Positions 1 to 64,000 of a DNA stretch of 64,000 bases are shown in pieces. Below the pieces are notes generated by a model. It had not been told where the DNA came from. It ran no database searches and was given only the letters and a program-made list of their open reading frames with translations. The position numbers and the translations under genes are program-made. Every line of letters begins with the position of its first letter. Positions within the stretch are counted from its first letter, which is position 1. Origin of the DNA: Patescibacteria group bacterium. GTDB lineage: Bacteria; Patescibacteriota; Minisyncoccia; Phycocordibacterales; UBA9973. The stretch covers positions 36,749 through 100,748 of the forward strand of contig JAZKIP010000008.1 in the NCBI GenBank assembly GCA_040384805.1. Direction: 5' to 3'.

Positions 1-1186
1 AAGCTATACACAAGATAGTATATTAGGATATAAAAAAGCTATTGAGCTTGTAAGTCGTTCTGCAAATATTGGTAAGGGCACTGGAGGAGTTCATGAAATT
101 GCAACGAAACCAACATATAACCCATATATACTATTAGCAGAAATAAAGCTATTACAAGATGCTGGATTTTTGGATTTTAACTTTGAGAAATATCCTCATG
201 CTCCACGAGGTTATCATTTGAGTTTAGTTGGCGAAAGTGGGCTTGCAGTGAATGAGGATGCTTACTTTTTGAACAATCTCTTAACAATGACTCAATTGAC
301 AGGAATACTTGCGGGAAAAAATATACACTGGACTAAAGATATTCATAAAAAATCATTTGATATTTTTGAAAATAACAAACAAAAAGGAGAGCGTGTAGAA
401 ATAAAAGGAATGGGCTGTGATTCTATTGAGCAATTTGAAAAAGCAATCATTACTGCTCATCATGCTGGTATTGCTATTCAACTCTGCAATAAATACCTAC
501 GTGAAATAATACAATTTCCAGAAGTTCCAGCTACAGCTGAAGACTTCGAACAAATGCTCGTAAATACAAATTTGCTTACGAAATCGTTTGAATCCGACAA
601 TGAACGAGATATTGTTTATGAATGGATAAGGCTAAAAGGAAAAATTGTTGATGCAATCGGTCAACACAACGACTCTTTTGTCGACAGCGAATTTAGTGGG
701 TTTGTATTAGATAAAAATGGAAATTATATTGATACAAGTGAACATATAGATGTAGTGAGAAACAAGAAACTTATTGATCAAGAAAAATTGCAATCTCTCG
801 AATTTCAAGATCAAATCCATTTAAGTATCCAAGATCTTTATATATCTCAACAGATAAAATTTGTAAATGCCTTAATAAATACAAATAATATTTTTCTTAA
901 ACCGCCTCAGGCGAATGAAAATAGCCCCGTAAATGCAAAAGCTGTATTGGATACTCTAAAAAGAGAAAACTATAACGGTATAGTAAGTGGCGATTCTAAA
1001 CAGTCAATATTTGAAAATAAAGGAGAATTACGAGATGGGTATTACTATATTCAGGGAGCATCAGAAGAGATGATTAGTCACAAATCGCAAATTCTTCTCA
1101 ATCGCTTTAATAATGCTATGGAAAAATTGCTTAAAGGAGCAAGCCGCAATAAGATCAGAAATAGAACTAGCATACTTAACGCATAA
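1..1186 (+). CDS. hypothetical protein, 5' end outside window (AT-rich gene)
   Basis: The frame is open from position 2 through the TTG at 170 to the stop at 1186, so the true N-terminus lies upstream of the window. About 32% GC, against about 50% for the neighbours. No recognisable motif. Confidence 0.5.
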   Translation, partial: SYTQDSILGYKKAIELVSRSANIGKGTGGVHEIATKPTYNPYILLAEIKLLQDAGFLDFNFEKYPHAPRGYHLSLVGESGLAVNEDAYFLNNLLTMTQLTGILAGKNIHWTKDIHKKSFDIFENNKQKGERVEIKGMGCDSIEQFEKAIITAHHAGIAIQLCNKYLREIIQFPEVPATAEDFEQMLVNTNLLTKSFESDNERDIVYEWIRLKGKIVDAIGQHNDSFVDSEFSGFVLDKNGNYIDTSEHIDVVRNKKLIDQEKLQSLEFQDQIHLSIQDLYISQQIKFVNALINTNNIFLKPPQANENSPVNAKAVLDTLKRENYNGIVSGDSKQSIFENKGELRDGYYYIQGASEEMISHKSQILLNRFNNAMEKLLKGASRNKIRNRTSILNA

Positions 1187-1190
1187 TCTT

Positions 1191-1622
1191 ATGGACAGAA
1201 AATTTACACAATTTAAAAAAATGGAAAGTGAACTTGAAGAAATTCCACACGTAAAACCAGAAGTTCATTTTAAATTAAACGATATTTCAAAAAGGATTTC
1301 ATCGGGAAAAGAAATTGACAGAAAGGATATCGATTCTTTAGAACTTATATACAGCGAGTTGCAAGATTTAGAAAAAAGCTTAGTAAGTAACCTTGACGAT
1401 TATAGATCAAAAGGAATAGTGCAGAAAGAAGAATTTCTTATTACAATAAATTTTTTCTTAGTCGCAAAACAAAATGGCCCTGAAACTAGCCAGTTACTTA
1501 ATATATTTAAAAATAAAAACTTGAGCGTAGGCGATTGTACTCAGCTAATAGACTCAATTTCTATTCCGGAACATACAAAAATTGTTTTGTTGAATGTATA
1601 TTCAAAAATAATTAGCGAGTAG
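1191..1622 (+). CDS. hypothetical protein
   Basis: ATG at 1191 just after the upstream stop. The ORF track gives an alternative start at 1113 that overlaps the previous gene in another frame. AT-rich, Lys/Glu-rich, no motif. Confidence 0.4.
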   Translation: MDRKFTQFKKMESELEEIPHVKPEVHFKLNDISKRISSGKEIDRKDIDSLELIYSELQDLEKSLVSNLDDYRSKGIVQKEEFLITINFFLVAKQNGPETSQLLNIFKNKNLSVGDCTQLIDSISIPEHTKIVLLNVYSKIISE

Positions 1623-1838
1623 TTTAAAGAAGTTTTATTCGTGTGCACACGGGCAAGGATGCATATCTCGACTTGAGCTTTTCCCCTATGAGCATCCATG
1701 GCGAAGGAATCCATATACAACGAAGCACGTACGATACGAAGGGTGTACTGAATCTGCAAAATTTAGGACCCACCCCTATTTTAACCTTTAAAATAAACCA
1801 ATTTGCACTATTTCCCCAAATAAGGTACTATAGATTCC

Positions 1839-2072
1839 ATGACGATTATTGCTACGCTATTACCATATATACAGATTATTCTGTCTATTATTTTAATTGT
1901 GACAATTTTGCTCCAGCAATCAAGCGCAGGAATGGGGGGCGTTTTAGGCGGCGGTGACACAGGCGGCCTCTACCATACGCGCCGCGGATTCGAAAAGTTC
2001 CTCTTCGCCACAACGATTGTTGTCGGCATTCTCTTCGTTCTATCCGCGCTTACCGCAATACTCGTTAAATAA
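1839..2072 (+). CDS. secG: preprotein translocase subunit SecG
   Basis: 77 aa with two TM segments flanking the Gly-rich loop LLQQSSAGMGGVLGGGDTGGLYHTRRGFEKFL, typical of SecG. Confidence 0.8.
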   Translation: MTIIATLLPYIQIILSIILIVTILLQQSSAGMGGVLGGGDTGGLYHTRRGFEKFLFATTIVVGILFVLSALTAILVK

Positions 2073-2129
2073 AGCTATTGTGCTTAAAAACATATCAGAC
2101 TAACGGAGATTTCTTCTCACTATATTTGA

Positions 2130-3941
2130 GTGCATCATATGCATAAATTTCTCTCATTCATCAAAGAATTCCGCATCCCCAAGAAACAGGATCTGGGCGT
2201 TGCATTCGCATCATTCTCTCGAAAACAGGTCATGCTTCTTAGCATGTGCGTCATTGTCGCGTTCGTGACAATGGTCATACTTGCCGAGAAACTCAATACG
2301 TCATTCATGGTTGAAATTCCCGCTGACGGAGGGAGCATTACCGAAGGCATTGTCGGCGTGCCGACCCTGATCAATCCGGTTTTGGCTCTGTCTGACGCGG
2401 ACAAAGACATAACAGCCCTTGTCTACTCCGGACTGATGCGTAAAACGGGAGACGGCTCCTTCGTTCCTGATCTTGCGGAGTCGTTTACCGTATCTGATGA
2501 TGGAAAGATCTATACGTTCCGTCTTCGCGGCACTGCAGTCTTTCATGATGGAACGCCGGTCACTGCCGATGATGTCGCCCTTACGATACAGATGATCAAA
2601 GATCCTCTGATAAAAAGCCCGCGCAAGCCGAGCTGGGACGGAATAACGGTCGAGGCAAAAGATGCTCAGACGGTAGTATTCACGCTTATCAAGCCGTACA
2701 TCTCATTTATGGATGCTACGACTCTCGGCATACTTCCCTCTCATCTCTGGAGAAATGTCACGCCGCAGGAATTCGGCCTTTCCCCGCTGAACAATAAAGC
2801 TGTCGGATCGGGTCCGTATCGAATCGATTCTATTTCCCGAGGAGATGAAGGCATTCCAAAAACGTATGTCCTGAAGCGTTTCGACGATTTTACTCTTGGC
2901 CGTCCGCACATTAAGCGCATTACTATTGTTTCCTACGCTAACGAAAAGGACCTCGTTAAAGGCATCACGAGCCGCTCGGTTGATCAGGCAAGCAGCCTAA
3001 GTCCAGACAATGCTGCATTAGTCGCAGAGAAGGGTCGGTCGGTCATCCATACAGCCACTCTTCCACGCATGTTTGGTGTATTTTTCAACACTACCAAAAA
3101 CAAGGTATTTGCCGATCCGGCAGTTATCAAAGCATTTGATTACGCGCTCGACCGACAGGCTATCGTCGATGAAGTCTTGGAAGGATACGCGACAGTCATA
3201 CATAATCCGGTTCCCGAAGAACTAATGAGCGATGCGGGAGATATCCGGCCGCGCGCGGACCGCGAGGAAGCCTCGGCTGTTCTTGATAAAGCAGGCTGGA
3301 TTCTCGGATCCGATGGGATTCGGTCAAAAAGCGCTACAAAGACCGTTACCACGACCAAAAAAGTCGGCGGCAAAACAGTGACAGAGAAGTCCGAGGTTCC
3401 AACCGGCCCCGCGACAAGACTTGCCTTTACCTTAACGACGGGCGGCACGCCTGAACTTGAGAGCACCGCAAGTCTGATTCAAAGCCAGTTACATGCCATC
3501 GGCGCAGAAGTAGAAATCAAAAGGGTATCTGAAACAGGCCAACTCAATGCCCTCATAAGGAGCCGCGATTATGAAGCTCTTTTTTTCGGACAAATTGTCA
3601 ATCATGAGTCTGATTTATACTCTTTCTGGCATTCCTCGCAAAAGACCGATCCAGGGCTCAATATCGCTCTTTACAGCGACCCGAAAATCGACGCGATCCT
3701 CGAAAATGCTCAGAAAACCATGGATCCCGAAAAGCGAATCCTTGCATATAAGGATTTTATAACTGAATTCAATAAGAATAGCCCCGCATTGTTTATCTAC
3801 TCCCCCACCTATCTTTACGCAACATCGAAAAATCTTAATAACGTTTACCTTGATGCGCTTACCATCCCGTCGGATCGTTTCGCGTCAATCCATACATGGT
3901 ATAGAGAAAAAGATCATGTATGGAAAATTTTTACCAAATAA
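2130..3941 (+). CDS. ABC transporter substrate-binding protein, family 5 (oligopeptide/dipeptide-binding type)
   Basis: N-terminal TM/signal anchor. Family-5 SBP signature LVYSGL...DGSFVPDLAESFTVSDDGKIYTFRLRGTAVFHDGTPVTADDV. 603 aa. Confidence 0.8.
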   Translation: MHHMHKFLSFIKEFRIPKKQDLGVAFASFSRKQVMLLSMCVIVAFVTMVILAEKLNTSFMVEIPADGGSITEGIVGVPTLINPVLALSDADKDITALVYSGLMRKTGDGSFVPDLAESFTVSDDGKIYTFRLRGTAVFHDGTPVTADDVALTIQMIKDPLIKSPRKPSWDGITVEAKDAQTVVFTLIKPYISFMDATTLGILPSHLWRNVTPQEFGLSPLNNKAVGSGPYRIDSISRGDEGIPKTYVLKRFDDFTLGRPHIKRITIVSYANEKDLVKGITSRSVDQASSLSPDNAALVAEKGRSVIHTATLPRMFGVFFNTTKNKVFADPAVIKAFDYALDRQAIVDEVLEGYATVIHNPVPEELMSDAGDIRPRADREEASAVLDKAGWILGSDGIRSKSATKTVTTTKKVGGKTVTEKSEVPTGPATRLAFTLTTGGTPELESTASLIQSQLHAIGAEVEIKRVSETGQLNALIRSRDYEALFFGQIVNHESDLYSFWHSSQKTDPGLNIALYSDPKIDAILENAQKTMDPEKRILAYKDFITEFNKNSPALFIYSPTYLYATSKNLNNVYLDALTIPSDRFASIHTWYREKDHVWKIFTK

Positions 3942-3956
3942 GAACGATATATCATT

Positions 3957-5930
3957 ATGAACGAAACATCCCCAAAATCACCCGGTTCTCAAAGGCCCCG
4001 ACAAAATCGCCATTTTCACAACCGCAAGCCGGGACATCCGCGCGCGGGAGAGAAACCGACACAGTCCCACGCTCCTGCCCGTTCCGGCAATTCTCCCGTC
4101 AGAAATCCCGCACCGCAATCAAAGCCGAGCCGCGGAAGCTATCAATACGGCAACACAAAAGGCGGTCGGCGGCCGCGCGCGCAGGCGCCGATGCCGCCTA
4201 AGGATAATCCCGTCTCTACAAGGAGAAAAACATCGACCATTCCCGCCGTGGAATCAGGAGTTATCCGCATTATTCCCCTCGGAGGAGTCGAGGAGATCGG
4301 CAAGAACATGACAGCGATCGAAATCGGCAACGATATCATTGTCATCGACGCCGGCATGCAATTCAAGACCGAAGATACGCCCGGCATCGACTATATCATC
4401 CCCAACACGACATATCTCGAAGAGCGCAAGGATAAGATCCGCGGCATGTTCGTGACTCACGGGCACCTCGATCATATCGGAGGCATTCCGCTTGTCATGA
4501 GTCGCATCGGCAATCCGCCGCTTTATTCCCGAAACTTGTCCATCCTTCTGATGAAAAAGCGTCAGGAAGAATTCCCTCATTTGCCGCCTCTTAACGTACA
4601 AGTTGTCGAGAAAGATTCAGTCGTGTACGCGGGAGACATGCGCATTAGGTTCTTCGGAGTAACCCACACCGTTCCCGACTCGATGGGCATCATTATCGAG
4701 ACACCCTACGGATCAATCGTCACCCCGGGAGACTACAAGCTTGACCAGGTTGACGGAAAAGTGTCCGACGAAGAGGAAAAAGAATATAAATTCTTCGACA
4801 AAGAAAAAGTTCTTCTTCTCTTGACTGATTCGACGAATGTCGAGAACGAAGGGTTTTCCGTTCCCGAAATACGAGTTCATGAAGGCCTTGAAAAGCTCAT
4901 CAAGCAAGGAACCGGGCGCATTATCATCGCCGCTTTCGCCTCTCATATCACCCGCCTTGTAAAGATCGTGGAGATCGCCGAATCTCTCGGCAAGAAAATC
5001 GTCCTTGAAGGCCGTTCACTTAAAACCAACATGGAAGTCTGCGAACAGGCAGGACTCTTCAAGCCGAAAAAAGGAACAATCATCCCCGTCGAAGACATCG
5101 ACAGTTTCCCGCCGAATAAGGTCATCGTCCTGATGACTGGCGCTCAGGGCGAGGAATTTGCCGCGCTCAACCGCGCTGCCAACAAGACGCACAAGAAATT
5201 CACTATCAAGTCGGGAGATACGATCATTTTGTCGGCATCAATCGTCCCCGGGAATGAAATATCCGTCCAGCATCTCAAGGACAATTTGGCCCGCCACGGA
5301 GTGAAAATTATCAGCTACCGTACGAGTGAGGAAACTATTCACGCGACCGGCCACGGCAACCAGGAAGATATCAAGTGGCTGCATCGCAAAACGCATCCGA
5401 AATTCTTTATCCCGATCCACGGATGGCACTCGATGCTGGTGCGCCACAAGGAACTAGCCATGTCAATCGGCATGTCCGAAGAAAATATCATCGTTCCCGA
5501 TAACGGCTCCCTCATAGAGATAACGGACAATGGTGAAAAGATCGGCGTCCGCAAGGAAAAGGCACCATCGGGACCGATGATGGTCGATGGGTTCTCCGTC
5601 GGCGACGAGCAGGAAGTCGTCATTCGGGACCGACAGATGCTTGCCCAAGACGGAATGTTTGTCCTGATTGCCACCATGGATTCGGCAACGGGCAAGCTCC
5701 GCAAGTCTCCCGATATCATCTCCCGCGGATTTATATATCTGAAGGAAAATCAGGAACTGCTCCACCAGGTGCGCCTCATCATCAAGAAAAGCATCGAGGA
5801 CGGCGCGCGCGGCATGCACCCCGTCAATTTCGATACGATAAAGACAACGCTTGGAGACAATGTTTCCAAATTTCTGTTCCAGAAAACAGCCAAGAGGCCG
5901 CTTGTTATCCCTGTCTTATTGAGCATCTAA
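3957..5930 (+). CDS. rnj: ribonuclease J (metallo-beta-lactamase/beta-CASP RNase) with Arg/Pro-rich N-terminal extension
   Basis: RIIPLGGVEEIGKNM, IDAGMQF, GIDYIIPNTTYL, FVTHGHLDHIGGIP, followed by beta-CASP and C-terminal domains. An in-frame basic extension of about 100 aa precedes the catalytic core. An alternative ATG at 4191 would give only about a 24-aa extension. Confidence 0.9.
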   Translation: MNETSPKSPGSQRPRQNRHFHNRKPGHPRAGEKPTQSHAPARSGNSPVRNPAPQSKPSRGSYQYGNTKGGRRPRAQAPMPPKDNPVSTRRKTSTIPAVESGVIRIIPLGGVEEIGKNMTAIEIGNDIIVIDAGMQFKTEDTPGIDYIIPNTTYLEERKDKIRGMFVTHGHLDHIGGIPLVMSRIGNPPLYSRNLSILLMKKRQEEFPHLPPLNVQVVEKDSVVYAGDMRIRFFGVTHTVPDSMGIIIETPYGSIVTPGDYKLDQVDGKVSDEEEKEYKFFDKEKVLLLLTDSTNVENEGFSVPEIRVHEGLEKLIKQGTGRIIIAAFASHITRLVKIVEIAESLGKKIVLEGRSLKTNMEVCEQAGLFKPKKGTIIPVEDIDSFPPNKVIVLMTGAQGEEFAALNRAANKTHKKFTIKSGDTIILSASIVPGNEISVQHLKDNLARHGVKIISYRTSEETIHATGHGNQEDIKWLHRKTHPKFFIPIHGWHSMLVRHKELAMSIGMSEENIIVPDNGSLIEITDNGEKIGVRKEKAPSGPMMVDGFSVGDEQEVVIRDRQMLAQDGMFVLIATMDSATGKLRKSPDIISRGFIYLKENQELLHQVRLIIKKSIEDGARGMHPVNFDTIKTTLGDNVSKFLFQKTAKRPLVIPVLLSI

Positions 5931-5942
5931 GCGATCACGCCA

Positions 5943-7118
5943 ATGAACAAGATGCGATCCATGTATGTCCTGTCGTTCCTTTTCTCCCTCCACATATCGC
6001 TTTCAGCATATGTTAATTCGACCTTCCTTGCAGGCATAATCCCCGCTTTCTATGTCGGCATCCTCTACACGATCGCCTCTCTTGCAACGCTTGGGATGCT
6101 TTCCCAGAGCGCCAACATCCTCAAGCATCTGGGCAATCGAAATCTTGTTCTGATTCTTATCCTCTGCAATATGATCGGCCTTGCCGGGCTCATTCTTTCG
6201 GATGACCCCTATATTCTCGGGCTTTCCTTTGTCGCCTTCACGGTGACAAATACGCTCGTCTTTTTCTGTATCGACATATTCATCGAGCATTTTGGCAATC
6301 CTCGGACGATCGGGAAGACGCGCGGCCTTTATCTGACGATTCTCAATATCGCATGGATGATATCGCCCCTCATTACGGCCATCCTTATCAAGCGCGAAGG
6401 CGGTTATCAGGCGATCTATCTTATCGCGCTTGTCACGACGGCGGTAGCAGGACTCGGACTTCTCTTTTCCGTCAGGAAATTCACCGATAGCGTCTATCAA
6501 AAAACGCCGTTTCTGGCCACATATCGATACTTGAAAACCAATCGCCACATGCTTGCCATTACGGTTATTAATTTTATATTGCAATTCTTTTACGCATGGA
6601 TGGTCGTCTATACGCCGCTTTATCTTTTTGAGCATATGGGATTCGGCTGGGATACGATCGGCGTTATATTCACAATCATGCTTGCGCCATTCGTGATTTT
6701 CGGCCTGCCTGTCGGCATTTTAATTGATAGATACCATGTCTCGAAGAAAGCGCTTCTTTATGCGGGATTTCTCATTATGGCTCTCTCTACGATGACGATG
6801 GCCTATATCGGGAATGGGAGCATCGCTCTCTGGGCGCTCGTCCTCTTCCTGACGCGCATGGGTGCAAGCATTATCGAAACAACATCGGAGATCTATTTCT
6901 TCACTCATGTAGAAGAAAAGGATGCGTATCTTTTGGGAATTTATCGCGACATGAATCCGATCGCGTATGTTATCGCTCCTCTCATCGCGATCCTTGTCTT
7001 TGAACTATTTCCTTTCAAATACTTGTTCCTCGTTCTCGGAATAATAGTCATGGTCGGATTTTATTATGCCGCTCGCTTAAAAGAAACTCATGGACTCATA
7101 TCCGATGCGAATCAATAA
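5943..7118 (+). CDS. MFS-type membrane transporter
   Basis: 391 aa with about 12 predicted hydrophobic helices and an MFS-like 6+6 arrangement separated by a basic loop (KREGGYQ, RKFTDS). Confidence 0.6.
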   Translation: MNKMRSMYVLSFLFSLHISLSAYVNSTFLAGIIPAFYVGILYTIASLATLGMLSQSANILKHLGNRNLVLILILCNMIGLAGLILSDDPYILGLSFVAFTVTNTLVFFCIDIFIEHFGNPRTIGKTRGLYLTILNIAWMISPLITAILIKREGGYQAIYLIALVTTAVAGLGLLFSVRKFTDSVYQKTPFLATYRYLKTNRHMLAITVINFILQFFYAWMVVYTPLYLFEHMGFGWDTIGVIFTIMLAPFVIFGLPVGILIDRYHVSKKALLYAGFLIMALSTMTMAYIGNGSIALWALVLFLTRMGASIIETTSEIYFFTHVEEKDAYLLGIYRDMNPIAYVIAPLIAILVFELFPFKYLFLVLGIIVMVGFYYAARLKETHGLISDANQ

Positions 7119-7791
7119 ATACCTCGCCCTTCATAATCATGCGACGCGGACAGGCGCCGATGAACTCATCAAGAAAGGACTCGTAACAATCAACGGTCGT
7201 AAGGCAGTTCTCGGCGATAAAGTGGAAGAAAAGGACAAGGTTCTTGTGCGTATGAAGGGAGATGAAAAAGAATATGTCTATTATGCTTACAACAAACCGG
7301 TCGGCATCTCTACGAACCCTGACAAGGGGAGCAAAGATATTCTCTCGACAACCCGATTCCCGACACGGGTATTCCCCATTGGGCGCTTGGATAAGGACTC
7401 TCATGGATTGATTCTCATGACAAATGACGGTCGCGTCACCGACAGGCTCCTCTCCCCAAAATATGTCCATGAAAAGGAGTATGTCGTCAAAGTCACTCCA
7501 GCTTTCCCTGATACATTTATTGTGAAGATGGGAAATGGCGTTCACTTCGACGGATTGGTCAGCAGAAAATGCACAGTCACAAGAAAAAACAAGGACACCT
7601 TCCATATCATATTGACTGAAGGAAAAAAGCGCCAGATCAGACGCATGAGCGAAGCCCTTCATCATACGGTTGTCGATCTTAAGCGTATCCGGATCATGAA
7701 CATAGAACTCGGGAGTACTCCTCTCGGCGAATACCGGGAAATAAAAGGCTCGGAATTAAAAGAGTTTCTTTCGTCGCTCGCATTATTATAA
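7105..7791 (+). CDS. pseudouridine synthase, RsuA/RluB family (S4 domain + catalytic domain)
   Basis: MRINKYLA S4-type N-terminus and catalytic motif GRLDKDSHGLILMTNDG. The ATG at 7105 overlaps the upstream stop. The ORF track gave 7090. Confidence 0.85.
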   Translation: MRINKYLALHNHATRTGADELIKKGLVTINGRKAVLGDKVEEKDKVLVRMKGDEKEYVYYAYNKPVGISTNPDKGSKDILSTTRFPTRVFPIGRLDKDSHGLILMTNDGRVTDRLLSPKYVHEKEYVVKVTPAFPDTFIVKMGNGVHFDGLVSRKCTVTRKNKDTFHIILTEGKKRQIRRMSEALHHTVVDLKRIRIMNIELGSTPLGEYREIKGSELKEFLSSLALL

Positions 7792-7817
7792 AAACCATGC
7801 ATTCTTGCATGGTTTTT
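7790..7817. terminator. bidirectional rho-independent terminator hairpin
   Basis: aaaaccatgca-ttct-tgcatggttttt: an 11-bp stem flanked by an A-run and a T-run. It sits between convergent genes ending at 7791 (+) and 7837 (-). Confidence 0.6.
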
Positions 7818-7836
7818 ATAATAAACGTATGAGAAA

Positions 7837-9681
7837 TTAATACCGATCCGGATTGGTAGCAAACGGAGTAGTTGTCTGCCGACCGCTGCATGGCTGGCCG
7901 GTTGTCGTGCTATACCCTTGAGTCGAACTGCAGCCGGGCAACAAAGGTACCGATGGCGTTCCGCACGGCACTCCCGTTATCGGACTGTAACCGACGGATG
8001 ATGTGCATCCTGCAGGCAAGCCGGAATTCCCTCCGCTGCATGGCTGGCCAGTGGTTACGCTATATCCCATCGATGACGTACAGCCCGGCGGCAAAGGATT
8101 TGCTGGTGCCGTACATGGCATCCCTGTTGTCGAGCTATAGCCAATGGATGATGTGCATCCCGTAGGATAACCTGAACCATCTTTCGTGATGGTAAAAGCG
8201 CTATCTGATCTGTCTCCTTGAGCTCCAACCAAGTTTATTGTTCCCATAGATACTCGAAATAATCGGCCATAGACAGGGAATGTCGGGACAGTAAAAGTCT
8301 CCGAACCGTCATTTATAGTCGCACCGAGATCAAAGTTAGCTGACTGACTCCAATCGTTTATGCCAATACCTCTTTCAATTTGAATTGAAACTCTTTCATT
8401 CGCCGGAATATTACAACTTTTCCATTTTACCTCTATCTTCTGTCCAGCGACAAATGTCTCGCCCCCGTTCGGAGAAAGGACAGTTATGCTTGGCGTAGCC
8501 AGACGTCCGCAGACAGAAGGTAAAGACGAAGCCAAAGATCGTATCGTAAATGGCGCATCGCTGAAATCAACAATGTTTTCTGTACCATCATTGCTTTTCC
8601 ATTGTGCCATAGCATAGTATTGGCCGCTTGGAAGCGAAGAATTTCCGAAAAAGCCGCTTGAATCTATGGCCGCATTCGGCGCTGAATGATTAGAACTACC
8701 AAAATAAAGATTCGCGCCATAATTATTCGCATTCGGATATTGGACGATATATTCATGAAGAGTTCCTGTTTTCTGCGAAGTAACGGTAGACTTAAAGTTA
8801 ATCCATGGATTAAGTCCGATAGGATCGGGATTAACCACAAAGGTCTCCCCGCCGTTCGGAGAAATTACCTTGACGGAAGCTGCTGCTTTCCCTTCAACGC
8901 ATTTATCAGACACAACGGTATTCGTGTAATTGCTTTGCTCGTATCCCGCCGCCCTTTTCCATGTCGTAATTGTTTCGCTCATGTACGGCTCCACGCGTGC
9001 CGTGTTCGGATACCATTTCCTGCAGTATGTAAGCTTGTCTATATTTGCTCCCGATACGCCGTCCGGGTCGCTTTGCCATTGGCCGGTTGCAACATCCATA
9101 TGCTGATTCACCTTTCCTCTCCAATAGGCAATACGAGGAGTCAGATCCTGCGGCACGGGAGTTACTGTTTGAATAACGGGAACAATGACTTTGTCAGTAG
9201 TCTCTCTGCCGTTTCTGTCCCAGCACTGGATGCTGAGTTCTAATTGATTTACATACTGAATAGTACTGAGATCACCATTGTATGCAAGCGCTGCCATCAG
9301 ATCTTTTGACCCTAATACCGCATCCGTGCCGTCACCCCATAATCCCGAATTGCCGGGCCACAGCGGCGCAAAATTGCCTGAACCGCTGCAATATGCCACG
9401 CCGGAAGAAGTCCATGAAGCGTTTATTTTTGTTCTAAAGAGAACTGGCGAAGGGTTATCGGAAGCATTGACCTTTAAATCGACTGATAATCGTGAAGCGG
9501 GAATCTGGACTGTTGATAATCCATCTTTAACACCTCCCACAACAGTAGGACATTTTTGCCCTGTCGTATCGCTATAGACAGTTCCCTTATCACATCCGCT
9601 ATCGGTGACAGCAGCATGGGCAGGAAGAGTTATAGCAAGTAAACTGTACACGAGAACCCCTAAGAGCAGCTTTTTAATCAT
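7837..9681 (-). CDS. secreted surface protein with two SPNGGETF (Kre9/KNH-like) domains and five Cys-bracketed GC..GYS.TTG.PC repeats
   Basis: Signal peptide MIKKLLLGVLVYSLLAITLPAHA. ISPNGGETFVVNPDP and LSPNGGETFVAGQKIEVKWKS motifs. Four tandem C-terminal repeats GCTSS.GYS.TTG.PC plus one copy right after the signal peptide. The repeats are also visible as DNA tandem repeats at 7872-8170. Confidence 0.7.
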   Translation of the reverse strand: MIKKLLLGVLVYSLLAITLPAHAAVTDSGCDKGTVYSDTTGQKCPTVVGGVKDGLSTVQIPASRLSVDLKVNASDNPSPVLFRTKINASWTSSGVAYCSGSGNFAPLWPGNSGLWGDGTDAVLGSKDLMAALAYNGDLSTIQYVNQLELSIQCWDRNGRETTDKVIVPVIQTVTPVPQDLTPRIAYWRGKVNQHMDVATGQWQSDPDGVSGANIDKLTYCRKWYPNTARVEPYMSETITTWKRAAGYEQSNYTNTVVSDKCVEGKAAASVKVISPNGGETFVVNPDPIGLNPWINFKSTVTSQKTGTLHEYIVQYPNANNYGANLYFGSSNHSAPNAAIDSSGFFGNSSLPSGQYYAMAQWKSNDGTENIVDFSDAPFTIRSLASSLPSVCGRLATPSITVLSPNGGETFVAGQKIEVKWKSCNIPANERVSIQIERGIGINDWSQSANFDLGATINDGSETFTVPTFPVYGRLFRVSMGTINLVGAQGDRSDSAFTITKDGSGYPTGCTSSIGYSSTTGMPCTAPANPLPPGCTSSMGYSVTTGQPCSGGNSGLPAGCTSSVGYSPITGVPCGTPSVPLLPGCSSTQGYSTTTGQPCSGRQTTTPFATNPDRY

Positions 9682-9752
9682 ATGTATTATATGGTAATGA
9701 CATTCCCTTTATTAATATATCTAAATACTAACATTCGTGATTGTTATGTCAA

Positions 9753-9792
9753 TAAAAAATCCCCTCCGACACAAGGTCGGAGGGGATTTTTT
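9753..9792 (-). terminator. rho-independent terminator downstream of rpsR
   Basis: cccctccgac-acaa-ggtcggagggg with A/T runs on both sides, immediately 3' of rpsR on the minus strand. Confidence 0.65.
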
Positions 9793-9797
9793 GCCTG

Positions 9798-9998
9798 TTA
9801 TTTGGCGATATAAGGCAATAATCCCATAAAGCGGGCGCGCTTGATCGCGATCGCGAGCTTGCGCTGGTTCTTGGCCGTGACATCTGTACGACGGCGAGCC
9901 ATCATACGAGCACTGGGCGTTAAGAAACGTCGAAGCAATTCTACGTCTTTGTAGTCGATATGCTTTATATTGTTGGCTGAAAAATAATCTTGTTTCAT
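9798..9998 (-). CDS. rpsR: 30S ribosomal protein S18
   Basis: IDYKDVELLRRFLT...RRRTDVTAKNQRKLAIAIKRARFMGLLPY: canonical bS18 motifs. 66 aa. Confidence 0.9.
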   Translation of the reverse strand: MKQDYFSANNIKHIDYKDVELLRRFLTPSARMMARRRTDVTAKNQRKLAIAIKRARFMGLLPYIAK

Positions 9999-10174
9999 AA
10001 CTGATTTTTAAGGACGTAACGACTATAAAAATCGTTATCCGCCCATAATTTATATACTAATTGTAATAAATTCTAAACAGAGAATATGCTACCTACTTCA
10101 CTATGACACTTTATTTAATCAATAAATTAAGGCGGGTAGTGAGAAATATATTCGCTGCACTTCTTATTTCTCTA

Positions 10175-10642
10175 CTAAAACGGTATATCTTCGGCATTTA
10201 TCTCTTCGTCTGGATATTCGATCGTATCGAGTTCGTCATCTTGTGAGGATCCTTGGGCTTGAGGTTTGGAAGCACTTTGGCTTGGGCCGCTTGATTCACT
10301 GCGAGATCCTCCGCCTGATGATCCGAATTGGACCCGGTCTGCAATGATTTCGGTACGGTACTTTTTCGTGCCCGTGCCGGCGTCATCCCAGCTGCGGGTC
10401 TGCATGCGTCCTTCGATCATAACTTGGCTGCCTTTCTTCATATACTGGGCGACAGTCTCCGCCTGACGGCCGAAGACGACGATATTATGGTAATCAGCCG
10501 ACTCCTGACGGGCACCGTTCTTATCTTTCCAGACGCGGTTGGTCGCGACGGAGAAACTGCACACCTTGATCCCCGATGGAATGGCTTTGAGCTCCGGATC
10601 GCGGGTAAGATTGCCGATGATAAATGCTTTGTTTAGGTACAT
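10175..10642 (-). CDS. ssb: single-stranded DNA-binding protein
   Basis: OB fold (NKAFIIGNLTRDPELK...) and an acidic C-terminal tail ending DIPF. Sits between rpsF and rpsR. Confidence 0.9.
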   Translation of the reverse strand: MYLNKAFIIGNLTRDPELKAIPSGIKVCSFSVATNRVWKDKNGARQESADYHNIVVFGRQAETVAQYMKKGSQVMIEGRMQTRSWDDAGTGTKKYRTEIIADRVQFGSSGGGSRSESSGPSQSASKPQAQGSSQDDELDTIEYPDEEINAEDIPF

Positions 10643-10674
10643 ATGTAGTTTATAGATTGCTGTTAATCTTCTTA

Positions 10675-11172
10675 TTATACTACAAGCGCGTCAATTTCCT
10701 TGTCGATGACTTCTTCGTTGATTGGGCCCGTTTCTTCGGATCGATTCGTTCGCGGACGCCGTGCTCCTTCTGTCTTGCCGTACGGACGCTTGGAAGACAT
10801 CGTGCTTTCGCGGACGGTCGTTATCATAAGATAGCGGACGAGCTTCTCGTTCTTATCGAGGCTTTCCTTGATCGCTTTCCCCTGAACCGTCGTGCACTCG
10901 AATTTTACCCAGCCGAAGTATCCGTATGAGAACTTCTGCTTCTTGTTGGCGATCGAGCGGGACATTTCGTACGCAAGTTCCATCATCTTAGGGTATTCAT
11001 CCGATATGAATATAGCTCCCTGCGCCTGGAGTTCATCCTTGAAAGCTGTTACTTCTCCTCCTACATTTTCCTCTGAGATCGTCGGCACCATGAGATATCC
11101 GACTTCATAAACACTCATGCGGCCTTCTGCCTTATTCTCATCTATATCATGAGATTCTGTTGTTTTTGCCAT
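10675..11172 (-). CDS. rpsF: 30S ribosomal protein S6 (with extended basic C-terminus)
   Basis: S6-like N-terminal region YEVGYLMVP...AFKDELQAQGAIF...GYFGWVKFE. Conserved rpsF-ssb-rpsR order. Confidence 0.85.
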   Translation of the reverse strand: MAKTTESHDIDENKAEGRMSVYEVGYLMVPTISEENVGGEVTAFKDELQAQGAIFISDEYPKMMELAYEMSRSIANKKQKFSYGYFGWVKFECTTVQGKAIKESLDKNEKLVRYLMITTVRESTMSSKRPYGKTEGARRPRTNRSEETGPINEEVIDKEIDALVV

Positions 11173-11292
11173 GAATAATGCGTAAAAATACGCGATAATT
11201 TTTGCTTTTAATGATGTTTCGCTATGGACCTTTGTGTACCGACTTTAAGGCCGGGACAAACGAAACGTTTAAATATACTAGCAGAAATAAGG

Positions 11293-12135
11293 CTATATGT
11301 CAAAAACGCGCTTTGCGTTTGAGAGGATCTGCGAAGCAACTTCTTCGACAGGCAGGGATTTTATCTCTGCGATCTTTTTCACCACTTCTTCAACATAGAG
11401 GGGCTCATTGCGTTTCCCTCGATGCGGGGCAGGCGTCACATACGGCGAATCTGTTTCCGACATGATCATATCAAGAGGCGTAGTGCGAATAATGTCGTCG
11501 TAATTGCGCGCGAAGGTGATCACTCCCGTAAACGACAGAGTAAACCCGAAATTAAGAAATCCCTTCGCATCTTCGGGAGTCCCTGCGAAGAAATGAACAT
11601 CGCCCTTAACTCGTGCATGCTCTCTGAGAATTGCGAGAGCGTCGGAATAGGCATTGCGGCTTGTATCATCCGGATTGTTGCGGATATGAAGCATGAGCGG
11701 CTTGTTGAATTCATTGGCAAGTTCAATTTGAGAGATAAAGGCTTTCTTTTGCTTCTCAATTGATTCTTCCGTGCATCGATAGTAATCGAGACCACACTCG
11801 CCGATACCGACAACTTTCGGATCTTTTAGTAATTCACGATACGCATCCTTGTCGAATGTTTCCCCGCGCGATGTGAATTCCTTGCCGCCTTCTCCAAGCT
11901 CTTTCTCGTCATGATATGATGCGCCAGTATGAATAGGGTGAAGACCGATGATCGCGTACACTCCCCGAGGATAGCGATTAGCTATCTCAACCGCCTTACG
12001 TGATGTATCGAGTTGAGTTCCGACATTGATTATCCATGTGTCATTATTAAGAGCACGCGCAATAGCCGCATCGCGGTCCTCGTCGAATGCTTTGAAATTT
12101 ACATGTGAATGGATGTCGATGTATTTCGGAGTCAT
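11293..12135 (-). CDS. tatD: TatD-family metal-dependent hydrolase/DNase
   Basis: YIDIHSHVNF, GLHP, GECGLDY, ETDSPY: TatD/TIM-barrel metal-ligand motifs. 280 aa. Confidence 0.85.
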   Translation of the reverse strand: MTPKYIDIHSHVNFKAFDEDRDAAIARALNNDTWIINVGTQLDTSRKAVEIANRYPRGVYAIIGLHPIHTGASYHDEKELGEGGKEFTSRGETFDKDAYRELLKDPKVVGIGECGLDYYRCTEESIEKQKKAFISQIELANEFNKPLMLHIRNNPDDTSRNAYSDALAILREHARVKGDVHFFAGTPEDAKGFLNFGFTLSFTGVITFARNYDDIIRTTPLDMIMSETDSPYVTPAPHRGKRNEPLYVEEVVKKIAEIKSLPVEEVASQILSNAKRVFDI

Positions 12136-12140
12136 ACCAA

Positions 12141-13583
12141 TTAGTCTTTTCGCGCAAAAAGAGGCGTTTCCGGCTTTTTATTTTCTCTGATCAGGTTTTT
12201 AAGTTTCTCATTCGTTTCCGGAAGTATGGGATTGAGCATTCGGGCGATTTGATAAAGGCGAAGCACATGATCGCGAATAAGATCTTTCCCTTTTTCAGGA
12301 TCGACCTTAATTACTTTAAAAGGTTCGGATTCCTGTATTGCGCGATCGAGATTCTGAATCTCGTTCCATATATAATCGGTTACTTTTTTAAGATCGAAGG
12401 AGTCATACATCGCAAAATAATCTTCAAAATCAGATTTTTCCGGTATGGGCGGACACTCATCCAGATATTTTTCAGACAAGGCTAAGATTCGGCTTGCAAG
12501 ATTTCCAAGACCATTGGCGAGTCCCGAATTGTAAGCCTCCTTGAATCTTTCCATGGTAAACGGACTGTCCTCGAAGGGAGAGAGTTCGCGCATGACGAAA
12601 TAACGCAACGCATCAGTGCCATATTCTTTCACCACATCATAAGGATTGATCACATTGCCGATTGATTTGGACATCTTAATGCCGCCATCGCCCGTGATGA
12701 ATCCCTCGACGATGATCTGACGCGAACATGGCAGATCCGCCGCCATGAGCATCGCCTGCCACATCGCCGACTGCTGGCGGAGATTATCCTTGCCGCAATA
12801 TTGAGTCGGCGTTCCATTGATCCAGTATTTCTCGAATTGCTCGCTATCTTCCGGCCAACCGAGAGTAGAGATATAGTTCACCAGGGCATCGAACCATACA
12901 TACATTACATGATCCTCATCCCCCGGTACTGGCACCCCCCACGGCATCTTCGAGGCAAGGCGGGAAATGGAAAAATCTTCGAGTCCTCCGGAGACAAATG
13001 ATTTAATTTCATTGAAACGGAAATCCGGCAGAACGAAATGATCGTTCTTTTCATACAAAGAAAGAAGAGATTCTTGAAATGCCGAGAATTTAAAGAAATA
13101 ATTTTCCTCGTCGATTAATTCAAGAGGCTTGCCGGGGTGAATCGGACATTGTCCGTTCTCGTCGAGCTCCGAATCAGTTTTCTCCAATTCGCATCCGACG
13201 CAGTATTTCGTCTGGTATGTTTTCTTGTAAATGTATCCTCTGTCGTTGCATCGCTTCCAGAATACCTCTGCGGCTTTCACATGATGAGCATCAGTCGTAC
13301 GGATAAAATGCACGTCATCCGAAATGCCAAGAAGGCCTTTAAGCCCCCGGAACCTTTCTGCGTATTCGTCGACATACACCTGAATATCCTTGCCCTCGGC
13401 CTGTGCCGCGATCCACAGTTTCTGCCCATGCTCGTCCGTTCCCGTATTGAAAAAAACATCAAAGCCTTCGAGCTTCTTGGCGCGGGCAATTGCGTCAGCC
13501 CGGATGATCTCCATCGCGAATCCGACATGGGGATCGGCATTCACATACGGAAGTGTCGTTGTTATGTAGAAAGATGTGGGCAT
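12141..13583 (-). CDS. metG: methionyl-tRNA synthetase (short form)
   Basis: TTTLPYVNADPHVGFA (HIGH region) and KMSKSIGNVI (KMSKS), with a CxxC knuckle (YCVGCE...CPIH). 480 aa. Confidence 0.9.
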   Translation of the reverse strand: MPTSFYITTTLPYVNADPHVGFAMEIIRADAIARAKKLEGFDVFFNTGTDEHGQKLWIAAQAEGKDIQVYVDEYAERFRGLKGLLGISDDVHFIRTTDAHHVKAAEVFWKRCNDRGYIYKKTYQTKYCVGCELEKTDSELDENGQCPIHPGKPLELIDEENYFFKFSAFQESLLSLYEKNDHFVLPDFRFNEIKSFVSGGLEDFSISRLASKMPWGVPVPGDEDHVMYVWFDALVNYISTLGWPEDSEQFEKYWINGTPTQYCGKDNLRQQSAMWQAMLMAADLPCSRQIIVEGFITGDGGIKMSKSIGNVINPYDVVKEYGTDALRYFVMRELSPFEDSPFTMERFKEAYNSGLANGLGNLASRILALSEKYLDECPPIPEKSDFEDYFAMYDSFDLKKVTDYIWNEIQNLDRAIQESEPFKVIKVDPEKGKDLIRDHVLRLYQIARMLNPILPETNEKLKNLIRENKKPETPLFARKD

Positions 13584-13587
13584 ATAT

Positions 13588-14655
13588 TTAGGTAGCTACG
13601 CGCGCAACTTTGTCTTTCTCGATATCGTCGAGGAATTCAAGAAGGCAGACGGCAACAGGAATCGCGAGTACTACTCCCCAGAACCCGATCAGTTCGGCAC
13701 CGATAAGAACAGATAGAATGACGACAAGAGGCGAAACGCCGATGACTTTCTTGATAATGAGCGGATAGATGAGATAGTTTTCAAATTGATGAAGAATAAA
13801 GTAAAGAGCAAAGGTCATGAAGGCCAGACTCACTCCCCCGTCGAGATAGCTAAAGAGCATGGCAGGAATAACCGCAAGGAAGATGCCGAACGGAATAAGT
13901 TCAGAGAAGCCGGTGATAAGGGCAAGAATAAACGAATACTTTACTCCCATAATTGTGAGTCCGAGATATGTCAGGACGCCGATAATGAGGCCCAGAAGCA
14001 TCTGCCCTTGCATCCACAGTCCTATCTTGTGCTCTGTCCTTTGCCAGAGACCGATAATGTATTCTTCGGTATCGCGCGGCGTGATGATGCGCAGGAAACT
14101 CTCTATTCCCTTTTCGCGGATCGAAAGATAGAAGGAAACGATGATAATAAGAGCGAGATTGAGCGCGCCTCCGAAGGCTTTTCCGAAGATCGGCAGGAAT
14201 CCGCTTGAAAGAGATGCCACAAAATTCTGAGTGCTCTGTATCACGTCGGATAGAGATGCGTTATGGGAAATAGTCGAAACGACCCCCTTGGCTCCCGATA
14301 TCGTTTCATTCTGAAACGTATTAAGGAAGCTGTTATCCGGAATATAATGGCCAAGCGATGCGACAAGGAGAGACATTTCATTGATGAACACGGGGACGAA
14401 AACCGAGAAGAGTCCGATTATAATAGCGAATGTCAGGATATAAATGAGAAAGACGGTAAGCGTCCTGTTCTTGATATACGGCTTGACCTTGGCAACAGCA
14501 AATTGAACGAATGAAGCGATAACAATGGCAGTGAGGACTATCAGAACGACATTGATAAGCTCAATGAGAGCCACAACAAGAAGCCCGACAAGGAGTATGC
14601 GGATCATCGTCCCCGTCGAAATTGTAACATTGACGTTTTTAGGGTGTTCAGACAT
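13588..14655 (-). CDS. AI-2E family transporter (UPF0118/PF01594-like permease)
   Basis: 8-TM topology and conserved C-terminal block SELIPFGIFLAVIPA...YLIYPLIIKKVIGVSPLVVILSVLIGAELIGFWGVVLAIP. Confidence 0.7.
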   Translation of the reverse strand: MSEHPKNVNVTISTGTMIRILLVGLLVVALIELINVVLIVLTAIVIASFVQFAVAKVKPYIKNRTLTVFLIYILTFAIIIGLFSVFVPVFINEMSLLVASLGHYIPDNSFLNTFQNETISGAKGVVSTISHNASLSDVIQSTQNFVASLSSGFLPIFGKAFGGALNLALIIIVSFYLSIREKGIESFLRIITPRDTEEYIIGLWQRTEHKIGLWMQGQMLLGLIIGVLTYLGLTIMGVKYSFILALITGFSELIPFGIFLAVIPAMLFSYLDGGVSLAFMTFALYFILHQFENYLIYPLIIKKVIGVSPLVVILSVLIGAELIGFWGVVLAIPVAVCLLEFLDDIEKDKVARVAT

Positions 14656-14687
14656 ACCCTTATAATACCATAGCGCTATGGGGAATA

Positions 14688-15959
14688 CTAAAATTTCAAG
14701 ATCTTTTCAAGAGGCTTCTTGTTTTTCACAGGTCCGATAAGGGCCATATTCAAGAATTTCGTCTTGAATATTATTTTCGCCATTTTTTGAATATCGGATG
14801 CCGTCACTTTTTCAATATCTTTTATCCTTTCGTTGAGAGTTTTTATTTCCCCTTTCAGGAGTTCCTGCATTCCGTAAAACTGGGCGATGTCGTCCGTCGC
14901 TTCCAGGGATAATTTCATATTGCCGGACATAAATGACTTTACTTTGGCAAGTTCCGTATCGCTTACCTTTTCCTCCATAAGCTTCACGCACTCCTTCAGA
15001 ATCTCCCTGATCACTTCCTCGGTACGGGCATTATTGACCCCGGCCGATATCTGGAAGCTTCCATGATCAAGGGAGGCGTCATTGTACGCCCGGACATAGT
15101 AGGCGACGCCCATTTCTTCTCGCAGTTTGTTGAAAAGCCGCGAACTCATCCCAGCTCCTAAAATCGCTCCAAGCACCGAGAGAACAGAGTTACGTTTGTC
15201 GAAGAGATCGAAGCTCCGGACACCAAGGACGAAATGCGTCTGGTCTGTTTCCTTGTGCTTGATGAGGATCTGCGGCTTTGCCTGAATGTCTTTCGTCTTT
15301 ATTTTCTTTCCTTTCACCGACATGTCGACATTTTTGAAATGCTTTCGGACTTCCTCATATACCTTCTCGGAAGTTACCGATCCTGCAACCACAATAACGG
15401 TGCTTGCCGCTACATAGTGGGCTTTCTTGTATTGTATAAAATCAGCGCGGGTCATGGCGCGGATGTTTTCTTTCGGTCCCGCGATATTCCATCCTGCCGG
15501 CTGATCTCCGTAAAGAACTTCCTGGAAAAGATCCTGAACATGCCGTGACGGCATATCCTCGTACATGTTGATCTCCTCGATGATGACGCCCTTTTCCTTT
15601 TCTATCTCCGGTTCAGGGAATGTGGAATTCAGGTAGATGTCGGAAACGACATCGAAAATCTTTCCGAAATTCTTGGCATCAGACTTGGCATAGTAGCCGG
15701 TCATCTCGTGATCAGTAAAAGCGTTGTATTGGCAGCCGAGAGCGTCAAGCTCGTGGGATATCGCCTGTGCGCTCGGACGCTTGACCGTGCCCTTGAAGCA
15801 CATATGCTCAAGAAAATGCGAAATACCGTTGACCCTCTTGGACTCATAATCGGATCCCGTGCCAACAAGGACGAGCACTGTGACTGTGGGATTGTCCTTC
15901 ATAGGGACCGTCACCACCCGCAAGCCGTTTTTAAAAATTTTCTTTTTAGCTTTTTGCAT
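14688..15959 (-). CDS. M16 family zinc peptidase (pitrilysin/insulinase-like)
   Basis: Inverted zinc motif HFLEHMCFKGT (HxxEH) near the N-terminus. 423 aa with the M16 N and C domains. Confidence 0.8.
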   Translation of the reverse strand: MQKAKKKIFKNGLRVVTVPMKDNPTVTVLVLVGTGSDYESKRVNGISHFLEHMCFKGTVKRPSAQAISHELDALGCQYNAFTDHEMTGYYAKSDAKNFGKIFDVVSDIYLNSTFPEPEIEKEKGVIIEEINMYEDMPSRHVQDLFQEVLYGDQPAGWNIAGPKENIRAMTRADFIQYKKAHYVAASTVIVVAGSVTSEKVYEEVRKHFKNVDMSVKGKKIKTKDIQAKPQILIKHKETDQTHFVLGVRSFDLFDKRNSVLSVLGAILGAGMSSRLFNKLREEMGVAYYVRAYNDASLDHGSFQISAGVNNARTEEVIREILKECVKLMEEKVSDTELAKVKSFMSGNMKLSLEATDDIAQFYGMQELLKGEIKTLNERIKDIEKVTASDIQKMAKIIFKTKFLNMALIGPVKNKKPLEKILKF

Positions 15960-16497
15960 ATTGTTCTTTTTGCAACATAAGGATATCGTATCCCGTCATG
16001 ATGCGATCTTCTGATTTAATACCGAGAGACAAGAAAAATGTAAACATCTCGTCTTGGATTTTTTCCGAGTCTCCATCTGTTACAAGTTTTTCCATTTCTA
16101 TATACGAACCGAGATTCTCAACTTCATCTATACATATTTCATATTCATCATGATGAGTTATTATTCTCGTTTTATTTACATAAACAGCTTTTTGATAACC
16201 CATTAAAAGAAGCGCGTTTTCCATTTCCCCGGGAGAAGTGATTTCAGTTTCATATTCCAATGCATCAAGATCATTTTTGATTCTCTTTTTTAGGGTAAAA
16301 AAACTTTTTAGATTGTTCTTTATTCTGATACGAAGAAAAACATCATTCTTATTATATTCTTCTGCGGAACCGAGGTTTTTTACATAAACAACATCATTCT
16401 GCGTAATCTGTTCTTCAAAAGAACAACCGAGGTTTTTTAATTTTCCAACGATCTCTTCTTTATTATTTAATTTTGCTTTTATCTCTATTTCCTTCAT
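15946..16497 (-). CDS. CYTH-domain protein (triphosphate tunnel metalloenzyme/class IV adenylate cyclase-like)
   Basis: Starts MKEIEIKAKL (the ExExK motif of CYTH) and has alternating acidic/basic beta-strand residues. About 34% GC. Abuts glyQS and overlaps the M16 gene by 14 bp. Confidence 0.55.
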   Translation of the reverse strand: MKEIEIKAKLNNKEEIVGKLKNLGCSFEEQITQNDVVYVKNLGSAEEYNKNDVFLRIRIKNNLKSFFTLKKRIKNDLDALEYETEITSPGEMENALLLMGYQKAVYVNKTRIITHHDEYEICIDEVENLGSYIEMEKLVTDGDSEKIQDEMFTFFLSLGIKSEDRIMTGYDILMLQKEQYAKS

Positions 16498-17817
16498 CTA
16501 ATTCAATCGGTCTTTTATATAATCAACAATCTCATCTTTCTTAATGCGCTCCTGGAGCCCCGTATCGCGGTCGCGGACAGTAACGGAATCATCAGCGAGA
16601 GTATCGAAGTCTATGACGATACACCACGGCGTGCCGATCTCGTCCTGCCTGCGGTATCGCTTGCCGATATTACCATTGTCGTCCCACATGACGCGGCCAA
16701 ACTCATTCTTAAGCGTGCGATAGACCAGGTGGGCGTACTCGCGAAGCTCGGGCTTATTTTTCAAGAGAGGCGATACGGCACAGATGACAGGCGCAACGGA
16801 CGGCTTGAATGCAAGGTAGGGGCGGACTTCTTCCTTGCCGTTATTATCTTCCTTGTAGGCACTTACAAGAAGCGCAAGCATCGTACGTTCAACCCCAAAC
16901 GTCGGTTCGATAACATGGGGCACCACGCGCTCTTTCGTTTCTTCGTCAAAATATGAAAGATCCTTCGAGCTTGCTTTCATATGATTCTCGAGATCAAAAT
17001 CCGTCCGATATGCAAGACCGTATAATTCCTTTCGTCCGAACGGGAAATCAAATTCAAAATCAATCGTGCGTGACGAATAATGCGCACGGTCGGCTGCCTC
17101 GACTTCAAGCTCATGAACATGATTCATGTCGATGCCGATTGTCTCCATCCATTGAAGCATCTCCCCCCTCCAGTATTCGAAATGATTTTCCCAATTCTCG
17201 GGCTTCAGGAAATATTCTATCTCCATCTGCTCGATCTCGCGGACACGGAAGATAAAGTCACGCGGAGTAATTTCATTGCGAAACGCTTTTCCTATTTGCG
17301 CCAAGCCGAACGGCAGTTTCGGATGAAATGAATCGACGACATTCTTGAAATTTACGAACATTCCCTGTGCAGTTTCCGGACGGAGATACACTGTCGAAGA
17401 CGAATCCTCTGCTGCGCCGATCTCTGTCTTAAACATCATGTTGAATTTCCGCTCCTCAGTAAATGATCCTCCGCATTCGGGACATGCGCTCCTGTCTTGC
17501 AGCTGATCCGCACGGAATCTCTTTTTGCATTTCGTGCATTCGACAAGGGGATCCGAGAAATTATCAACGTGACCTGTCGCCTTCCAAACGGAAGCATTCA
17601 TGAGAATGGCAGCGTCGACGCCGTATACGTCTTCACGCGATTCGACGAACATCTTCCACCAGAGATTCTTGATATTGTTCTTAAGCGCCACTCCCAAAGG
17701 ACCGTAGTCCCACGTACCGGCCAATCCGCCATAAATTTCAGAACCTTGGTAAATAAAGCCTCTTCGCTTGGCGAGAGAGATGAGGGTTTCCATCAAATTG
17801 TTTTCCTGTTTTTCCAT
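16498..17817 (-). CDS. glyQS: glycyl-tRNA synthetase, alpha2 (homodimeric) type
   Basis: LAKRRGFIYQGSEIYGGLAGTWDYGPLG, Zn-knuckle CTKCKKRFR...CPECGG, and a class II catalytic core. 439 aa. Confidence 0.9.
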   Translation of the reverse strand: MEKQENNLMETLISLAKRRGFIYQGSEIYGGLAGTWDYGPLGVALKNNIKNLWWKMFVESREDVYGVDAAILMNASVWKATGHVDNFSDPLVECTKCKKRFRADQLQDRSACPECGGSFTEERKFNMMFKTEIGAAEDSSSTVYLRPETAQGMFVNFKNVVDSFHPKLPFGLAQIGKAFRNEITPRDFIFRVREIEQMEIEYFLKPENWENHFEYWRGEMLQWMETIGIDMNHVHELEVEAADRAHYSSRTIDFEFDFPFGRKELYGLAYRTDFDLENHMKASSKDLSYFDEETKERVVPHVIEPTFGVERTMLALLVSAYKEDNNGKEEVRPYLAFKPSVAPVICAVSPLLKNKPELREYAHLVYRTLKNEFGRVMWDDNGNIGKRYRRQDEIGTPWCIVIDFDTLADDSVTVRDRDTGLQERIKKDEIVDYIKDRLN

Positions 17818-17844
17818 TGATAATTTATGAACTGTAAGTTGTAA

Positions 17845-19737
17845 TTATTGCACAACACGCTCGTCTCCGATTTTATAGATAGGATCATTGGTAAGAACCG
17901 TCGTAATCGGGGCCTTGCGAGCCTTAATGAGAGTTTGCGTGAAAGAATCGGTGCCGGTAAGATTGATATCTCTCATAAGCTGAGGAACGCTTCCGACCTG
18001 AGACAAAGAAGGATTAAGAGCAATGGTGAAAGATGCTTCTCGGTTCGAACTGAATCCCGTGTTGGATTTGACCGTGCCTATAGTCCAGATTACTTCTCTG
18101 GTAACATCATTATATGACACATTTTCCGACACGCTTCCCGTCTTTCCGATCCACGTCACATAAGTCGGCAGCACGGAGCGAGCTTGAGCCTGTAGGACAT
18201 TGTTTGCGGAATTCGAAAGTGTCCACGTGACCGTATACTGCGTTTGAGATTCTGCTTTCGGAGGCAAAGGACCTGATTTATGGACTGCCGAGGAGGCAAT
18301 TTGAAAATCGGAGACGATTTTGACGGTTTTCTTCGCGAAATTATTTATATTGTCGAAGGTCGAACCGAGTGTCGGCTGGCGCCCGCGGATACTGACATCA
18401 AGAAACACCTGAGGATCCTTGACTGTCGTTCCGACAAGAGAGATCGGCCGAAATGAGAAGGATACCGCTCCACGTCCGCCCGGCTCGACATCGCCGAGAT
18501 CCGATGTGGTATTTCTGTCCCAGATGATCTGGTTCTTCGCTGAATCGAAGAACCCGTCCTTGGCGTCGACTGTCGTCTTATCATATGCATTCCCGGACAG
18601 CGTGACGATAATCTGGGCGTCAGTAATGCGGTTCGAAAGGTTATTCGCCCACTCTATGGTTGCCGTGACGGCTTCGCCGCCCGAAGCGGTATATGTCGGC
18701 AGATCCTGATTATCGACTAGAATATGCGCCTCAAGGAACGGCTTGGCAAGAGTAACAGCATGCAAGAGCGATGTATAGACCACGCTCACCGCCGACTGAT
18801 CACTCGCGCTCGTTGTCCCCGCATACGCATGGAACACCTGCTCGTCGCCGTTCTGCCCGATCAAGCGACCCTTCACGGTGACCGTAATAGGAGCCGCCTG
18901 AGACAGACTTTCAAGGCTGAAAATCGAATTGCCATAGAGCGGCGCGGGAACAGCGCTCTCAAAAACGAAATTGCCGGGATACGCCAATTGAAGCATTGTT
19001 TTTCCTTCGGGCAAAGTCGTATTCAATGTGGCGGTTACGGCAAGAGCGATCTCCTGTTCCGATGTCGCCTGAGCGGGAGCTTGTATCACGAGAGATAAGG
19101 GAGCCGAACTGATGGTCACAGGATAGAGTTCTTTCTTGACGAAAATCGCGTTTGAGCCTTCGGGATGATACTCGAGGCTTATCGCCACATTCCGCACCGA
19201 TCTTTCATCTCCGAAGAGGGTAACCTTGATATTGCGCGTAATGCTTTCTCCCGCCTTGATCGTTCCTATTTTCTCCCGCGGCAGACGGATCACGTCAAGC
19301 GGGTCATTTTCCGCGCCGCGAGGATATTCAATCAAGAGATCCGCAAGTTCCAAGCTTGCCTGATTGCGATTCGTAATCTCAATCTGAAGGGCCAACTCTT
19401 CCCCTCCTTTCGTAAAGGCGTTGCCAAGAACCTTGAGATCGATATTATCGTTCGACACCGACGCGCCGCCGTTGAAATACATAAGGCCCGCGAAACCGAG
19501 CGCAATGACGAAAAAGATGATCGATGCGATAAAGAATTTCTTGAATCCCGATGTGGGCGGTTTTTTCATTATAAGAGAATCCTTCTCGGGTATTTTCTTG
19601 GTATCGCCCTGCCACGATTCTCTGACAGGATGATCGATCGGATGAAGAACTCCTTCACGACGGCGGACAACGCTGCCTTCGCGATCGTATAAATGGCGCT
19701 TGACGTCTTCGATCCTGTTTTTATCATTCTCTGCCAT
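17845..19737 (-). CDS. hypothetical membrane-anchored protein with large extracytoplasmic domain
   Basis: 630 aa: an N-terminal cytoplasmic segment of about 65 aa, a single TM (FFIASIIFFVIALGFAGLMYF), then an extracytoplasmic region predicted beta-rich. No recognisable catalytic motif. Confidence 0.5.
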   Translation of the reverse strand: MAENDKNRIEDVKRHLYDREGSVVRRREGVLHPIDHPVRESWQGDTKKIPEKDSLIMKKPPTSGFKKFFIASIIFFVIALGFAGLMYFNGGASVSNDNIDLKVLGNAFTKGGEELALQIEITNRNQASLELADLLIEYPRGAENDPLDVIRLPREKIGTIKAGESITRNIKVTLFGDERSVRNVAISLEYHPEGSNAIFVKKELYPVTISSAPLSLVIQAPAQATSEQEIALAVTATLNTTLPEGKTMLQLAYPGNFVFESAVPAPLYGNSIFSLESLSQAAPITVTVKGRLIGQNGDEQVFHAYAGTTSASDQSAVSVVYTSLLHAVTLAKPFLEAHILVDNQDLPTYTASGGEAVTATIEWANNLSNRITDAQIIVTLSGNAYDKTTVDAKDGFFDSAKNQIIWDRNTTSDLGDVEPGGRGAVSFSFRPISLVGTTVKDPQVFLDVSIRGRQPTLGSTFDNINNFAKKTVKIVSDFQIASSAVHKSGPLPPKAESQTQYTVTWTLSNSANNVLQAQARSVLPTYVTWIGKTGSVSENVSYNDVTREVIWTIGTVKSNTGFSSNREASFTIALNPSLSQVGSVPQLMRDINLTGTDSFTQTLIKARKAPITTVLTNDPIYKIGDERVVQ

Positions 19738-19757
19738 ATGGCGATCATTATATCATA

Positions 19758-20342
19758 CTATAACTGGCTTTCCGTCAGGGCCTTATTGATATGCGAAATA
19801 ATGGATTGCCTTTTCCGGAGCAGGCTTTCCGTTTGAGATTGGTCGAAGGAAGACCCTATATATTCCGCCAGAATTTCGGAATCGCCGATATATCCGAGAG
19901 TATTCATAATATGGAGCACGAGATGAAGCTCAAGAGCTTCGCGCGATGCGGGCAAGAGATGCGAATCGTCGAGGATATGAAGAGCTTGGATAAAAGTATC
20001 GAATATTTTCTCGTGAGGGACCTCTCCGTCGCAGAGGCGTTCGATAAGTTTGCTCGTGCGCGCGATCAAAAGGAGCGACTGCTTATCGCTTCGTGCAAAC
20101 GGAAATGAGGAAATATTCGCAGCCGACGTCACGCGCCACAGGTCGCGGCCGCGGACAAGATCGACCGTGCAGTACGAGAAATCCTGCAGGGAGAAGCGAA
20201 GCTTGGATTTATGAAGTCTGATGCCCTGAACGACTGCACGAACAAGACCCATCTCGCGCGTATAGATAATGAGCATCTTATTAGCCTCGCCCATAGCGCG
20301 AGAACCGAGGATGAATCCGTGAGTGTGATAAATATGGTGCAT
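19758..20342 (-). CDS. recO: DNA repair protein RecO (short form)
   Basis: N-terminal OB region GFILGSRAMGEANKMLIIYTREMGLVRAVVQGIRLHKSKL and C-terminal helical region. 194 aa. Confidence 0.65.
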   Translation of the reverse strand: MHHIYHTHGFILGSRAMGEANKMLIIYTREMGLVRAVVQGIRLHKSKLRFSLQDFSYCTVDLVRGRDLWRVTSAANISSFPFARSDKQSLLLIARTSKLIERLCDGEVPHEKIFDTFIQALHILDDSHLLPASREALELHLVLHIMNTLGYIGDSEILAEYIGSSFDQSQTESLLRKRQSIISHINKALTESQL

Positions 20343-20345
20343 GTG

Positions 20346-20785
20346 CTATTTTTTATCTTCCGAAGTGATTATTAATTTGCCTTCAGGGCCCTTCCAATTG
20401 GTGTAGCGCCACCATGTCGGAGTAAAGCAAAATAATACATCAGTGCTGGGATTATATACTTTTCCCTTTTTCTCAATAAATTTTCCATAATATGCTTTCT
20501 CAAAAATATCGTGATCATTTTCCTTTAGTATGGAAACATATCCATCCAATTGAAGAGTTTTCATATTATTCTCATCAACTCCAATGACAAAAGAGGCACG
20601 ACTTTTATCTTTACCGAGAAGTGCTTCGCTCTTTCGATATGAACGTGATGTCTTGAAGAAAAAAAAGGAGGATTCTCATGTACCGCAAAATGAAGCGTGG
20701 CAGCATGAGGAGAACCATCAGGCATTTCGATTGCCAAGACACCAATACGCTCCCTATTTATGAAATCAATAATTTCCTTGTTCAT
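20346..20785 (-). pseudogene. pyridoxamine 5'-phosphate oxidase-like (FMN-binding split-barrel) gene, frameshifted at a T8 homopolymer
   Basis: Two adjacent ORFs (20561-20785 and 20346-20564) together make one PNPOx-like protein (IIDFINRERIGVLAIEMPDGSPHAATLHFAVHENPP | FFFFKTSRSYRKSEALLGKDKSRASFVIGVDENN...). The frames join at the A8/T8 run at 20659-20666, and a ninth T would restore a single ORF of about 150 aa. Confidence 0.6.
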
Positions 20786-21426
20786 TATATTTCTTCTTCT
20801 TTATTACTTTCTAAAGATTTGAATTCGATATTATGCTCGGACAAAACCATCGAAGGTATCCGATGGGCAGTTCCAAAATTCGGATCAAGCATCCCATCAT
20901 GTACCGGAAAACAGAGGCGTGGCTTTATTTCCAATGCATACATTATTGGCATTTTTATATTAGTCCACGGACCGGCAACAGGAAGCGCTAAAATATCTAC
21001 TTTCTTTCCGGGATTGGTAAATGCATCTCCGGGATAAAATAGGTCTTTCCCGATGAAATAGCCCGTATTCTGAACCTGTCCGATCTCTTCATAAATCTCT
21101 ATATGTGTGTCGCCGTGAGCTTCAAGGTAGACACCGGCGAAATCACCCGAGTTTCCGTCTTCCAATTTTTGATATCTAATTCCATTCTCATCCAGAATTT
21201 TTCCAACGCCGCTATTGGAAACAATGACAACGTCAGGATTATTCTGCACTATCTCTTTAAGGGAATCAACATGCAAGTGGTCTTGATGCTCATGTGTGAT
21301 AACGATAAGATCAATATTTTTTTCCTGTTCGTGTGAGGAAATCGTATACGATCCGGGATCTGTCATAACCCTTTTGCCGTTAATTTCCATAACCAAACAG
21401 CAGTGCCCGAGTTTCTTTATCTTCAT
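20785..21426 (-). CDS. MBL-fold metallo-hydrolase
   Basis: ITHEHQDH (a variant of HxHxDH), a downstream His and HDGMLDP. 213 aa. Confidence 0.75.
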   Translation of the reverse strand: MKIKKLGHCCLVMEINGKRVMTDPGSYTISSHEQEKNIDLIVITHEHQDHLHVDSLKEIVQNNPDVVIVSNSGVGKILDENGIRYQKLEDGNSGDFAGVYLEAHGDTHIEIYEEIGQVQNTGYFIGKDLFYPGDAFTNPGKKVDILALPVAGPWTNIKMPIMYALEIKPRLCFPVHDGMLDPNFGTAHRIPSMVLSEHNIEFKSLESNKEEEI

Positions 21427-21430
21427 ATAT

Positions 21431-22060
21431 CTATTTTAACACATTTTCAATAGCGGATACGAGATCTTTCGGATCGTCTATAATGATTGCAGGGGCGCCT
21501 TTTTGAAGAACTTGCTTGCTTTGGAATCCCCATGTAACGGCAATAGAACGAACGGAACATTCTTTTGCTTCCTTTATATCGCCTAAAGTGTCTGTAATGA
21601 AAATAGAGTTTTCAGGTTGCATACCGTACTTCTCAAGTAGCATTTTAATTTTTACTACTTTACTTTGATCAATATCAGAACCTAATACAACGCTAAAATA
21701 TTCACTAATTCCTTCTCTTTGAAGTATCTGGTTGATCGATGACGTCATTGTTGAAGAAACAATCGCAAGCACATAGGACATGGCAAGACTTTTAACCGAT
21801 TCTTTTAGATCGTCGGTTATTTTTAGTTCTCTGGTAAAAAAATCATATTTTTGAGGAAATTCGGGATGCTCTTCTCTTTGTTCTCCATTCTTCCTGATTG
21901 AATTATGAATATTACCATTGAAAAATCCTTTATATTCTTCAATATCAAGATCGTCGTTTACCTCAGTATTTATTTGATAACAGGAAATGAGCGTATCGAT
22001 CAGTACGCCGTCAAAATCAAACAATACCAGTTTTTTATTTCCCAATTTCATGAACTTCAA
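21431..22060 (-). CDS. HAD-superfamily hydrolase (phosphatase-like)
   Basis: Motif I LFDFDGVLIDT and later HAD motifs (VSST..., ITDTLGDIKEAK). 209 aa. Overlaps the upstream NUDIX gene by 26 bp. Confidence 0.75.
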   Translation of the reverse strand: MKFMKLGNKKLVLFDFDGVLIDTLISCYQINTEVNDDLDIEEYKGFFNGNIHNSIRKNGEQREEHPEFPQKYDFFTRELKITDDLKESVKSLAMSYVLAIVSSTMTSSINQILQREGISEYFSVVLGSDIDQSKVVKIKMLLEKYGMQPENSIFITDTLGDIKEAKECSVRSIAVTWGFQSKQVLQKGAPAIIIDDPKDLVSAIENVLK

Positions 22061-22474
22061 GATATTCTTTTGCTTTTCTTAAAACTTCTTTTCGTCCCTC
22101 GAATCGAAAAATGTCAAGAGCTTCGTCATAAGCGACCCATACATATGTGTTGATTTCGCTTTCCTGAATTGTGACATCCTTGCTTTTCACACATCCGATA
22201 AAGTATTCGTTTGTTTTAAAGCGGGCATTATCCTGACCCGCGTTTATCATATACTCCTCATGGATCGGTTCTGTGTCCAGAAGATCAATCTCTGCAATGC
22301 CTGTTTCCTCTTGTAATTCTCGCAAGGCGGTTTCTTTCACTGTTTCATTCTCTTCAATATGGCCTTTCGGGAAGCTCCATGAGCCCTCAGCATCTTTATG
22401 CTGCAAAAGCAAGAAGTAATTTTCTTCTGCTTCTTGATATACGACAATTACTCCCGCTGCTTTTTCGTTTTTCA

Positions 22475-22478
<4 letters not shown>
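22035..22478 (-). CDS. NUDIX hydrolase
   Basis: Nudix box GHIEENETVKETALRELQEETGI. 147 aa. Start overlaps the ileS stop by 4 bp. Confidence 0.85.
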
Positions 22479-25972
<3,494 letters not shown>

Positions 25973-26242
25973 TTATGTAGAAGTGAATTTGATATTAAAA
26001 AAACTCGTCCACGTACAGCAATAAAAATTACTATACAAGGACGAGTTTCCCCGTGGTACCACCTTGGTTGCTTCTTAATTGATAGGGCTCTACTCTCCGC
26101 CCAAGGCGGATTTCTTCCCTATGCGTGCCTGTAATGAATGTTATTCATTACAGGCGATGAGGTGATGTCTGTCCGGATTACTCGGACGGGGCCTCGTCAT
26201 CGCATATGTAAACATCTTACTACAAAAGGTTATTCTTGCCAA
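25973..26242 (-). promoter_or_regulatory. T-box-like leader (Ile specifier) with promoter and intrinsic terminator upstream of ileS
   Basis: Minus strand, in order. Putative promoter TTGGCA-N17-TAAGAT. Short stem I GCGAUGA.GAGG...CCUCAUCGC with internal-loop AGACAUCA (AUC followed by A). An 11-bp hairpin. T-box-like sequence AACCAAGGUGGUACCACGGGG. Terminator CUCGUCC...GGACGAG followed by U7, ending 27 nt before the ileS AUG. Confidence 0.6.
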
Positions 26243-26421
26243 ACTTGCATTTTGATCGGAAATCAGTAATATCAGGAGTAATCAAGAATTGTACCTTATT
26301 CCTCCCTATAAGGAATGACTGGAAAACGTGTCTCCCCATTTCCATGGGAATTTTCACTCAATGCTTTGAGTTGCAAGCATTGAGGTCAGACCTTATAGTC
26401 TAAGGTGCGATTCTCTCGCCA

Positions 26422-26454
26422 TAAAAAAAGCCCCGGTCCATACACGGGGTTTTT
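26422..26454 (-). terminator. rho-independent terminator downstream of NUDIX gene
   Basis: A7-gccccg-gtccataca-cgggg-T5 directly after the stop at 26455. Confidence 0.6.
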
Positions 26455-26940
26455 CTATATATTCTCAACCACTTTCTCCCAGAGATAAAGTTGCCAGTCG
26501 ACAGTGATATAAGAAGGGGTTTCGCTTTTCGGAATCCATTCGGCACTATGCTTGGCGGTTTCGGATTGATCGACAAGGTCTCTTTTGTCCGAGACAAGCT
26601 CAAAAAGTAATCCTGTCGCTGCCATCATTCTGTTTTCTTTCTTGTAACTGTTATAAAAAGCCGCCTGTACTTTTCCGATCTCAGCGACATATCGAACATC
26701 GGTATATCCTGTTTCTTCATGTATTTCTCTCTTCCCCGCTTCGACAAGATCGACATCCGTTTCCTCAACGCCGCCGTTTACGAACGTTCTCCATCCGAAC
26801 TCATGCCAGCGCATGCAAAGAACTGCGTCATTCCGCGGATCGTAGACGATAGATAATACCTGCTTTCGCTCGACAATAGGAAGACCGGGAACGATCTTAT
26901 CTACCGGATCTTCGAAATAAGGGATGTCTTCTATGTTCAT
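26455..26940 (-). CDS. NUDIX hydrolase
   Basis: Nudix box GGVEETDVDLVEAGKREIHEETGY. 161 aa. Confidence 0.85.
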   Translation of the reverse strand: MNIEDIPYFEDPVDKIVPGLPIVERKQVLSIVYDPRNDAVLCMRWHEFGWRTFVNGGVEETDVDLVEAGKREIHEETGYTDVRYVAEIGKVQAAFYNSYKKENRMMAATGLLFELVSDKRDLVDQSETAKHSAEWIPKSETPSYITVDWQLYLWEKVVENI

Positions 26941-26943
26941 ATA

Positions 26944-28647
26944 TTACATTTTCTCCGGCGTTTTGATGCCAAGGAGATACAAGCCGTTTTCCATAGTCTG
27001 ATAAAAGGCCTCGACAATGGCTACACGGTACGGCGCATAACTATCCTCAAGGCTTACGATGGTCGTATTGGCATAAAAAGTATTGAAGGCGCTTGCAAGC
27101 TCGGTAAGATATGTAGCGATGTGGTGCGGCTCAAGCGACTCATACGAGTGTGCGACAACTTCCGGGAATTGATAGAGCAATCGCTCAAGTCCGGTAACCT
27201 CTTCGGGTATTTTTAGTAATTCGTAATTAGTAATTAGTAATTTCAGTGTTTTGGCCTTCTTCAAGATCGATGACGCGCGTACGGCGGTGTACTGCAGATA
27301 CGGCCCCGAATCCCCTTCAAACGATATCGACTTCTCGAAATCATAGACGATGTCGGACCCCATCGATGAGCGGAGAATGGAATATTTAAGAGCTGCAACG
27401 CCGACAATGCGGGCGATTTCCTTTTTTTCTTCCTCAGACAATTCTCTTTCCGTCATTTTTTCATAGACAACATCCATTGAGTCATTGATAAGAGATTCAC
27501 CCGTAATGACATTGCCCTTGCGCGAGGCCATTTTCCCCGAAGCGAGGCGCATCATGCCATGGGTTATATGCTTCATACGGGATTCGTAATCTGGATGGAT
27601 AAGAGATACGGCCTTCTGTACGACCTTCATGTATTCTCCCTGCTCGATGGCAGTCGTAATGATGGAAATATCAGGATCTTCTTTTTTAAATTTCGTAACA
27701 GTGAGTCCGACTTCTTTTGTTTCATACGTCGGCAAGCCTTTCGAATTTATGAAAACGCGGGTATGAAGCTTTGAATCATACTTCTCCGCATGGAAAACAA
27801 TTGCTCCGTTCGATTCTTCAAATACAGGGCCAATATTAGTTCTCACGATCTTTTCTCCGATCGGCGCCATTTCGGATTCGAAAAAATAATAGTCGAATTT
27901 GGTGCCGAGAAGCTTATAGATATCTTCAAAAGCATCGAGCGTTGTCCTGCGGCCCCAATCATAAAGGGTAATTATGTTCGCATCGCTTCTTTCATAGATC
28001 TTCTTATTGATTGCATCGATATCTTCTTTCAAGAAAGGATCGGTATCGTATGCATCGCTTCCTTTCGCATACTGCTCACCGATCCATAGAGCGTTTTTGC
28101 CTTCGTATGTCTCGCCTGAATTCACTATTCCCCAGATCGCTTTGGCCACATGCGGACCGACATCGCCCTGATAGTTTGCACGAACGGTTCGTGCGCCTGA
28201 AAATTCGACGATGCGAGAGATTGATTCTCCGATGGCATTACTCATCAAGTGGCCGATATGGAAAGGCTTGAAAGGATTCGGCTGGGTATATTCAACCATT
28301 ACTTTTTTCCCTGCAAGAATTTCATTTTTCCCCCACTCTTCTTTCTGTGCAAGAATATCTTTGACCGAATCAGCGAAAAAATCGCGCGATAGGTAAAAAT
28401 TGATGAATCCGGGTCCTGCAATCTCGATTCTGCTTATTTCTTTCGACGTATCTTTTTGGATTTCCGCCTTGATTTTCTCTGCGAGTTCCCGCGGAGAACT
28501 TGATATTTGTTTTGCATATGCAAGAGCGATATTCGTCGAATAATCGCCGTTGTTCATATCCGCCGGATGCTCAAGCAAGACAGTCCCGGCTTGTATGCCG
28601 AGATTTTCCAATGCTTTCCTGATGTGTTCCTGTAGTTTTTCCTTCAT
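26944..28647 (-). CDS. argS: arginyl-tRNA synthetase
   Basis: N-terminal Arg-tRNA-synthetase N domain, class I core with PFHIGHLMSNAIGES (HIGH) and NYQGDVGPHVAKAI, and a C-terminal DALR anticodon-binding domain. 567 aa. Confidence 0.9.
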   Translation of the reverse strand: MKEKLQEHIRKALENLGIQAGTVLLEHPADMNNGDYSTNIALAYAKQISSSPRELAEKIKAEIQKDTSKEISRIEIAGPGFINFYLSRDFFADSVKDILAQKEEWGKNEILAGKKVMVEYTQPNPFKPFHIGHLMSNAIGESISRIVEFSGARTVRANYQGDVGPHVAKAIWGIVNSGETYEGKNALWIGEQYAKGSDAYDTDPFLKEDIDAINKKIYERSDANIITLYDWGRRTTLDAFEDIYKLLGTKFDYYFFESEMAPIGEKIVRTNIGPVFEESNGAIVFHAEKYDSKLHTRVFINSKGLPTYETKEVGLTVTKFKKEDPDISIITTAIEQGEYMKVVQKAVSLIHPDYESRMKHITHGMMRLASGKMASRKGNVITGESLINDSMDVVYEKMTERELSEEEKKEIARIVGVAALKYSILRSSMGSDIVYDFEKSISFEGDSGPYLQYTAVRASSILKKAKTLKLLITNYELLKIPEEVTGLERLLYQFPEVVAHSYESLEPHHIATYLTELASAFNTFYANTTIVSLEDSYAPYRVAIVEAFYQTMENGLYLLGIKTPEKM

Positions 28648-28674
28648 TTGTAATTAGTAATCTGTCATTATGAA

Positions 28675-29100
28675 TTACTTCTTCCCTGTGCTTCCCTCTC
28701 TTCCTTCGCCTCGCACAGTTGATGATAATTCGGATACTTCCACAATATCACAGTCTTCGAATCTTTGTATAATCATTTGGGCGATCTTGTGCCCTTTCTC
28801 GATTTTTTGAACTTTATCTGTTGTATTATACAAAGACATGATAAGTTCTCCCCGGAAACAGGAATCAATGACTCCACCCATGACTTTAAGACCCTGATTA
28901 AAAGAAATGCTTGATTTATCCCAGATAAGGCCCACGCATCCTTCGGGAATTTCTATTGCAACTCCCGTATGAACGCGCTCTTGAGACAAAGGCTGAAATA
29001 CCACTTCATCAAGCGCATAAAAATCCATCCCCGCATCCCCGGGGTGGCCTTTTGTCGGCAGTTTCGCATTTTCTTTTAACTTTTTAACTTTGATTTTCAT
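28675..29100 (-). CDS. dut: dUTP diphosphatase (dUTPase)
   Basis: dUTPase motifs GDAGMDF, GGVIDSCFRGE, KIAQMI, RGEGREGSTG. 141 aa. Confidence 0.9.
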   Translation of the reverse strand: MKIKVKKLKENAKLPTKGHPGDAGMDFYALDEVVFQPLSQERVHTGVAIEIPEGCVGLIWDKSSISFNQGLKVMGGVIDSCFRGELIMSLYNTTDKVQKIEKGHKIAQMIIQRFEDCDIVEVSELSSTVRGEGREGSTGKK

Positions 29101-29500
29101 ACTCTTTTATGACTGATATAGCTCTCGTAAATGACGGGAGAAATAATTCTGGCTGTTTTGAATATAAATTCTCCAAGTCAAGCACTCGGATCCATTTTAT
29201 TTCTTCTACCTCGCCTTCCTGGAGAGTAAACTGCGCTTGACTCGATACTTTCGCAAAAAACCATTGGGTGAAATATTCATGAATGCTTGAGACTCTTATT
29301 TTCGGACCGGCAGTAACTGTATCTAACCGCAATCCTATTTCTTCATTTGCTTCCTTTAGGATATTGGATTGATATGTTTCTCCTTCTTCCACGCTCCCGG
29401 CAACTGAAGGACCCCATAGATTCGGGTGATGCTTTTTAATTTTGGAGCGGCGGGCAATCAATACTTCATTCTTCTCGTTAAATACCCACAATGCGGCCAC
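29084..29500 (-). CDS. NUDIX hydrolase
   Basis: Nudix-like box GSVEEGETYQSNILKEANEEIGL (REuxEE with R replaced by K). 138 aa. Overlaps the dut start. Confidence 0.75.
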   Translation of the reverse strand: MAALWVFNEKNEVLIARRSKIKKHHPNLWGPSVAGSVEEGETYQSNILKEANEEIGLRLDTVTAGPKIRVSSIHEYFTQWFFAKVSSQAQFTLQEGEVEEIKWIRVLDLENLYSKQPELFLPSFTRAISVIKEYENQS

Positions 29501-29592
29501 TCTCGTAATTTCCTTTTTCTGATCTCTTTCCTTCCGATCCTTATAGTATTAAGATATTATCTTGTTCATCGACAATTGGAATTCTCATATTT

Positions 29593-30297
29593 CTACTTTA
29601 GCATCTTCTCTACCTTTTTATAAACCTCTTTATGAATATCCTCGCGGGTACACAGCGCATTTTTGGGGGCGCAATCAATCTTTATAAAGTTCTTCTGGGT
29701 CTTGGCAAGCCATATAGCGCTCTTGCGGGAATTCTCTTGAAATGCGACATCTACTTCGTGGACATCTTTTTTTGTACCCGCATAATTGCGCTTAGATACT
29801 GCGTTGCGTTCTTTCATCATGGCAAGACTTACTTTAAGAGGAACGGAAAGATAAAGGACAAGATCCGGCCGCGGAATTTTGAATACCTTATATTCCATTT
29901 CATCGAGCCATTTGATGAAGGAAGCACGCTTGGCCGCATTTTTAATCTTCCCTCCTTGGTGGATCTGATTAGCAGAGACATAACGGTTGGCAAGGACGAT
30001 GTAGCCTTTCTTGAGCCATTCTTCGATCTTTTCTTTTGATTCGAATCGATCGCCGGCGTAGAGTACCGACACAATTTTCGGATGCACATTTATAAAGTTA
30101 TAGTATTGCTCAGTCAGGCAGTGCCCGATGAACTTGCCGAAGAAATTCTTGTAGTATTCAGGGAAATCGACATTCTTGACTGTATAGCCTTCCTTTTTCA
30201 GCCGCTTTGTTAAAAGAGCGACCTGCGTCGCTTTTCCGCTCCCATCCGTGCCGTCAATAACGATCAGTTTTCCAGTAGTAGATTTGCCTTTTTTCAT
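29593..30297 (-). CDS. tmk: thymidylate kinase (dTMP kinase)
   Basis: P-loop IVIDGTDGSGKATQ, DRY-like LANRYVSANQIHQG, and lid region. 234 aa. Confidence 0.85.
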   Translation of the reverse strand: MKKGKSTTGKLIVIDGTDGSGKATQVALLTKRLKKEGYTVKNVDFPEYYKNFFGKFIGHCLTEQYYNFINVHPKIVSVLYAGDRFESKEKIEEWLKKGYIVLANRYVSANQIHQGGKIKNAAKRASFIKWLDEMEYKVFKIPRPDLVLYLSVPLKVSLAMMKERNAVSKRNYAGTKKDVHEVDVAFQENSRKSAIWLAKTQKNFIKIDCAPKNALCTREDIHKEVYKKVEKMLK

Positions 30298-30390
30298 GTG
30301 AATCCATTATAACGAACACCTTGCAAATACACAAAATTCCATATTTTACTTTGCTTTTCCTTTTTGCTAGGATGAGGAAAATTGACTTTT

Positions 30391-30993
30391 ATGATAGATA
30401 TGACAATCTCGACTGTCATCTCAATGACACTAGAAAGTGCAAGAAAAATCTTCGAAAAGAAATGCAACGATTACGGTACATCATGGAGAATTCTTAGGAC
30501 TATCTCAATAGTAGATCAGGTTTTTATCAAGGCTACTAGAATCGAAACAGTATTGAAGAATGGGGTTCAGAAAGTAAATGGCACAGGAGATGATATCGCC
30601 AGCGAATTTCTCGGTATTATCAACTACGGCCTGATAGGCCTTATTCAAAACAAACACAATGAGATGAAACCGGGCGATGCTTCCATGACAACCAATGAGG
30701 CGAAAAGCAATTATGTGCATGAATTCATCCTCTTCAAAGATTACTTTGAAAGTCAAAATCCTCACTATGTAGAAGGAATAGAAAATCTCGCAATAACGGA
30801 CATATCAGATATGCTTGTTGTTAAAATTACGAGAATGAAATCTTTTCACAAAAATTACGAGGAGAGGGCGAAAGATTGCAAGTCAATTGAAAAGCTAACG
30901 CACGAATTCAAAGTGTTGATTTTCGGCGCATTTTTAGACATCATCTTGTGGTCAAGCATTGGCCACACAAAAATCGATAAAGCCGTACAGTGA
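30391..30993 (+). CDS. hypothetical protein embedded in dNTP-metabolism cluster (possibly DUF1599-like)
   Basis: ATG at 30391 with GAGGAAA about 10 nt upstream. The ORF track start at 30382 is TTG. Conserved-looking N-terminal block KKCNDYGTSWRILR...DQVFIKATRIETVL. The DUF1599 assignment is recalled from memory and has not been checked. Confidence 0.45.
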   Translation: MIDMTISTVISMTLESARKIFEKKCNDYGTSWRILRTISIVDQVFIKATRIETVLKNGVQKVNGTGDDIASEFLGIINYGLIGLIQNKHNEMKPGDASMTTNEAKSNYVHEFILFKDYFESQNPHYVEGIENLAITDISDMLVVKITRMKSFHKNYEERAKDCKSIEKLTHEFKVLIFGAFLDIILWSSIGHTKIDKAVQ

Positions 30994-31038
30994 AGAAATT
31001 CTGTACGGCTTTATTTAATAAAATTATTTTTCCATTTC

Positions 31039-31464
31039 TTACCGTACTGCATCATAGTAATTCTTACCAGTTCTATATGATTCGATCGCAAGGCCTGTTT
31101 GTATGAACACAGGATCAGGCAGGTGATCGAGATCATACCACTCCCAGCTTCCAAGCTTTTCGGGTTCAAGGATCTGCGGCTCTCCGCTTTCCCATTCGGC
31201 GACAACGACAATATTCACATAATGCTTCGGAGCGTAGTGCAGAATATTGCCGACATGTAGAAATCGGATATTCTTTATCTCTATACCAGTTTCTTCCATT
31301 ACTTCTCTTCTTGCACAGTCTTCAAACGATTCCATATACTCCAAGTGGCCGCCGGGAAACGCGTATTCACCCACACCATGCGAGGACTTGCGTTTACCCA
31401 TCAAGATCTTTCCTTTCTTGAAGATCATAACTCCCATCCCGACTCGTGGAACTTGATTTTCCAT
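31039..31464 (-). CDS. NUDIX hydrolase
   Basis: Nudix box GGHLEYMESFEDCARREVMEETGI. 141 aa. Confidence 0.85.
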   Translation of the reverse strand: MENQVPRVGMGVMIFKKGKILMGKRKSSHGVGEYAFPGGHLEYMESFEDCARREVMEETGIEIKNIRFLHVGNILHYAPKHYVNIVVVAEWESGEPQILEPEKLGSWEWYDLDHLPDPVFIQTGLAIESYRTGKNYYDAVR

Positions 31465-31465
31465 A

Positions 31466-31924
31466 TTATGAGCTTAACTTTTTTAATGCTTCTCCGGCAT
31501 AAAATCTGATATTAGGCACTAAGTCCATTAGTTCAACTTCTTCTTTAGTCACCCAACGCATATTCGCCTGCTCGTGCGCATTCATAGACTCTCCAAGTAT
31601 ATCAGTTGAGGCTTTGGCAAAGTAAACAAGAATCACATGAGTGTGAATATCATCAACCGTATGGCGAGCTAGATATCGGGGCGCAGCAAGAGGCTTGAAT
31701 CTTTCTTCCTTCTCCCACATTTCCTGTACAGGAATCTCAATATCAAGCCCCGTCTCTTCTTTCACTTCCCGTATAGCCGCCCCCACCGGATCTTCATCAA
31801 GTTCGATATGTCCGCCGATCGAGCACCATATCTTGAACTTGTCATGCATCCGAAGCAGCACTTTGTTCTTATGGACAATGAATACTTCTACGGTAAAATC
31901 AATTTTTTCGTGAATGTGAGGCAT
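31466..31924 (-). CDS. NUDIX hydrolase
   Basis: Nudix box GGHIELDEDPVGAAIREVKEETGL. 152 aa. Confidence 0.8.
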   Translation of the reverse strand: MPHIHEKIDFTVEVFIVHKNKVLLRMHDKFKIWCSIGGHIELDEDPVGAAIREVKEETGLDIEIPVQEMWEKEERFKPLAAPRYLARHTVDDIHTHVILVYFAKASTDILGESMNAHEQANMRWVTKEEVELMDLVPNIRFYAGEALKKLSS

Positions 31925-31934
31925 CTAAAATGTA

Positions 31935-32501
31935 TTATATCAGGAGTTTATTTTTCTCTAAGAAAAGGTCAATTTTCTCGTGAAAACTCGCCAAATCAGA
32001 ATTATTTGAAATCGTATAATCAGCCTGCTCCAAACACTCGAATAAACGTTGCGCATTGGGTGGTGAATTCTCCCTTTTTTCATTTTCTAGAAATTCTTCT
32101 AGAGAACCTGCTTCTCCAAGTTTATTCCGCGCAGTGCTTCTTTGAAATCTTATTTCAGGATCAGCCTCAGTAGTAAGCAGTATAAAATGGGAATTATACT
32201 TAAAATATTCTATAACATCCGGAACTCGTATGCCGGTTATGATTCCCTTATCGCCCTCGATTCTGTCTAAGGCTAATTCTGACAGAAATCCCGATCCTTT
32301 TTCTTTCACCAAATCGCTTCCAAGGGCAATCAGATTTTCACGAATAGGCTCTATTCCTCGCTCTTTCGCAATATCCTTTAAGACTTGGCTTATTTGAAAA
32401 GTGGGTATTTGAAGCCTCTCTGAAATATAGAGAGCTGCGGTATCTTTGCCGGAGCCGATAGTTCCAATAATTCCAATGATTGTTTTTTTGCCTGAGGGCA
32501 T
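31935..32501 (-). CDS. P-loop nucleotide kinase (dephospho-CoA kinase/dNMP kinase-like)
   Basis: Walker A IIGIIGTIGSGKDTAA at the N-terminus. 188 aa, the size of small NMP/dNMP kinases. The CoaE DAD motif is not evident. Confidence 0.5.
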   Translation of the reverse strand: MPSGKKTIIGIIGTIGSGKDTAALYISERLQIPTFQISQVLKDIAKERGIEPIRENLIALGSDLVKEKGSGFLSELALDRIEGDKGIITGIRVPDVIEYFKYNSHFILLTTEADPEIRFQRSTARNKLGEAGSLEEFLENEKRENSPPNAQRLFECLEQADYTISNNSDLASFHEKIDLFLEKNKLLI

Positions 32502-32503
32502 AT

Positions 32504-33238
32504 TTAGTCTTTATGTAAAAAATGATCGATCCCTTCTAAAATATCCTTTAATTCTTCTTCAGTAGTGAACTGCTCTGCTTGTCCTGCTAAATCATCGAAA
32601 TAATGTATAGGAATCTGATACTTGCCTTCTTCTTGGAAAACATTTGCTAGTTTTTTATCGTTATCCTCAAGCAATGCATCGAATGTTTTGTATGTCCGCC
32701 CTTTATTACGTTCTATTATCTTCTCGATCGGCATTTTTTCTCCCTTTTCATCTTCAGTTGCTGCATCTCTTTGTAAAAGCACAAACTGGTTTTTATAATC
32801 AAGAAATGTATCCCAGAATTTCTGAGGCGTATCTATAGTATTATAGAGACTAGATTCCGTGCGGGAAGAAAAATCAGCTACCTCTTTCATGATTTCTGCT
32901 AATTTTTCCACTGACTCAACACGAATTATCTTATCAAGGAGCTCATTGTATTCTTTTATAACTGTCTGAATCTTTCTCTGGGAAAGCAATTTTTGATCAA
33001 ATGTCCTGCCTTGATGCTTCAGATATTCAAGAAAATGAAAGAATTTATGTCGCTGAAATTCCTTGAGATTTTCATCATTCCTAATATCCTTAAACCCAAC
33101 AAGCTGATTATTGGCGTTTGTAAAAGCGTTGACGAATTGATCATAGTCTTGAATAAAAGGCTGTTCCACATGATTAGTGGAATCTTCTATTTTCTCAAGT
33201 TGTGAATCAGGGCTACGATAAAATCGTATTTCTTTCAT
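32504..33238 (-). CDS. hypothetical protein
   Basis: 244 aa, acidic and helix-rich, no recognisable motif. Directly upstream of the kinase gene on the same strand. Confidence 0.4.
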   Translation of the reverse strand: MKEIRFYRSPDSQLEKIEDSTNHVEQPFIQDYDQFVNAFTNANNQLVGFKDIRNDENLKEFQRHKFFHFLEYLKHQGRTFDQKLLSQRKIQTVIKEYNELLDKIIRVESVEKLAEIMKEVADFSSRTESSLYNTIDTPQKFWDTFLDYKNQFVLLQRDAATEDEKGEKMPIEKIIERNKGRTYKTFDALLEDNDKKLANVFQEEGKYQIPIHYFDDLAGQAEQFTTEEELKDILEGIDHFLHKD

Positions 33239-33299
33239 AAGACCTATATTATACTCTTAATATGTATAGTCTGCTAAAACGTCCGATTTTAAGCAGTAT

Positions 33300-33692
33300 T
33301 TATACTAATTTAAGCGCTTCTTTTACATACAGATCAACTCCCCCTAGGTTTTTAATATCATCAAGAGCAACCCATGTATATTCATCATGTTCGTCGCTTA
33401 ATTTTATCTCACCTTGAGCTTTTCCTATATATGTTAATCGCACGACATGTTTGTCCTCTTTCAGAATATCCTGAGCTGAAATAAACTCTGGTTCACCTTC
33501 AAGCTCGAGTCCTGTTTCCTCCATAACTTCCCTTTTCAGATTCTCAAGCAATGAGACGCCTATATCAATTCGCCCGCCTGGAATATCCCACTGCGTTCCA
33601 ACCTCGGGATATTTTTCTTTCGAACGCTCAAGCAACAGGTACTCGCCTTTTTCGTTCCGCAACAAAATTTTAACGCCGACTTGGAGATTCAT
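33300..33692 (-). CDS. NUDIX hydrolase
   Basis: Nudix box GGRIDIGVSLLENLKREVMEETGL. 130 aa. Confidence 0.85.
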   Translation of the reverse strand: MNLQVGVKILLRNEKGEYLLLERSKEKYPEVGTQWDIPGGRIDIGVSLLENLKREVMEETGLELEGEPEFISAQDILKEDKHVVRLTYIGKAQGEIKLSDEHDEYTWVALDDIKNLGGVDLYVKEALKLV

Positions 33693-33820
33693 AATTATTT
33701 AGTTTCGAAAAATTTTTTCTTTAAAACTCAGTGAGTATTCGCATTTCTGCTTGATTCCTTTTTAAATACTCCATCTTCTCTGAATCAGTCAGTTTTAAAA
33801 TTCATAATATGTATCAAGCT

Positions 33821-35077
33821 TTACACAAAAACTGCAGGTACAGGGTGAGTATGAGCGAGAGCTTTTACTTTAGCTTTGATCTCAGCTTTCTTACCTTGGT
33901 CATCCTTGTTCTTAAGCGTTTCAATGAGAAGACGCGCAACCTCTTTGCATTCTTCTTCTTTGAATCCGCGTGTGGTGATGGCAGGAGTACCGAAACGAAT
34001 ACCTGACGGATCAAGCGGCTTGCGGGTATCCCCTGCGATCGAGTTCATATTAAGGGTGATGCCGACTTCGTCGAGAACTGTCTGAGCTTCCTTTCCGGTC
34101 ACTCCGAGCGATCCGTAGACATCGGCAAGAATAAGATGATTGTCGGTTCCTCCGCCTATCATGCGGATATTATTCTCTTCCATGACTTCCGCCATAGCTT
34201 TCGCATTTTTAAGGACTTGCTCTGCATATTCCTTGTAAGCCGGAGTGAGCGCCTCGCCGAAGGCGATGGCTTTGGCAGCGATGGTGTGCATATGAGGGCC
34301 GCCTTGGATACCGGGGAAAATAGCTTTGTCGATCTTCTTTGCGATTTCTTCGCTCTCGCGTGTTAGGATCATTCCTCCTCGCGGGCCGCGGAGGGTCTTA
34401 TGCGTCGTCGTCGTAATGATATCGAATCCGTCATCAAAAGGATTGCGGAGAACTTTAGCTGCGATGAGCCCTGCAATATGCGCCATGTCAGCCATTGTGA
34501 TCGCCCCCACTTCCTTGGCAATCTCGACGAATTTCTTGTAATCAAGCGTACGCGAATACGCGGAAAATCCGGCAAGGATGATTTTCGGCTTTTTTTCAAG
34601 AGCTACCTGCCGCAAATCTTCGTAGTCGATCTCCCCTGTTTCAGCATCCTTCATTTTGTAGCCGACGAAATTATATATCTTGGCAGGCAAGGTCATCGGG
34701 TGGCCATGAGTCAGATGTCCGCCATGGGAAAGATCCATGCCGAGGACCGTGTCGCCCGGCTCAAGGAGCGCGGCATAGACAGCCAGATTGGCAGGAGCTC
34801 CCGAGTGCGGCTGAACGTTTGCGAATTTAGCATCAAATAGCGTGCATGCACGATCGATCGCGATGCGCTCGACTTGATCGGTAAAATCCTGCCCGCCGTA
34901 ATAACGGCGGCCGGGATAGCCTTCGGAGTATTTATTCGTAAGAACAGAGCCGTTCGCTTCCCGAACAGCAAGTGATACATAGTTTTCAGATGGGATAAGC
35001 TCAAGACCGTCTTCTTCCCTTTTCGTCTCGCCCATGATCGCATCCCATATCTCCTTGTCTTGTTTCTCTATATACAT
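33821..35077 (-). CDS. glyA: serine hydroxymethyltransferase
   Basis: [26 protein letters not shown], the PLP-lysine region [14 protein letters not shown], and overall SHMT colinearity. 418 aa. Confidence 0.95.
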
Positions 35078-35094
35078 ATGAGCATTTTAGCATG

Positions 35095-35122
35095 TTGAAC
35101 AAGAAAGGGAAAACTGTATAAT
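35095..35122 (+). promoter_or_regulatory. putative sigma70-type promoter for thyX (TTGAAC-N16-TGTATAAT), likely leaderless transcript
   Basis: TTGAAC at 35095-35100 and an extended -10 TGTATAAT at 35115-35122. The thyX ATG at 35130 is only 7 nt after the -10 element. Confidence 0.4.
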
Positions 35123-35129
35123 AAGCAGT

Positions 35130-36485
35130 ATGGCAAGCAACACTATTGAGGATCTCAAGCATACCAAAGTAGCAATCAATGGCGGCGGGTGCGTTATTGT
35201 TCTTGATACAGGATCGGTTATAGGCCCGGAATCCTCGGCAATGCTTCAAGCTCTTCATTCACGTTCAACAAACGGGCTTGAGGGGCATCTCAAAATTCTG
35301 GCCCAGAAAGGTTCAGAGAACTTCATGAAAAACTTTTATGTCGGGTATGGGCACAAGTCGATTGGTGATTGCGGTACGGCATCGCTTTTCATTGAAGGAG
35401 TCTCGATGCTTGTCGCGAAGGCAATCCAAGATTGGCCGCTTTATTCCGGTCAGGAATCATCAACACGGTATGTCGATTTCAAAGTGCAGCCGTTTAAGAA
35501 TCCGTCTCTTTCCGAGGAAGGAAATCTGATTCTCGAGGCGTGGAGAGGATTTTATACGGATTCATTCGATCAAACAGTTAGTTATCTGAAAACTCAATTC
35601 CCGATAAATGAAGGAGAGTCCGAATCTATATATATAAAAGCAATAAACGCCCGGGCATTTGACATATTACGCGGATTTTTGCCAGCTGGCGCAGTTACAA
35701 ATCTCGCTTGGTCAACAAATCTCCGTCAAGCTGCCGATAAGCTTCTCACTCTTCGCCATCATCCCCTGTCAGAAGTCCGGGAAACAGCTAATGCGATAGA
35801 AGCGGCCCTCATTGAGGCATTTCCAAATTCATTCGGGCATAAACGATATGAATCAACTGAGGAATATGACGAATATTGCATGACAAATGATTATTACTAT
35901 CACAAGCCTGATTGTCCGGAATTCGAAATGACTTCAAATTCAATCGATACAAATCTCTTGCCGAAAGAAATACTGACAAGACGGCCCGCAAAAACCGAAT
36001 TGCCGAAACATTTAGGAGAAGCGGGTGTTCTTCAATTCGAATTTTTGTTAGATTTTGGATCATTTCGCGATATCCAACGTCATCGCGCCGTCATCCAAAG
36101 AATGCCGCTTCTTACGACGGAACTTGGATTCGAAGAATGGTATATCGGCGAACTTCCAGAGGCGATACGTGAAAAAGCACGAATCTTTCTGAAAAAACAG
36201 GAAGAGAGGATACGCGCGCTCCCGATTACGAAAGAAGAAAAGCAATATTATACAGCAATGGGTTATAAGATATCTAACCGTATGACAGGCAACTTGCCTG
36301 CCTTGGTATATTTGGCAGAACTTCGCGCAACGCGCTTTGTACACCCTACTCTCCGGAAAAGAGCAAAGCAGCTCGCCGATATTTTATCTGAAACATTCGG
36401 ACCAAACGGGCTTGTTATGCACTTGGATGAAGAAATTGACCGATTTGATATCAAGCGCGGAGAGCATGATATTGTACTGAAATAA
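35130..36485 (+). CDS. thyX: flavin-dependent thymidylate synthase ThyX-like, tandem-duplicated (two Thy1 modules in one chain)
   Basis: Half 1: GHKSIGDCGTASLFIEGVSMLVAKAIQDW...YSGQESSTRYV and NLRQAADKLLTLRHHPLSEVRETANAI. Half 2: FEFLLDFGSFRDIQRHRAVIQRM and LPALVYLAELRATRFVHPTLRKRAKQLADIL. Both follow the ThyX block order. Only half 2 keeps the RHR signature. Confidence 0.7.
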   Translation: MASNTIEDLKHTKVAINGGGCVIVLDTGSVIGPESSAMLQALHSRSTNGLEGHLKILAQKGSENFMKNFYVGYGHKSIGDCGTASLFIEGVSMLVAKAIQDWPLYSGQESSTRYVDFKVQPFKNPSLSEEGNLILEAWRGFYTDSFDQTVSYLKTQFPINEGESESIYIKAINARAFDILRGFLPAGAVTNLAWSTNLRQAADKLLTLRHHPLSEVRETANAIEAALIEAFPNSFGHKRYESTEEYDEYCMTNDYYYHKPDCPEFEMTSNSIDTNLLPKEILTRRPAKTELPKHLGEAGVLQFEFLLDFGSFRDIQRHRAVIQRMPLLTTELGFEEWYIGELPEAIREKARIFLKKQEERIRALPITKEEKQYYTAMGYKISNRMTGNLPALVYLAELRATRFVHPTLRKRAKQLADILSETFGPNGLVMHLDEEIDRFDIKRGEHDIVLK

Positions 36486-36570
36486 ATAATTAAAGATTAA
36501 ATTAGTTAGATCTAAACAATTTTAACGATCGTTTAGATTGTTTAGATAACAGAAAGGATATGATTCATTC

Positions 36571-37056
36571 ATGGCCCATTATGATCAAAATTATTCCTTT
36601 CAGGATTTCCTGATTGCTTTTCTCTTAAGCGGAAGGAGCTCGAAACGGTTCTTTCAGATTCTTCGCGAGCAGGAATGTAAAAAGAGAGCAAGAGCAACCG
36701 TTCAATCAACTCTTACAAGACTAAAAAACAAAAACTTTGTAATAAGAGACAGAGATGGATGGAGAGCAACTAAAGCCGGTGCTTCCTATTACAAGAGAAA
36801 AACTCTTTTGTCTTTCCTTGAATCGCCGTTTATAAAATCCTCCCCGCGGAATATCCTTATTGCGTTTGATATTCCAGAAAAAAGAAAGCATGTCCGTCAC
36901 TGGCTAAGGAATCAGTTAAAAATATATGGTTATACAATGATTCAAAAAAGTCTGTGGCAAGGTCCAGGACCGATCCCGGATAATTTTAGAAAAAGAATTA
37001 AGATGCTTTCACTTTCAAAAAATATAAAAATATTCAGACTTGGTGCAGCACGCTAA
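36571..37056 (+). CDS. PaaX-family-like transcriptional regulator (wHTH + Cas2-like middle domain)
   Basis: N-terminal wHTH TVQSTLTRLKNKNFVIRDRDGW, then ILIAFDIPEKRKHVRHWLRNQLKIYGYTMIQKSLWQGP, which matches the PaaX pattern W..vvfdvPE..R..R..LR..L...GFG.L..GvWvsP. 161 aa. Confidence 0.55.
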   Translation: MAHYDQNYSFQDFLIAFLLSGRSSKRFFQILREQECKKRARATVQSTLTRLKNKNFVIRDRDGWRATKAGASYYKRKTLLSFLESPFIKSSPRNILIAFDIPEKRKHVRHWLRNQLKIYGYTMIQKSLWQGPGPIPDNFRKRIKMLSLSKNIKIFRLGAAR

Positions 37057-37118
37057 ATGTTTACAATTTGAGCGATCGTTATTTTTGTTTACATTGGGAA
37101 ACTGAGGAGGGATTTGAT

Positions 37119-37631
37119 ATGATAGGAAATATGATTTTGTCTCTTATTGCAGCTATAGGGAAAAATGATGAACTTGGTAAGGACAACAAGCTCCTCTGGG
37201 ACATGCCGGCGGACATGAGGCATTTTCGGGAAACGACGACGGGTCATCCTGTCATTATGGGGCGCAAAACATTCGAATCCATTGGCCGCCCTCTTCCTAA
37301 CAGGCGCAATATTGTCATTACGCGCGATGACTCATATTCGCATGAAGGAGTCGAAGTCGTTCATTCGCTCGACGAAGCGGTAGCCTTTTTTGCCGATTCG
37401 GAAGAAGAAGTTTTCTGTTTAGGCGGCGGAGAGATATTCAGACAGGCGATCGATAAAGCCGATCGCCTTTATATCACCCGTATTGAAAGTGGTTTTGATG
37501 CCGATGTTTTCTTTCCGACAATCAGTGACGATATATGGAAGGAAATATCGCGCGAAGAACATGCAAGTGATGAGAGGAATCCCTTTCCATATGCATTCTT
37601 GTTGTATGACAAGATTGACAAAAACATCTAA
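37119..37631 (+). CDS. folA: dihydrofolate reductase
   Basis: ILSLIAAIGKNDELGKDNKLLWDMPADMRHFRETTTGHPVIMGRKTFESIGRPLPNRRNIVITR: canonical DHFR. ATG at 37119 with GAGGAGG 8 nt upstream. The ORF track gave 37068. Confidence 0.85.
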   Translation: MIGNMILSLIAAIGKNDELGKDNKLLWDMPADMRHFRETTTGHPVIMGRKTFESIGRPLPNRRNIVITRDDSYSHEGVEVVHSLDEAVAFFADSEEEVFCLGGGEIFRQAIDKADRLYITRIESGFDADVFFPTISDDIWKEISREEHASDERNPFPYAFLLYDKIDKNI

Positions 37632-37648
37632 TATGCGAAACTCATAAC

Positions 37649-38185
37649 ATGATTCTTTCAGACACGAAAATTTTGGAACATATCGAAAAAGGCGATATCG
37701 TCATTACCCCCTTTGATCCTAAAAATATGGGAGGCAATTCCTATGACGTGCATTTAAGCAAATACTTCGCTCAATACATCGACAGCGAGATCGATGCGAA
37801 GAAGCATAACCAGGTAAAACATTTTGAAATCCCCGACGAGGGATTCGTCCTCATGCCGGGAGAACTCTATCTTGCTTCAACTCTTGAATATACCGAATCG
37901 CACATCCATGTGCCCTTTCTTGAAGGCAAGTCGTCAACAGGCAGGCTTGGCGTTGATATTCACGCGACAGCGGGAAAGGGAGATGTCGGCTTCTGCGGTT
38001 ATTGGACGCTTGAAATATCGACCAGCAAACCCGTCCGTATTTATCCGAACATGCCGATCGGTCAGCTGATTTATTACGTCGTTGAGGGCCCTGTTGAGCG
38101 GCTCTATCATAAAAAAGAAAGCGCAAAATACAGTTATCAGGACAAACTTCCGAAAGAATCCATGATGTGGAAAAATCTTCAATAA
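37649..38185 (+). CDS. dcd: dCTP deaminase
   Basis: MILSDTKILEHIEKGDIVITPFDP...SYDVHLSKYF...GFCGYWTLEI, the Dcd/dUTPase-fold family. 178 aa. Confidence 0.9.
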   Translation: MILSDTKILEHIEKGDIVITPFDPKNMGGNSYDVHLSKYFAQYIDSEIDAKKHNQVKHFEIPDEGFVLMPGELYLASTLEYTESHIHVPFLEGKSSTGRLGVDIHATAGKGDVGFCGYWTLEISTSKPVRIYPNMPIGQLIYYVVEGPVERLYHKKESAKYSYQDKLPKESMMWKNLQ

Positions 38186-38209
38186 AACCCGGTGAGGGGG
38201 TTTTATTTT

Positions 38210-39193
38210 TTAGGGATTTTTTGCCGCAGCAATGATTACCTTTGCTCCATTGATCGGCAGGGCGAATCCGATATTTTCCGAGCCTTGGGCGACAGCGACA
38301 TTGATGCCGACCACCTCGCCCCGGAGATTAAGAAGCGGTCCTCCTGAATTGCCCGGATTAATAGCAGCATCCGTTTGAATGATCTTGTCTAATTGTTCGG
38401 ATTGTCCGCGACCATCGCTTGCGGTAATTGATCGAGAAAGTCCTGAGATGACCCCGGCCGAGACGCTATTCTTGAATTCTCCGAGAGCATTGCCGATGGC
38501 AACGACGCTCTGCCCGACCTCAAGAGTATCTGAATTTCCGAGTGTAAGATACGGGAATCCTGTTCCCTCGATCTTGATGATAGCGACATCGAGCGATTCA
38601 TCGCGGGACACTATCTGTCCGGTAAGCTTTCTCCCGTCATTGAGAAGTACATCATAGATAGCAGTCGCGTCCGAAAGGACATGGCGATTCGTAACGATGA
38701 GACCGTCGCGGGATATTAAGAATCCGGAACCGCTTCCGATCTGCTTCTTTTCCATTCCCCTCTGTGTATACACCGGGGTCTGGATAGTAAGACCAGGGAA
38801 ACCGCTGTCTTTTTGCTGATATGTAACATCATAGACAGGCACTTCCCGCGAGATAATGATCGAGACGACCGCAGGCTGAGCTTTCTTCACGGCAGTTATA
38901 ACAGTATCCGGAGCTGCGGGAGGAACCTGCGGAACGACAGGTGCTTGCGGTACTTCTGCAATCTTCGTTTCAGGTATGGCGACAGGAAGGAAAGTATCAT
39001 TGCGAACTGCGATCCGGCTCTCTTCCAGAGCGGCATAATTTTGCGCAAGAACAGAAAAGATTTTCGCGCGATAGTGCCAGAGGATCAGGAAAATGATCCC
39101 GAGGGTTATAATGATCGTCGCGAAGCTTACTAAAATGGCTCGTGCCATGGGGCGATGAAATAATGATTTTAATTTTGAATTGAAATTGCTCAT
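38210..39193 (-). CDS. membrane-anchored trypsin-like serine protease (HtrA/S1C-like, no PDZ domain)
   Basis: N-terminal TM. Catalytic-triad context TNRHV (His), DVAIIKI (Asp), GNSGGPLLN (Ser). The protein ends right after the protease domain. Confidence 0.8.
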   Translation of the reverse strand: MSNFNSKLKSLFHRPMARAILVSFATIIITLGIIFLILWHYRAKIFSVLAQNYAALEESRIAVRNDTFLPVAIPETKIAEVPQAPVVPQVPPAAPDTVITAVKKAQPAVVSIIISREVPVYDVTYQQKDSGFPGLTIQTPVYTQRGMEKKQIGSGSGFLISRDGLIVTNRHVLSDATAIYDVLLNDGRKLTGQIVSRDESLDVAIIKIEGTGFPYLTLGNSDTLEVGQSVVAIGNALGEFKNSVSAGVISGLSRSITASDGRGQSEQLDKIIQTDAAINPGNSGGPLLNLRGEVVGINVAVAQGSENIGFALPINGAKVIIAAAKNP

Positions 39194-39197
39194 ATTT

Positions 39198-39978
39198 TTA
39201 TGATGCGAAAAAGCCTTCCGCTTTTAATTTATTATACTGGCTCTCGATCTTATCTTTCGTATACGGGAGGATAGAGAAAAGGGTGCGCTTGGTAATTTTA
39301 TTATTCTGTATATATGCTTTGATGATAGCTCCGCGAACCTGGCGGAGAGATCCTTCAAATGCGCTTTGCTTGGCGTAATGCGCGCTTGTGCGGCTCGGAT
39401 TAGGAAAAGTTTTCTTGAGCATGGCCCCATAATCCATAAGCGCATTGTACCACTCTCGCGGATTTTTATGATCATTGTATTTTTCGATAAACGGCATGAG
39501 CGACGCGTCGGATACTTTCTTCTTGCCGGGGAAAAAGAAATAGATAAAGACCGTCCGGATATTCGTCTCGATCATAGAGACAGGCTCATTATATGCGAAT
39601 GCCACAAGTGCCGATGCGGTATAAGGACCGAGGCCGGGCAATCTCAAAAGCTCATAGCGCTCTTTCGGGAATTTTCCCTTATAGTGATCAACGATAATCC
39701 GCGCCGCTTTATGCAGATTCAATGCGCGGCGATTATATCCGAGTCCCTGCCAGACTGACAAGACATCTTTGACAGATGCAGCGGCAAGGAGTGAGACACT
39801 AGGGAACTTTTTCAGGAACTCGGCATATTTGGGCATGACCCGGGCGCTCCCCGTCTGTTGAAGCATAAGTTCAGAAACAAGTATTTTATACGGATCGCGT
39901 GTCGTGCGCCACGGAAGTGGCCTTTTTTCGGCTTCATAGTGATCATATATTTTTTTCTGGAAGGCTTTTATCGTCATC
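39198..39978 (-). CDS. HhH-GPD base-excision DNA glycosylase, MutY/Nth-like, lacking the 4Fe-4S cysteine cluster
   Basis: KRPLPWRTTRDPYKILVSELMLQQT (MutY N-terminal signature) and HhH LPGLGPYTASALVAFAY. The C-terminal region WYNALMDYGAMLKKTFPNPSRTSAHYAKQSAF aligns to the FeS loop but has no Cys. Start placed at the internal ATG 39978 (MTIKAF), which overlaps the upstream stop. Confidence 0.7.
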
Positions 39979-40591
39979 GCAGGACAAAAAAACCGAGTAT
40001 CATCGCAGTAAAGTTGAGAATCGTATGAGACGCCGATATGAGAATAAGATTCGGATAGCGGTAGTACATCCATGCAAAGCCGATTCCTCCGATAAATGTA
40101 AACGGCAGAACGAATAGAGAATGAGAATAAATAACATGAATAAGGGCAAAAAGAATGGCGTTGAGGATAATGATCGCGTATGGGTTCGCAAAAGCCATTC
40201 CTAAGAGGCGCATCAGAATGCCGCGAAAAACAATTTCCTGAAGAACACTCACGGGTATGAAAAGAAGAAGAAATCTTTTATTTTCCCACCACTCGAGAAA
40301 CGGCTCGTGGGGGACGATATGGGCAAGCCATACTGAAAATGCGATGCCGCCTGCCGTAAAAAGGGCATAGGGGATGATATCTTTGAGCAAGTCACGCCGT
40401 ATACCGAGATCCTCATACGTCCATCGAGCCCGCCGCGTAATGCCGTATAAAAGCAAGGCGATGCCAGCGAGCATAACGATACGGAATTCGGGCGGAATAA
40501 CTCCGAAATACAAAAGAAGTACGGGAACAATATACAGATACACTATTTGAAGCAGAATAAGCTCTTTATTGCGGGGGTGTGATGTATCCAC
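39974..40591 (-). CDS. CPBP-family intramembrane metalloprotease (CAAX protease/Abi-like)
   Basis: Multi-TM, with QEIVFRG (EExxxR-like), FALIHV (FxxxH) and HTILNF motifs. 205 aa. Confidence 0.7.
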   Translation of the reverse strand: MDTSHPRNKELILLQIVYLYIVPVLLLYFGVIPPEFRIVMLAGIALLLYGITRRARWTYEDLGIRRDLLKDIIPYALFTAGGIAFSVWLAHIVPHEPFLEWWENKRFLLLFIPVSVLQEIVFRGILMRLLGMAFANPYAIIILNAILFALIHVIYSHSLFVLPFTFIGGIGFAWMYYRYPNLILISASHTILNFTAMILGFFVLR

Positions 40592-40613
40592 CTTTGTACT
40601 ATACTATAAAGAT

Positions 40614-42269
40614 ATGAAGAGATTCAAATATATTTTCATCGCACTCATAGTCATCTTTGGAAATCTATCCACGGCCGAAGCTCTCGATATACAGTATGGA
40701 ACCGTTCTCGGATATTCAGGATCGAATATTCTCGTCGAATATAGCGGCATCGGGAAGAAGAAAAATTTTCTTTGCAATACTGTAAGCCGCAATTGCTCAA
40801 CTACCAAGAAAACGGCGCTCGGCACAAAAGAGACCAGCGCGCTTGCAGCAAGCGTAAGGGACGAATTAAGAAATGCCCGAGCAAGCCACATTACGGTCTC
40901 GCCGTCAGGAAATTTTGTGGCATATTACAAAACAAGCACGACTGAAAATCAGACCCGGTCTTTTGTTATCCGTGATCTAAAAACAGGGAAAGAATATTCT
41001 GTTTCAAGACCTTCCACCGCGTCATACTGGGATCTTGTCAACGATCAGGCTCGGGTTTTCGAATTCTCTCCTGACGGCAAGAAACTCATATATCTTGACG
41101 ATACGGATGGGGCTTTTGCTCTGTACTCCGTTGATACGACGACACTCTCCGAGACGACGATGAAGGAAAACAGGGTTCCTCTCGCCGCCTATCAGGTCGA
41201 TGATTTTATTTTTACCGACAGCGATACCCTGTATTATGTCGGCAACGCAAAGGACAATCGATATCTCTGGTCGCTTTATCGGCATGATTTCAGAACAGGA
41301 AAAGACAGTATCGTGGCTTCAAAAGTATCCTATGTCGATTCACTTCTTAAAATCGGTTCCTCGATCGTATTCAATCAAATGCAGACGAGAGGGTTCGGTC
41401 TTGCGCTTTATAACACCTCAAGCAAGAAAGTCCTTCAGTTCAAGATTCCGGGTATTGGCACGAAAAATACTGTTTCAAATGAAGAAGTCATAATGACTGA
41501 AAACGTACATGGAGTCTTGATGACCCCAGCCAAAATTGATCCTTCTAAGACATATCCCCTTCTTATATGGCTTCATGGCGGCCCGTATCGGCAGACAAGC
41601 TACGGCTATCACCCCTTTCATAGCTACGGAACATATGACTCGATCTTGCAATTGTTGCGGAAAAACAATGTTGTCGTCTTGAAACTTGATTACAAAGGGA
41701 GTTATGGTTTCGGGCGGGATTTCGCGGAAGGACTCAAGGGATCCGTCGGTACAGGCGATGTCGAAAATGTGATGAATGCGATCTCATACGCGAAAACGAG
41801 ATTCACTGTCGGAGGCGTCTATCTCGCAGGCAACAGTTATGGCGGATATTTGTCTCTTCGCTCTATCGTCGAACATCCGTATTCATTTACAGGCGTCATG
41901 TCGATCAATGGCGTAACAGACTGGGAAAGCCTGCTTACAAGTTTGAAAACGTCCATATTCAATACCCATTTCAATGGCGCTCCCGACTCGTCGAACAAAA
42001 CGCTCTATGATCAGGCGTCTGTTGTTAATCGCATCAACATCCTCGGCAACCAGAAGATCTCGCTTATTCAAGCTCAGGCAGACCAGACTATCCCTCCATG
42101 GCAGGCCGATTTCCTCTATGGAAAACTCAAGGAACAGAATAAAAACGTCTCGATTGTAAAATATGAAGGAGAAGATCATGTCTTTGAAAAAAAATCAGCG
42201 ATTTCTGATCTGTGTATTCAAATGTTCAATTTCGTCGGCGTGAAGCCTGATAAAGAATGTAAAAAATAA
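40614..42269 (+). CDS. S9-family serine peptidase (prolyl oligopeptidase/DPP-like alpha/beta hydrolase) with N-terminal beta-rich domain and signal peptide
   Basis: Signal peptide MKRFKYIFIALIVIFGNLSTAEA. Catalytic domain LLIWLHGGP...GNSYGGYLS (GxSxGG nucleophile) and DHVF near the C-terminus. ATG at 40614. The ORF track start at 40569 is an alternative. Confidence 0.75.
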   Translation: MKRFKYIFIALIVIFGNLSTAEALDIQYGTVLGYSGSNILVEYSGIGKKKNFLCNTVSRNCSTTKKTALGTKETSALAASVRDELRNARASHITVSPSGNFVAYYKTSTTENQTRSFVIRDLKTGKEYSVSRPSTASYWDLVNDQARVFEFSPDGKKLIYLDDTDGAFALYSVDTTTLSETTMKENRVPLAAYQVDDFIFTDSDTLYYVGNAKDNRYLWSLYRHDFRTGKDSIVASKVSYVDSLLKIGSSIVFNQMQTRGFGLALYNTSSKKVLQFKIPGIGTKNTVSNEEVIMTENVHGVLMTPAKIDPSKTYPLLIWLHGGPYRQTSYGYHPFHSYGTYDSILQLLRKNNVVVLKLDYKGSYGFGRDFAEGLKGSVGTGDVENVMNAISYAKTRFTVGGVYLAGNSYGGYLSLRSIVEHPYSFTGVMSINGVTDWESLLTSLKTSIFNTHFNGAPDSSNKTLYDQASVVNRINILGNQKISLIQAQADQTIPPWQADFLYGKLKEQNKNVSIVKYEGEDHVFEKKSAISDLCIQMFNFVGVKPDKECKK

Positions 42270-42328
42270 ATTACCCAGAGAATAGTCCCTGGGTAATTTA
42301 TTGTAGTATTTTGATTTTATGCCAGTTC

Positions 42329-42730
42329 TTAACGCACCTGAATGGATGACGCACTGACGCTTCCTTCGGGATTTGCCGTTCCCGTTATCGTAATTTCTTT
42401 TCCGATAATGACATCATCGAGAGTTCCTGTAGCCGTCTTCCCGACAGGTGTCGTTCCTGTAAAGAAAATGATCTTAGAGCCGCCAGTGCGATCTTTGATA
42501 GTAATACTAGTATCGTCTTTGGCGACCACTGTTCCCATGATTAGATTCGTTCCCGCCGCGCGGCCGGATATCATTCGATTATTCGCGCCTCCCGTCGTAC
42601 GGAATCCGCCTTGGAAATTCGGCGTGTTCGACTGTCTTTTCTTATTCGCATGCACCTGACCTGCATAAAAAGAGAGACCGGCGACCGCAATCAAAACGAT
42701 AATACTTACTATAATTGTTTTTTTATTCAT
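42329..42730 (-). CDS. small secreted protein (DUF5666-like beta-rich domain)
   Basis: Signal anchor IIVSIIVLIAVAGLSFYAG and Thr/Gly-rich beta repeats (SITIKDRTGGSKIIFFTGTTPVGK). Similar in character to the tandem protein at 55262-55912. Confidence 0.45.
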   Translation of the reverse strand: MNKKTIIVSIIVLIAVAGLSFYAGQVHANKKRQSNTPNFQGGFRTTGGANNRMISGRAAGTNLIMGTVVAKDDTSITIKDRTGGSKIIFFTGTTPVGKTATGTLDDVIIGKEITITGTANPEGSVSASSIQVR

Positions 42731-42761
42731 ATTTGTTCAGGCTTCTCCAAAATATATTCTT

Positions 42762-42864
42762 TTCCCCGCTTCCTATACATTTCTGAATGGTCTGGCCTCG
42801 CTCCTTTTAATCTATATGAGCGAGGAGATCCGAGGACCTGAAGAAATGTATAGGAAGCGGGGAA
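42762..42864. repeat. perfect 23-bp inverted repeat pair separated by 57 bp (nested hairpin)
   Basis: ttccccgcttcctatacatttct at 42762-42784 and its exact reverse complement at 42842-42864. An inner 8-bp stem cctcgctc/gagcgagg lies in the spacer. Intergenic, between two minus-strand genes. Confidence 0.6.
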
Positions 42865-42876
42865 TGATTGATAATT

Positions 42877-44100
42877 TTATTCATACCGTAGCGCTTCGAT
42901 CGGGTTGAGATTCGATGCGCGGCGGGCCGGATAATAGCCGAAAATAATACCGATCGCGGCCGATACTCCAAAGGCCAACAGTACCGAAGAAACCGATACG
43001 CTTGTCTGCAATATTCCCAATGATGAGACCGCAAATGAAATGAGCCATCCAAGCGCCACCCCTGCCACTCCCCCGATGAATGTGAGCATCGTCGCCTCGA
43101 TCAAGAACTGAAGGTTAATATCTTTCTTCTTGGCGCCGATCGCCTTGCGCAGGCCGATCTCACGCGTTCTTTCCGTGACGGTCGTGAGCATCATATTCAT
43201 GATACCGATACCTCCGACAAGAAGGGAGATTCCCGCAACGGCAGCCAAGAGTGTCGTGAATGTGCCTGTCACCGACGACGCAGCCGCAACGATATCAGCC
43301 TGATTAAGTGTTGAGAAATCCGCCGAAGCAGGATCTGAAATATTATGGCGGTCAAGAAGAATAGCCGTAACGTCAGTTTGTACCTGTGTCGTCGATTCGG
43401 CATCTAATGCCGCGATACTAATGCTCGACACATATTTATCACCCGAGAAATATCTCTGAGCTGTTGAAAGAGGAATATAGATTATATCATCGGCATTCTG
43501 GAACCCGGATCCGCCTTTCGCGCGGGTCACGCCGATAATCTTGAATTCGGTCTGCTTTATACGGATACTCTGCCCTACTACGGACGCGCCTTCGCCAAAA
43601 AGATCATCACGTGTCGAAGGACCAAGCACCGCTACTTTTGATCCGCTTTGATTATTGCTTTCTGTGATAAAGACTCCCTCTTCCACTTCCACATTGCGCA
43701 CTAGGGTGTACGAAGGAGTCACTCCGTTGACGGTCGTATTCGTGTTGGTGCCGCGCGCGGTCACTTGATACCGGCCGGAAACTTCGGCGGTCACCGCTTT
43801 GACCCCCGTGACATCCTCTGAAATTGCCGTCATATCTTCGACGGTCAAAGATTTCGCAGAACCGCGTCCCGCGCTTACAGAAACCCCCGCTCCCCTCTGA
43901 GCGCCCGGAGTAACGATAATGAGATTCGAGCCGATCGATTGAATGGAGGCTTCAATCGAGTTCTGAGCTCCCGTGCCAATGGCCGTCATCGCGATGACAG
44001 AACTAATGCCGATAATAATGCCGAGCATCGTAAGGCCCGAGCGAACTTTGTTCGCCGATAATGCACGGTATGTTTCTTCGAGGATATCGTTTAATTTCAT
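42877..44100 (-). CDS. ABC transporter permease, MacB/FtsX family
   Basis: N-terminal TM, a large periplasmic domain, then a C-terminal 3-TM FtsX domain (LTTVTERTREIGLRKAIGAKKKDINLQFLIEA). 407 aa. Confidence 0.85.
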   Translation of the reverse strand: MKLNDILEETYRALSANKVRSGLTMLGIIIGISSVIAMTAIGTGAQNSIEASIQSIGSNLIIVTPGAQRGAGVSVSAGRGSAKSLTVEDMTAISEDVTGVKAVTAEVSGRYQVTARGTNTNTTVNGVTPSYTLVRNVEVEEGVFITESNNQSGSKVAVLGPSTRDDLFGEGASVVGQSIRIKQTEFKIIGVTRAKGGSGFQNADDIIYIPLSTAQRYFSGDKYVSSISIAALDAESTTQVQTDVTAILLDRHNISDPASADFSTLNQADIVAAASSVTGTFTTLLAAVAGISLLVGGIGIMNMMLTTVTERTREIGLRKAIGAKKKDINLQFLIEATMLTFIGGVAGVALGWLISFAVSSLGILQTSVSVSSVLLAFGVSAAIGIIFGYYPARRASNLNPIEALRYE

Positions 44101-44804
44101 ATATGATGGGCGTGTTTTTTATTTTCCGTCTTCTTGTCGCTTTGAATGACACCATCGCGGATATGGATGATGCGGTCTGCGTGTTCCGCAACATCCTGCT
44201 CGTGAGTAATAAGAATAATCGTCCGGCCTAAGTCCTTATTGAGCTTCTGAAATGTACCGAGCACGATCTCGCCTGTCTTCGAATCAAGATTCCCCGTGGG
44301 CTCGTCGGCAAGAATAAGCGCCGGTTCGTTCACGAGCGCCCGAGCGATGGCAACGCGCTGAATCTGCCCACCTGAGAGCTGATTGGACAGATGGCTGAAA
44401 TGCGCTTCGTCGAGACCCGAAGCGGCAAGTGCTTTTTTTGCGCGCGCCTCTCTTTCACTTTTGGGAACGCCGCTGTAAATAAGAGGAAGGCTTACATTGC
44501 GCAATACGCTTGTCCGGGGCAAGAGATTGAACGCCTGAAAGACGAATCCGATCTTATCATGGCGGATAACAGCAAGATCGTCATCGGAAAGCTCCGAGAC
44601 ATCTTTGCCGTCAAGATGATACGAGCCAGATGTCGGCGTATCAAGAGCGCCGAGAATATGCATAAGCGTTGACTTGCCTGATCCTGACGGACCCATGATC
44701 GCAACGAATTCTCCATCCTCGATGGTAAAACTCACACCTTTAAGAGCTTGAAAATCAATATCTCCCGTTTTATATGTTTTTGTAATGTCTTTGACTTCAA
44801 TCAT
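44097..44804 (-). CDS. ABC transporter ATP-binding protein (MacB/LolD-type)
   Basis: Walker [10 protein letters not shown], signature [15 protein letters not shown], Walker [14 protein letters not shown]-loop ITHE. 235 aa. Confidence 0.9.
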
Positions 44805-44805
44805 A

Positions 44806-46380
44806 TTATCGTCCGATCGCGCGGAATGTCGCGCCTCCTGTGGTACCTCCTCCCCTGTTCTGTCCGCCCAAAAGGCTCGTTGCCGACGGCGCGGCAGATG
44901 ATGCGGATTTACCGGAAGTAGTAATGGTTCGAGACACTACCTTGTCTCCTTCGGCAAGCCCCGATATAATTTCAGTCGTCGTATCGTCGGATAATCCGAC
45001 TTCGACTTCCTGCTCGCGTGGCGGAGTTTCCGAAAGCGATCCTTGTGTGCCAAGTTCAGGCTCTGGAAGATCGCTATCGAACATTTCGACATAGGAGATG
45101 CCATTTCGAACTTTCACCGCGCTTGCGGGAATGGTCAAAACATCCTGCGCGATGCCGGCCACAATGGCGGCCGTTACGCTCATACCCGGTTTAACCCTCT
45201 CGTCCTCGCTTGCAAAGCTTATTTTGACGGTATAGTTTACGACTCCCTGCGTCACGGTTCCGACAGGATCGATTGAGACGACTTCTCCCGCAATCGAGAG
45301 GTCTTCGATTGCATCGAAGGTAAGAGTTGCCTTATCCGAAAGAGCAATCTTCGCGACATCGACTTCATTAAGCGTAATAGTTGCGATCTTTTGGTGAGTG
45401 ATAATCGATCCGAGAGTACCGCTTGCCGTCGTTCCTACCGACACACCAACGGTTGCGATAGTACCGTCAAAAGGAGCTGTGACATAATAATCTGACAACG
45501 CTTGTCTGGCATCAGTGAGAGCGTTTTCCTTTTGCCGAACGGAAAGTTCTCGTGAGACGATCGTGGCTTCGGCCTGTTGAAGAGTTTTTTTCGATGATTG
45601 TTCTCTTTCATTATATGATCGCAGATTTGAGAGATAGGATTTTGAGCTCGGAGATGGAACATCGATATACCATTTTTCATTTGCTCTGGGTAACGATGAG
45701 AATGTGACATACAAACCTTGTGTCCCTAGAGCTTTCGGAACATTAACGTCGATGGGGAAAGCGCCCGATTCAAGACCCGTATAATTGACGCAGACGATAC
45801 CCTCACAAGCATAGACAGATAAAGTATACTGACCCTGCGCCACGGAATTATATGAGCCAGAGAGGGTTACGATATTCGTATTGCTATTGGTATCATCAGG
45901 CACGGCAATAACATCACTGTTTAAATTAAGCATAAGATTTTGGAGAGACGAGTTCTCTGAAACTTTGGTATCCTCATAATCGCGGCGCGCATCGGCAAGA
46001 TCGTTACGAGCGATTTCCAAAGCAAGCGTCGTATCTCGAACCGCTTTCTCCGCGCTTTGTGCATTGATGGAAAAAAGGGTCTTGCCTTTCTTGACCGTAT
46101 CGCCTGCTTTGACACCGACATATGTTACTTCTCCGCTTGATTGTGATTGAAGATCAACATGGCTTGAGGCCGATACCTGTCCGCTTCCGGAAATGGATAC
46201 GACAACGGTGCCTTTCGCGGCAGCCGATTCCACATAGCGCGTCACAGTGTCGTCATTTCCGCCGAATACTTTATACCCCACAAAGACAAGGATCGCGACG
46301 ATAACAAGCGTCCATATTTTGTGAGTGACAACGAAAGACCGTATTTTCTGAAAAAATCTCGAAGATGTTATCTTGTTCAT
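44806..46380 (-). CDS. HlyD/MacA-type periplasmic adaptor (membrane fusion protein)
   Basis: N-terminal TM, then coiled-coil-like stretches flanked by beta-barrel segments. 524 aa. Immediately upstream of the ABC ATPase and permease. Confidence 0.7.
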   Translation of the reverse strand: MNKITSSRFFQKIRSFVVTHKIWTLVIVAILVFVGYKVFGGNDDTVTRYVESAAAKGTVVVSISGSGQVSASSHVDLQSQSSGEVTYVGVKAGDTVKKGKTLFSINAQSAEKAVRDTTLALEIARNDLADARRDYEDTKVSENSSLQNLMLNLNSDVIAVPDDTNSNTNIVTLSGSYNSVAQGQYTLSVYACEGIVCVNYTGLESGAFPIDVNVPKALGTQGLYVTFSSLPRANEKWYIDVPSPSSKSYLSNLRSYNEREQSSKKTLQQAEATIVSRELSVRQKENALTDARQALSDYYVTAPFDGTIATVGVSVGTTASGTLGSIITHQKIATITLNEVDVAKIALSDKATLTFDAIEDLSIAGEVVSIDPVGTVTQGVVNYTVKISFASEDERVKPGMSVTAAIVAGIAQDVLTIPASAVKVRNGISYVEMFDSDLPEPELGTQGSLSETPPREQEVEVGLSDDTTTEIISGLAEGDKVVSRTITTSGKSASSAAPSATSLLGGQNRGGGTTGGATFRAIGR

Positions 46381-46382
46381 AA

Positions 46383-46904
46383 TTATTGGGCCATGCCGGG
46401 ATTAATTACATTATAATATTCAGGCGGGGTTGGCAGTATGCGTATTAATTTGGCCTCGACTTGGCCTTCTGTATTCGGTGAACCAATGACAACGATAAAG
46501 CTATCGACGGTCAAATCATCCTTCGTCGCATTTTCCCTGAACTTGCGAATATCGGTATTCTCCGTGATACGGATAATCTTTTCAGTCTCATCTTTATCTT
46601 CGACGATCAAGGTTGGGTATTCGACTTTCACAATTTTTCCGATAGCGCCATGGGCATTGGGGAAATTCTCAGGCATCGAAACGATCATCATGCGGCCGCG
46701 CTCGGCGGGACCGAAATTACGGACATAATTATCATGCCATGCTCTTCCGTACGAGGCTTTGCGAAATCCGACCATGACGCCCGCTTGAAAAATGGCGCTT
46801 GTTATAAGAAGAATGCAGAAGACAGAGATAATGATTTTAAAAGTTTTCGATCGAACCGCTTGTGTAAGCGTGTCGGGGGTCTTGGTATCTGTATCATGAT
46901 TCAT
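46383..46904 (-). CDS. hypothetical membrane protein
   Basis: Single TM (IIISVFCILLITSAIFQAGVMVGF). 173 aa. No motif. Confidence 0.4.
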   Translation of the reverse strand: MNHDTDTKTPDTLTQAVRSKTFKIIISVFCILLITSAIFQAGVMVGFRKASYGRAWHDNYVRNFGPAERGRMMIVSMPENFPNAHGAIGKIVKVEYPTLIVEDKDETEKIIRITENTDIRKFRENATKDDLTVDSFIVVIGSPNTEGQVEAKLIRILPTPPEYYNVINPGMAQ

Positions 46905-46930
46905 ATGTGATGTATTTTATATAATAATTA

Positions 46931-47368
46931 TTATGCCGCTCGTAACGATCCCCTCCAGCCGGATATGGTGCGCCTGCCGAAAATAAGGATAAGCAGAAGC
47001 GATCCGAGACACAGAACCAAAGTTGTGGCCGGCAAAGCATCGACAAGAGAAAAGAGAAACTCCTTCCAATACAGTGTCACTGCCTGCGTGTCGGAAAAGA
47101 GAAGCGACATATACTGATAAAACCCTGTTTGGCTAAATTGCGATGTCAGGCTCTCTATGATAAGTATTGAAAAACCGAGAGACAGGAGAGTTGCGCCCAG
47201 ATTTATCGAGCGGTTGATGACTGTAAGCTTCTTCTGTCGCGATACGATGCGGAAAAGGATATGATCTGAAAGCCCGGCATCGGGATAATAAAGAGGCTCT
47301 TTCAACGCTATCTCCAGTTTTTCTTCCATACTGTTGTTATATACGGGGGGCATATGATTTTGGTGCAA
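46931..47368 (-). CDS. putative anti-sigma factor (membrane protein downstream of ECF sigma)
   Basis: The start overlaps the sigma gene stop. Two hydrophobic segments. The call rests on position relative to the ECF sigma gene only. Confidence 0.4.
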   Translation of the reverse strand: MHQNHMPPVYNNSMEEKLEIALKEPLYYPDAGLSDHILFRIVSRQKKLTVINRSINLGATLLSLGFSILIIESLTSQFSQTGFYQYMSLLFSDTQAVTLYWKEFLFSLVDALPATTLVLCLGSLLLILIFGRRTISGWRGSLRAA

Positions 47369-47917
47369 TCAGCTCATCATTGCCCGGAGCTTTTGCACTG
47401 CTCTTCTGTGATGGCTTTTGACGGTGTTAAGCGGCTTCGACAGGACTTCTCCTATTTCGGCAAATGTCATGTCTTCCCCGTAATACATAAGGAGAACGGT
47501 TTGATAATCAGCCGGAAGCTTTGCGATCATGCCATTGAGAAAGGTCTTGTCTTCGAGCTTCTCGAGCATCTCGTCAGGAAGAGGGCTTTCATCTGCGATC
47601 GATTCGTCAAAGGAATCCGTATCGTCGTTTTGAATATCGGAGAAAACAAGCGACCGTTTCTTTCGCAGATGATCGATGATCGTATTGCGCGCGATGGCAA
47701 AAATCCATGTCTTGAAGCGAGCTTTCGACGCGTTGAATTTTCCGATGCTTTTCCACGCCTTAATGAAAACATCCTGAACGACATCAGCCGCGTGGAATGT
47801 TCCCGTGAAGCGGGCAGTAAAGTTGTAGAGAATGGGCGTATAGCGGTCAATCAGAATTTTGAGCGCCTGCGGATCACCTTCGAGATATTGTGTAATTACA
47901 TCTTCATCAGTGTCCAT
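47369..47917 (-). CDS. ECF-type RNA polymerase sigma factor (sigma-70 family)
   Basis: Region 2 FIKAWKSIGKFNASKARFKTWIFAIARNTIIDHLRKK and region 4 MTFAEIGEVLSKPLNTVKSHHRRAVQKLR. 182 aa. Confidence 0.85.
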   Translation of the reverse strand: MDTDEDVITQYLEGDPQALKILIDRYTPILYNFTARFTGTFHAADVVQDVFIKAWKSIGKFNASKARFKTWIFAIARNTIIDHLRKKRSLVFSDIQNDDTDSFDESIADESPLPDEMLEKLEDKTFLNGMIAKLPADYQTVLLMYYGEDMTFAEIGEVLSKPLNTVKSHHRRAVQKLRAMMS

Positions 47918-47960
47918 TTATACACTATACCTTTAAATTCTGATTTTGGGGAAGAGTATT

Positions 47961-49433
47961 TTATTTCTCAAGATCCAATATCTCGTCAATGCGGATCTGC
48001 GAAACGAAATCCGGCACATGAGACACAAGGATCATCGCTCCCTCATATGAATCGAGCGCTTTAGCGATAACAGGCAAATGACGGAAATTGATATGGTTCG
48101 TCGGCTCATCAAGGATCAGAAGTCCGGGGCGCTCGATCACGAGACGGGCAAAGGCAACGAGGCCCTTCTGGCCTTCGGAAAGGCTTCCGATCCTCGTATG
48201 GACCATATCGCCTGTGATAAGGAAGCTTGCGGCAACAGCGCGCAGATTTTGTTCATCAACGCGGCCGTTAACAGACCGCGACATTTCGGCAAGCGAATCA
48301 AATACCGTATCGTCGAAATTAAGCGTCGAGAAATCCTGACGGTAATATCCGACACGAACGCATGGCGCAATGAGAGACCCCTCCGCTTTCCCCCCCGCAA
48401 GAGACTCGAGAAGAGTGCTCTTGCCGATGCCGTTAGGGCCGACAAGCAGAAGATGCTTGTTGCGGCGCAAAGCGATCGAAACTTTTTTCTTGGCGGGTTT
48501 TCCATTTTTTAAAACAGTGACGGATGAAAGAGTGACGATATCGCCAATAAGATCTCCTTGAAATGGTATGGTAAAGGGCCGAATTGTCTTGTCCTCCTTT
48601 CGCACGTCCACTTTCTCTTCCTCAAGATCTTCGGCAAGCTCGCGCATGCGTTTGGCAACCGCGCGCAGATTTCCTCCTTTCATGGCAAATGCATTGGCCT
48701 GCTCTTTCTTGGCAAGGATTTCCTTCGACAAGAGCGCGTTCTTGCGGTTCTCGCGTTCCATGCGCGCTGTTATCTGATCCCGAACATCGGTGTAGTTTCC
48801 GACATATTGCTCGATCTTGCGCGTATACACATCAAGATACAAGACAGCATCAGTAAATGAATTGAGAAATTCGGCATCGTGAGAGATGACAATAACTGTC
48901 TTTTTGTATTTCACCAGAAAATCAGTAAGATGCTTGATTCCCGCCTTGTCGAGATTATTTGTCGGCTCATCAAGAAGGAGAATATCCGGTTCCTGAATGA
49001 GAGCCGAGGCAAGAAGCAATCGCGCCTGCTGACCGCCCGAGAAAGACCTCATGATTCTGTCATGGACTTTCTCATGACCTTTCAGATTAACAATTTCCAA
49101 TACGTCATCGATCTTGGGATCAATGTCGTATACTTTCTTATCAAAGCGCTTCTCAAAGAATTCCCGGACTGAAAGATCAAGCTCATCGCGCGGAATCACC
49201 TGCCGCGACAATGCGATCGTTGCCCGCTGAGCAAGATGAATCTGTCCGTCCTCGGGCTGATTCTGCCCGGTGATGAGGGAGAAGATGGTACTTTTGCCGG
49301 CGCCGTTCTGGCCCATGATCGTGACCTTCATGCCGCGGCGCACCGAAAAATCAACAGTATCGAGGATCGATTTGTTGTGACCGTATTCAAATGAGACTTT
49401 TTCAAAGCGTATGACGACTTCCCCGTGAGACAT
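47961..49433 (-). CDS. ABC-F family ATPase (two tandem ABC domains, no TMD)
   Basis: Two Walker A motifs (GQNGAGKST, GPNGIGKST), two signature motifs (FSGGQQARL, LSEGQKGLV), and an inter-domain linker. 490 aa, in the size range of ARE-type ABC-F proteins. Confidence 0.85.
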   Translation of the reverse strand: MSHGEVVIRFEKVSFEYGHNKSILDTVDFSVRRGMKVTIMGQNGAGKSTIFSLITGQNQPEDGQIHLAQRATIALSRQVIPRDELDLSVREFFEKRFDKKVYDIDPKIDDVLEIVNLKGHEKVHDRIMRSFSGGQQARLLLASALIQEPDILLLDEPTNNLDKAGIKHLTDFLVKYKKTVIVISHDAEFLNSFTDAVLYLDVYTRKIEQYVGNYTDVRDQITARMERENRKNALLSKEILAKKEQANAFAMKGGNLRAVAKRMRELAEDLEEEKVDVRKEDKTIRPFTIPFQGDLIGDIVTLSSVTVLKNGKPAKKKVSIALRRNKHLLLVGPNGIGKSTLLESLAGGKAEGSLIAPCVRVGYYRQDFSTLNFDDTVFDSLAEMSRSVNGRVDEQNLRAVAASFLITGDMVHTRIGSLSEGQKGLVAFARLVIERPGLLILDEPTNHINFRHLPVIAKALDSYEGAMILVSHVPDFVSQIRIDEILDLEK

Positions 49434-49492
49434 AGGTCTTCATACTACAGCATGTGGGCTTAAATTGAAAGATGCGGTCTCGCAACCAGCAC

Positions 49493-49521
49493 AAAAAGGC
49501 CGCTTCATATGTGAAGCGGCC
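49493..49521 (-). terminator. intrinsic terminator/attenuator hairpin in ABC-F leader region
   Basis: Minus strand GGCCGCUUCA-CAUA-UGAAGCGGCC followed by UUUUU, about 60 nt upstream of the ABC-F AUG and about 160 nt downstream of the riboflavin kinase stop. Confidence 0.5.
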
Positions 49522-49681
49522 CCGGATAAACCAACAAGCCACATATTAGTAACACAGCCAAGGAAGGACCCATTCACGGCCTAAGAGAACCAAGGACTGG
49601 CCATACTCTCTCTGTGAATGCAGAAGATTCAACCTTATTGAAGCATATCTGTTTTATTATGTAAATATCCAGAAACAATAC

Positions 49682-50053
49682 TTACGATAGAATCGCATTC
49701 ACTTTCTTGATGTCTTCTGCAATCTGATGCAAGAGATCCTCCGGATTGGCGAAATTCTTTATCTCGCGCAAGCGCTTTACAACATCGATTTCTATATCTA
49801 CCCCTTCCGTATCCGGAACAGTTTCGTCCGTAATGTTGAGCAAATATACTTCAAGGGTATACTCTTTCTCATTGAAAGTCGGCACCGGGCCGTAATGAAG
49901 AGCGCCTTTGTATGTTTTATTGCGAACAACTACCCACGAGGCGTAAATGCCCGGGTCCAATGCCAGATCTTCGGGCGCCTCAAGATTGATCGTCGGAAAT
50001 CCGAGCGTATGCCCGCGACCCTTGCCTTTAATGTGTTGTGCGTGGAATATCAT
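49682..50053 (-). CDS. riboflavin kinase (monofunctional, RibF C-terminal-domain type)
   Basis: GKGRGHTLGFPTINL and the overall riboflavin-kinase beta-barrel pattern. 123 aa. Confidence 0.75.
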   Translation of the reverse strand: MIFHAQHIKGKGRGHTLGFPTINLEAPEDLALDPGIYASWVVVRNKTYKGALHYGPVPTFNEKEYTLEVYLLNITDETVPDTEGVDIEIDVVKRLREIKNFANPEDLLHQIAEDIKKVNAILS

Positions 50054-50960
50054 ATGATTGTAACCGTGAGATCCTGTACATCGCGTATGTAAGAATAAGT
50101 GCGGCGATCCACTGCGACCATGACAATACCGTATGGTAGACTGTCATATCGATAATGATGGCGACGAACGGAAACGCGAGCTCAAGTATGGTTGAAATAT
50201 GAACAGGCGTCTTTGATAGTCCTTTGTAATAGATAAGAAGCGCGACCATGCCTGTCGAAAGAGCGATCAAGGCAAAGAGGCCGAATTGCGAAGGCGTGGG
50301 AGCTCCCAATGAGCTTCCGTATCCGAAAGCGAATATGACGGCAAGAGCAATAATGCTCGTAAATAAAAAGCGGTAAAACGTGCTCACCTTATGAGACACT
50401 TTCGAGAGGGTCATCTTCGAAAATGTGGTCGATGTTCCCCATGCGAAAGCCGCTCCGAGCGCGTAGAGCGCGGCGATGATCGTTCCCTCGCCTGTCTCGA
50501 TATTGACTATGCCATTCTTAAACGTTACGAAGTATGCAGCGACGATGGCAATGACGGCCCAGCGAATATATTTTCGATTGAACTTTTCTTTGAGAAATAG
50601 CGAGGCACTCGTAATGGCAAATATGGGCTGAAGCTTCTGGAGAAGAAAGACAACCGAGAAGGAAATAAAATGGACTTTCAACAAAGCTGTCGTAAACCAG
50701 AGCGTCCCGAGAAGGCCGCTTAAGATCGCGATCAGAAGCAAAAGCCACATCTGCTTGCGGGGCACTCTTTCGGTGCGCAGGCTTTTCCATATAAACGGTG
50801 TGAGAATAATAAGGCCGATCAGATGTTCGAAGAATATGATCGTAATCGGAGGAAGAGTATATAAAAATCGTCGAATCACTCCGTCGAATGCCCACAGCAA
50901 TGCCGCAATAATAATGAGAAGCGGCCCGTTGGTACTTTTGAATAATTTCATATAGATCAA
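50028..50960 (-). CDS. EamA/DMT-family transporter
   Basis: 10-TM topology with two EamA-like halves. 310 aa. Confidence 0.7.
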   Translation of the reverse strand: MIYMKLFKSTNGPLLIIIAALLWAFDGVIRRFLYTLPPITIIFFEHLIGLIILTPFIWKSLRTERVPRKQMWLLLLIAILSGLLGTLWFTTALLKVHFISFSVVFLLQKLQPIFAITSASLFLKEKFNRKYIRWAVIAIVAAYFVTFKNGIVNIETGEGTIIAALYALGAAFAWGTSTTFSKMTLSKVSHKVSTFYRFLFTSIIALAVIFAFGYGSSLGAPTPSQFGLFALIALSTGMVALLIYYKGLSKTPVHISTILELAFPFVAIIIDMTVYHTVLSWSQWIAALILTYAMYRISRLQSYDIPRTTH

Positions 50961-51063
50961 AGTATACTATTTTCTTTTATGTGTAGATATTGATTTTATA
51001 TCAAGATATGTTATAATAAGTAGGATAAGATTTTGTTATTTTGTTCATTTAAATCAAAGCACA

Positions 51064-51489
51064 ATGATAATCCAATTTACGCGGTTGATTATTATCAACA
51101 AAAAACTGCCTGACAACCTATCTCCAGATGACATTAAAGCCCAAACTGTGGGAAGAGTCGCCCTTTTTTGCGCCAACACCAGACCGGAAATGATACTGAC
51201 CGGAAAAACTCTTTCCCAAACTGTGGGAGTCGATGTTATCGAATCGGAATATTTTGATGCTATGCACATTACAGGATATTCATACCCCGGATTTGAAATC
51301 ATCAAGAAAGCCGAAGCGGATACCGCAATAGTAATAGGCAATTCATTTTTCCTTGTTTCCTTTTTAGGATCTCTGGAGAAGATAAAGGGGGTAAATATCG
51401 CCAATTCTGTCATTATGAACAAGCAAATCTATAGTTCAACCGTAACACTCATTGACTGGACGGAAGACGTAAAGATAGAGAGGCTGTGA
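51064..51489 (+). CDS. hypothetical protein
   Basis: 141 aa with an AT-rich upstream region. No recognisable motif. Confidence 0.35.
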   Translation: MIIQFTRLIIINKKLPDNLSPDDIKAQTVGRVALFCANTRPEMILTGKTLSQTVGVDVIESEYFDAMHITGYSYPGFEIIKKAEADTAIVIGNSFFLVSFLGSLEKIKGVNIANSVIMNKQIYSSTVTLIDWTEDVKIERL

Positions 51490-51543
51490 TAACTTCCGTA
51501 TTGATAATCAATGAAGCGTTGGCCTAAAAAAGGTCAGCGCTTT

Positions 51544-52911
51544 TTATTTTATACACACGTTCTTGATATTGACGAATTCTTTGATGCCGTAAGCCGACAG
51601 TTCCCTTCCGTAACCCGATCTCTTCACCCCTCCGAACGGCATACGGATATCGGATTTGACGAATCTGTTGACGAAGACATTCCCTGCTTCGATTTGGGGA
51701 ATAAGGCGTTTGATTAAATCGCGATCTCTCGTAAAGAATGCCGCTCCCAAGCCATAAGGATTGTCATTGGCGATCATGATCGCTTCCTCGACAGTAGTAA
51801 ATTCGATTATGGAAAATACGGGTCCGAAGATTTCCTCATCATAAGCGGGCATGCCTTTCATCACACCTCGCACAATAGTCGGCATATAAAAATACCCTTT
51901 TCCCTCGGGGCGTACGCCGCCATATGCAATCCTTGCTCCTTTCTGTACCGATTCATCGACTTGGCGCATGACATCGGCAAGACCCTGCTCTGTCGCAAGA
52001 GGGCCCACATCGGTTGCAGAGTTCATCGGGTCGCCAACAACAAGAGTACTTAATTTTTCCGCGAGAAGCGCGGTAAATTCTTCGATAACATCAGAATGAA
52101 TGACGAATCTCTTCGCTGCGATGCAGCTCTGTCCCGTGTTATCCTGGAGTCGTGCATAGAGAGCATTCTCGACTGCTGAGGCAATATCAGCATCCGAAAA
52201 AACGATAAAGGGATCAGTGCCGCCAAGTTCGAGGACCGTTTTCTTGATCTCCTCGCCTGCGATCCGAGCGACGTCGCTTCCCGCCTTTTCGCTTCCGGTA
52301 AGAGTGACTGCCGCGACGCGCTTGTCCCGGATGACTTTCTCCACGCGCGCGGCCGAAAGGCGAAGATTCTGAAATACACCTTCCGGAAATCCGCAGGCAC
52401 GGAAAGATTCTTCGATCGCCTGTGCGCATTGCGGAACATTGGACGCATGCTTAAGAAGCGCCACATTGCCTGCCATGATCGCAGGGGCTGCGAAGCGGTA
52501 CACCTGCCAGTAAGGAAAGTTCCACGGCATAACGGCTAAAACAGGGCCAAGCGGATCAAATCTGACATATCTTTCCTCATCAGCGGTCGGAAGCTCTTCA
52601 ATCGACAATATTTTCTCAGTATTCTCGGCATAATATTCGCAGACTGACGCGCATTTCTCAACGCTCGGCTTGCCTGAAGAGAACGTCTTGCCCATTTCGA
52701 TTGTCTGCAATTTCGATAATTCGTCCGAATGCTTGCGCAGGTATTTCGCAAGCGTTGTCATAAGACGCGCGCGTTCCTGATATGTCGTATTCCTCCATAG
52801 CTTGAATGCAGAGTCGGCTAAAGATAATTTAGACTCAAGTTCATCATCTCTGATTTCTTCAAATACTTCGAGGACCTCTTCCGTTGCCGGGTTTTTTGTC
52901 TGTAGTGCCAT
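51544..52911 (-). CDS. NAD(P)-dependent aldehyde dehydrogenase, succinate-semialdehyde dehydrogenase-like
   Basis: ALDH family, with glutamate-active-site-like LELGG and Cys region QSCIAAKRF. Start placed at the internal ATG 52911 (MALQTKNPATEEV), typical of GabD-like N-termini. Confidence 0.8.
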   Translation of the reverse strand: MALQTKNPATEEVLEVFEEIRDDELESKLSLADSAFKLWRNTTYQERARLMTTLAKYLRKHSDELSKLQTIEMGKTFSSGKPSVEKCASVCEYYAENTEKILSIEELPTADEERYVRFDPLGPVLAVMPWNFPYWQVYRFAAPAIMAGNVALLKHASNVPQCAQAIEESFRACGFPEGVFQNLRLSAARVEKVIRDKRVAAVTLTGSEKAGSDVARIAGEEIKKTVLELGGTDPFIVFSDADIASAVENALYARLQDNTGQSCIAAKRFVIHSDVIEEFTALLAEKLSTLVVGDPMNSATDVGPLATEQGLADVMRQVDESVQKGARIAYGGVRPEGKGYFYMPTIVRGVMKGMPAYDEEIFGPVFSIIEFTTVEEAIMIANDNPYGLGAAFFTRDRDLIKRLIPQIEAGNVFVNRFVKSDIRMPFGGVKRSGYGRELSAYGIKEFVNIKNVCIK

Positions 52912-52918
52912 AGGCTTA

Positions 52919-54595
52919 TTATAGTGTTTGAATCTCTTTGCGCAATCCCTCTCCCAGAACTTCGACATTATGGGAATAATCAACTGGACAATCGATTATA
53001 TGAATGCCTTTTGAATTAATCGCCTGCCTCAGAATGGGAGCAAGGTCCTCTGCGTTTTTAATTTTATAGCCCTTCGCTCCGAAGCTTTCCGCAAGTATGA
53101 CGAAATCAGGATTCGAAAAAGCAAGTCCGAAATCAGGCAGTCCCATATCGCGCTGTTTCCATGAGATCATGCCGTAACCAGAATCGTTGAGAATGAGTAT
53201 CACAAGATCAAGACCCAGTCTTTGCGCTGTTTCGATCTCGGCGACATTCATCATGAATCCCCCGTCGCCCGCAACCACCAGCACTTTTTTGTCAGGATTC
53301 AATAATTTCGTCGCGATGCCCACAGGCAAGCCCGCCCCCATGGTCGCAAGAGCATTGTCGAGAATCACGCTATTTTGTTCAAACGCCCTGTAATCGCGGG
53401 CAAACCAAATTTTGTACATGCCGTTATCAAGAGAAAGTATGCCGTCGTGCGGCATGATTTTTCTGACATCAGAGACAAGACGCTCGGGCCGCACAGGAAA
53501 AGAGGTATAAGTATCGGAAACGAGAATACTCTTCTCGTATGAGTTGCGAACACTTCTAAAATATGAAAAATCCCATGAAAGGGGCACCGTGATCGACTCT
53601 GTTATCTGCCAGAGCGCATTGGAAATATCGCCGACTATCTCATGGGTCGGTATGTATACTTCATCAACGTCAGCTTGGGAGAAATTAACATGGATGATCG
53701 TTTGCATATCCCGTGTCAGGATGGCGGGAGGCTTTTCATTGATATCGTGACCAATGACGATGACCGTATCGGCAGATGAAAGAATCTTATGGACATAGTC
53801 GCCGCCTGAAAGGGCAGTCGTCCCCATATAAAGCGGCGAAGTTTCATCTTCGACTCCCTTTCCCATCTGGGTCGTTATAAAGGGAATCGATGTTTTCTCA
53901 AGAAATAGTCGCAGTTGCTTGCGAACGAGCTTGCGATTAGCTCCCGAGGCAAGAAGGATAACAGGGTGCAGGCTTTTTTCGAGAGCATCAACGACTATTT
54001 TGATCGATTTCTCGTCAGGAACAGGACGGCGGATTTTCTCCTGCACGATCGGCTCCCCCTCGGCCGCTTCAGAAGCGATATCTTCCGGCAGCTCGATGTG
54101 AACGGCGCCCGGCCGCTCGCTCTCGGCGATCTTGACCGCCTCGCGGACGATGCTTGCCACCCGGTCGGGACTTTTGATTGTCGTCGTATATTTCGTAAGT
54201 GGCTCCATCATGCGGACAGTATCGATAATCTGGAAGAGCCCCTGCTTGCTTTTCTTAAGCGGTTTCTGCCCTGTTATGACGAGTATTGGCATGCCGCCCA
54301 ATTGAGCATATGCGATGCCAGTCATTAAGTTCGTCGCCCCAGGCCCAAGAGTTGAAAGAGCCACGCCGATCTTCCCTGTCAGGCGTCCTACAGCCGCTGC
54401 CATAAAGCAGGCTCCCTGCTCATCGCGCGTAATGATCAATCGTATGGATGACTCCCGGATCGCTTCGAGAAACACCAGATTCTCTTCTCCGGGCACCCCG
54501 AAAATATACTGAACGCCTTCCTTTTCAAGGCATTTAACAAAGAGTTCTGCTACATTATTTCCTTTGATATCTTTCATAGGATAATTATCGCACAC
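52919..54595 (-). CDS. thiamine-diphosphate-dependent enzyme, acetolactate-synthase-like (2-oxoacid decarboxylase/carboligase family)
   Basis: N-terminal PYR domain GNNVAELFVKCLEKEGVQYIFGVPGEENL, middle domain, and C-terminal PP domain with the ThDP-binding motif GDGGFMMN. 558 aa. Confidence 0.8.
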   Translation of the reverse strand: MCDNYPMKDIKGNNVAELFVKCLEKEGVQYIFGVPGEENLVFLEAIRESSIRLIITRDEQGACFMAAAVGRLTGKIGVALSTLGPGATNLMTGIAYAQLGGMPILVITGQKPLKKSKQGLFQIIDTVRMMEPLTKYTTTIKSPDRVASIVREAVKIAESERPGAVHIELPEDIASEAAEGEPIVQEKIRRPVPDEKSIKIVVDALEKSLHPVILLASGANRKLVRKQLRLFLEKTSIPFITTQMGKGVEDETSPLYMGTTALSGGDYVHKILSSADTVIVIGHDINEKPPAILTRDMQTIIHVNFSQADVDEVYIPTHEIVGDISNALWQITESITVPLSWDFSYFRSVRNSYEKSILVSDTYTSFPVRPERLVSDVRKIMPHDGILSLDNGMYKIWFARDYRAFEQNSVILDNALATMGAGLPVGIATKLLNPDKKVLVVAGDGGFMMNVAEIETAQRLGLDLVILILNDSGYGMISWKQRDMGLPDFGLAFSNPDFVILAESFGAKGYKIKNAEDLAPILRQAINSKGIHIIDCPVDYSHNVEVLGEGLRKEIQTL

Positions 54596-54646
54596 TAAGG
54601 AAGAGCCGGCAAAAAGGCATTTCCTTACAAAAGAATAGCATCCGGC

Positions 54647-55186
54647 CTATGATGCCCTTCCGGCCTTTTTGTCATTATAAATACCCTGCCCAGAGAGGAC
54701 ACTCTTGATGTTCTTGCTCATCATCATTATTCTTCCGAGGATCGCGCCGGTTGCAAACGTAAATGTAAAAGCTGTCAGTACCGGCCCATGCAGCCATAAT
54801 CCGAAGATCCACCGCCGTGCAATGGAGAATCCTATATAGAGTATAAGAATAATGATGCCGATGCGATCAAGCCGCGCGACAACTTTCGCAGTTTCTTCAT
54901 GCCACGATATATGAAACATCCGGCCGGCGGCATACCCGACCGCAAGTCCGAAGACGAATCCTCCGATGATTAGAAACGGATTAAAATCATGGGTAACAAC
55001 GTCGTATAGTATAAATCCGAGAAGCGCTACAAATATGACAATAAACATATTCAGTCGTCGTCGCAGGCTTTTATCTATATGTTTTTTGGCAAACTCATTC
55101 CTTCCTTTGAGAATATTTTTGACAATCATACGAATATAATAGCATGATACATTAAAAATTAAGCTTGACGCACCTTTTAAAGACAA
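54647..55186 (-). CDS. hypothetical membrane protein
   Basis: 3-4 TM segments. Likely start at the internal Met MIVKNILKG. No motif. Confidence 0.4.
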   Translation of the reverse strand: MSLKGASSLIFNVSCYYIRMIVKNILKGRNEFAKKHIDKSLRRRLNMFIVIFVALLGFILYDVVTHDFNPFLIIGGFVFGLAVGYAAGRMFHISWHEETAKVVARLDRIGIIILILYIGFSIARRWIFGLWLHGPVLTAFTFTFATGAILGRIMMMSKNIKSVLSGQGIYNDKKAGRAS

Positions 55187-55261
55187 GAGGGCGTATACAT
55201 ATACGGTTCGAGATTATTAGTTAATTTTAGAGTAGTTTTAGAATCACATACAAAAAAAATT

Positions 55262-55912
55262 ATGACAAAAAAATCAACACTTATGGCATTAGCGGCGGTT
55301 ATTTTCACCGCTTCGGTCCTCGGATTCAGCACGACAGCTATCGCGGAAGGAAAAGAATCGTCACCATCATGGAAATCAAGCCAAGGTCATATCAAAAATT
55401 ACCTCAAACATGCTCCCGGAGTTATGGGAACGGTCACATCAGTCAACGGCGCCATAATCACCATTGCGGGCAAGAATAACACGACATATGCAATCGATAC
55501 GACAGGCGCGAAGATTTTCAAGAACCGCAATACTGTCATTACGATTGCCGATATAAAAGTCGGTGACATCATTATGGCTCAGGGAACGGTCAATGGAACG
55601 AATGTAACGGCAACAACCGTTTTTGACGGTAAGCCGATCATCGGCAAGAGAAATCAGGGCAACTTTCCGGGAGTGATGGGAATCGTCACGGGAATTTCCG
55701 GAACAACGATTTCTCTTACGGCCAAAGACAATACTCTCTATAGCATTGAGACGACGTCCGCAACGGTCATTGAAAAAGGCATACCTCCTGTTAAGACACA
55801 GTTATCCGAGATAGCGGTCGGTGATACCCTCATGATTCGAGGCGTGGTCAATGGAACACATGTCACCGCAGAGAAAATCTTCGATGGGAAATTTACGAAG
55901 AAAACCCGATAA
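55262..55912 (+). CDS. secreted protein with two DUF5666-like beta repeats
   Basis: Signal peptide MTKKSTLMALAAVIFTASVLGFSTTAIA. Two similar repeats (GVMGTVTSVNGAIITIAGKNNTTYAIDTTGAKI and GVMGIVTGISGTTISLTAKDNTLYSIETTSATV), each followed by a GTVNGTNVTA-like segment. Confidence 0.5.
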   Translation: MTKKSTLMALAAVIFTASVLGFSTTAIAEGKESSPSWKSSQGHIKNYLKHAPGVMGTVTSVNGAIITIAGKNNTTYAIDTTGAKIFKNRNTVITIADIKVGDIIMAQGTVNGTNVTATTVFDGKPIIGKRNQGNFPGVMGIVTGISGTTISLTAKDNTLYSIETTSATVIEKGIPPVKTQLSEIAVGDTLMIRGVVNGTHVTAEKIFDGKFTKKTR

Positions 55913-55943
55913 CTTACCAGCGATTTCAAAAAAACTCTATCAC

Positions 55944-55987
55944 AAAAAAAACGCTCTCCGGCCACTATGACCGGAGAGCGTTTTTTT
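55944..55987. terminator. bidirectional rho-independent terminator
   Basis: A8-acgctctccgg-ccactatga-ccggagagcgt-T7 between convergent genes. Confidence 0.7.
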
Positions 55988-55998
55988 GTGATGAGATA

Positions 55999-57105
55999 TT
56001 ATTGCGTGGTTTTAACCGACTCGATATCCCCTCGAACAGTACCATATTGATTCTGAGCAATGAGACGATAGTAGTATCGCGTATCATTTTGCAGACCGCT
56101 AATCGTTGCCTGAACGTTTTTTGTATCAGTCGAGGACTGGATGATCTGCTTGGTCGTACCGCTTCCGATCAGATTGCCAAGCAAAGAATCTTGGCTATAT
56201 TCGAACCAATAATTCGTATCAGCTCCATTGGCTGTAACGCGGCCGTTGAGACGGGCTGAATCATCACTTACATTGCTTGCCGCTGTCGTTTCTACTGTTG
56301 GCGCTGATGCATTTACGGGACCTGCTGTCGTAAAGTTTTCCATAGGACCGTTCACGGTTCCGTATTGATTCTGACCATTGAGGCGGAAGTAATATTTGGT
56401 CAACGGTTCAAGTCCTGATACGTCGAAAGAAACGGACGTAATACTTGTTCCGCTGCCGGCTGACTGTAACGATGTGACAAACCCGAAATTATTTTCCTTG
56501 CCGTATTCAAACCAATAGGTAGTCGGATTGCCGTTCGGATTAACTTCACCCTTAAGCGTTGCCGTCGTACGGACGACATTTGTCGCATCATTGGTGCGAA
56601 TAGTCGGCGCCCGTCCAGTGACCGGCGGAGTTGTATTCGTATTGAATGTATACGTGGCGCCATTGACAGTCGCAAAGCTGTTCTTCGCGCTCAATCGGAA
56701 ATAGTAAAGAGTGTTAGCTTTCAGGCCTGTGATATAGCCTGGGGTTGCCAGAAGAGTAAATCCTGACCCGATTCCCTGGGCGCTCGTCCGCGCGCCGAGA
56801 GCTGTTGTCTCTCCGTACTCGAACCAGTATGTCGTTGAAGCACCGTTAGGCCGCACGCTTCCTGTGACGCTTGCTGTCGATGAGGATGTCGTACTTGCCT
56901 TCGTTGTTTGTACAAGCGGGGCATCAGGCTTGGTTGTAGCAAGTGGCGCAGGCGTCGTATCTTTAACATCGGTCTTAACATCCCCGGGAACAATTAAAGA
57001 CGTATCCTCTTTGACGTCTGACATGTCTCTTGATTTTGAGACAAAATATCCGATTCCGATAATAACGATGATAACGAGTATTGCAATAGTTGTGTTTTTA
57101 TTCAT
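55999..57105 (-). CDS. membrane-anchored surface protein with three FN3-like repeats (TYWFEYG...YYFRL motif)
   Basis: N-terminal TM, then three repeats each containing NPNG..TTYWFEYG and LxxxTxYYFRLxAxNxxGTVxG. Confidence 0.5.
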   Translation of the reverse strand: MNKNTTIAILVIIVIIGIGYFVSKSRDMSDVKEDTSLIVPGDVKTDVKDTTPAPLATTKPDAPLVQTTKASTTSSSTASVTGSVRPNGASTTYWFEYGETTALGARTSAQGIGSGFTLLATPGYITGLKANTLYYFRLSAKNSFATVNGATYTFNTNTTPPVTGRAPTIRTNDATNVVRTTATLKGEVNPNGNPTTYWFEYGKENNFGFVTSLQSAGSGTSITSVSFDVSGLEPLTKYYFRLNGQNQYGTVNGPMENFTTAGPVNASAPTVETTAASNVSDDSARLNGRVTANGADTNYWFEYSQDSLLGNLIGSGTTKQIIQSSTDTKNVQATISGLQNDTRYYYRLIAQNQYGTVRGDIESVKTTQ

Positions 57106-57219
57106 AAAAATGGCTAAACTGATAATGATTGATATATTCGACTTATATCAAGTATAACACTTTAAAATTTTATCAAGGGAGAAGTTATGCACCCTGAAAA
57201 TCCTGTTTTCATTTTCATA

Positions 57220-57537
57220 TCATTTAAGTCCCATAACGATATCATAAAAATTCTTGATCCTGTCTTTACTGTCTATTTCAATTCCTTCTTTTTTATAGAG
57301 TTCTAATCGTTCTTTCCTTCTCTTACGATCAATCCAGATCCGGCCGTCTGCATAGACGATTCTGTGGAATGGGATATTTTTCACTCCGCTTTTCGATGCC
57401 TTGTCGAGAATCGACGTGATGCTTTGCGATGCCATGCCGCCTGCGCCTGCCGCGCGCGCAATCCGCCCATAGGTCGTAACTTTGCCTTTAGGGATCGATA
57501 ATGCGATTTTCACAACACGCTCGCTGAATGTTTTCAT
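57220..57537 (-). CDS. alkyltransferase-like protein (MGMT-family DNA-binding domain with catalytic Cys replaced by Phe)
   Basis: KGKVTTYGRIARAAGAGGMASQSITSILDKASKSGVKNIPFHRIVYADG: the MGMT C-terminal domain with PFHR where MGMT has PCHR. Start at the internal ATG 57537 (MKTFSERVV). The ORF track start at 57711 adds a hydrophobic extension. Confidence 0.65.
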   Translation of the reverse strand: MKTFSERVVKIALSIPKGKVTTYGRIARAAGAGGMASQSITSILDKASKSGVKNIPFHRIVYADGRIWIDRKRRKERLELYKKEGIEIDSKDRIKNFYDIVMGLK

Positions 57538-57614
57538 ATAAAGCTTATTATAACTCTTTACGACAAGAAACGGAGGGGTATAATAAAAATATATCAATAA
57601 AAGATATATTTCAT

Positions 57615-58469
57615 ATGAAAAAGAAAAGACGACCATCGCAAAAACAAAATACACGACCCGGACTCCAATGGAAAATGACACCGAAGCCCAAAAGCGACAA
57701 GGATACAACAAAGAATACTCCCCGCTTAGGCGGCAAAGTGGCGCTCATAACAGGTGGCGACAGCGGGATCGGCCGGGCTATTGCGATCGCCTTTGCCAAG
57801 GAGGGGGCATCAATCGCCATTTCATATCTGCGAGAACACGCTGACGCCCGGGAGACGAAACGGCTCGTGGAAGAATACGGGAAAGAGTGTCTCTTGATTC
57901 CGGGAGATATCGGCACGAAAGCATTCGCACGGCAGGCAGTCGGCAAAACAATAAAAAAATTCGGCACACTTACTATTCTCGTTAACAATGCTGCCGAACA
58001 GCATCCCCAGAAATCAATCCTCGATATCACGGAACGCCAGCTTGAAAAAACATTCCGGACGAATATTTTCGCTATGTTCTTCATGACGCAAGCAGCACTA
58101 CGCTTTCTTAGAAAAGGGAGCGTCATCATCAACACAGCATCAGTGACAGCCTACAGAGGAAGCGAGGAACTACTGGACTATTCCGCAACCAAGGGAGCGA
58201 TCGTTTCTTTTACCAGATCTCTTTCAGGGTCGCTTATAAAAAAAGGCATCAGGGTCAATGCTGTCGCCCCGGGTGCCGTCTGGACGCCGCTTATTCCTTC
58301 GACATTTCCGCGAAAGAAAGTAATGAATTTCGGCACGGATAATCCGATGATGCGCGCAGGAGAACCTGCGGAGATCGCTCCTGCATATGTGTATCTTGCT
58401 TCCGATGATTCGTCGTTTATGACAGGACAGGTACTTCATCCGAACGGCGGAGAAATTATCAATGGATAA
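57615..58469 (+). CDS. SDR-family NAD(P)-dependent oxidoreductase
   Basis: TGGDSGIGRA (cofactor-binding motif), NNAA, and catalytic S...YxxxK (YSATKGA). ATG at 57615. Confidence 0.85.
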   Translation: MKKKRRPSQKQNTRPGLQWKMTPKPKSDKDTTKNTPRLGGKVALITGGDSGIGRAIAIAFAKEGASIAISYLREHADARETKRLVEEYGKECLLIPGDIGTKAFARQAVGKTIKKFGTLTILVNNAAEQHPQKSILDITERQLEKTFRTNIFAMFFMTQAALRFLRKGSVIINTASVTAYRGSEELLDYSATKGAIVSFTRSLSGSLIKKGIRVNAVAPGAVWTPLIPSTFPRKKVMNFGTDNPMMRAGEPAEIAPAYVYLASDDSSFMTGQVLHPNGGEIING

Positions 58470-58470
58470 T

Positions 58471-59640
58471 TTATTTATCCGCCTTTCTCTTCCAATATTT
58501 TTGTCCTTTTAATTTCTCAGGAAGAAGATCTTCCGTGGTGTATTTTTCGTATCCCTTATGGTAGCCGAGGTCTTTCATGAGTTTTGTCGGAGCATTGCGG
58601 ATGCTCATTGGAATAGGCAGATTACCGTGTTTCTTAGCATCTTCCATGGCGGCAAGATACGCGTAGTATGCTGCTTTGCTTTTCGGAGCTTCCGAAAGAT
58701 ATATCACACCATGCGACAAATTGATCCCTGCTTCGGGATATCCAATCGTCTCAACTGCCCGAAAAACGGCATTGGCAAGCGGCAGCGCATGCGGATCTTC
58801 CATGCCGATGTCTTCGGAAGCGAATATCACCATGCGCCGCGCGATGAATTTCGGATCCTCACCGGACTCGATCATACGGGAAAGATAGTAGAGCGCAGCA
58901 TCAGGCTGGCTAGCCCGCATGCTTTTAATAAATGCAGATATCGTATTGTAGTGCTCGTCCCCTTTCTTGTCGTACCGCAGGTATTTCGATTGCAGGGTCT
59001 GCTTGAAATTCAGAAGAGTAAGATCGCCGTAGAGGCGAACGGTATTTTCGATCATGGCGATCATCTGCCGCGCATCGCCGCCTGACATCGACACGAGCCA
59101 TTCCGACGCCTCATCAGCAATCTGATATCCGGTTCTTCTGATAATCTCGCGCATATTATCTTCGTTTAATTCTTCAAGAACAAAAACACGGCAACGCGAT
59201 AAGAGCGCGGGAATCACTTCAAACGATGGATTCTCCGTCGTCGCTCCGATAAGGAATAATTTCCCCGATTCAACGGCAGGCAGAAGATAATCCTGCTGAG
59301 CCTTGTTGAAGCGGTGTATCTCGTCAAGGAATAATATCTTCGGGCCGAAGAGATCTCCGCTCCCCTCGATGATCTTCCTGATATCATCCTTGCCTGCCGA
59401 TACCGCCGAAAGCTCGTGGTATTCGGTATTGAGAGCCTTCGCATAAATGCGGGCAAGGGTCGTCTTGCCGACGCCGGGCGGTCCCCAGAGGATGAACGAG
59501 AAAAGATGCTTCTCTTCGATCGCTATGCGAAGCGGTCCTTTCTTGGTGTCCTTCTTTTCATTACCTGGACCGACAAGATGTTCTTGCCCGACAAATTCAT
59601 CCAGATTCTTGGGTCGTATTTGTGATGCCAATGGTTCCAT
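58471..59640 (-). CDS. rarA: replication-associated recombination protein A (RarA/MgsA AAA+ ATPase)
   Basis: Walker [10 protein letters not shown], Walker [16 protein letters not shown], sensor and arginine-finger region, and a C-terminal MgsA domain. 389 aa. Confidence 0.9.
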
Positions 59641-59665
59641 AGTTCCATTATACTCCTCCTGTCAA

Positions 59666-59697
59666 CGAAAAAAGAAAAGCCGTCACGACGGCTTTTC
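59666..59697 (-). terminator. rho-independent terminator
   Basis: Minus strand GAAAAGCCGUCGUGACGGCUUUUC followed by a U-run. Overlaps the stop of the zinc-ribbon gene. Confidence 0.55.
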
Positions 59698-59994
59698 TTG
59701 GGATGTATTTTGATTATCTCCGGCAGTGCGCCATCGATCGAGTTTCGAAATACCCATTGTAAAGTAGCGCGCCAGGAATTTCGGAATGAACATGACACGA
59801 AGCCTGTCTTTGACCTTTATGATCATCTGATCAAGGGTCAGATCCGGATCGGTAAATGCGCCATTGGCATAGCAATGGCTGCAATACTTCTTAGATTTGG
59901 TGCCGTCCTTGTTAGTACCGCCATAGTCAAGATCCTTCCAGAGCGGCATCCCGCAGCTCTGGCAACAATGGGCTTTGAGTGAAAAATCAAACAT
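59683..59994 (-). CDS. zinc-ribbon domain protein
   Basis: Two CxxC pairs (CQSCG ... CSHCY) near the N-terminus. 103 aa. Confidence 0.45.
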   Translation of the reverse strand: MFDFSLKAHCCQSCGMPLWKDLDYGGTNKDGTKSKKYCSHCYANGAFTDPDLTLDQMIIKVKDRLRVMFIPKFLARYFTMGISKLDRWRTAGDNQNTSQEKPS

Positions 59995-60085
59995 GAGGAT
60001 ATTATTTCAGATATAAAAAATAAATGCCAGTCTACTCATCTGCCTTGACTCTTTATGGACTCCTTCCATTCTCCCATAAGAAGAC

Positions 60086-60814
60086 TTAGCGAAAATCCGC
60101 GTGTTTTTTCGTTGCAGGTTTTCCGGTCGCGGCAACGGCGAAAAAATTCTTAACATAGATCCATCCTGTCTTTATCAGGCCCTCTTCCTTGATTCTCCGG
60201 GCCGAGGTATGAACCACTGCTCCCGGCAAGAATTTCACCTTTCCGAATTTATGAAGGCGTCGGGCAATATCGGTATCTTCCCCATAGAATTCGATCGTCG
60301 TATCAAAGCCGCCGATCGCGTGCAGTGCTTCCTTTCGTGCCGCAAAGTTTCCTCCGACGACAAGGTAGCCGGTACAAAGGTACGTAAGATAGGAAAAGAA
60401 ATGCCAATAAATCCACACGCACAGATGTATGACAAGTGGCACATCCTTGTATACATAGATGCCGCTTGCACAGACGATGCGCTCGTCTCGGGCATAGGCA
60501 GCGATTATTTTCCGTACCCACTTTTCCGTTATTTCCGTATCGGCGTCAATATAGGCGACAATACCGCCGCGGGCTTCATGGAGGCCCCGCTGCCGAGCTT
60601 TCGTCAGACCCTTCTCTCTTTCGCTCACGACCCTGACGCCGGGGAACGACTCGGCGACTGTGCGCGTATTATCAGTGCTTGCATTATCAACGACGATAAT
60701 CTCGAGAAATTCGCCCCTGCAGGCAACGATACTTGCGAGACATGCGCCTATGTATTTTTCCTCATTATAGGCGCAGACCACGAGGCTGATTGAGAGCGGC
60801 GCATTCATATGCAT
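60086..60814 (-). CDS. family 2 glycosyltransferase
   Basis: ISLVVCAYNEEKYIGACLASI, DNASTD and YIDADTE (DxD) motifs. 242 aa with a C-terminal hydrophobic segment. Confidence 0.8.
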   Translation of the reverse strand: MHMNAPLSISLVVCAYNEEKYIGACLASIVACRGEFLEIIVVDNASTDNTRTVAESFPGVRVVSEREKGLTKARQRGLHEARGGIVAYIDADTEITEKWVRKIIAAYARDERIVCASGIYVYKDVPLVIHLCVWIYWHFFSYLTYLCTGYLVVGGNFAARKEALHAIGGFDTTIEFYGEDTDIARRLHKFGKVKFLPGAVVHTSARRIKEEGLIKTGWIYVKNFFAVAATGKPATKKHADFR

Positions 60815-60895
60815 CCATTATATACAAAAAAGCGTCTTTCCGCTTTCTGGGGATAGCTTTCTTCCTTGTTTTTCCTTCTTTGGTATAATTAAAGC

Positions 60896-61738
60896 ATGAC
60901 AAGAAATGCAATTATCACAATCATACTTGCGGTCATCGTCATAGGAGCGATCCTTATCTGGAGCAACAAGAAAGATGTTGTTGATCTGGAAAAAACAAAT
61001 GACCAGGGGCAAGTAACAGATATTAACAATAATGTTTCAAATAATAATGGTTCAACGGTCTTAAGCGAGTCAGAGTCGGCAGTCCGAACAAAGGTCATCG
61101 AATTCGGGCAGAAACTCAAGAATGTATCGATACTCGCCGCTGATTATCAAAATCAGGTGCAAGTACAATACGGGTCGTATGTAAGCCCTTCTCTTATCGC
61201 CGATTGGAAGGCGGATTCAAAGCTCGCCTTGGGCAGAAGCACATCGAGCCCATGGCCTGACAGGATCGAGATCACAAAAGTCACCAAGAAAAATGACACG
61301 ACATATACGGTCGAAGGCAATGTCATTGAAGTAACTATGGACAAACAGGCTACACCGACAGCTATGTATGGCGTCACTCTGACCGTACAGAAGCTCAACG
61401 GCGCGTGGTATATAAACGCAGTTACAAAGGGCCCGTATAACCAGTCCGTATCGTCGACAGAGCCGGTGAGCGTCGACGGCGTCTGGGAATGTCTGCCTCA
61501 TAAGGTTACAACAGGACCTCAGACAATGGAGTGCGCATTCGGCATCAAAGCTGCAACCGGCGATGTCCATTATGCGCTTAATCTTGGATCGTTTGAAGGG
61601 TCGTTCAATACGACTCCGACCAACGCCCGAATCCATGTTGAAGGAACTCTTATTCCGCAAAATGCATCCAATGCAAGCATGTGGGAAAAGTATGCCATCA
61701 AGGGAATTATCCAAGTTACAAGCATCAAGAGACTGTAA
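60896..61738 (+). CDS. hypothetical membrane-anchored protein
   Basis: N-terminal TM (IITIILAVIVIGAILIW), an Asn/Ser-rich linker, then a predicted beta-rich extracytoplasmic domain. 280 aa. Confidence 0.45.
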   Translation: MTRNAIITIILAVIVIGAILIWSNKKDVVDLEKTNDQGQVTDINNNVSNNNGSTVLSESESAVRTKVIEFGQKLKNVSILAADYQNQVQVQYGSYVSPSLIADWKADSKLALGRSTSSPWPDRIEITKVTKKNDTTYTVEGNVIEVTMDKQATPTAMYGVTLTVQKLNGAWYINAVTKGPYNQSVSSTEPVSVDGVWECLPHKVTTGPQTMECAFGIKAATGDVHYALNLGSFEGSFNTTPTNARIHVEGTLIPQNASNASMWEKYAIKGIIQVTSIKRL

Positions 61739-61758
61739 CAGTTAATCAAGTCTCTCAT

Positions 61759-61791
61759 AAAAGGCTCCCGTCATTCTGACGGGAGCCTTTT
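61759..61791. terminator. bidirectional rho-independent terminator
   Basis: aaaaggctcccgtca-ttc-tgacgggagcctttt between convergent genes. Confidence 0.7.
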
Positions 61792-61843
61792 ATTATAAGC
61801 GAAGAGCATTTTTTATCTGAGCGGATGCGATCGCATCCTGATA

Positions 61844-64000
61844 TTATGCATAATGCGTTGACGCAAGAGAGCGGACAACTCTGTATTTCCTTCTGAAAAC
61901 AAGTTTCGCGCCTTCGATTAAAAGAACGTTAAGAACAAGCCATCCTGCGACGAACCAGAGCCACACAAGAGGAAGAGGCGAAAGCTCGAATAGGTTTCGA
62001 AGAGCCGGAATCGTCATTGTCGCGATCAAGATGATGACTGCAACGACAATGCTCTGATTGAGTTTCTTGTTCGAAAAAACAGGATACGAGAAGAGCGGCT
62101 TATGCAGGCTCCGGAATGAGAATGCGATCACAAGGATATAGGATGCAAAGCAGACGAAGAATATCGATCGGGCGAGATTGACATCGACGCCGTACCGTAT
62201 CAACGCATAGTAGGTGAAAAAGAGTAGAAGGGATGTTGCGACGCCGATCCCGAACGTCAGAACATTCACTTCCTTGGTAAAGATCGACTTGAGGGTATGT
62301 TTCTTCGACATTTCATGGTCAAAGTCCTCGTCATACGCGAACGCGAGAGCGGGCAGGCTTCCGGTGAAAAGATTCACCCAGATGATCTGAAGGGCGGTCA
62401 GTGGAAGTGCCAAGCCCAGAATCAGGCTTCCCCCGACGACGAAAACTTCATCGAGCGAATTGGACATGAGGTACACGAATGTCTTTCTGATATTGACGAG
62501 AATCCGCCGACCTTCCTGGATCGCCATGGCAATAGTCTCGAAATTATCGTCAAGAAGAACCAGATCAGCTACACTCTTGGCCACATCGCTTCCCGATCCG
62601 AGCGCGACGCCGATATCCATCGCTTTGAGGGCCGGGGAATCATTGACCCCATCCCCTGTCATCGCCACCACTTCTCCCAACTTTCGGTACAAGAGGCCGA
62701 TACGGAGCTTGTCCTCCGGAGTCACGCGGACATAGATCTTCTTGTGAGGAATAATTTCGAGGAGCGCCTCGTCGGACAGAGACTGGATCTCGGATCCGGT
62801 TATAACCTCTTTCTCGGATATATTCCAGCCGATCTCCTCTGCAACGGAAAGAGCGGTTCCTTTGAGATCTCCGGTGATCATGACGATCTTGGTGCCGAGA
62901 GATTCGATTTTCCTGATCGCTTCAGGTACTGTCTTGCGTACCGGATCATGGAAAGCAAGCACTCCGACAAATGATATATGGTGCACATCGGAAACTGAGG
63001 AGATTTTCGATGATGATTTCATGGTGCCGAGCGCGATCAAGCGCTTGCCCTCTGTGCTTGATCGGGTGATCCACGATTCTATCTCATCATGTTTTTCCTT
63101 TCCGATATCCGAAAGCGCAAGTAAAATATCGGGCGCTCCCATGATAGTAAATCCCTTGTCAGTGCGCGAGGCGGAAAATTTATGAGTGGAATTGAACGGG
63201 ATGACGATCGACGATGAATCTTTCCGTCCCAGGATCGAGATATCGATGCCGTTATCGCGGGCGGCCCGAACGATATTGACCTCGAATGGTTTGCCCTTGA
63301 AGGTCCATCCTTTTACTTCCTCGTCGGGATTTTCAATAAGCACATCGACGTTTGAAAGGGCTAATTGCAAGAGGTCGCGATCTCCTCGGCCGTATTCCTT
63401 CGCTCCCGTGTCGCCCTTCTCAAGCTCCTCAGCTGTATAGACTCCGACGAGGCGCATGTCGGCTTCGGTCAATGTTCCCGTCTTGTCGGTCATGATAAGA
63501 CTTGTTGATCCCAAAGTCTCAGCAGCAATGAGTGTCCGAGTAACGCCTTTTTTCCGCGCAATACGTTCGGCTCCGATCGAGAGAATGACAGTCAATGCGA
63601 TCGGAAGCGACTCGGGCACGGCGCCGACAGATACAGCAACGGCAAGAACAAGCATATCGAATAATGGCTCTCCGCGCGAAATACCAAGTATGAAAACCCC
63701 GATAACGATGACGATGACTACCGCGAAAATGATCCATGCAAGCCTGCCGAGACCTTTTTGGATCGGCGTTTGAGCGCGGTCCGTATGTGACACAAGCCCT
63801 GCGATCTTTCCTATTTCGGTATTATCGGCAGTTGAAACAACGACAGCGGTCGCAAAGCCGTCAACGACAAGAGTTCCCGCATGAACCATATTGGTGCGTT
63901 CGGCAACGTTCGAAGACGGGGGCAGAATATCGAGCGTTTTCTCTATCGCGCGCGATTCGCCCGTCAGAATGGCCTCGTTGAAGCGGGCATTATTAAGATG
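61844..64000 (-). CDS. P-type cation-transporting ATPase (P2-type, Ca2+/Mg2+-like), N-terminus beyond window
   Basis: DKTGTLTE phosphorylation site, MITGD, GDGVNDSPALK, and C-terminal TM helices. The frame stays open upstream of the ORF-track start 63889 to the window edge, where it encodes the actuator motif LTGES. Confidence 0.9.
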   Translation of the reverse strand, partial: HLNNARFNEAILTGESRAIEKTLDILPPSSNVAERTNMVHAGTLVVDGFATAVVVSTADNTEIGKIAGLVSHTDRAQTPIQKGLGRLAWIIFAVVIVIVIGVFILGISRGEPLFDMLVLAVAVSVGAVPESLPIALTVILSIGAERIARKKGVTRTLIAAETLGSTSLIMTDKTGTLTEADMRLVGVYTAEELEKGDTGAKEYGRGDRDLLQLALSNVDVLIENPDEEVKGWTFKGKPFEVNIVRAARDNGIDISILGRKDSSSIVIPFNSTHKFSASRTDKGFTIMGAPDILLALSDIGKEKHDEIESWITRSSTEGKRLIALGTMKSSSKISSVSDVHHISFVGVLAFHDPVRKTVPEAIRKIESLGTKIVMITGDLKGTALSVAEEIGWNISEKEVITGSEIQSLSDEALLEIIPHKKIYVRVTPEDKLRIGLLYRKLGEVVAMTGDGVNDSPALKAMDIGVALGSGSDVAKSVADLVLLDDNFETIAMAIQEGRRILVNIRKTFVYLMSNSLDEVFVVGGSLILGLALPLTALQIIWVNLFTGSLPALAFAYDEDFDHEMSKKHTLKSIFTKEVNVLTFGIGVATSLLLFFTYYALIRYGVDVNLARSIFFVCFASYILVIAFSFRSLHKPLFSYPVFSNKKLNQSIVVAVIILIATMTIPALRNLFELSPLPLVWLWFVAGWLVLNVLLIEGAKLVFRRKYRVVRSLASTHYA

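Follow-up and report, generated by a model that had tools for sequence, protein, structure and literature searches.

The DNA analysed here (the window) is a stretch of 64,000 nt from a Patescibacteria group bacterium (GCA_040384805.1, contig JAZKIP010000008.1, positions 36,749-100,748), in which the open reading frame at 22475-25972 encodes an isoleucyl-tRNA synthetase (IleRS; Pfam tRNA-synt_1, Anticodon_1, and DUF5915). Between 20785 and 28647 the gene order, on the minus strand, is argS, a NUDIX gene, ileS preceded by the leader that is our subject, a further NUDIX gene, and genes for a HAD hydrolase and an MBL-fold hydrolase. The closest relatives of this IleRS, 80 full-length loci at 57-75% identity, all come from metagenome-assembled genomes of Patescibacteria or the candidate phyla radiation (CPR) carrying Paceibacteria, Nomurabacteria or Minisyncoccia labels, which bears out the impression of a CPR-like genome that an earlier note had formed from the sequence; the NCBI taxonomy assigns the class of these relatives to phylum Minisyncoccota, kingdom Bacillati. 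Directly upstream, argS has neither a T-box nor any other leader detectable with Rfam, and T-box control within the 64-kb window is thus specific to ileS. No tRNA genes were found by a tRNA scan and an independent ARAGORN run, either in the window or across the 1.08 Mb of sequence around ileS in L001-L080, and masking does not explain their absence because these sequences contain only six short N-runs.

In the synthetase itself, residues 506-666 (window 23975-24457, minus strand) form an inserted histidine-phosphatase domain of the PGAM-like kind (Pfam His_Phos_1, E 2e-25), placed between the two halves of the IleRS catalytic domain, and its catalytic motifs look intact (RHG at 509-511, TRTRETA, and THGG at 653-656). 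The insert appears to be conserved in the clade, since 80 of 80 Patescibacteria relatives align across the full 1165 aa; we found no mention of a combination of IleRS with a histidine phosphatase in the searchable literature.

The elements of the leader, mapped by string search on the minus strand of 26400-25800, are listed here together with the gene that they precede.

22475-25972, minus strand: ileS, 1165 aa, start codon ATG at 25972, downstream of the T-box leader
26237-26242, minus strand: -35-like hexamer TTGGCA (sequence and promoter scan)
26214-26219, minus strand: -10-like hexamer TAAGAT (promoter scan), ending 10 nt before Stem I
26154-26203, minus strand: Stem I of the 'short' type, GCGAUGACGAGG ... 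CCUCAUCGC, 50 nt, 3' internal loop AGACAUCA
26171-26187, minus strand: distal hairpin of Stem I, GUCCG-AGUAAUC-CGGAC
26166-26164, minus strand: specifier AUC, followed by the 3' purine A at 26163
26127-26155, minus strand: perfect 13-bp hairpin ('H12'), an optional element between Stems I and II
26082-26122, minus strand: Stem II, AUAGGG...CCCUAU, with S-turn GGG-AAGAAA ... AGUAGA-CCC and upper helix UCCGCC/GGCGGA
26066-26081, minus strand: purine-rich linker CAAUUAAGAAGCAACC
26037-26065, minus strand: T-box/antiterminator AAGGUGGUACCACGGGGAAACUCGUCCUU, with A1 AAGG/CCUU, bulge UGGUACC at 26061-26055, and A2 ACGGG-GAAA-CUCGU
26049-26001 (hairpin) and 26003-25997 (U7), minus strand: intrinsic terminator, its 5' arm overlapping the 3' strand of the antiterminator

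Most of these elements, and their order on the minus strand, had been recognized in the earlier note, and several of its details hold exactly: the promoter TTGGCA-N17-TAAGAT lies at 26242-26214 (9/12 in the promoter scan), the Ile codon AUC followed by a purine occupies the 3' internal loop of Stem I, and the second stem AUAGGG...CCCUAU is found at 26122-26082. Other details needed adjustment. The perfect hairpin is real but has 13 bp rather than 11; the match to the T-box consensus stands, but comparison of AGGUGGUACCACG with GGGUGGUACCGCG gives agreement at 11 rather than 12 of 13 positions; and the terminator with its U7 is present, but the gap from the end of U7 to the ileS AUG is 24 nt (spacer AAUAUCAAAUUCACUUCUACAUAA) rather than 27. 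A short Stem I does exist, but the two strands proposed for it, GCGAUGA.GAGG (12 nt) and CCUCAUCGC (9 nt), are unequal, so that its pairing requires a 3-nt bulge or a choice of register. What that element list, otherwise sound, left unremarked is the reduced type of Stem I and the absence of the K-turn, the IIA/B pseudoknot, and Stem III.

These absences are apparent on inspection of the window's leader. Stem I has no distal platform for the tRNA elbow (IDTM), and its base reads ...CCUC-A-UC-GC (AUCGCC) as against ...N-GA-GC in 34 relatives, the 3' GA of the K-turn being replaced by a UC that could form Watson-Crick pairs with G6/A7. The linker at 26066-26081 keeps its purines (AAGAAG...AA) and can form no Stem III hairpin (RNAfold 0.0 kcal/mol), the 21 nt that separate Stem II from A1 contain no IIA/B pseudoknot or F-box, and the foot pair of A2 is A-U, with the canonical G•U wobble missing. 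The 246-nt leader as a whole folds with z = -6.3 relative to shuffled sequences. The 13-bp hairpin was considered as a dispersed repeat, an idea rejected on finding that its sequence occurs once in the window.

At gathering thresholds Rfam gives zero matches across the whole 64-kb window. With permissive filters, the search of the region with RF00230 proposed in the earlier note does return a minus-strand match at 26209-26034 that spans the whole model and scores 35.9 bits (E-value 1.9e-6 for a 501-nt region and 2.4e-4 for the whole window), though this is far under the gathering score of 93, and standard annotation consequently misses this T-box. The alignment sets 29 nt of the leader against the 76 of the model's Stem I, a truncated architecture, and the Stem III columns fall on bases that do not pair in the window. 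Four other relatives score 38.5-51.1 bits; in the alignments to RF00230 the 76 nt are represented by 29 nt (or 6 nt); and in a separate search of ten further family loci none reached the gathering score. Annotation based on Rfam thus overlooks the ileS T-boxes of CPR bacteria, all tested members lying at 36-51 bits against a threshold of 93. The RF00230 match is the sole meaningful one in the window; sub-threshold matches to Rfam miRNA families are palindromic terminators and were dismissed, as at 55935-55996, where 'mir-3660' matches on both strands mark a bidirectional intrinsic terminator (A-run, hairpin CGCTCTCCGGCC...ACCGGAGAGCG, T-run).

A covariance model built from the leaders of six uniform relatives, the window not included, was used to search the 80 loci and the window (1.1 Mb). 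In 44 of the 80 related Patescibacteria loci and in the window it detects a single leader each, always just upstream of ileS, and nothing else in the 1.1 Mb; the window's leader scores 109.8 bits against this model made only from its relatives. An exact core, GGTGGTACC[AG]CG, occurs in 43 loci no more than 450 nt upstream of ileS. One of the leaders (L071) is truncated, and counts of anatomy refer to the 44 complete leaders, the window's included. Seeding required some care: a MAFFT alignment mixing short and ultrashort leaders misplaced Stem I, and the model was therefore reseeded from the six uniform leaders; since it sets the 'Stem I' of the window and of L002 on the inserted hairpin, Stem I was parsed directly in the leaders.

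Across this family the specifier is AUC in all 44 complete leaders, followed by A in 41 and by G in 3, and the two loop bases that precede the codon vary freely. The T-box bulge is UGGUACC in 45 of 45 leaders, and the S-turn of Stem II (GGG-AAGAAA ... AGUAGA-CCC) is conserved. The A2 foot is A-U in 39 leaders, the window's among them, G-C in 6, and G•U in none. Stem I comes in two sizes: an 'ultrashort' form of about 27 nt, which has a K-turn and 4 bp of helix capped by the 6-nt loop NNAUCR (35 leaders), and a 'short' form with a small distal hairpin (9 leaders, including that of the window). None of the 44 complete leaders has a long Stem I, nor is there room for one, because the promoter lies so close upstream (10 nt in the window); a promoter match of at least 8/12 is found in 39 of the 44 leaders as compared with 16% of control windows, and in 34 leaders 8-10 nt separate the end of the -10 element from Stem I. 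In one relative (L025:5593-5775) Stem II and the antiterminator are separated by an insert of roughly 130 nt with many repeats of CCCCTCC/GGAGGGG motifs, and this insert splits the model match in two.

The remaining 36 of the 80 relatives have no detectable T-box, at least two of these loci having too little upstream sequence to judge, and it follows that ileS can dispense with the element. Leader-bearing and leaderless loci are interleaved on the IleRS tree, a distribution suggestive of an ancestral element that would have been lost repeatedly; transfer could also have contributed.

Evidence that the leader is a switch comes from the strand CUCGUCCUU, which forms the 3' half of A2/A1 and, alternatively, the 5' arm of the terminator. 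With this overlap and the RF00230 match, neither of the two outcomes that the earlier note named as refuting its interpretation is observed. The first base of A2, its partner on the shared strand, and the corresponding base of the terminator 3' arm form A/U/A combinations in 39 leaders and G/C/G combinations in 5, and mixed states do not occur; from this exceptionless three-way co-variation we conclude that both alternative pairings are maintained. The terminator, taken from the model-based alignment, has 97.2% of its cells paired, with double changes in 14 of 20 pairs, whereas none of 500 shuffles reaches the observed pairing and slid controls give about 40%; because its outer helix is not part of the model, that helix provides a test independent of it. 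The corresponding figures in Stem I, Stem II, A1 and A2 are 98.1% and 15 of 21 pairs, in an alignment that was fitted to the model, and compensatory changes are present in both helices of Stem II. Since the sequences are related, a small number of events may, through inheritance, account for some of these compensatory changes. A terminator arm with its T-run is found in 44 of the 45 leaders. In the window, the terminator state (-32.8 kcal/mol) is far more stable than the antiterminator alone (-6.6 kcal/mol), which makes termination, i.e., OFF, the default; the antiterminator together with the residual hairpin amounts to -16.9 kcal/mol.

We thus consider it very probable that the leader is a T-box riboswitch controlling ileS by transcription attenuation in response to uncharged tRNA-Ile, as the earlier note proposed; the RF00230 match, the IleRS gene downstream, the AUC in 44 of 44 leaders, and the shared strand all support this reading. 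T-box homology, gene context, the invariant specifier, and the mutually exclusive, co-varying helices support it directly, while binding of the tRNA, sensing of its charging, and actual switching are expected by analogy with the established T-box mechanism. Transcription would start a few nt 5' of Stem I, and by default the leader would fold into the long terminator hairpin with its U7, halting RNA polymerase 24 nt before the ileS AUG. When tRNA-Ile(GAU) is uncharged, its anticodon would pair with the AUC in Stem I's specifier loop, a contact probably buttressed by the S-turn of Stem II, as in the ileS T-boxes of actinobacteria. The free NCCA 3' end of the tRNA would pair with the UGGU of the bulge and stabilise A1/A2; these helices would then consume the 5' arm of the terminator, and ileS would be transcribed. 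Bacterial tRNA-Ile has an A73 discriminator, a potential partner of the U at position 4 of the bulge.

In an alternative reading the leader acts on translation by sequestering the Shine-Dalgarno (SD) sequence, like the actinobacterial ileS T-boxes with reduced Stem I, in which such hairpins are found 'instead of terminators' (Seliverstov et al., PMC1262725). The decoding module, an ultrashort or short Stem I with an S-turn-bearing Stem II, is of a type so far linked to translational control (PMC7583486; PMC1262725). Yet the competing helix in the window is a 22-bp, GC-anchored hairpin directly followed by U7, the form of an intrinsic terminator; the 24-nt spacer has no purine-rich SD, and the 3' arm of the hairpin, 32-38 nt from the AUG, is too distant for the hairpin to hold one. 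In relatives the terminator, with T-runs following the arm in 44 of 45 leaders, can be as far as about 300 nt away from ileS, a distance at which it cannot occlude the ribosome site. We accordingly regard translational control as highly improbable.

One could instead envision a decayed relic of a T-box, in which the hairpin with its U7 would be only a terminator, whether constitutive or leaky, or else a stabilising structure, tRNA no longer regulating ileS in this genome. The K-turn GA, IIA/B pseudoknot and Stem III are all missing from the window's copy, its RF00230 score is low, and the 36 of 80 relatives without a detectable T-box (at least two of them with too little upstream sequence) indicate that ileS can do without one. 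However, the window retains all core positions intact (AUC-A, S-turn, purine linker, bulge, A1/A2, and the overlap with the terminator), at least 15 other species that lack IIA/B and Stem III keep full pairing along with compensatory changes, and a constitutive terminator of -32.8 kcal/mol ahead of an essential gene would be deleterious without antitermination; for these reasons a relic seems to us distinctly unlikely. A chance resemblance, assembled from an ordinary promoter, hairpins and a terminator, could be suspected from an RF00230 score under the gathering threshold, but to this we give practically no weight: the E-values (1.9e-6 and 2.4e-4) and the 109.8 bits obtained with a model from other species speak against it, and it is refuted by the fact that 44 species conserve the element upstream of the orthologous gene, the Ile codon being invariant.

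Taking the leader as a transcriptional T-box, we can compare it with the systems already described. Earlier surveys report T-boxes in Firmicutes, Actinobacteria, Chloroflexi, Deinococcus-Thermus, and a few Proteobacteria (PMC2494555), and we found no report in the searchable literature of a T-box in Patescibacteria or the candidate phyla radiation. The closest architectural counterparts are the ileS T-boxes with short or ultrashort Stem I ('class II' of TBDB) of Mycobacterium tuberculosis, M. smegmatis and Nocardia farcinica (PDB 6UFG, 6UFM; PMC7583486), for which the TBDB class II model has been searched only in Actinobacteria (PMC7778990). The CPR leaders resemble these in the gene regulated, in the AUC followed by A, in the T-box bulge, in a Stem I composed of a K-turn and a 4-bp helix with the codon in or near the terminal loop and no elbow platform, and in the purine string of the Stem II S-turn; many CPR relatives also have IIA/B with the F-box GCCCGUUAUAGC. 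By numbering alone, the published actinobacterial scheme (codon at nt 16-18, A19, S-turn A39; PMC7583486) appears to fit the ultrashort members almost base for base. The CPR family differs from its actinobacterial counterparts in its host and in ending with an intrinsic terminator and U-run rather than an SD sequestrator; further, the window and at least 15 relatives have neither IIA/B nor Stem III, and nine leaders have no K-turn GA.

With the class I T-boxes of Firmicutes (RF00230; for example B. subtilis tyrS and glyQS and S. aureus ileS) the family shares an antiterminator and a terminator that exclude each other, a UGGN bulge to receive the NCCA of tRNA, a specifier codon with a purine after it, transcriptional control, and a sigma-70-type promoter near Stem I; Stem II of the window, like theirs, carries an S-turn, and its helices are backed by compensatory changes. 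Unlike class I, the CPR family has no long Stem I and hence no AG bulge/distal loop (IDTM), its A2 foot is A-U or G-C instead of G•U, it scores 36-51 bits as compared with the required 93, and in the window there is no Stem III hairpin. Likened by gene and lineage rather than by architecture, the ileS T-boxes of Chloroflexi (Dehalococcoides) and Deinococcus (PMC2494555) are a further parallel, lying outside Firmicutes and Actinobacteria and within the same large lineage (Bacillati). The window's leader therefore meets the core definition of a T-box (a bulged antiterminator, a competing terminator, and a cognate specifier) and at the same time conforms to neither of the two architectures, canonical class I or class II, and falls below the operational threshold of Rfam.

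The modules that it lacks are ones to which the literature assigns considerable importance. The tRNA-elbow platform of a long Stem I is described as generally required in transcriptional T-boxes, the GA pairs of the K-turn are among the modules called essential in model T-boxes, deletion of the IIA/B pseudoknot causes an approximately 1200-fold loss in tRNA binding, Stem III is termed 'indispensable for function', and the G•U wobble at the A2 foot is given as the main sensor of the aminoacyl group (all from PMC7583486). In the family at hand, a IIA/B pseudoknot with the canonical F-box GGGNNNNCCCGUUAUAGC is retained in 19 of the 44 leaders and a Stem III hairpin in about 15, the window being in neither group; at least 16 leaders, the window's and those of at least 15 other species, lack both. 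The 3' GA of the K-turn is UC, UU or UG in nine leaders, including the window's, substitutions that turn the sheared G•A pairs into Watson-Crick pairs, and on the IleRS tree these nine losses are spread over some 7-8 distinct branches.

A hairpin between Stems I and II, found at the same site with differing sequence, is present in 18 of the 44 leaders, among them the window's, and accompanies nine of the nine K-turn losses (9/18 leaders with the hairpin against 0/26 without; Fisher p = 7e-5). A simple rule by which it would substitute for the IIA/B pseudoknot was rejected because all four combinations of hairpin and pseudoknot occur (13, 13, 11, and 6 of the 43 leaders scored, L025 not among them). 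We also considered a hidden pseudoknot between the apical loop of Stem II and the linker (UUGG/CCAA in the window, UUAAUU/AUUAA in L022), for which the complementarity proved inconsistent across members. The extra hairpin between Stems I and II could create a three-way junction that sets the angle between Stem I and Stem II, and we put it forward as a candidate replacement for what is missing. Its recurrent pairing with loss of the K-turn is a specific lead for T-box structural biology.

We conclude that this is a real, compact and lineage-wide ileS T-box of CPR bacteria, and that T-box regulation extends to the candidate phyla radiation. The occurrence of an ileS T-box in a further lineage of Bacillati agrees with the view that T-boxes are ancient there, and ileS may be the only gene under T-box control in these reduced genomes. 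The family breaks the textbook pairing in which a short Stem I is translational and a long Stem I transcriptional; a few short-Stem-I leaders with terminators may, however, already have been described in Actinobacteria. A more far-reaching possibility, which we advance tentatively and with some reservation, is that the window and its family represent a naturally minimal transcriptional T-box that senses tRNA-Ile without the elbow contact, the K-turn, the IIA/B pseudoknot, or Stem III. If this were true, some contexts would allow a T-box to do without modules that work on Firmicute and actinobacterial models has labelled 'essential' or 'indispensable'; or else the missing modules would have been replaced by something so far unrecognised. 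In either case, the family amounts to a natural deletion series, in which K-turn, pseudoknot, Stem III and distal hairpin are variously present or absent and interleaved on the tree, and it offers structural biology minimal constructs ready for use, their sensing domain measuring about 115 nt, for finding the contacts that are truly required.

Two further observations concern the variable parts of these leaders. The distal hairpin of the short Stem I, with its flanks (CCCCGUCCG-AGUAAUC-CGGRCAG), is nearly identical in the window, L002, L019, L025, L029 and L059, which belong to distant branches of the IleRS tree and have sister taxa with ultrashort stems; the pattern suggests either an ancestral, constrained hairpin that would have been lost repeatedly or an exchange of leaders among lineages. 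Some relatives, moreover, carry a second conserved element between the terminator and the start of ileS (L001:5909-5990, L021:5872-5952, L022:5899-5979, L024:705-785, and L033:3745-3848, with a partial copy in L029). No Rfam family matches it, and the window, with a gap of just 24 nt, does not have it. The element is a long AT-rich hairpin with outer arms ACAAAUUAU/AUAAUUUGU, A7/U7 runs, a variable GC-rich tip, and three compensatory changes; it may act as a second attenuator or as a processing site, or it may be a small inserted palindrome.

Follow-up and report, generated by a model that had tools for sequence, protein, structure and literature searches.

The window, by which we mean the whole 64-kb stretch of DNA analyzed, carries between 28.7 and 38.2 kb the genes for dUTPase (dut), thymidylate kinase (tmk), serine hydroxymethyltransferase (SHMT, glyA), a 451-aa ThyX, dihydrofolate reductase (DHFR, folA), and dCTP deaminase (dcd). 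When gene families were assigned to the open reading frames (ORFs) of the window with Pfam and NCBIfam, four NUDIX hydrolase genes, a P-loop kinase gene, and genes for three further proteins, one with a DUF1599 domain, a near-orphan of 244 aa, and a small protein with wHTH and Cas2-like (PaaX_M) domains, were found interspersed with these pathway genes (Table 1). A run of 16 consecutive genes that holds six enzymes of a single pathway is far more than chance would produce. An earlier note on this DNA had proposed a route from dCTP through dUTP, dUMP, and dTMP to dTDP, with folate support from SHMT and DHFR, and the six enzyme families found here agree with that route; every gene it named, including the four NUDIX genes among the pathway genes, was located at, or a few codons off, the coordinates it gave. 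The start of folA was placed at 37119 rather than at the TTG at 37068, the called start being that in L001.

Table 1. Genes from ArgRS to dcd in the window
Gene or product	Position	Strand	Evidence and remarks
ArgRS	26944..28647	-	Full-length by homology; syntenic anchor of the cluster
dUTPase (dut)	28675..29100	-	PF00692 E 7e-27; TIGR00576 123.5 bits, above cut-off 102.6
NUDIX hydrolase 1	29084..29500	-	PF00293 E 3e-18; Nudix box with KE..EE
Thymidylate kinase (tmk)	29593..30297	-	PF02223 E 3e-19, Pfam 70 bits; TIGR00041 80.4 bits, slightly below cut-off 83.25
DUF1599 protein	30424..30993	+	PF07659 E 1e-24; "nucleotide modification associated domain 1"
NUDIX hydrolase 2	31039..31464	-	PF00293 E 1e-21; Nudix box intact
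NUDIX hydrolase 3	31466..31924	-	PF00293 E 1e-14; Nudix box intact
P-loop NMP/dNMP-kinase-like protein	31935..32501	-	AAA_18 E 8e-9
244-aa lineage-specific protein, function unassigned	32504..33238	-	No family match
NUDIX hydrolase 4	33300..33692	-	PF00293 E 4e-20
Serine hydroxymethyltransferase (glyA)	33821..35077	-	PF00464 E 2e-156; NF000586 580 bits
Long-form (domain-duplicated) ThyX	35130..36485	+	Pfam Thy1 62.9 bits, cut-off 24.8
Small wHTH + Cas2-like (PaaX_M) protein, putative regulator	36571..37056	+	PF20803 E 7e-12; weak Penicillinase_R wHTH match
Dihydrofolate reductase (folA)	37119..37631	+	PF00186 E 2e-61, 207 bits
dCTP deaminase (dcd)	37649..38185	+	PF22769 E 1e-37; TIGR02274 121.8 bits, above cut-off 92.8

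The ThyX had been described as tandem-fused, and the AF2 model (pLDDT 96), Foldseek, and profile alignments bear this out: the single chain contains two ThyX-like halves. In the Foldseek search of the model against the PDB, only ThyX chains were matched at E ≤ 0.001, each spanning about half of the model (TM approximately 0.64 per target and 0.36 per query), and no PDB structure spanned both halves. The Pfam Thy1 domain covers residues 56–233, and the N-terminal half aligned with Mtb and Cgl ThyX at an hhalign probability of 96.8%; meanwhile, the score against the TIGR02170 equivalog was 28.4 bits, far under its cut-off of 87.9. The RHR motif is retained in the C-terminal half only and the SxRY loop in the N-terminal half only. 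Residues S111, R113, R317, R319, R399, and R443 are invariant and R181 is nearly so (96 of 103), and every dUMP- and FAD-contacting residue type of canonical ThyX is represented by an invariant residue in one of the two halves. The protein is best described as a single-chain pseudo-dimer, in which the N-terminal half retains the dUMP-binding E/S/R/Y loop and an Arg172-type arginine, and the C-terminal half retains the RHR motif for FAD binding and an Arg199-type arginine (M. tuberculosis numbering). Because the halves keep complementary motifs, a dimer of the fused chain should probably mimic the canonical tetramer, with a predicted stoichiometry of fewer active sites. We can only infer the dTMP synthase activity, because the protein scores so far below TIGR02170 and no long-form enzyme has been characterized. 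The suggestion that this is a divergent ThyX paralog did not hold, since it is 70–86% identical to hundreds of patescibacterial proteins. More than 4228 homologs were found, and the best 120, of approximately 451 aa, are 69–86% identical; the named ones among these 120 are labeled Patescibacteria, Paceibacterota, or Nomurabacteria. The long form occurs in at least 580 GTDB species from many patescibacterial classes and is the standard form of ThyX in Patescibacteria.

The genes interspersed with the pathway genes were less readily classified. The NUDIX proteins all score below the NCBIfam equivalog cut-offs, the best match of NUDIX 3 being NudB-like (41 bits, cut-off 103), and two further NUDIX genes lie just upstream (22035–22478 and 26455–26940). 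NUDIX 2 and NUDIX 4 have orthologs in L003 (84% and 70% identical, respectively), and NUDIX 3 has orthologs in L003, L014, L018, and L023, the relatives with NUDIX-rich versions of the cluster. The P-loop kinase matches the phrog_139 dNMP kinase (E 2e−14) and, in the PDB, SSO1041/AdkA-like proteins (E 1e−4), and its homologs are encoded directly beside thyX in many relatives, typically Moraniibacteriota. The supposed PaaX-like regulator does have a PaaX_M/Cas2-like domain and a weak wHTH match, but at 161 aa it is not a full PaaX; a 44% identical homolog lies within the L003 cluster. The ORF at 30382/30391–30993 had been guessed to encode DUF1599, and the profile search confirmed this; its likely start is 30424, and the called form (P0124) is 189 aa in length. 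The protein is all-helical with two internal repeats (AF2 pLDDT 78.8) and has no fold or sequence match in the PDB. L009 and L097 carry its gene at this same position, but none of the 80 species sampled below has it near thyX, so it is not a core component. DUF1599 adjoins folP in Bacteroidota and thyA or thyX here, a placement that points to an accessory function in folate or thymidylate metabolism. The 244-aa protein has no Pfam, NCBIfam, or PHROG match, and only two homologs were found (43% and 38% identical), one of which is encoded between SHMT and tmk in L009; for this protein and DUF1599, the searches returned no assignable fold or function.

We then considered gene order in 80 species-level relatives, counting neighbors up to 10 kb from thyX. 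The linkage of thymidylate genes recurs in most of these species: tmk was found in 51 of the 80, the P-loop kinase in 29, dut in 28, dcd in 25, SHMT in 24, ArgRS in 22, and IleRS in 12. The usual order, IleRS–ArgRS–(SHMT, dut, tmk) facing thyX–dcd, is conserved across Patescibacteria; ArgRS adjoins dut in L003, L009, and L097, the thyX–dcd pair is kept in L003–L008 and others, and in many species the long-form thyX sits among ribosomal and translation genes. Collinearity with L003 and L097 extends to the flanks of the cluster, ArgRS/IleRS on one side and HtrA/HhH-GPD/Rce1/S9 peptidase on the other. The frame is identical in the close relative L097 (89% identity for SHMT, 78% for DHFR, and 75% for ArgRS), where thyA–folA–MazG-like–dCMP deaminase replaces the thyX–paaX–folA–dcd of the window. 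The exchange of thyA and dCMP deaminase for thyX and dcd between the two genomes is an in-situ non-orthologous displacement, of a kind well documented for ThyA and ThyX (PMC3224940; PMC5954106). The folA of L097 follows thyA, as in thyA–folA operons, whereas the window pairs its folA with thyX. This combination is atypical because ThyX regenerates THF, and folA was found near thyX in only 3 of the 80 relatives.

These results indicate that the region is most probably a vertically inherited housekeeping dTTP-synthesis locus of a Patescibacteria (Paceibacteria-type) chromosome, with lineage-specific accessories. Judging from the enzyme families, Dcd would deaminate dCTP to dUTP, Dut would hydrolyze dUTP to dUMP, the long-form ThyX would methylate dUMP to dTMP with CH2-THF supplied by SHMT, and Tmk would phosphorylate dTMP to dTDP. 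DHFR would be unneeded for recycling the ThyX product, and its most likely substrate is salvaged folate or DHF; some DHFR activity is still required for folate salvage in organisms that use ThyX (PMC1971073). The four NUDIX proteins, the dNMP-kinase-like protein, DUF1599, the 244-aa protein, and the small wHTH/Cas2-like protein are lineage-specific additions, best read as nucleotide-salvage, pool-sanitizing, and regulatory accessories accreted onto the core operon in a tiny host-dependent organism relying on scavenged nucleotides.

The earlier note had also raised non-canonical pyrimidine modification. On such a reading, the cluster would encode a pathway to a dU/dC-derived nucleotide or a hypermodified DNA base, with ThyX serving as a hydroxymethylase or an alternative methylase and with processing of the modified nucleotide by DUF1599, the kinase, and the NUDIX proteins. 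Some enzymes of the ThyX fold, such as polyoxin PolB, do use other substrates. The sub-cut-off ThyX score, the Pfam name of DUF1599, its best viral fold match to a phage protein of the same name (E 1.3e−3), and the presence of a dNMP-kinase-like gene with many NUDIX genes are in keeping with such a pathway; however, the same ThyX, with its full set of dUMP- and FAD-contacting residue types, is standard in Patescibacteria, is under strong purifying selection, and is often encoded among translation genes, while L097 retains DUF1599 beside an ordinary thyA, and the Bacteroidota partner of DUF1599 is folP rather than a modification gene. The window also lacks the enzymes of known hypermodification pathways, with no ThyA-like hydroxymethylase, glycosyl- or aminoacyl-transferase, 5-hmdU DNA kinase, or TET/JBP enzyme, and we regard this reading as very unlikely.

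Even less likely is the reading in which a nucleotide-metabolism island, derived from a phage or gained by some other horizontal transfer, was inserted in the chromosome, although the cluster had been likened to phage modules. At least 102 IMG/VR contigs, jumbo phages and giant-virus MAGs among them, do carry the long-form ThyX, and so does a PHROG family, but these viral homologs are at most 48% identical to that of the window, against 70–86% for cellular ones, and SHMT, DHFR, the kinase, and DUF1599 are missing from viral thyX loci, where dut or tmk is rare. DUF1599, the 244-aa protein, and NUDIX genes are patchily distributed, and the accessory genes could be more recent acquisitions because GC content falls to 0.37–0.41 at 30–34 kb, against a window average of approximately 0.46. 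Nevertheless, the context is cellular (SSB, S6, MetRS, RecO, IleRS, ArgRS, ABC transporters, and RNase J), and the 64-kb window contains no integrase, transposase, phage structural or other phage gene, tRNA, or Rfam match. The gene order proved conserved in relatives, with collinear flanks and thyA in the exact position of thyX in L097. The ThyX is the canonical form of its lineage. The NUDIX proteins and the two unknown proteins matched no defined housekeeping family. Least probable of all is a dNTP-depleting anti-phage system formed by the kinase, dcd, and NUDIX genes, since the matches of the kinase to the PADLOC "dCTPase" (E 4e−17) and the NCBIfam anti-phage dCTP deaminase (E 4e−9) are limited to the kinase domain with no fused cytidine-deaminase domain, Dcd is the housekeeping trimeric enzyme (above the TIGR02274 cut-off), Moraniibacteriota and other classes keep the kinase beside thyX and tmk, and the NUDIX matches to the candidate defense family PDC-S07 are generic. 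The locus shows no sign of phage origin or DNA base modification and is best regarded as an ordinary chromosomal dTTP cluster, expanded in this lineage.

Several known systems resemble parts of this dTTP-synthesis locus. Phage thymidine and cytidine hypermodification modules, reportedly described by Lee et al. in 2018 and 2021, share with it the classes of a thymidylate-synthase-superfamily enzyme, a kinase, and, in some phages, DUF1599; in contrast, the window has no ThyA-fold dU/dC hydroxymethylase, 5-hmdU DNA kinase, aGPT-Pplase, or transferases, and its setting is a cellular chromosome. In the folP–DUF1599 pair of Bacteroidota, DUF1599 has the same two-repeat architecture (38–47% identity) and is likewise tied to folate-dependent metabolism; however, the partner there belongs to the pterin branch, whereas the partners here are tmk, SHMT, and thyX or thyA, and the window protein has a degenerate second repeat (D114H, G116V, and loss of the W119/R120 positions). 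With canonical ThyX (T. maritima TM0449, M. tuberculosis Rv2754c, and PBCV-1 A674R), the window ThyX has in common the fold, Pfam Thy1, the conserved His, RHR, E/QxSxRY, and two arginine positions, and its linkage to dut, tmk, dcd, and glyA is consistent with an identical reaction. The canonical chains are approximately 220–250 aa in length, whereas the window protein divides RHR and SxRY between its two halves and falls well below the TIGR02170 cut-off. A domain-duplicated ThyX was noted in Chloroflexi in 2009, as uncharacterized (Valas & Bourne 2009, PMC3224940), and, going by its description there, appears to have the same architecture; relative to that record, the long form is shown here to be standard in Patescibacteria and to occur also in large viruses.

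The cluster at approximately 28.7–38.2 kb of the window is a conserved dTTP/one-carbon housekeeping locus of Patescibacteria, to which this lineage has added genes for salvage and sanitation. ORF listing and Pfam/NCBIfam scans confirmed the genes named in an earlier note, which had described the region accurately from its sequence and had correctly identified the thymidylate pathway: all the enzyme families of the dTTP branch (dcd, dut, thyX, and tmk) and of its folate support (glyA, encoding SHMT, and folA, encoding DHFR) were found. The dut, dcd, and SHMT products passed the NCBIfam cut-offs, DHFR and tmk passed those of Pfam (tmk fell 3 bits below TIGR00041), and ThyX passed only Pfam among the curated thresholds. 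We infer the activities of these enzymes from their families and context.

Genes of the thymidylate cluster, with window coordinates and supporting matches
Feature	Position	Strand	Evidence
Two extra NUDIX genes, directly upstream of the cluster	22035–22478; 26455–26940
dut	28675–29100	−	TIGR00576 123.5 bits, above cut-off
NUDIX	29084–29500	−	Pfam/NCBIfam scans; KE..EE Nudix box
tmk	29593–30297	−	Pfam 70 bits; TIGR00041 80.4 bits (cut-off 83.25)
DUF1599 protein, 189 aa	called 30424–30993 (ORF start 30382)	+	PF07659, E 1e−24
NUDIX	31039–31464	−	Pfam scan
NUDIX	31466–31924	−	Pfam scan
P-loop AAA_18 kinase	31935–32501	−	Pfam scan
244-aa ORF	32504–33238	−	no family match
NUDIX	33300–33692	−	Pfam scan
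SHMT	33821–35077	−	580 bits
ThyX-like, 451 aa	35130–36485	+	Pfam Thy1
PaaX_M/Cas2-like protein, 161 aa	36571–37056	+	Pfam; wHTH match weak
DHFR	called start 37119, end 37631	+	Pfam
dcd	37649–38185	+	TIGR02274 121.8 bits, above cut-off

The GC content was 0.37–0.41 at window 30001–34000, which holds the DUF1599, NUDIX, kinase, and 244-aa genes, versus approximately 0.46 elsewhere; over the first 2 kb of the window (1–2000) it was 0.34. The divergent SHMT and thyX genes are separated by a 52-bp spacer (35078–35129). A TTGAAC-16-TATAAT match ends 8 nt 5' of the thyX ATG and would imply a near-leaderless mRNA; it was given no weight, and the promoter scan found 25 matches versus 22 expected in shuffled sequence, which is not above chance.

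Homologues of the window ThyX numbered over 4228; the top 120 were approximately 451 aa long and 69–86% identical to it. When GTDB was surveyed with one genome per species, at least 580 species encoded this long form, and gene neighborhoods were compared for the best 80. These species belonged to the Paceibacterota and to the Nomura-, Kaiser-, Moranii-, Komeili-, Uhr-, Magasanik-, Buchanan-, Yonath-, Lloyd-, Colwell-, and Liptonbacteria; a few bore other taxon labels, probably as a result of mis-binning. Within 10 kb of thyX (phmmer), tmk was present at 51 of the 80 loci, the kinase at 29, dut at 28, dcd at 25, SHMT at 24, ArgRS at 22, IleRS at 12, any NUDIX gene at 8, and DHFR at 3; the DUF1599 protein and the 244-aa protein occurred at none. 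The typical order was IleRS-ArgRS-(SHMT, dut, tmk) facing thyX-dcd. Moraniibacteriota typically had kinase-thyX-tmk-dut, and in other relatives, at approximately 73% identity, a thyX-dcd pair lay amid ribosomal-protein genes. Conservation of the cluster, a check proposed in the earlier note, was thus wide and extended across many patescibacterial groups. Because of this widespread synteny, the core of the cluster is a conserved patescibacterial dTTP operon, of which the window carries an expanded, lineage-specific version. NUDIX-rich versions were found in the nearest relatives (loci L003, L014, L018, and L023), and L003 additionally encodes a nucleoside deoxyribosyltransferase, a CYTH protein, and a PNP/UDP phosphorylase, which underline the salvage flavor of the locus.

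Locus L097 (JGI 3300075561 contig Ga0633663_0000059), from a close relative, matches the window gene for gene in its flanks, with 89% identity in SHMT, 78% in DHFR, 75% in ArgRS, 74% in tmk, and 68% in the HhH-GPD protein. Its first arm reads HAD-NUDIX-IleRS-kinase-ArgRS-dut-tmk-DUF1599(+)-cytochrome b5-SHMT, and its facing arm reads thyA-folA-MazG-like-dCMP deaminase-HtrA-HhH-GPD-Rce1-S9 peptidase. At positions 10562–12841 it carries thyA-folA-MazG-like-dCMP deaminase where the window has thyX-paaX_M-folA-dcd. In other words, ThyX (with the PaaX_M gene) and dcd are exchanged for ThyA and dCMP deaminase, folA being common to both, and this difference is an in situ non-orthologous displacement of thyA and thyX within one syntenic frame. 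The swap argues strongly for plain dTMP synthesis as the function of the locus, and it also accounts for the slightly odd pairing of thyX with folA in the window. With ThyX, DHFR is not required for recycling. Some DHFR activity is still needed in ThyX organisms for folate synthesis or salvage (PMC1971073).

The earlier note had read the cluster as unusual, phage-like, and perhaps base-modifying, and this reading fails. The window also encodes SSB, ribosomal protein S6, TatD, MetRS, a class II aaRS, RecO, IleRS, ArgRS, an HtrA-like protease, a MutY-like glycosylase, an Rce1-like protease, an S9 peptidase, MacB/ABC transporters, RNase J, MgsA, and a P-type ATPase, and the setting is that of an ordinary small-genome chromosome. 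No integrase, for which the note had suggested looking, and no transposase or phage structural gene occurred among the scanned ORFs of the 64-kb window (almost every plausible ORF of ≥120 aa), and the cluster is conserved in relatives. The tRNA and Rfam scans of the window were both empty. A phage DNA hypermodification module was rejected, since its defining families (a ThyA-fold pyrimidine hydroxymethylase, a 5mYOX/TET enzyme, and DNA kinases/transferases) were absent among the scanned ORFs and the context is cellular, not viral. The long-form ThyX itself does occur in viruses: full-length proteins, 30–48% identical to that of the window, were encoded by at least 102 IMG/VR contigs (loci L100–L179 among them), many of them 100–360 kb long and some labeled as giant-virus MAGs, and a PHROG family also matches. 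Within 8 kb of 80 viral thyX genes, however, NUDIX genes were found at 13 loci, dcd at 12, and dut and tmk at 4 each, and SHMT, DHFR, the kinase, and DUF1599 at none; the viral thyX loci do not carry the cluster.

The IleRS (1165 aa, 22475–25972, minus strand) has a His_Phos_1 domain (PF00300, E 2e−25) inserted at residues 506–666, within its catalytic domain; IleRSs of the same architecture are also encoded in two relatives, L009 (14329–17850) and L097 (843–4349), where NUDIX and HAD genes follow. A 614-aa ORF (7837–9681, minus strand) matched Pfam APP_N (amyloid A4 N-terminal heparin-binding, PF02177; E 1.2e−10), which is unexpected in a bacterial ORF because APP_N belongs to the amyloid precursor protein of animals. 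The MutY-like HhH-GPD glycosylase (39198–40073, minus strand) matched only approximately 190 N-terminal positions of the mutY models and scored 177 bits against TIGR01084 (cut-off 286); the NUDIX-like C-terminal domain that recognizes 8-oxoG may be absent from it, despite the many stand-alone NUDIX genes close by. ORFs of 630, 338, 169, 173, and 145 aa had no Pfam match at E ≤1e−4 (window 17845–19737, minus; 170–1622, plus; 46383–47368, minus).

The ThyX of the window is probably a domain-duplicated protein. Pfam Thy1 matched it with 62.9 bits (cut-off 24.8) over residues 56–233 only; the TIGR02170 equivalog model, built on short-form enzymes, gave 28.4 bits and was not reached (cut-off 87.9), and a single-sequence search of the PDB found no match. 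An AF2 model derived from 103 diverse homologues had a pLDDT of 96, and all 37 of its Foldseek matches in the PDB at E ≤0.001 were ThyX chains, from Mycobacterium tuberculosis, Corynebacterium glutamicum, T. maritima, PBCV-1, H. pylori, and T. thermophilus. Each match spans approximately half of the model (TM approximately 0.64 per target and 0.36 per query), and none of these structures contains both halves. With a family profile, the N-half aligned to residues 63–229 of M. tuberculosis (Mtb) ThyX (hhalign probability 96.8%, E 3e−10). The C-half matched the M. tuberculosis and C. glutamicum enzymes weakly in sequence (E 0.011) and the N-half at E 0.0055, and a C-half-only profile found no ThyX among PDB sequences. 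The order of secondary-structure elements repeats between the halves in the model, and it is mainly this predicted structure that suggests the C-half to be homologous to ThyX.

The catalytic residues are divided between the two halves. A contiguous RHRxxS...SxRY was not found in one domain, the motif being split. At Mtb R95-H96-R97 the N-half has lost the RHR (D101-W102-P103), which appears in the C-half as R317-H318-R319, with both arginines invariant and the histidine kept in 92 of 103 sequences. The counterparts of Mtb Q103, S105, R107, and Y108 are E109, S111, R113, and Y114 of the N-half, invariant or nearly so, and no Ser/Arg loop follows the RHR of the C-half. Mtb H69 corresponds to H75 of the N-half; R172 to R181 of the N-half (96/103) and Y373 of the C-half; R199 to a deletion in the N-half and the invariant R399 of the C-half; and R209 to R217 (from the N-versus-C alignment) and R409. 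In the weak C-half alignment, RHR aligns on RHR and the anchoring motifs are nearly in register; R399 and R409 are spaced as Mtb R199 and R209 but are one residue off in this low-confidence alignment. We read the long-form ThyX as a probable single-chain pseudo-dimer whose halves have degenerated in complementary fashion. If so, a predicted dimer of fused chains could restore the tetramer with fewer complete active sites. The canonical ThyX active site is built from three subunits (PMC5954106). Clustered at 50% identity, the long-form family comprised 1931 groups with E ≤1e−3 and 492 with E ≤1e−30. The Chlamydia ThyX is presumably also of the long form; a literature search on ThyX with Patescibacteria or CT632 yielded nothing useful, and no biochemistry or structure of a duplicated ThyX was found in the literature.

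An ORF at 30391–30993, left without a family in the earlier note, proved on HMM search to encode a DUF1599 protein (PF07659, 86.8 bits, cut-off 25). The family was reportedly named by Iyer and Aravind in 2013. The protein had 233 homologues of approximately 180 aa, mostly on Bacteroidota chromosomes, and contains an internal duplication (KDYGTSWR... then NHDYGEAWR...); in the window protein the second of these repeats has degenerated. In three Bacteroidota loci (L010/L011 5048–6531, L012 7103–8552, and L099 6966–8543) it divergently adjoins folP (dihydropteroate synthase), with folD and ndk also close by in L099; in the window, L009, and L097 it lies between tmk and SHMT or dut, with thyX or thyA nearby. 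Although the family takes its name from nucleotide modification, the folP adjacency suggests a role related to folate, and what its contexts share is folate-dependent pyrimidine metabolism rather than DNA modification. Its AF2 model is helical (pLDDT 78.8); it had no significant Foldseek match in the PDB, the profile search of PDB sequences was also empty, and BFVD returned only another DUF1599 protein. A relationship to the MazG-like all-alpha NTP pyrophosphohydrolases is not supported, as no fold or profile similarity was detected and hhalign against a MazG-like neighbor of thyX was empty. The 244-aa protein had only two homologues (43% and 38% identity), one of them syntenic between SHMT and tmk in L009, and an HMM of the three sequences found no further match in 92 loci; it is a real but fast-evolving gene. 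A weak PADLOC match to Cas8a (E 1e−4) was dismissed as noise.

The kinase, a frequent neighbor of thyX, matched phage dNMP kinases (phrog_139, E 2e−14), SSO1041/AdkA-like structures in the PDB, and the kinase domain of the PADLOC defense "dCTPase" fusion (E 4e−17, profile positions 153–330 of 630). Our best guess is a (d)NMP kinase, possibly for pyrimidines. An anti-phage dCTP deaminase was rejected, as only the kinase domain matched, the C-terminal cytidine deaminase was missing, and NCBIfam gave 36 bits against a cut-off of 400. Among five NUDIX sequences read, the Nudix-box core is RE..EE in those starting at 26455, 31039, 31466, and 33300, and KE..EE in that at 29084. All NCBIfam equivalog matches were far below cut-off, the best partial ones being NudB, MutT, NudI, RppH, and IPP isomerase; the NUDIX proteins may act in pool sanitation or in converting dNTP to dNMP. 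The 161-aa protein had been called a PaaX-family regulator, a family defined by an N-terminal wHTH, PaaX_M, and a PaaX C-terminal domain (approximately 300 aa). It is not a full PaaX: it has PaaX_M/Cas2-like (E 7e−12) and weak wHTH (E 0.005) matches and is missing the C-terminal domain. The protein recurs within the L003 cluster, and a role as a local regulator is plausible.

Patescibacteria, which are ultra-small and depend on hosts, are believed to rely on scavenged nucleotides, and the compact, conserved dTTP operon shows a step that they still perform themselves; its syntenic frame makes the mutual replacement of thyA and thyX visible. Throughout this bacterial superphylum, and in some giant viruses, the dominant thymidylate synthase appears to be the duplicated ThyX; ThyX is also a target for antimicrobials. 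Two further readings, which together we consider possible though rather unlikely, would make the long-form ThyX an obligate single-chain pseudo-heterodimer, its FAD-binding RHR confined to the C-half and its dUMP loop to the N-half in both patescibacterial and viral forms, and DUF1599 an unrecognized accessory of folate-dependent pyrimidine metabolism. If the former were true, the enzyme would have half as many active sites as the canonical tetramer, and its regulation might be altered; if the latter, DUF1599, the 244-aa protein, and the NUDIX set may process scavenged, possibly damaged or modified, deoxynucleotides in this lineage. The recurrent pairing of DUF1599 with folate/thymidylate genes offers a concrete handle on a widespread protein family.

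Compared with known systems, nothing in the cluster is a new kind of system. Mildly interesting are the duplicated ThyX with split catalytic motifs, the linkage of DUF1599 to folate/thymidylate genes, and the clean thyA/thyX swap between close relatives. The non-orthologous displacement of thyA and thyX was already known (PMC3224940). Likewise, the domain-duplicated ThyX architecture has been reported before: Valas and Bourne (2009) noted that a Chloroflexi ThyX "contains a domain duplication" and "has not been characterized" (PMC3224940).
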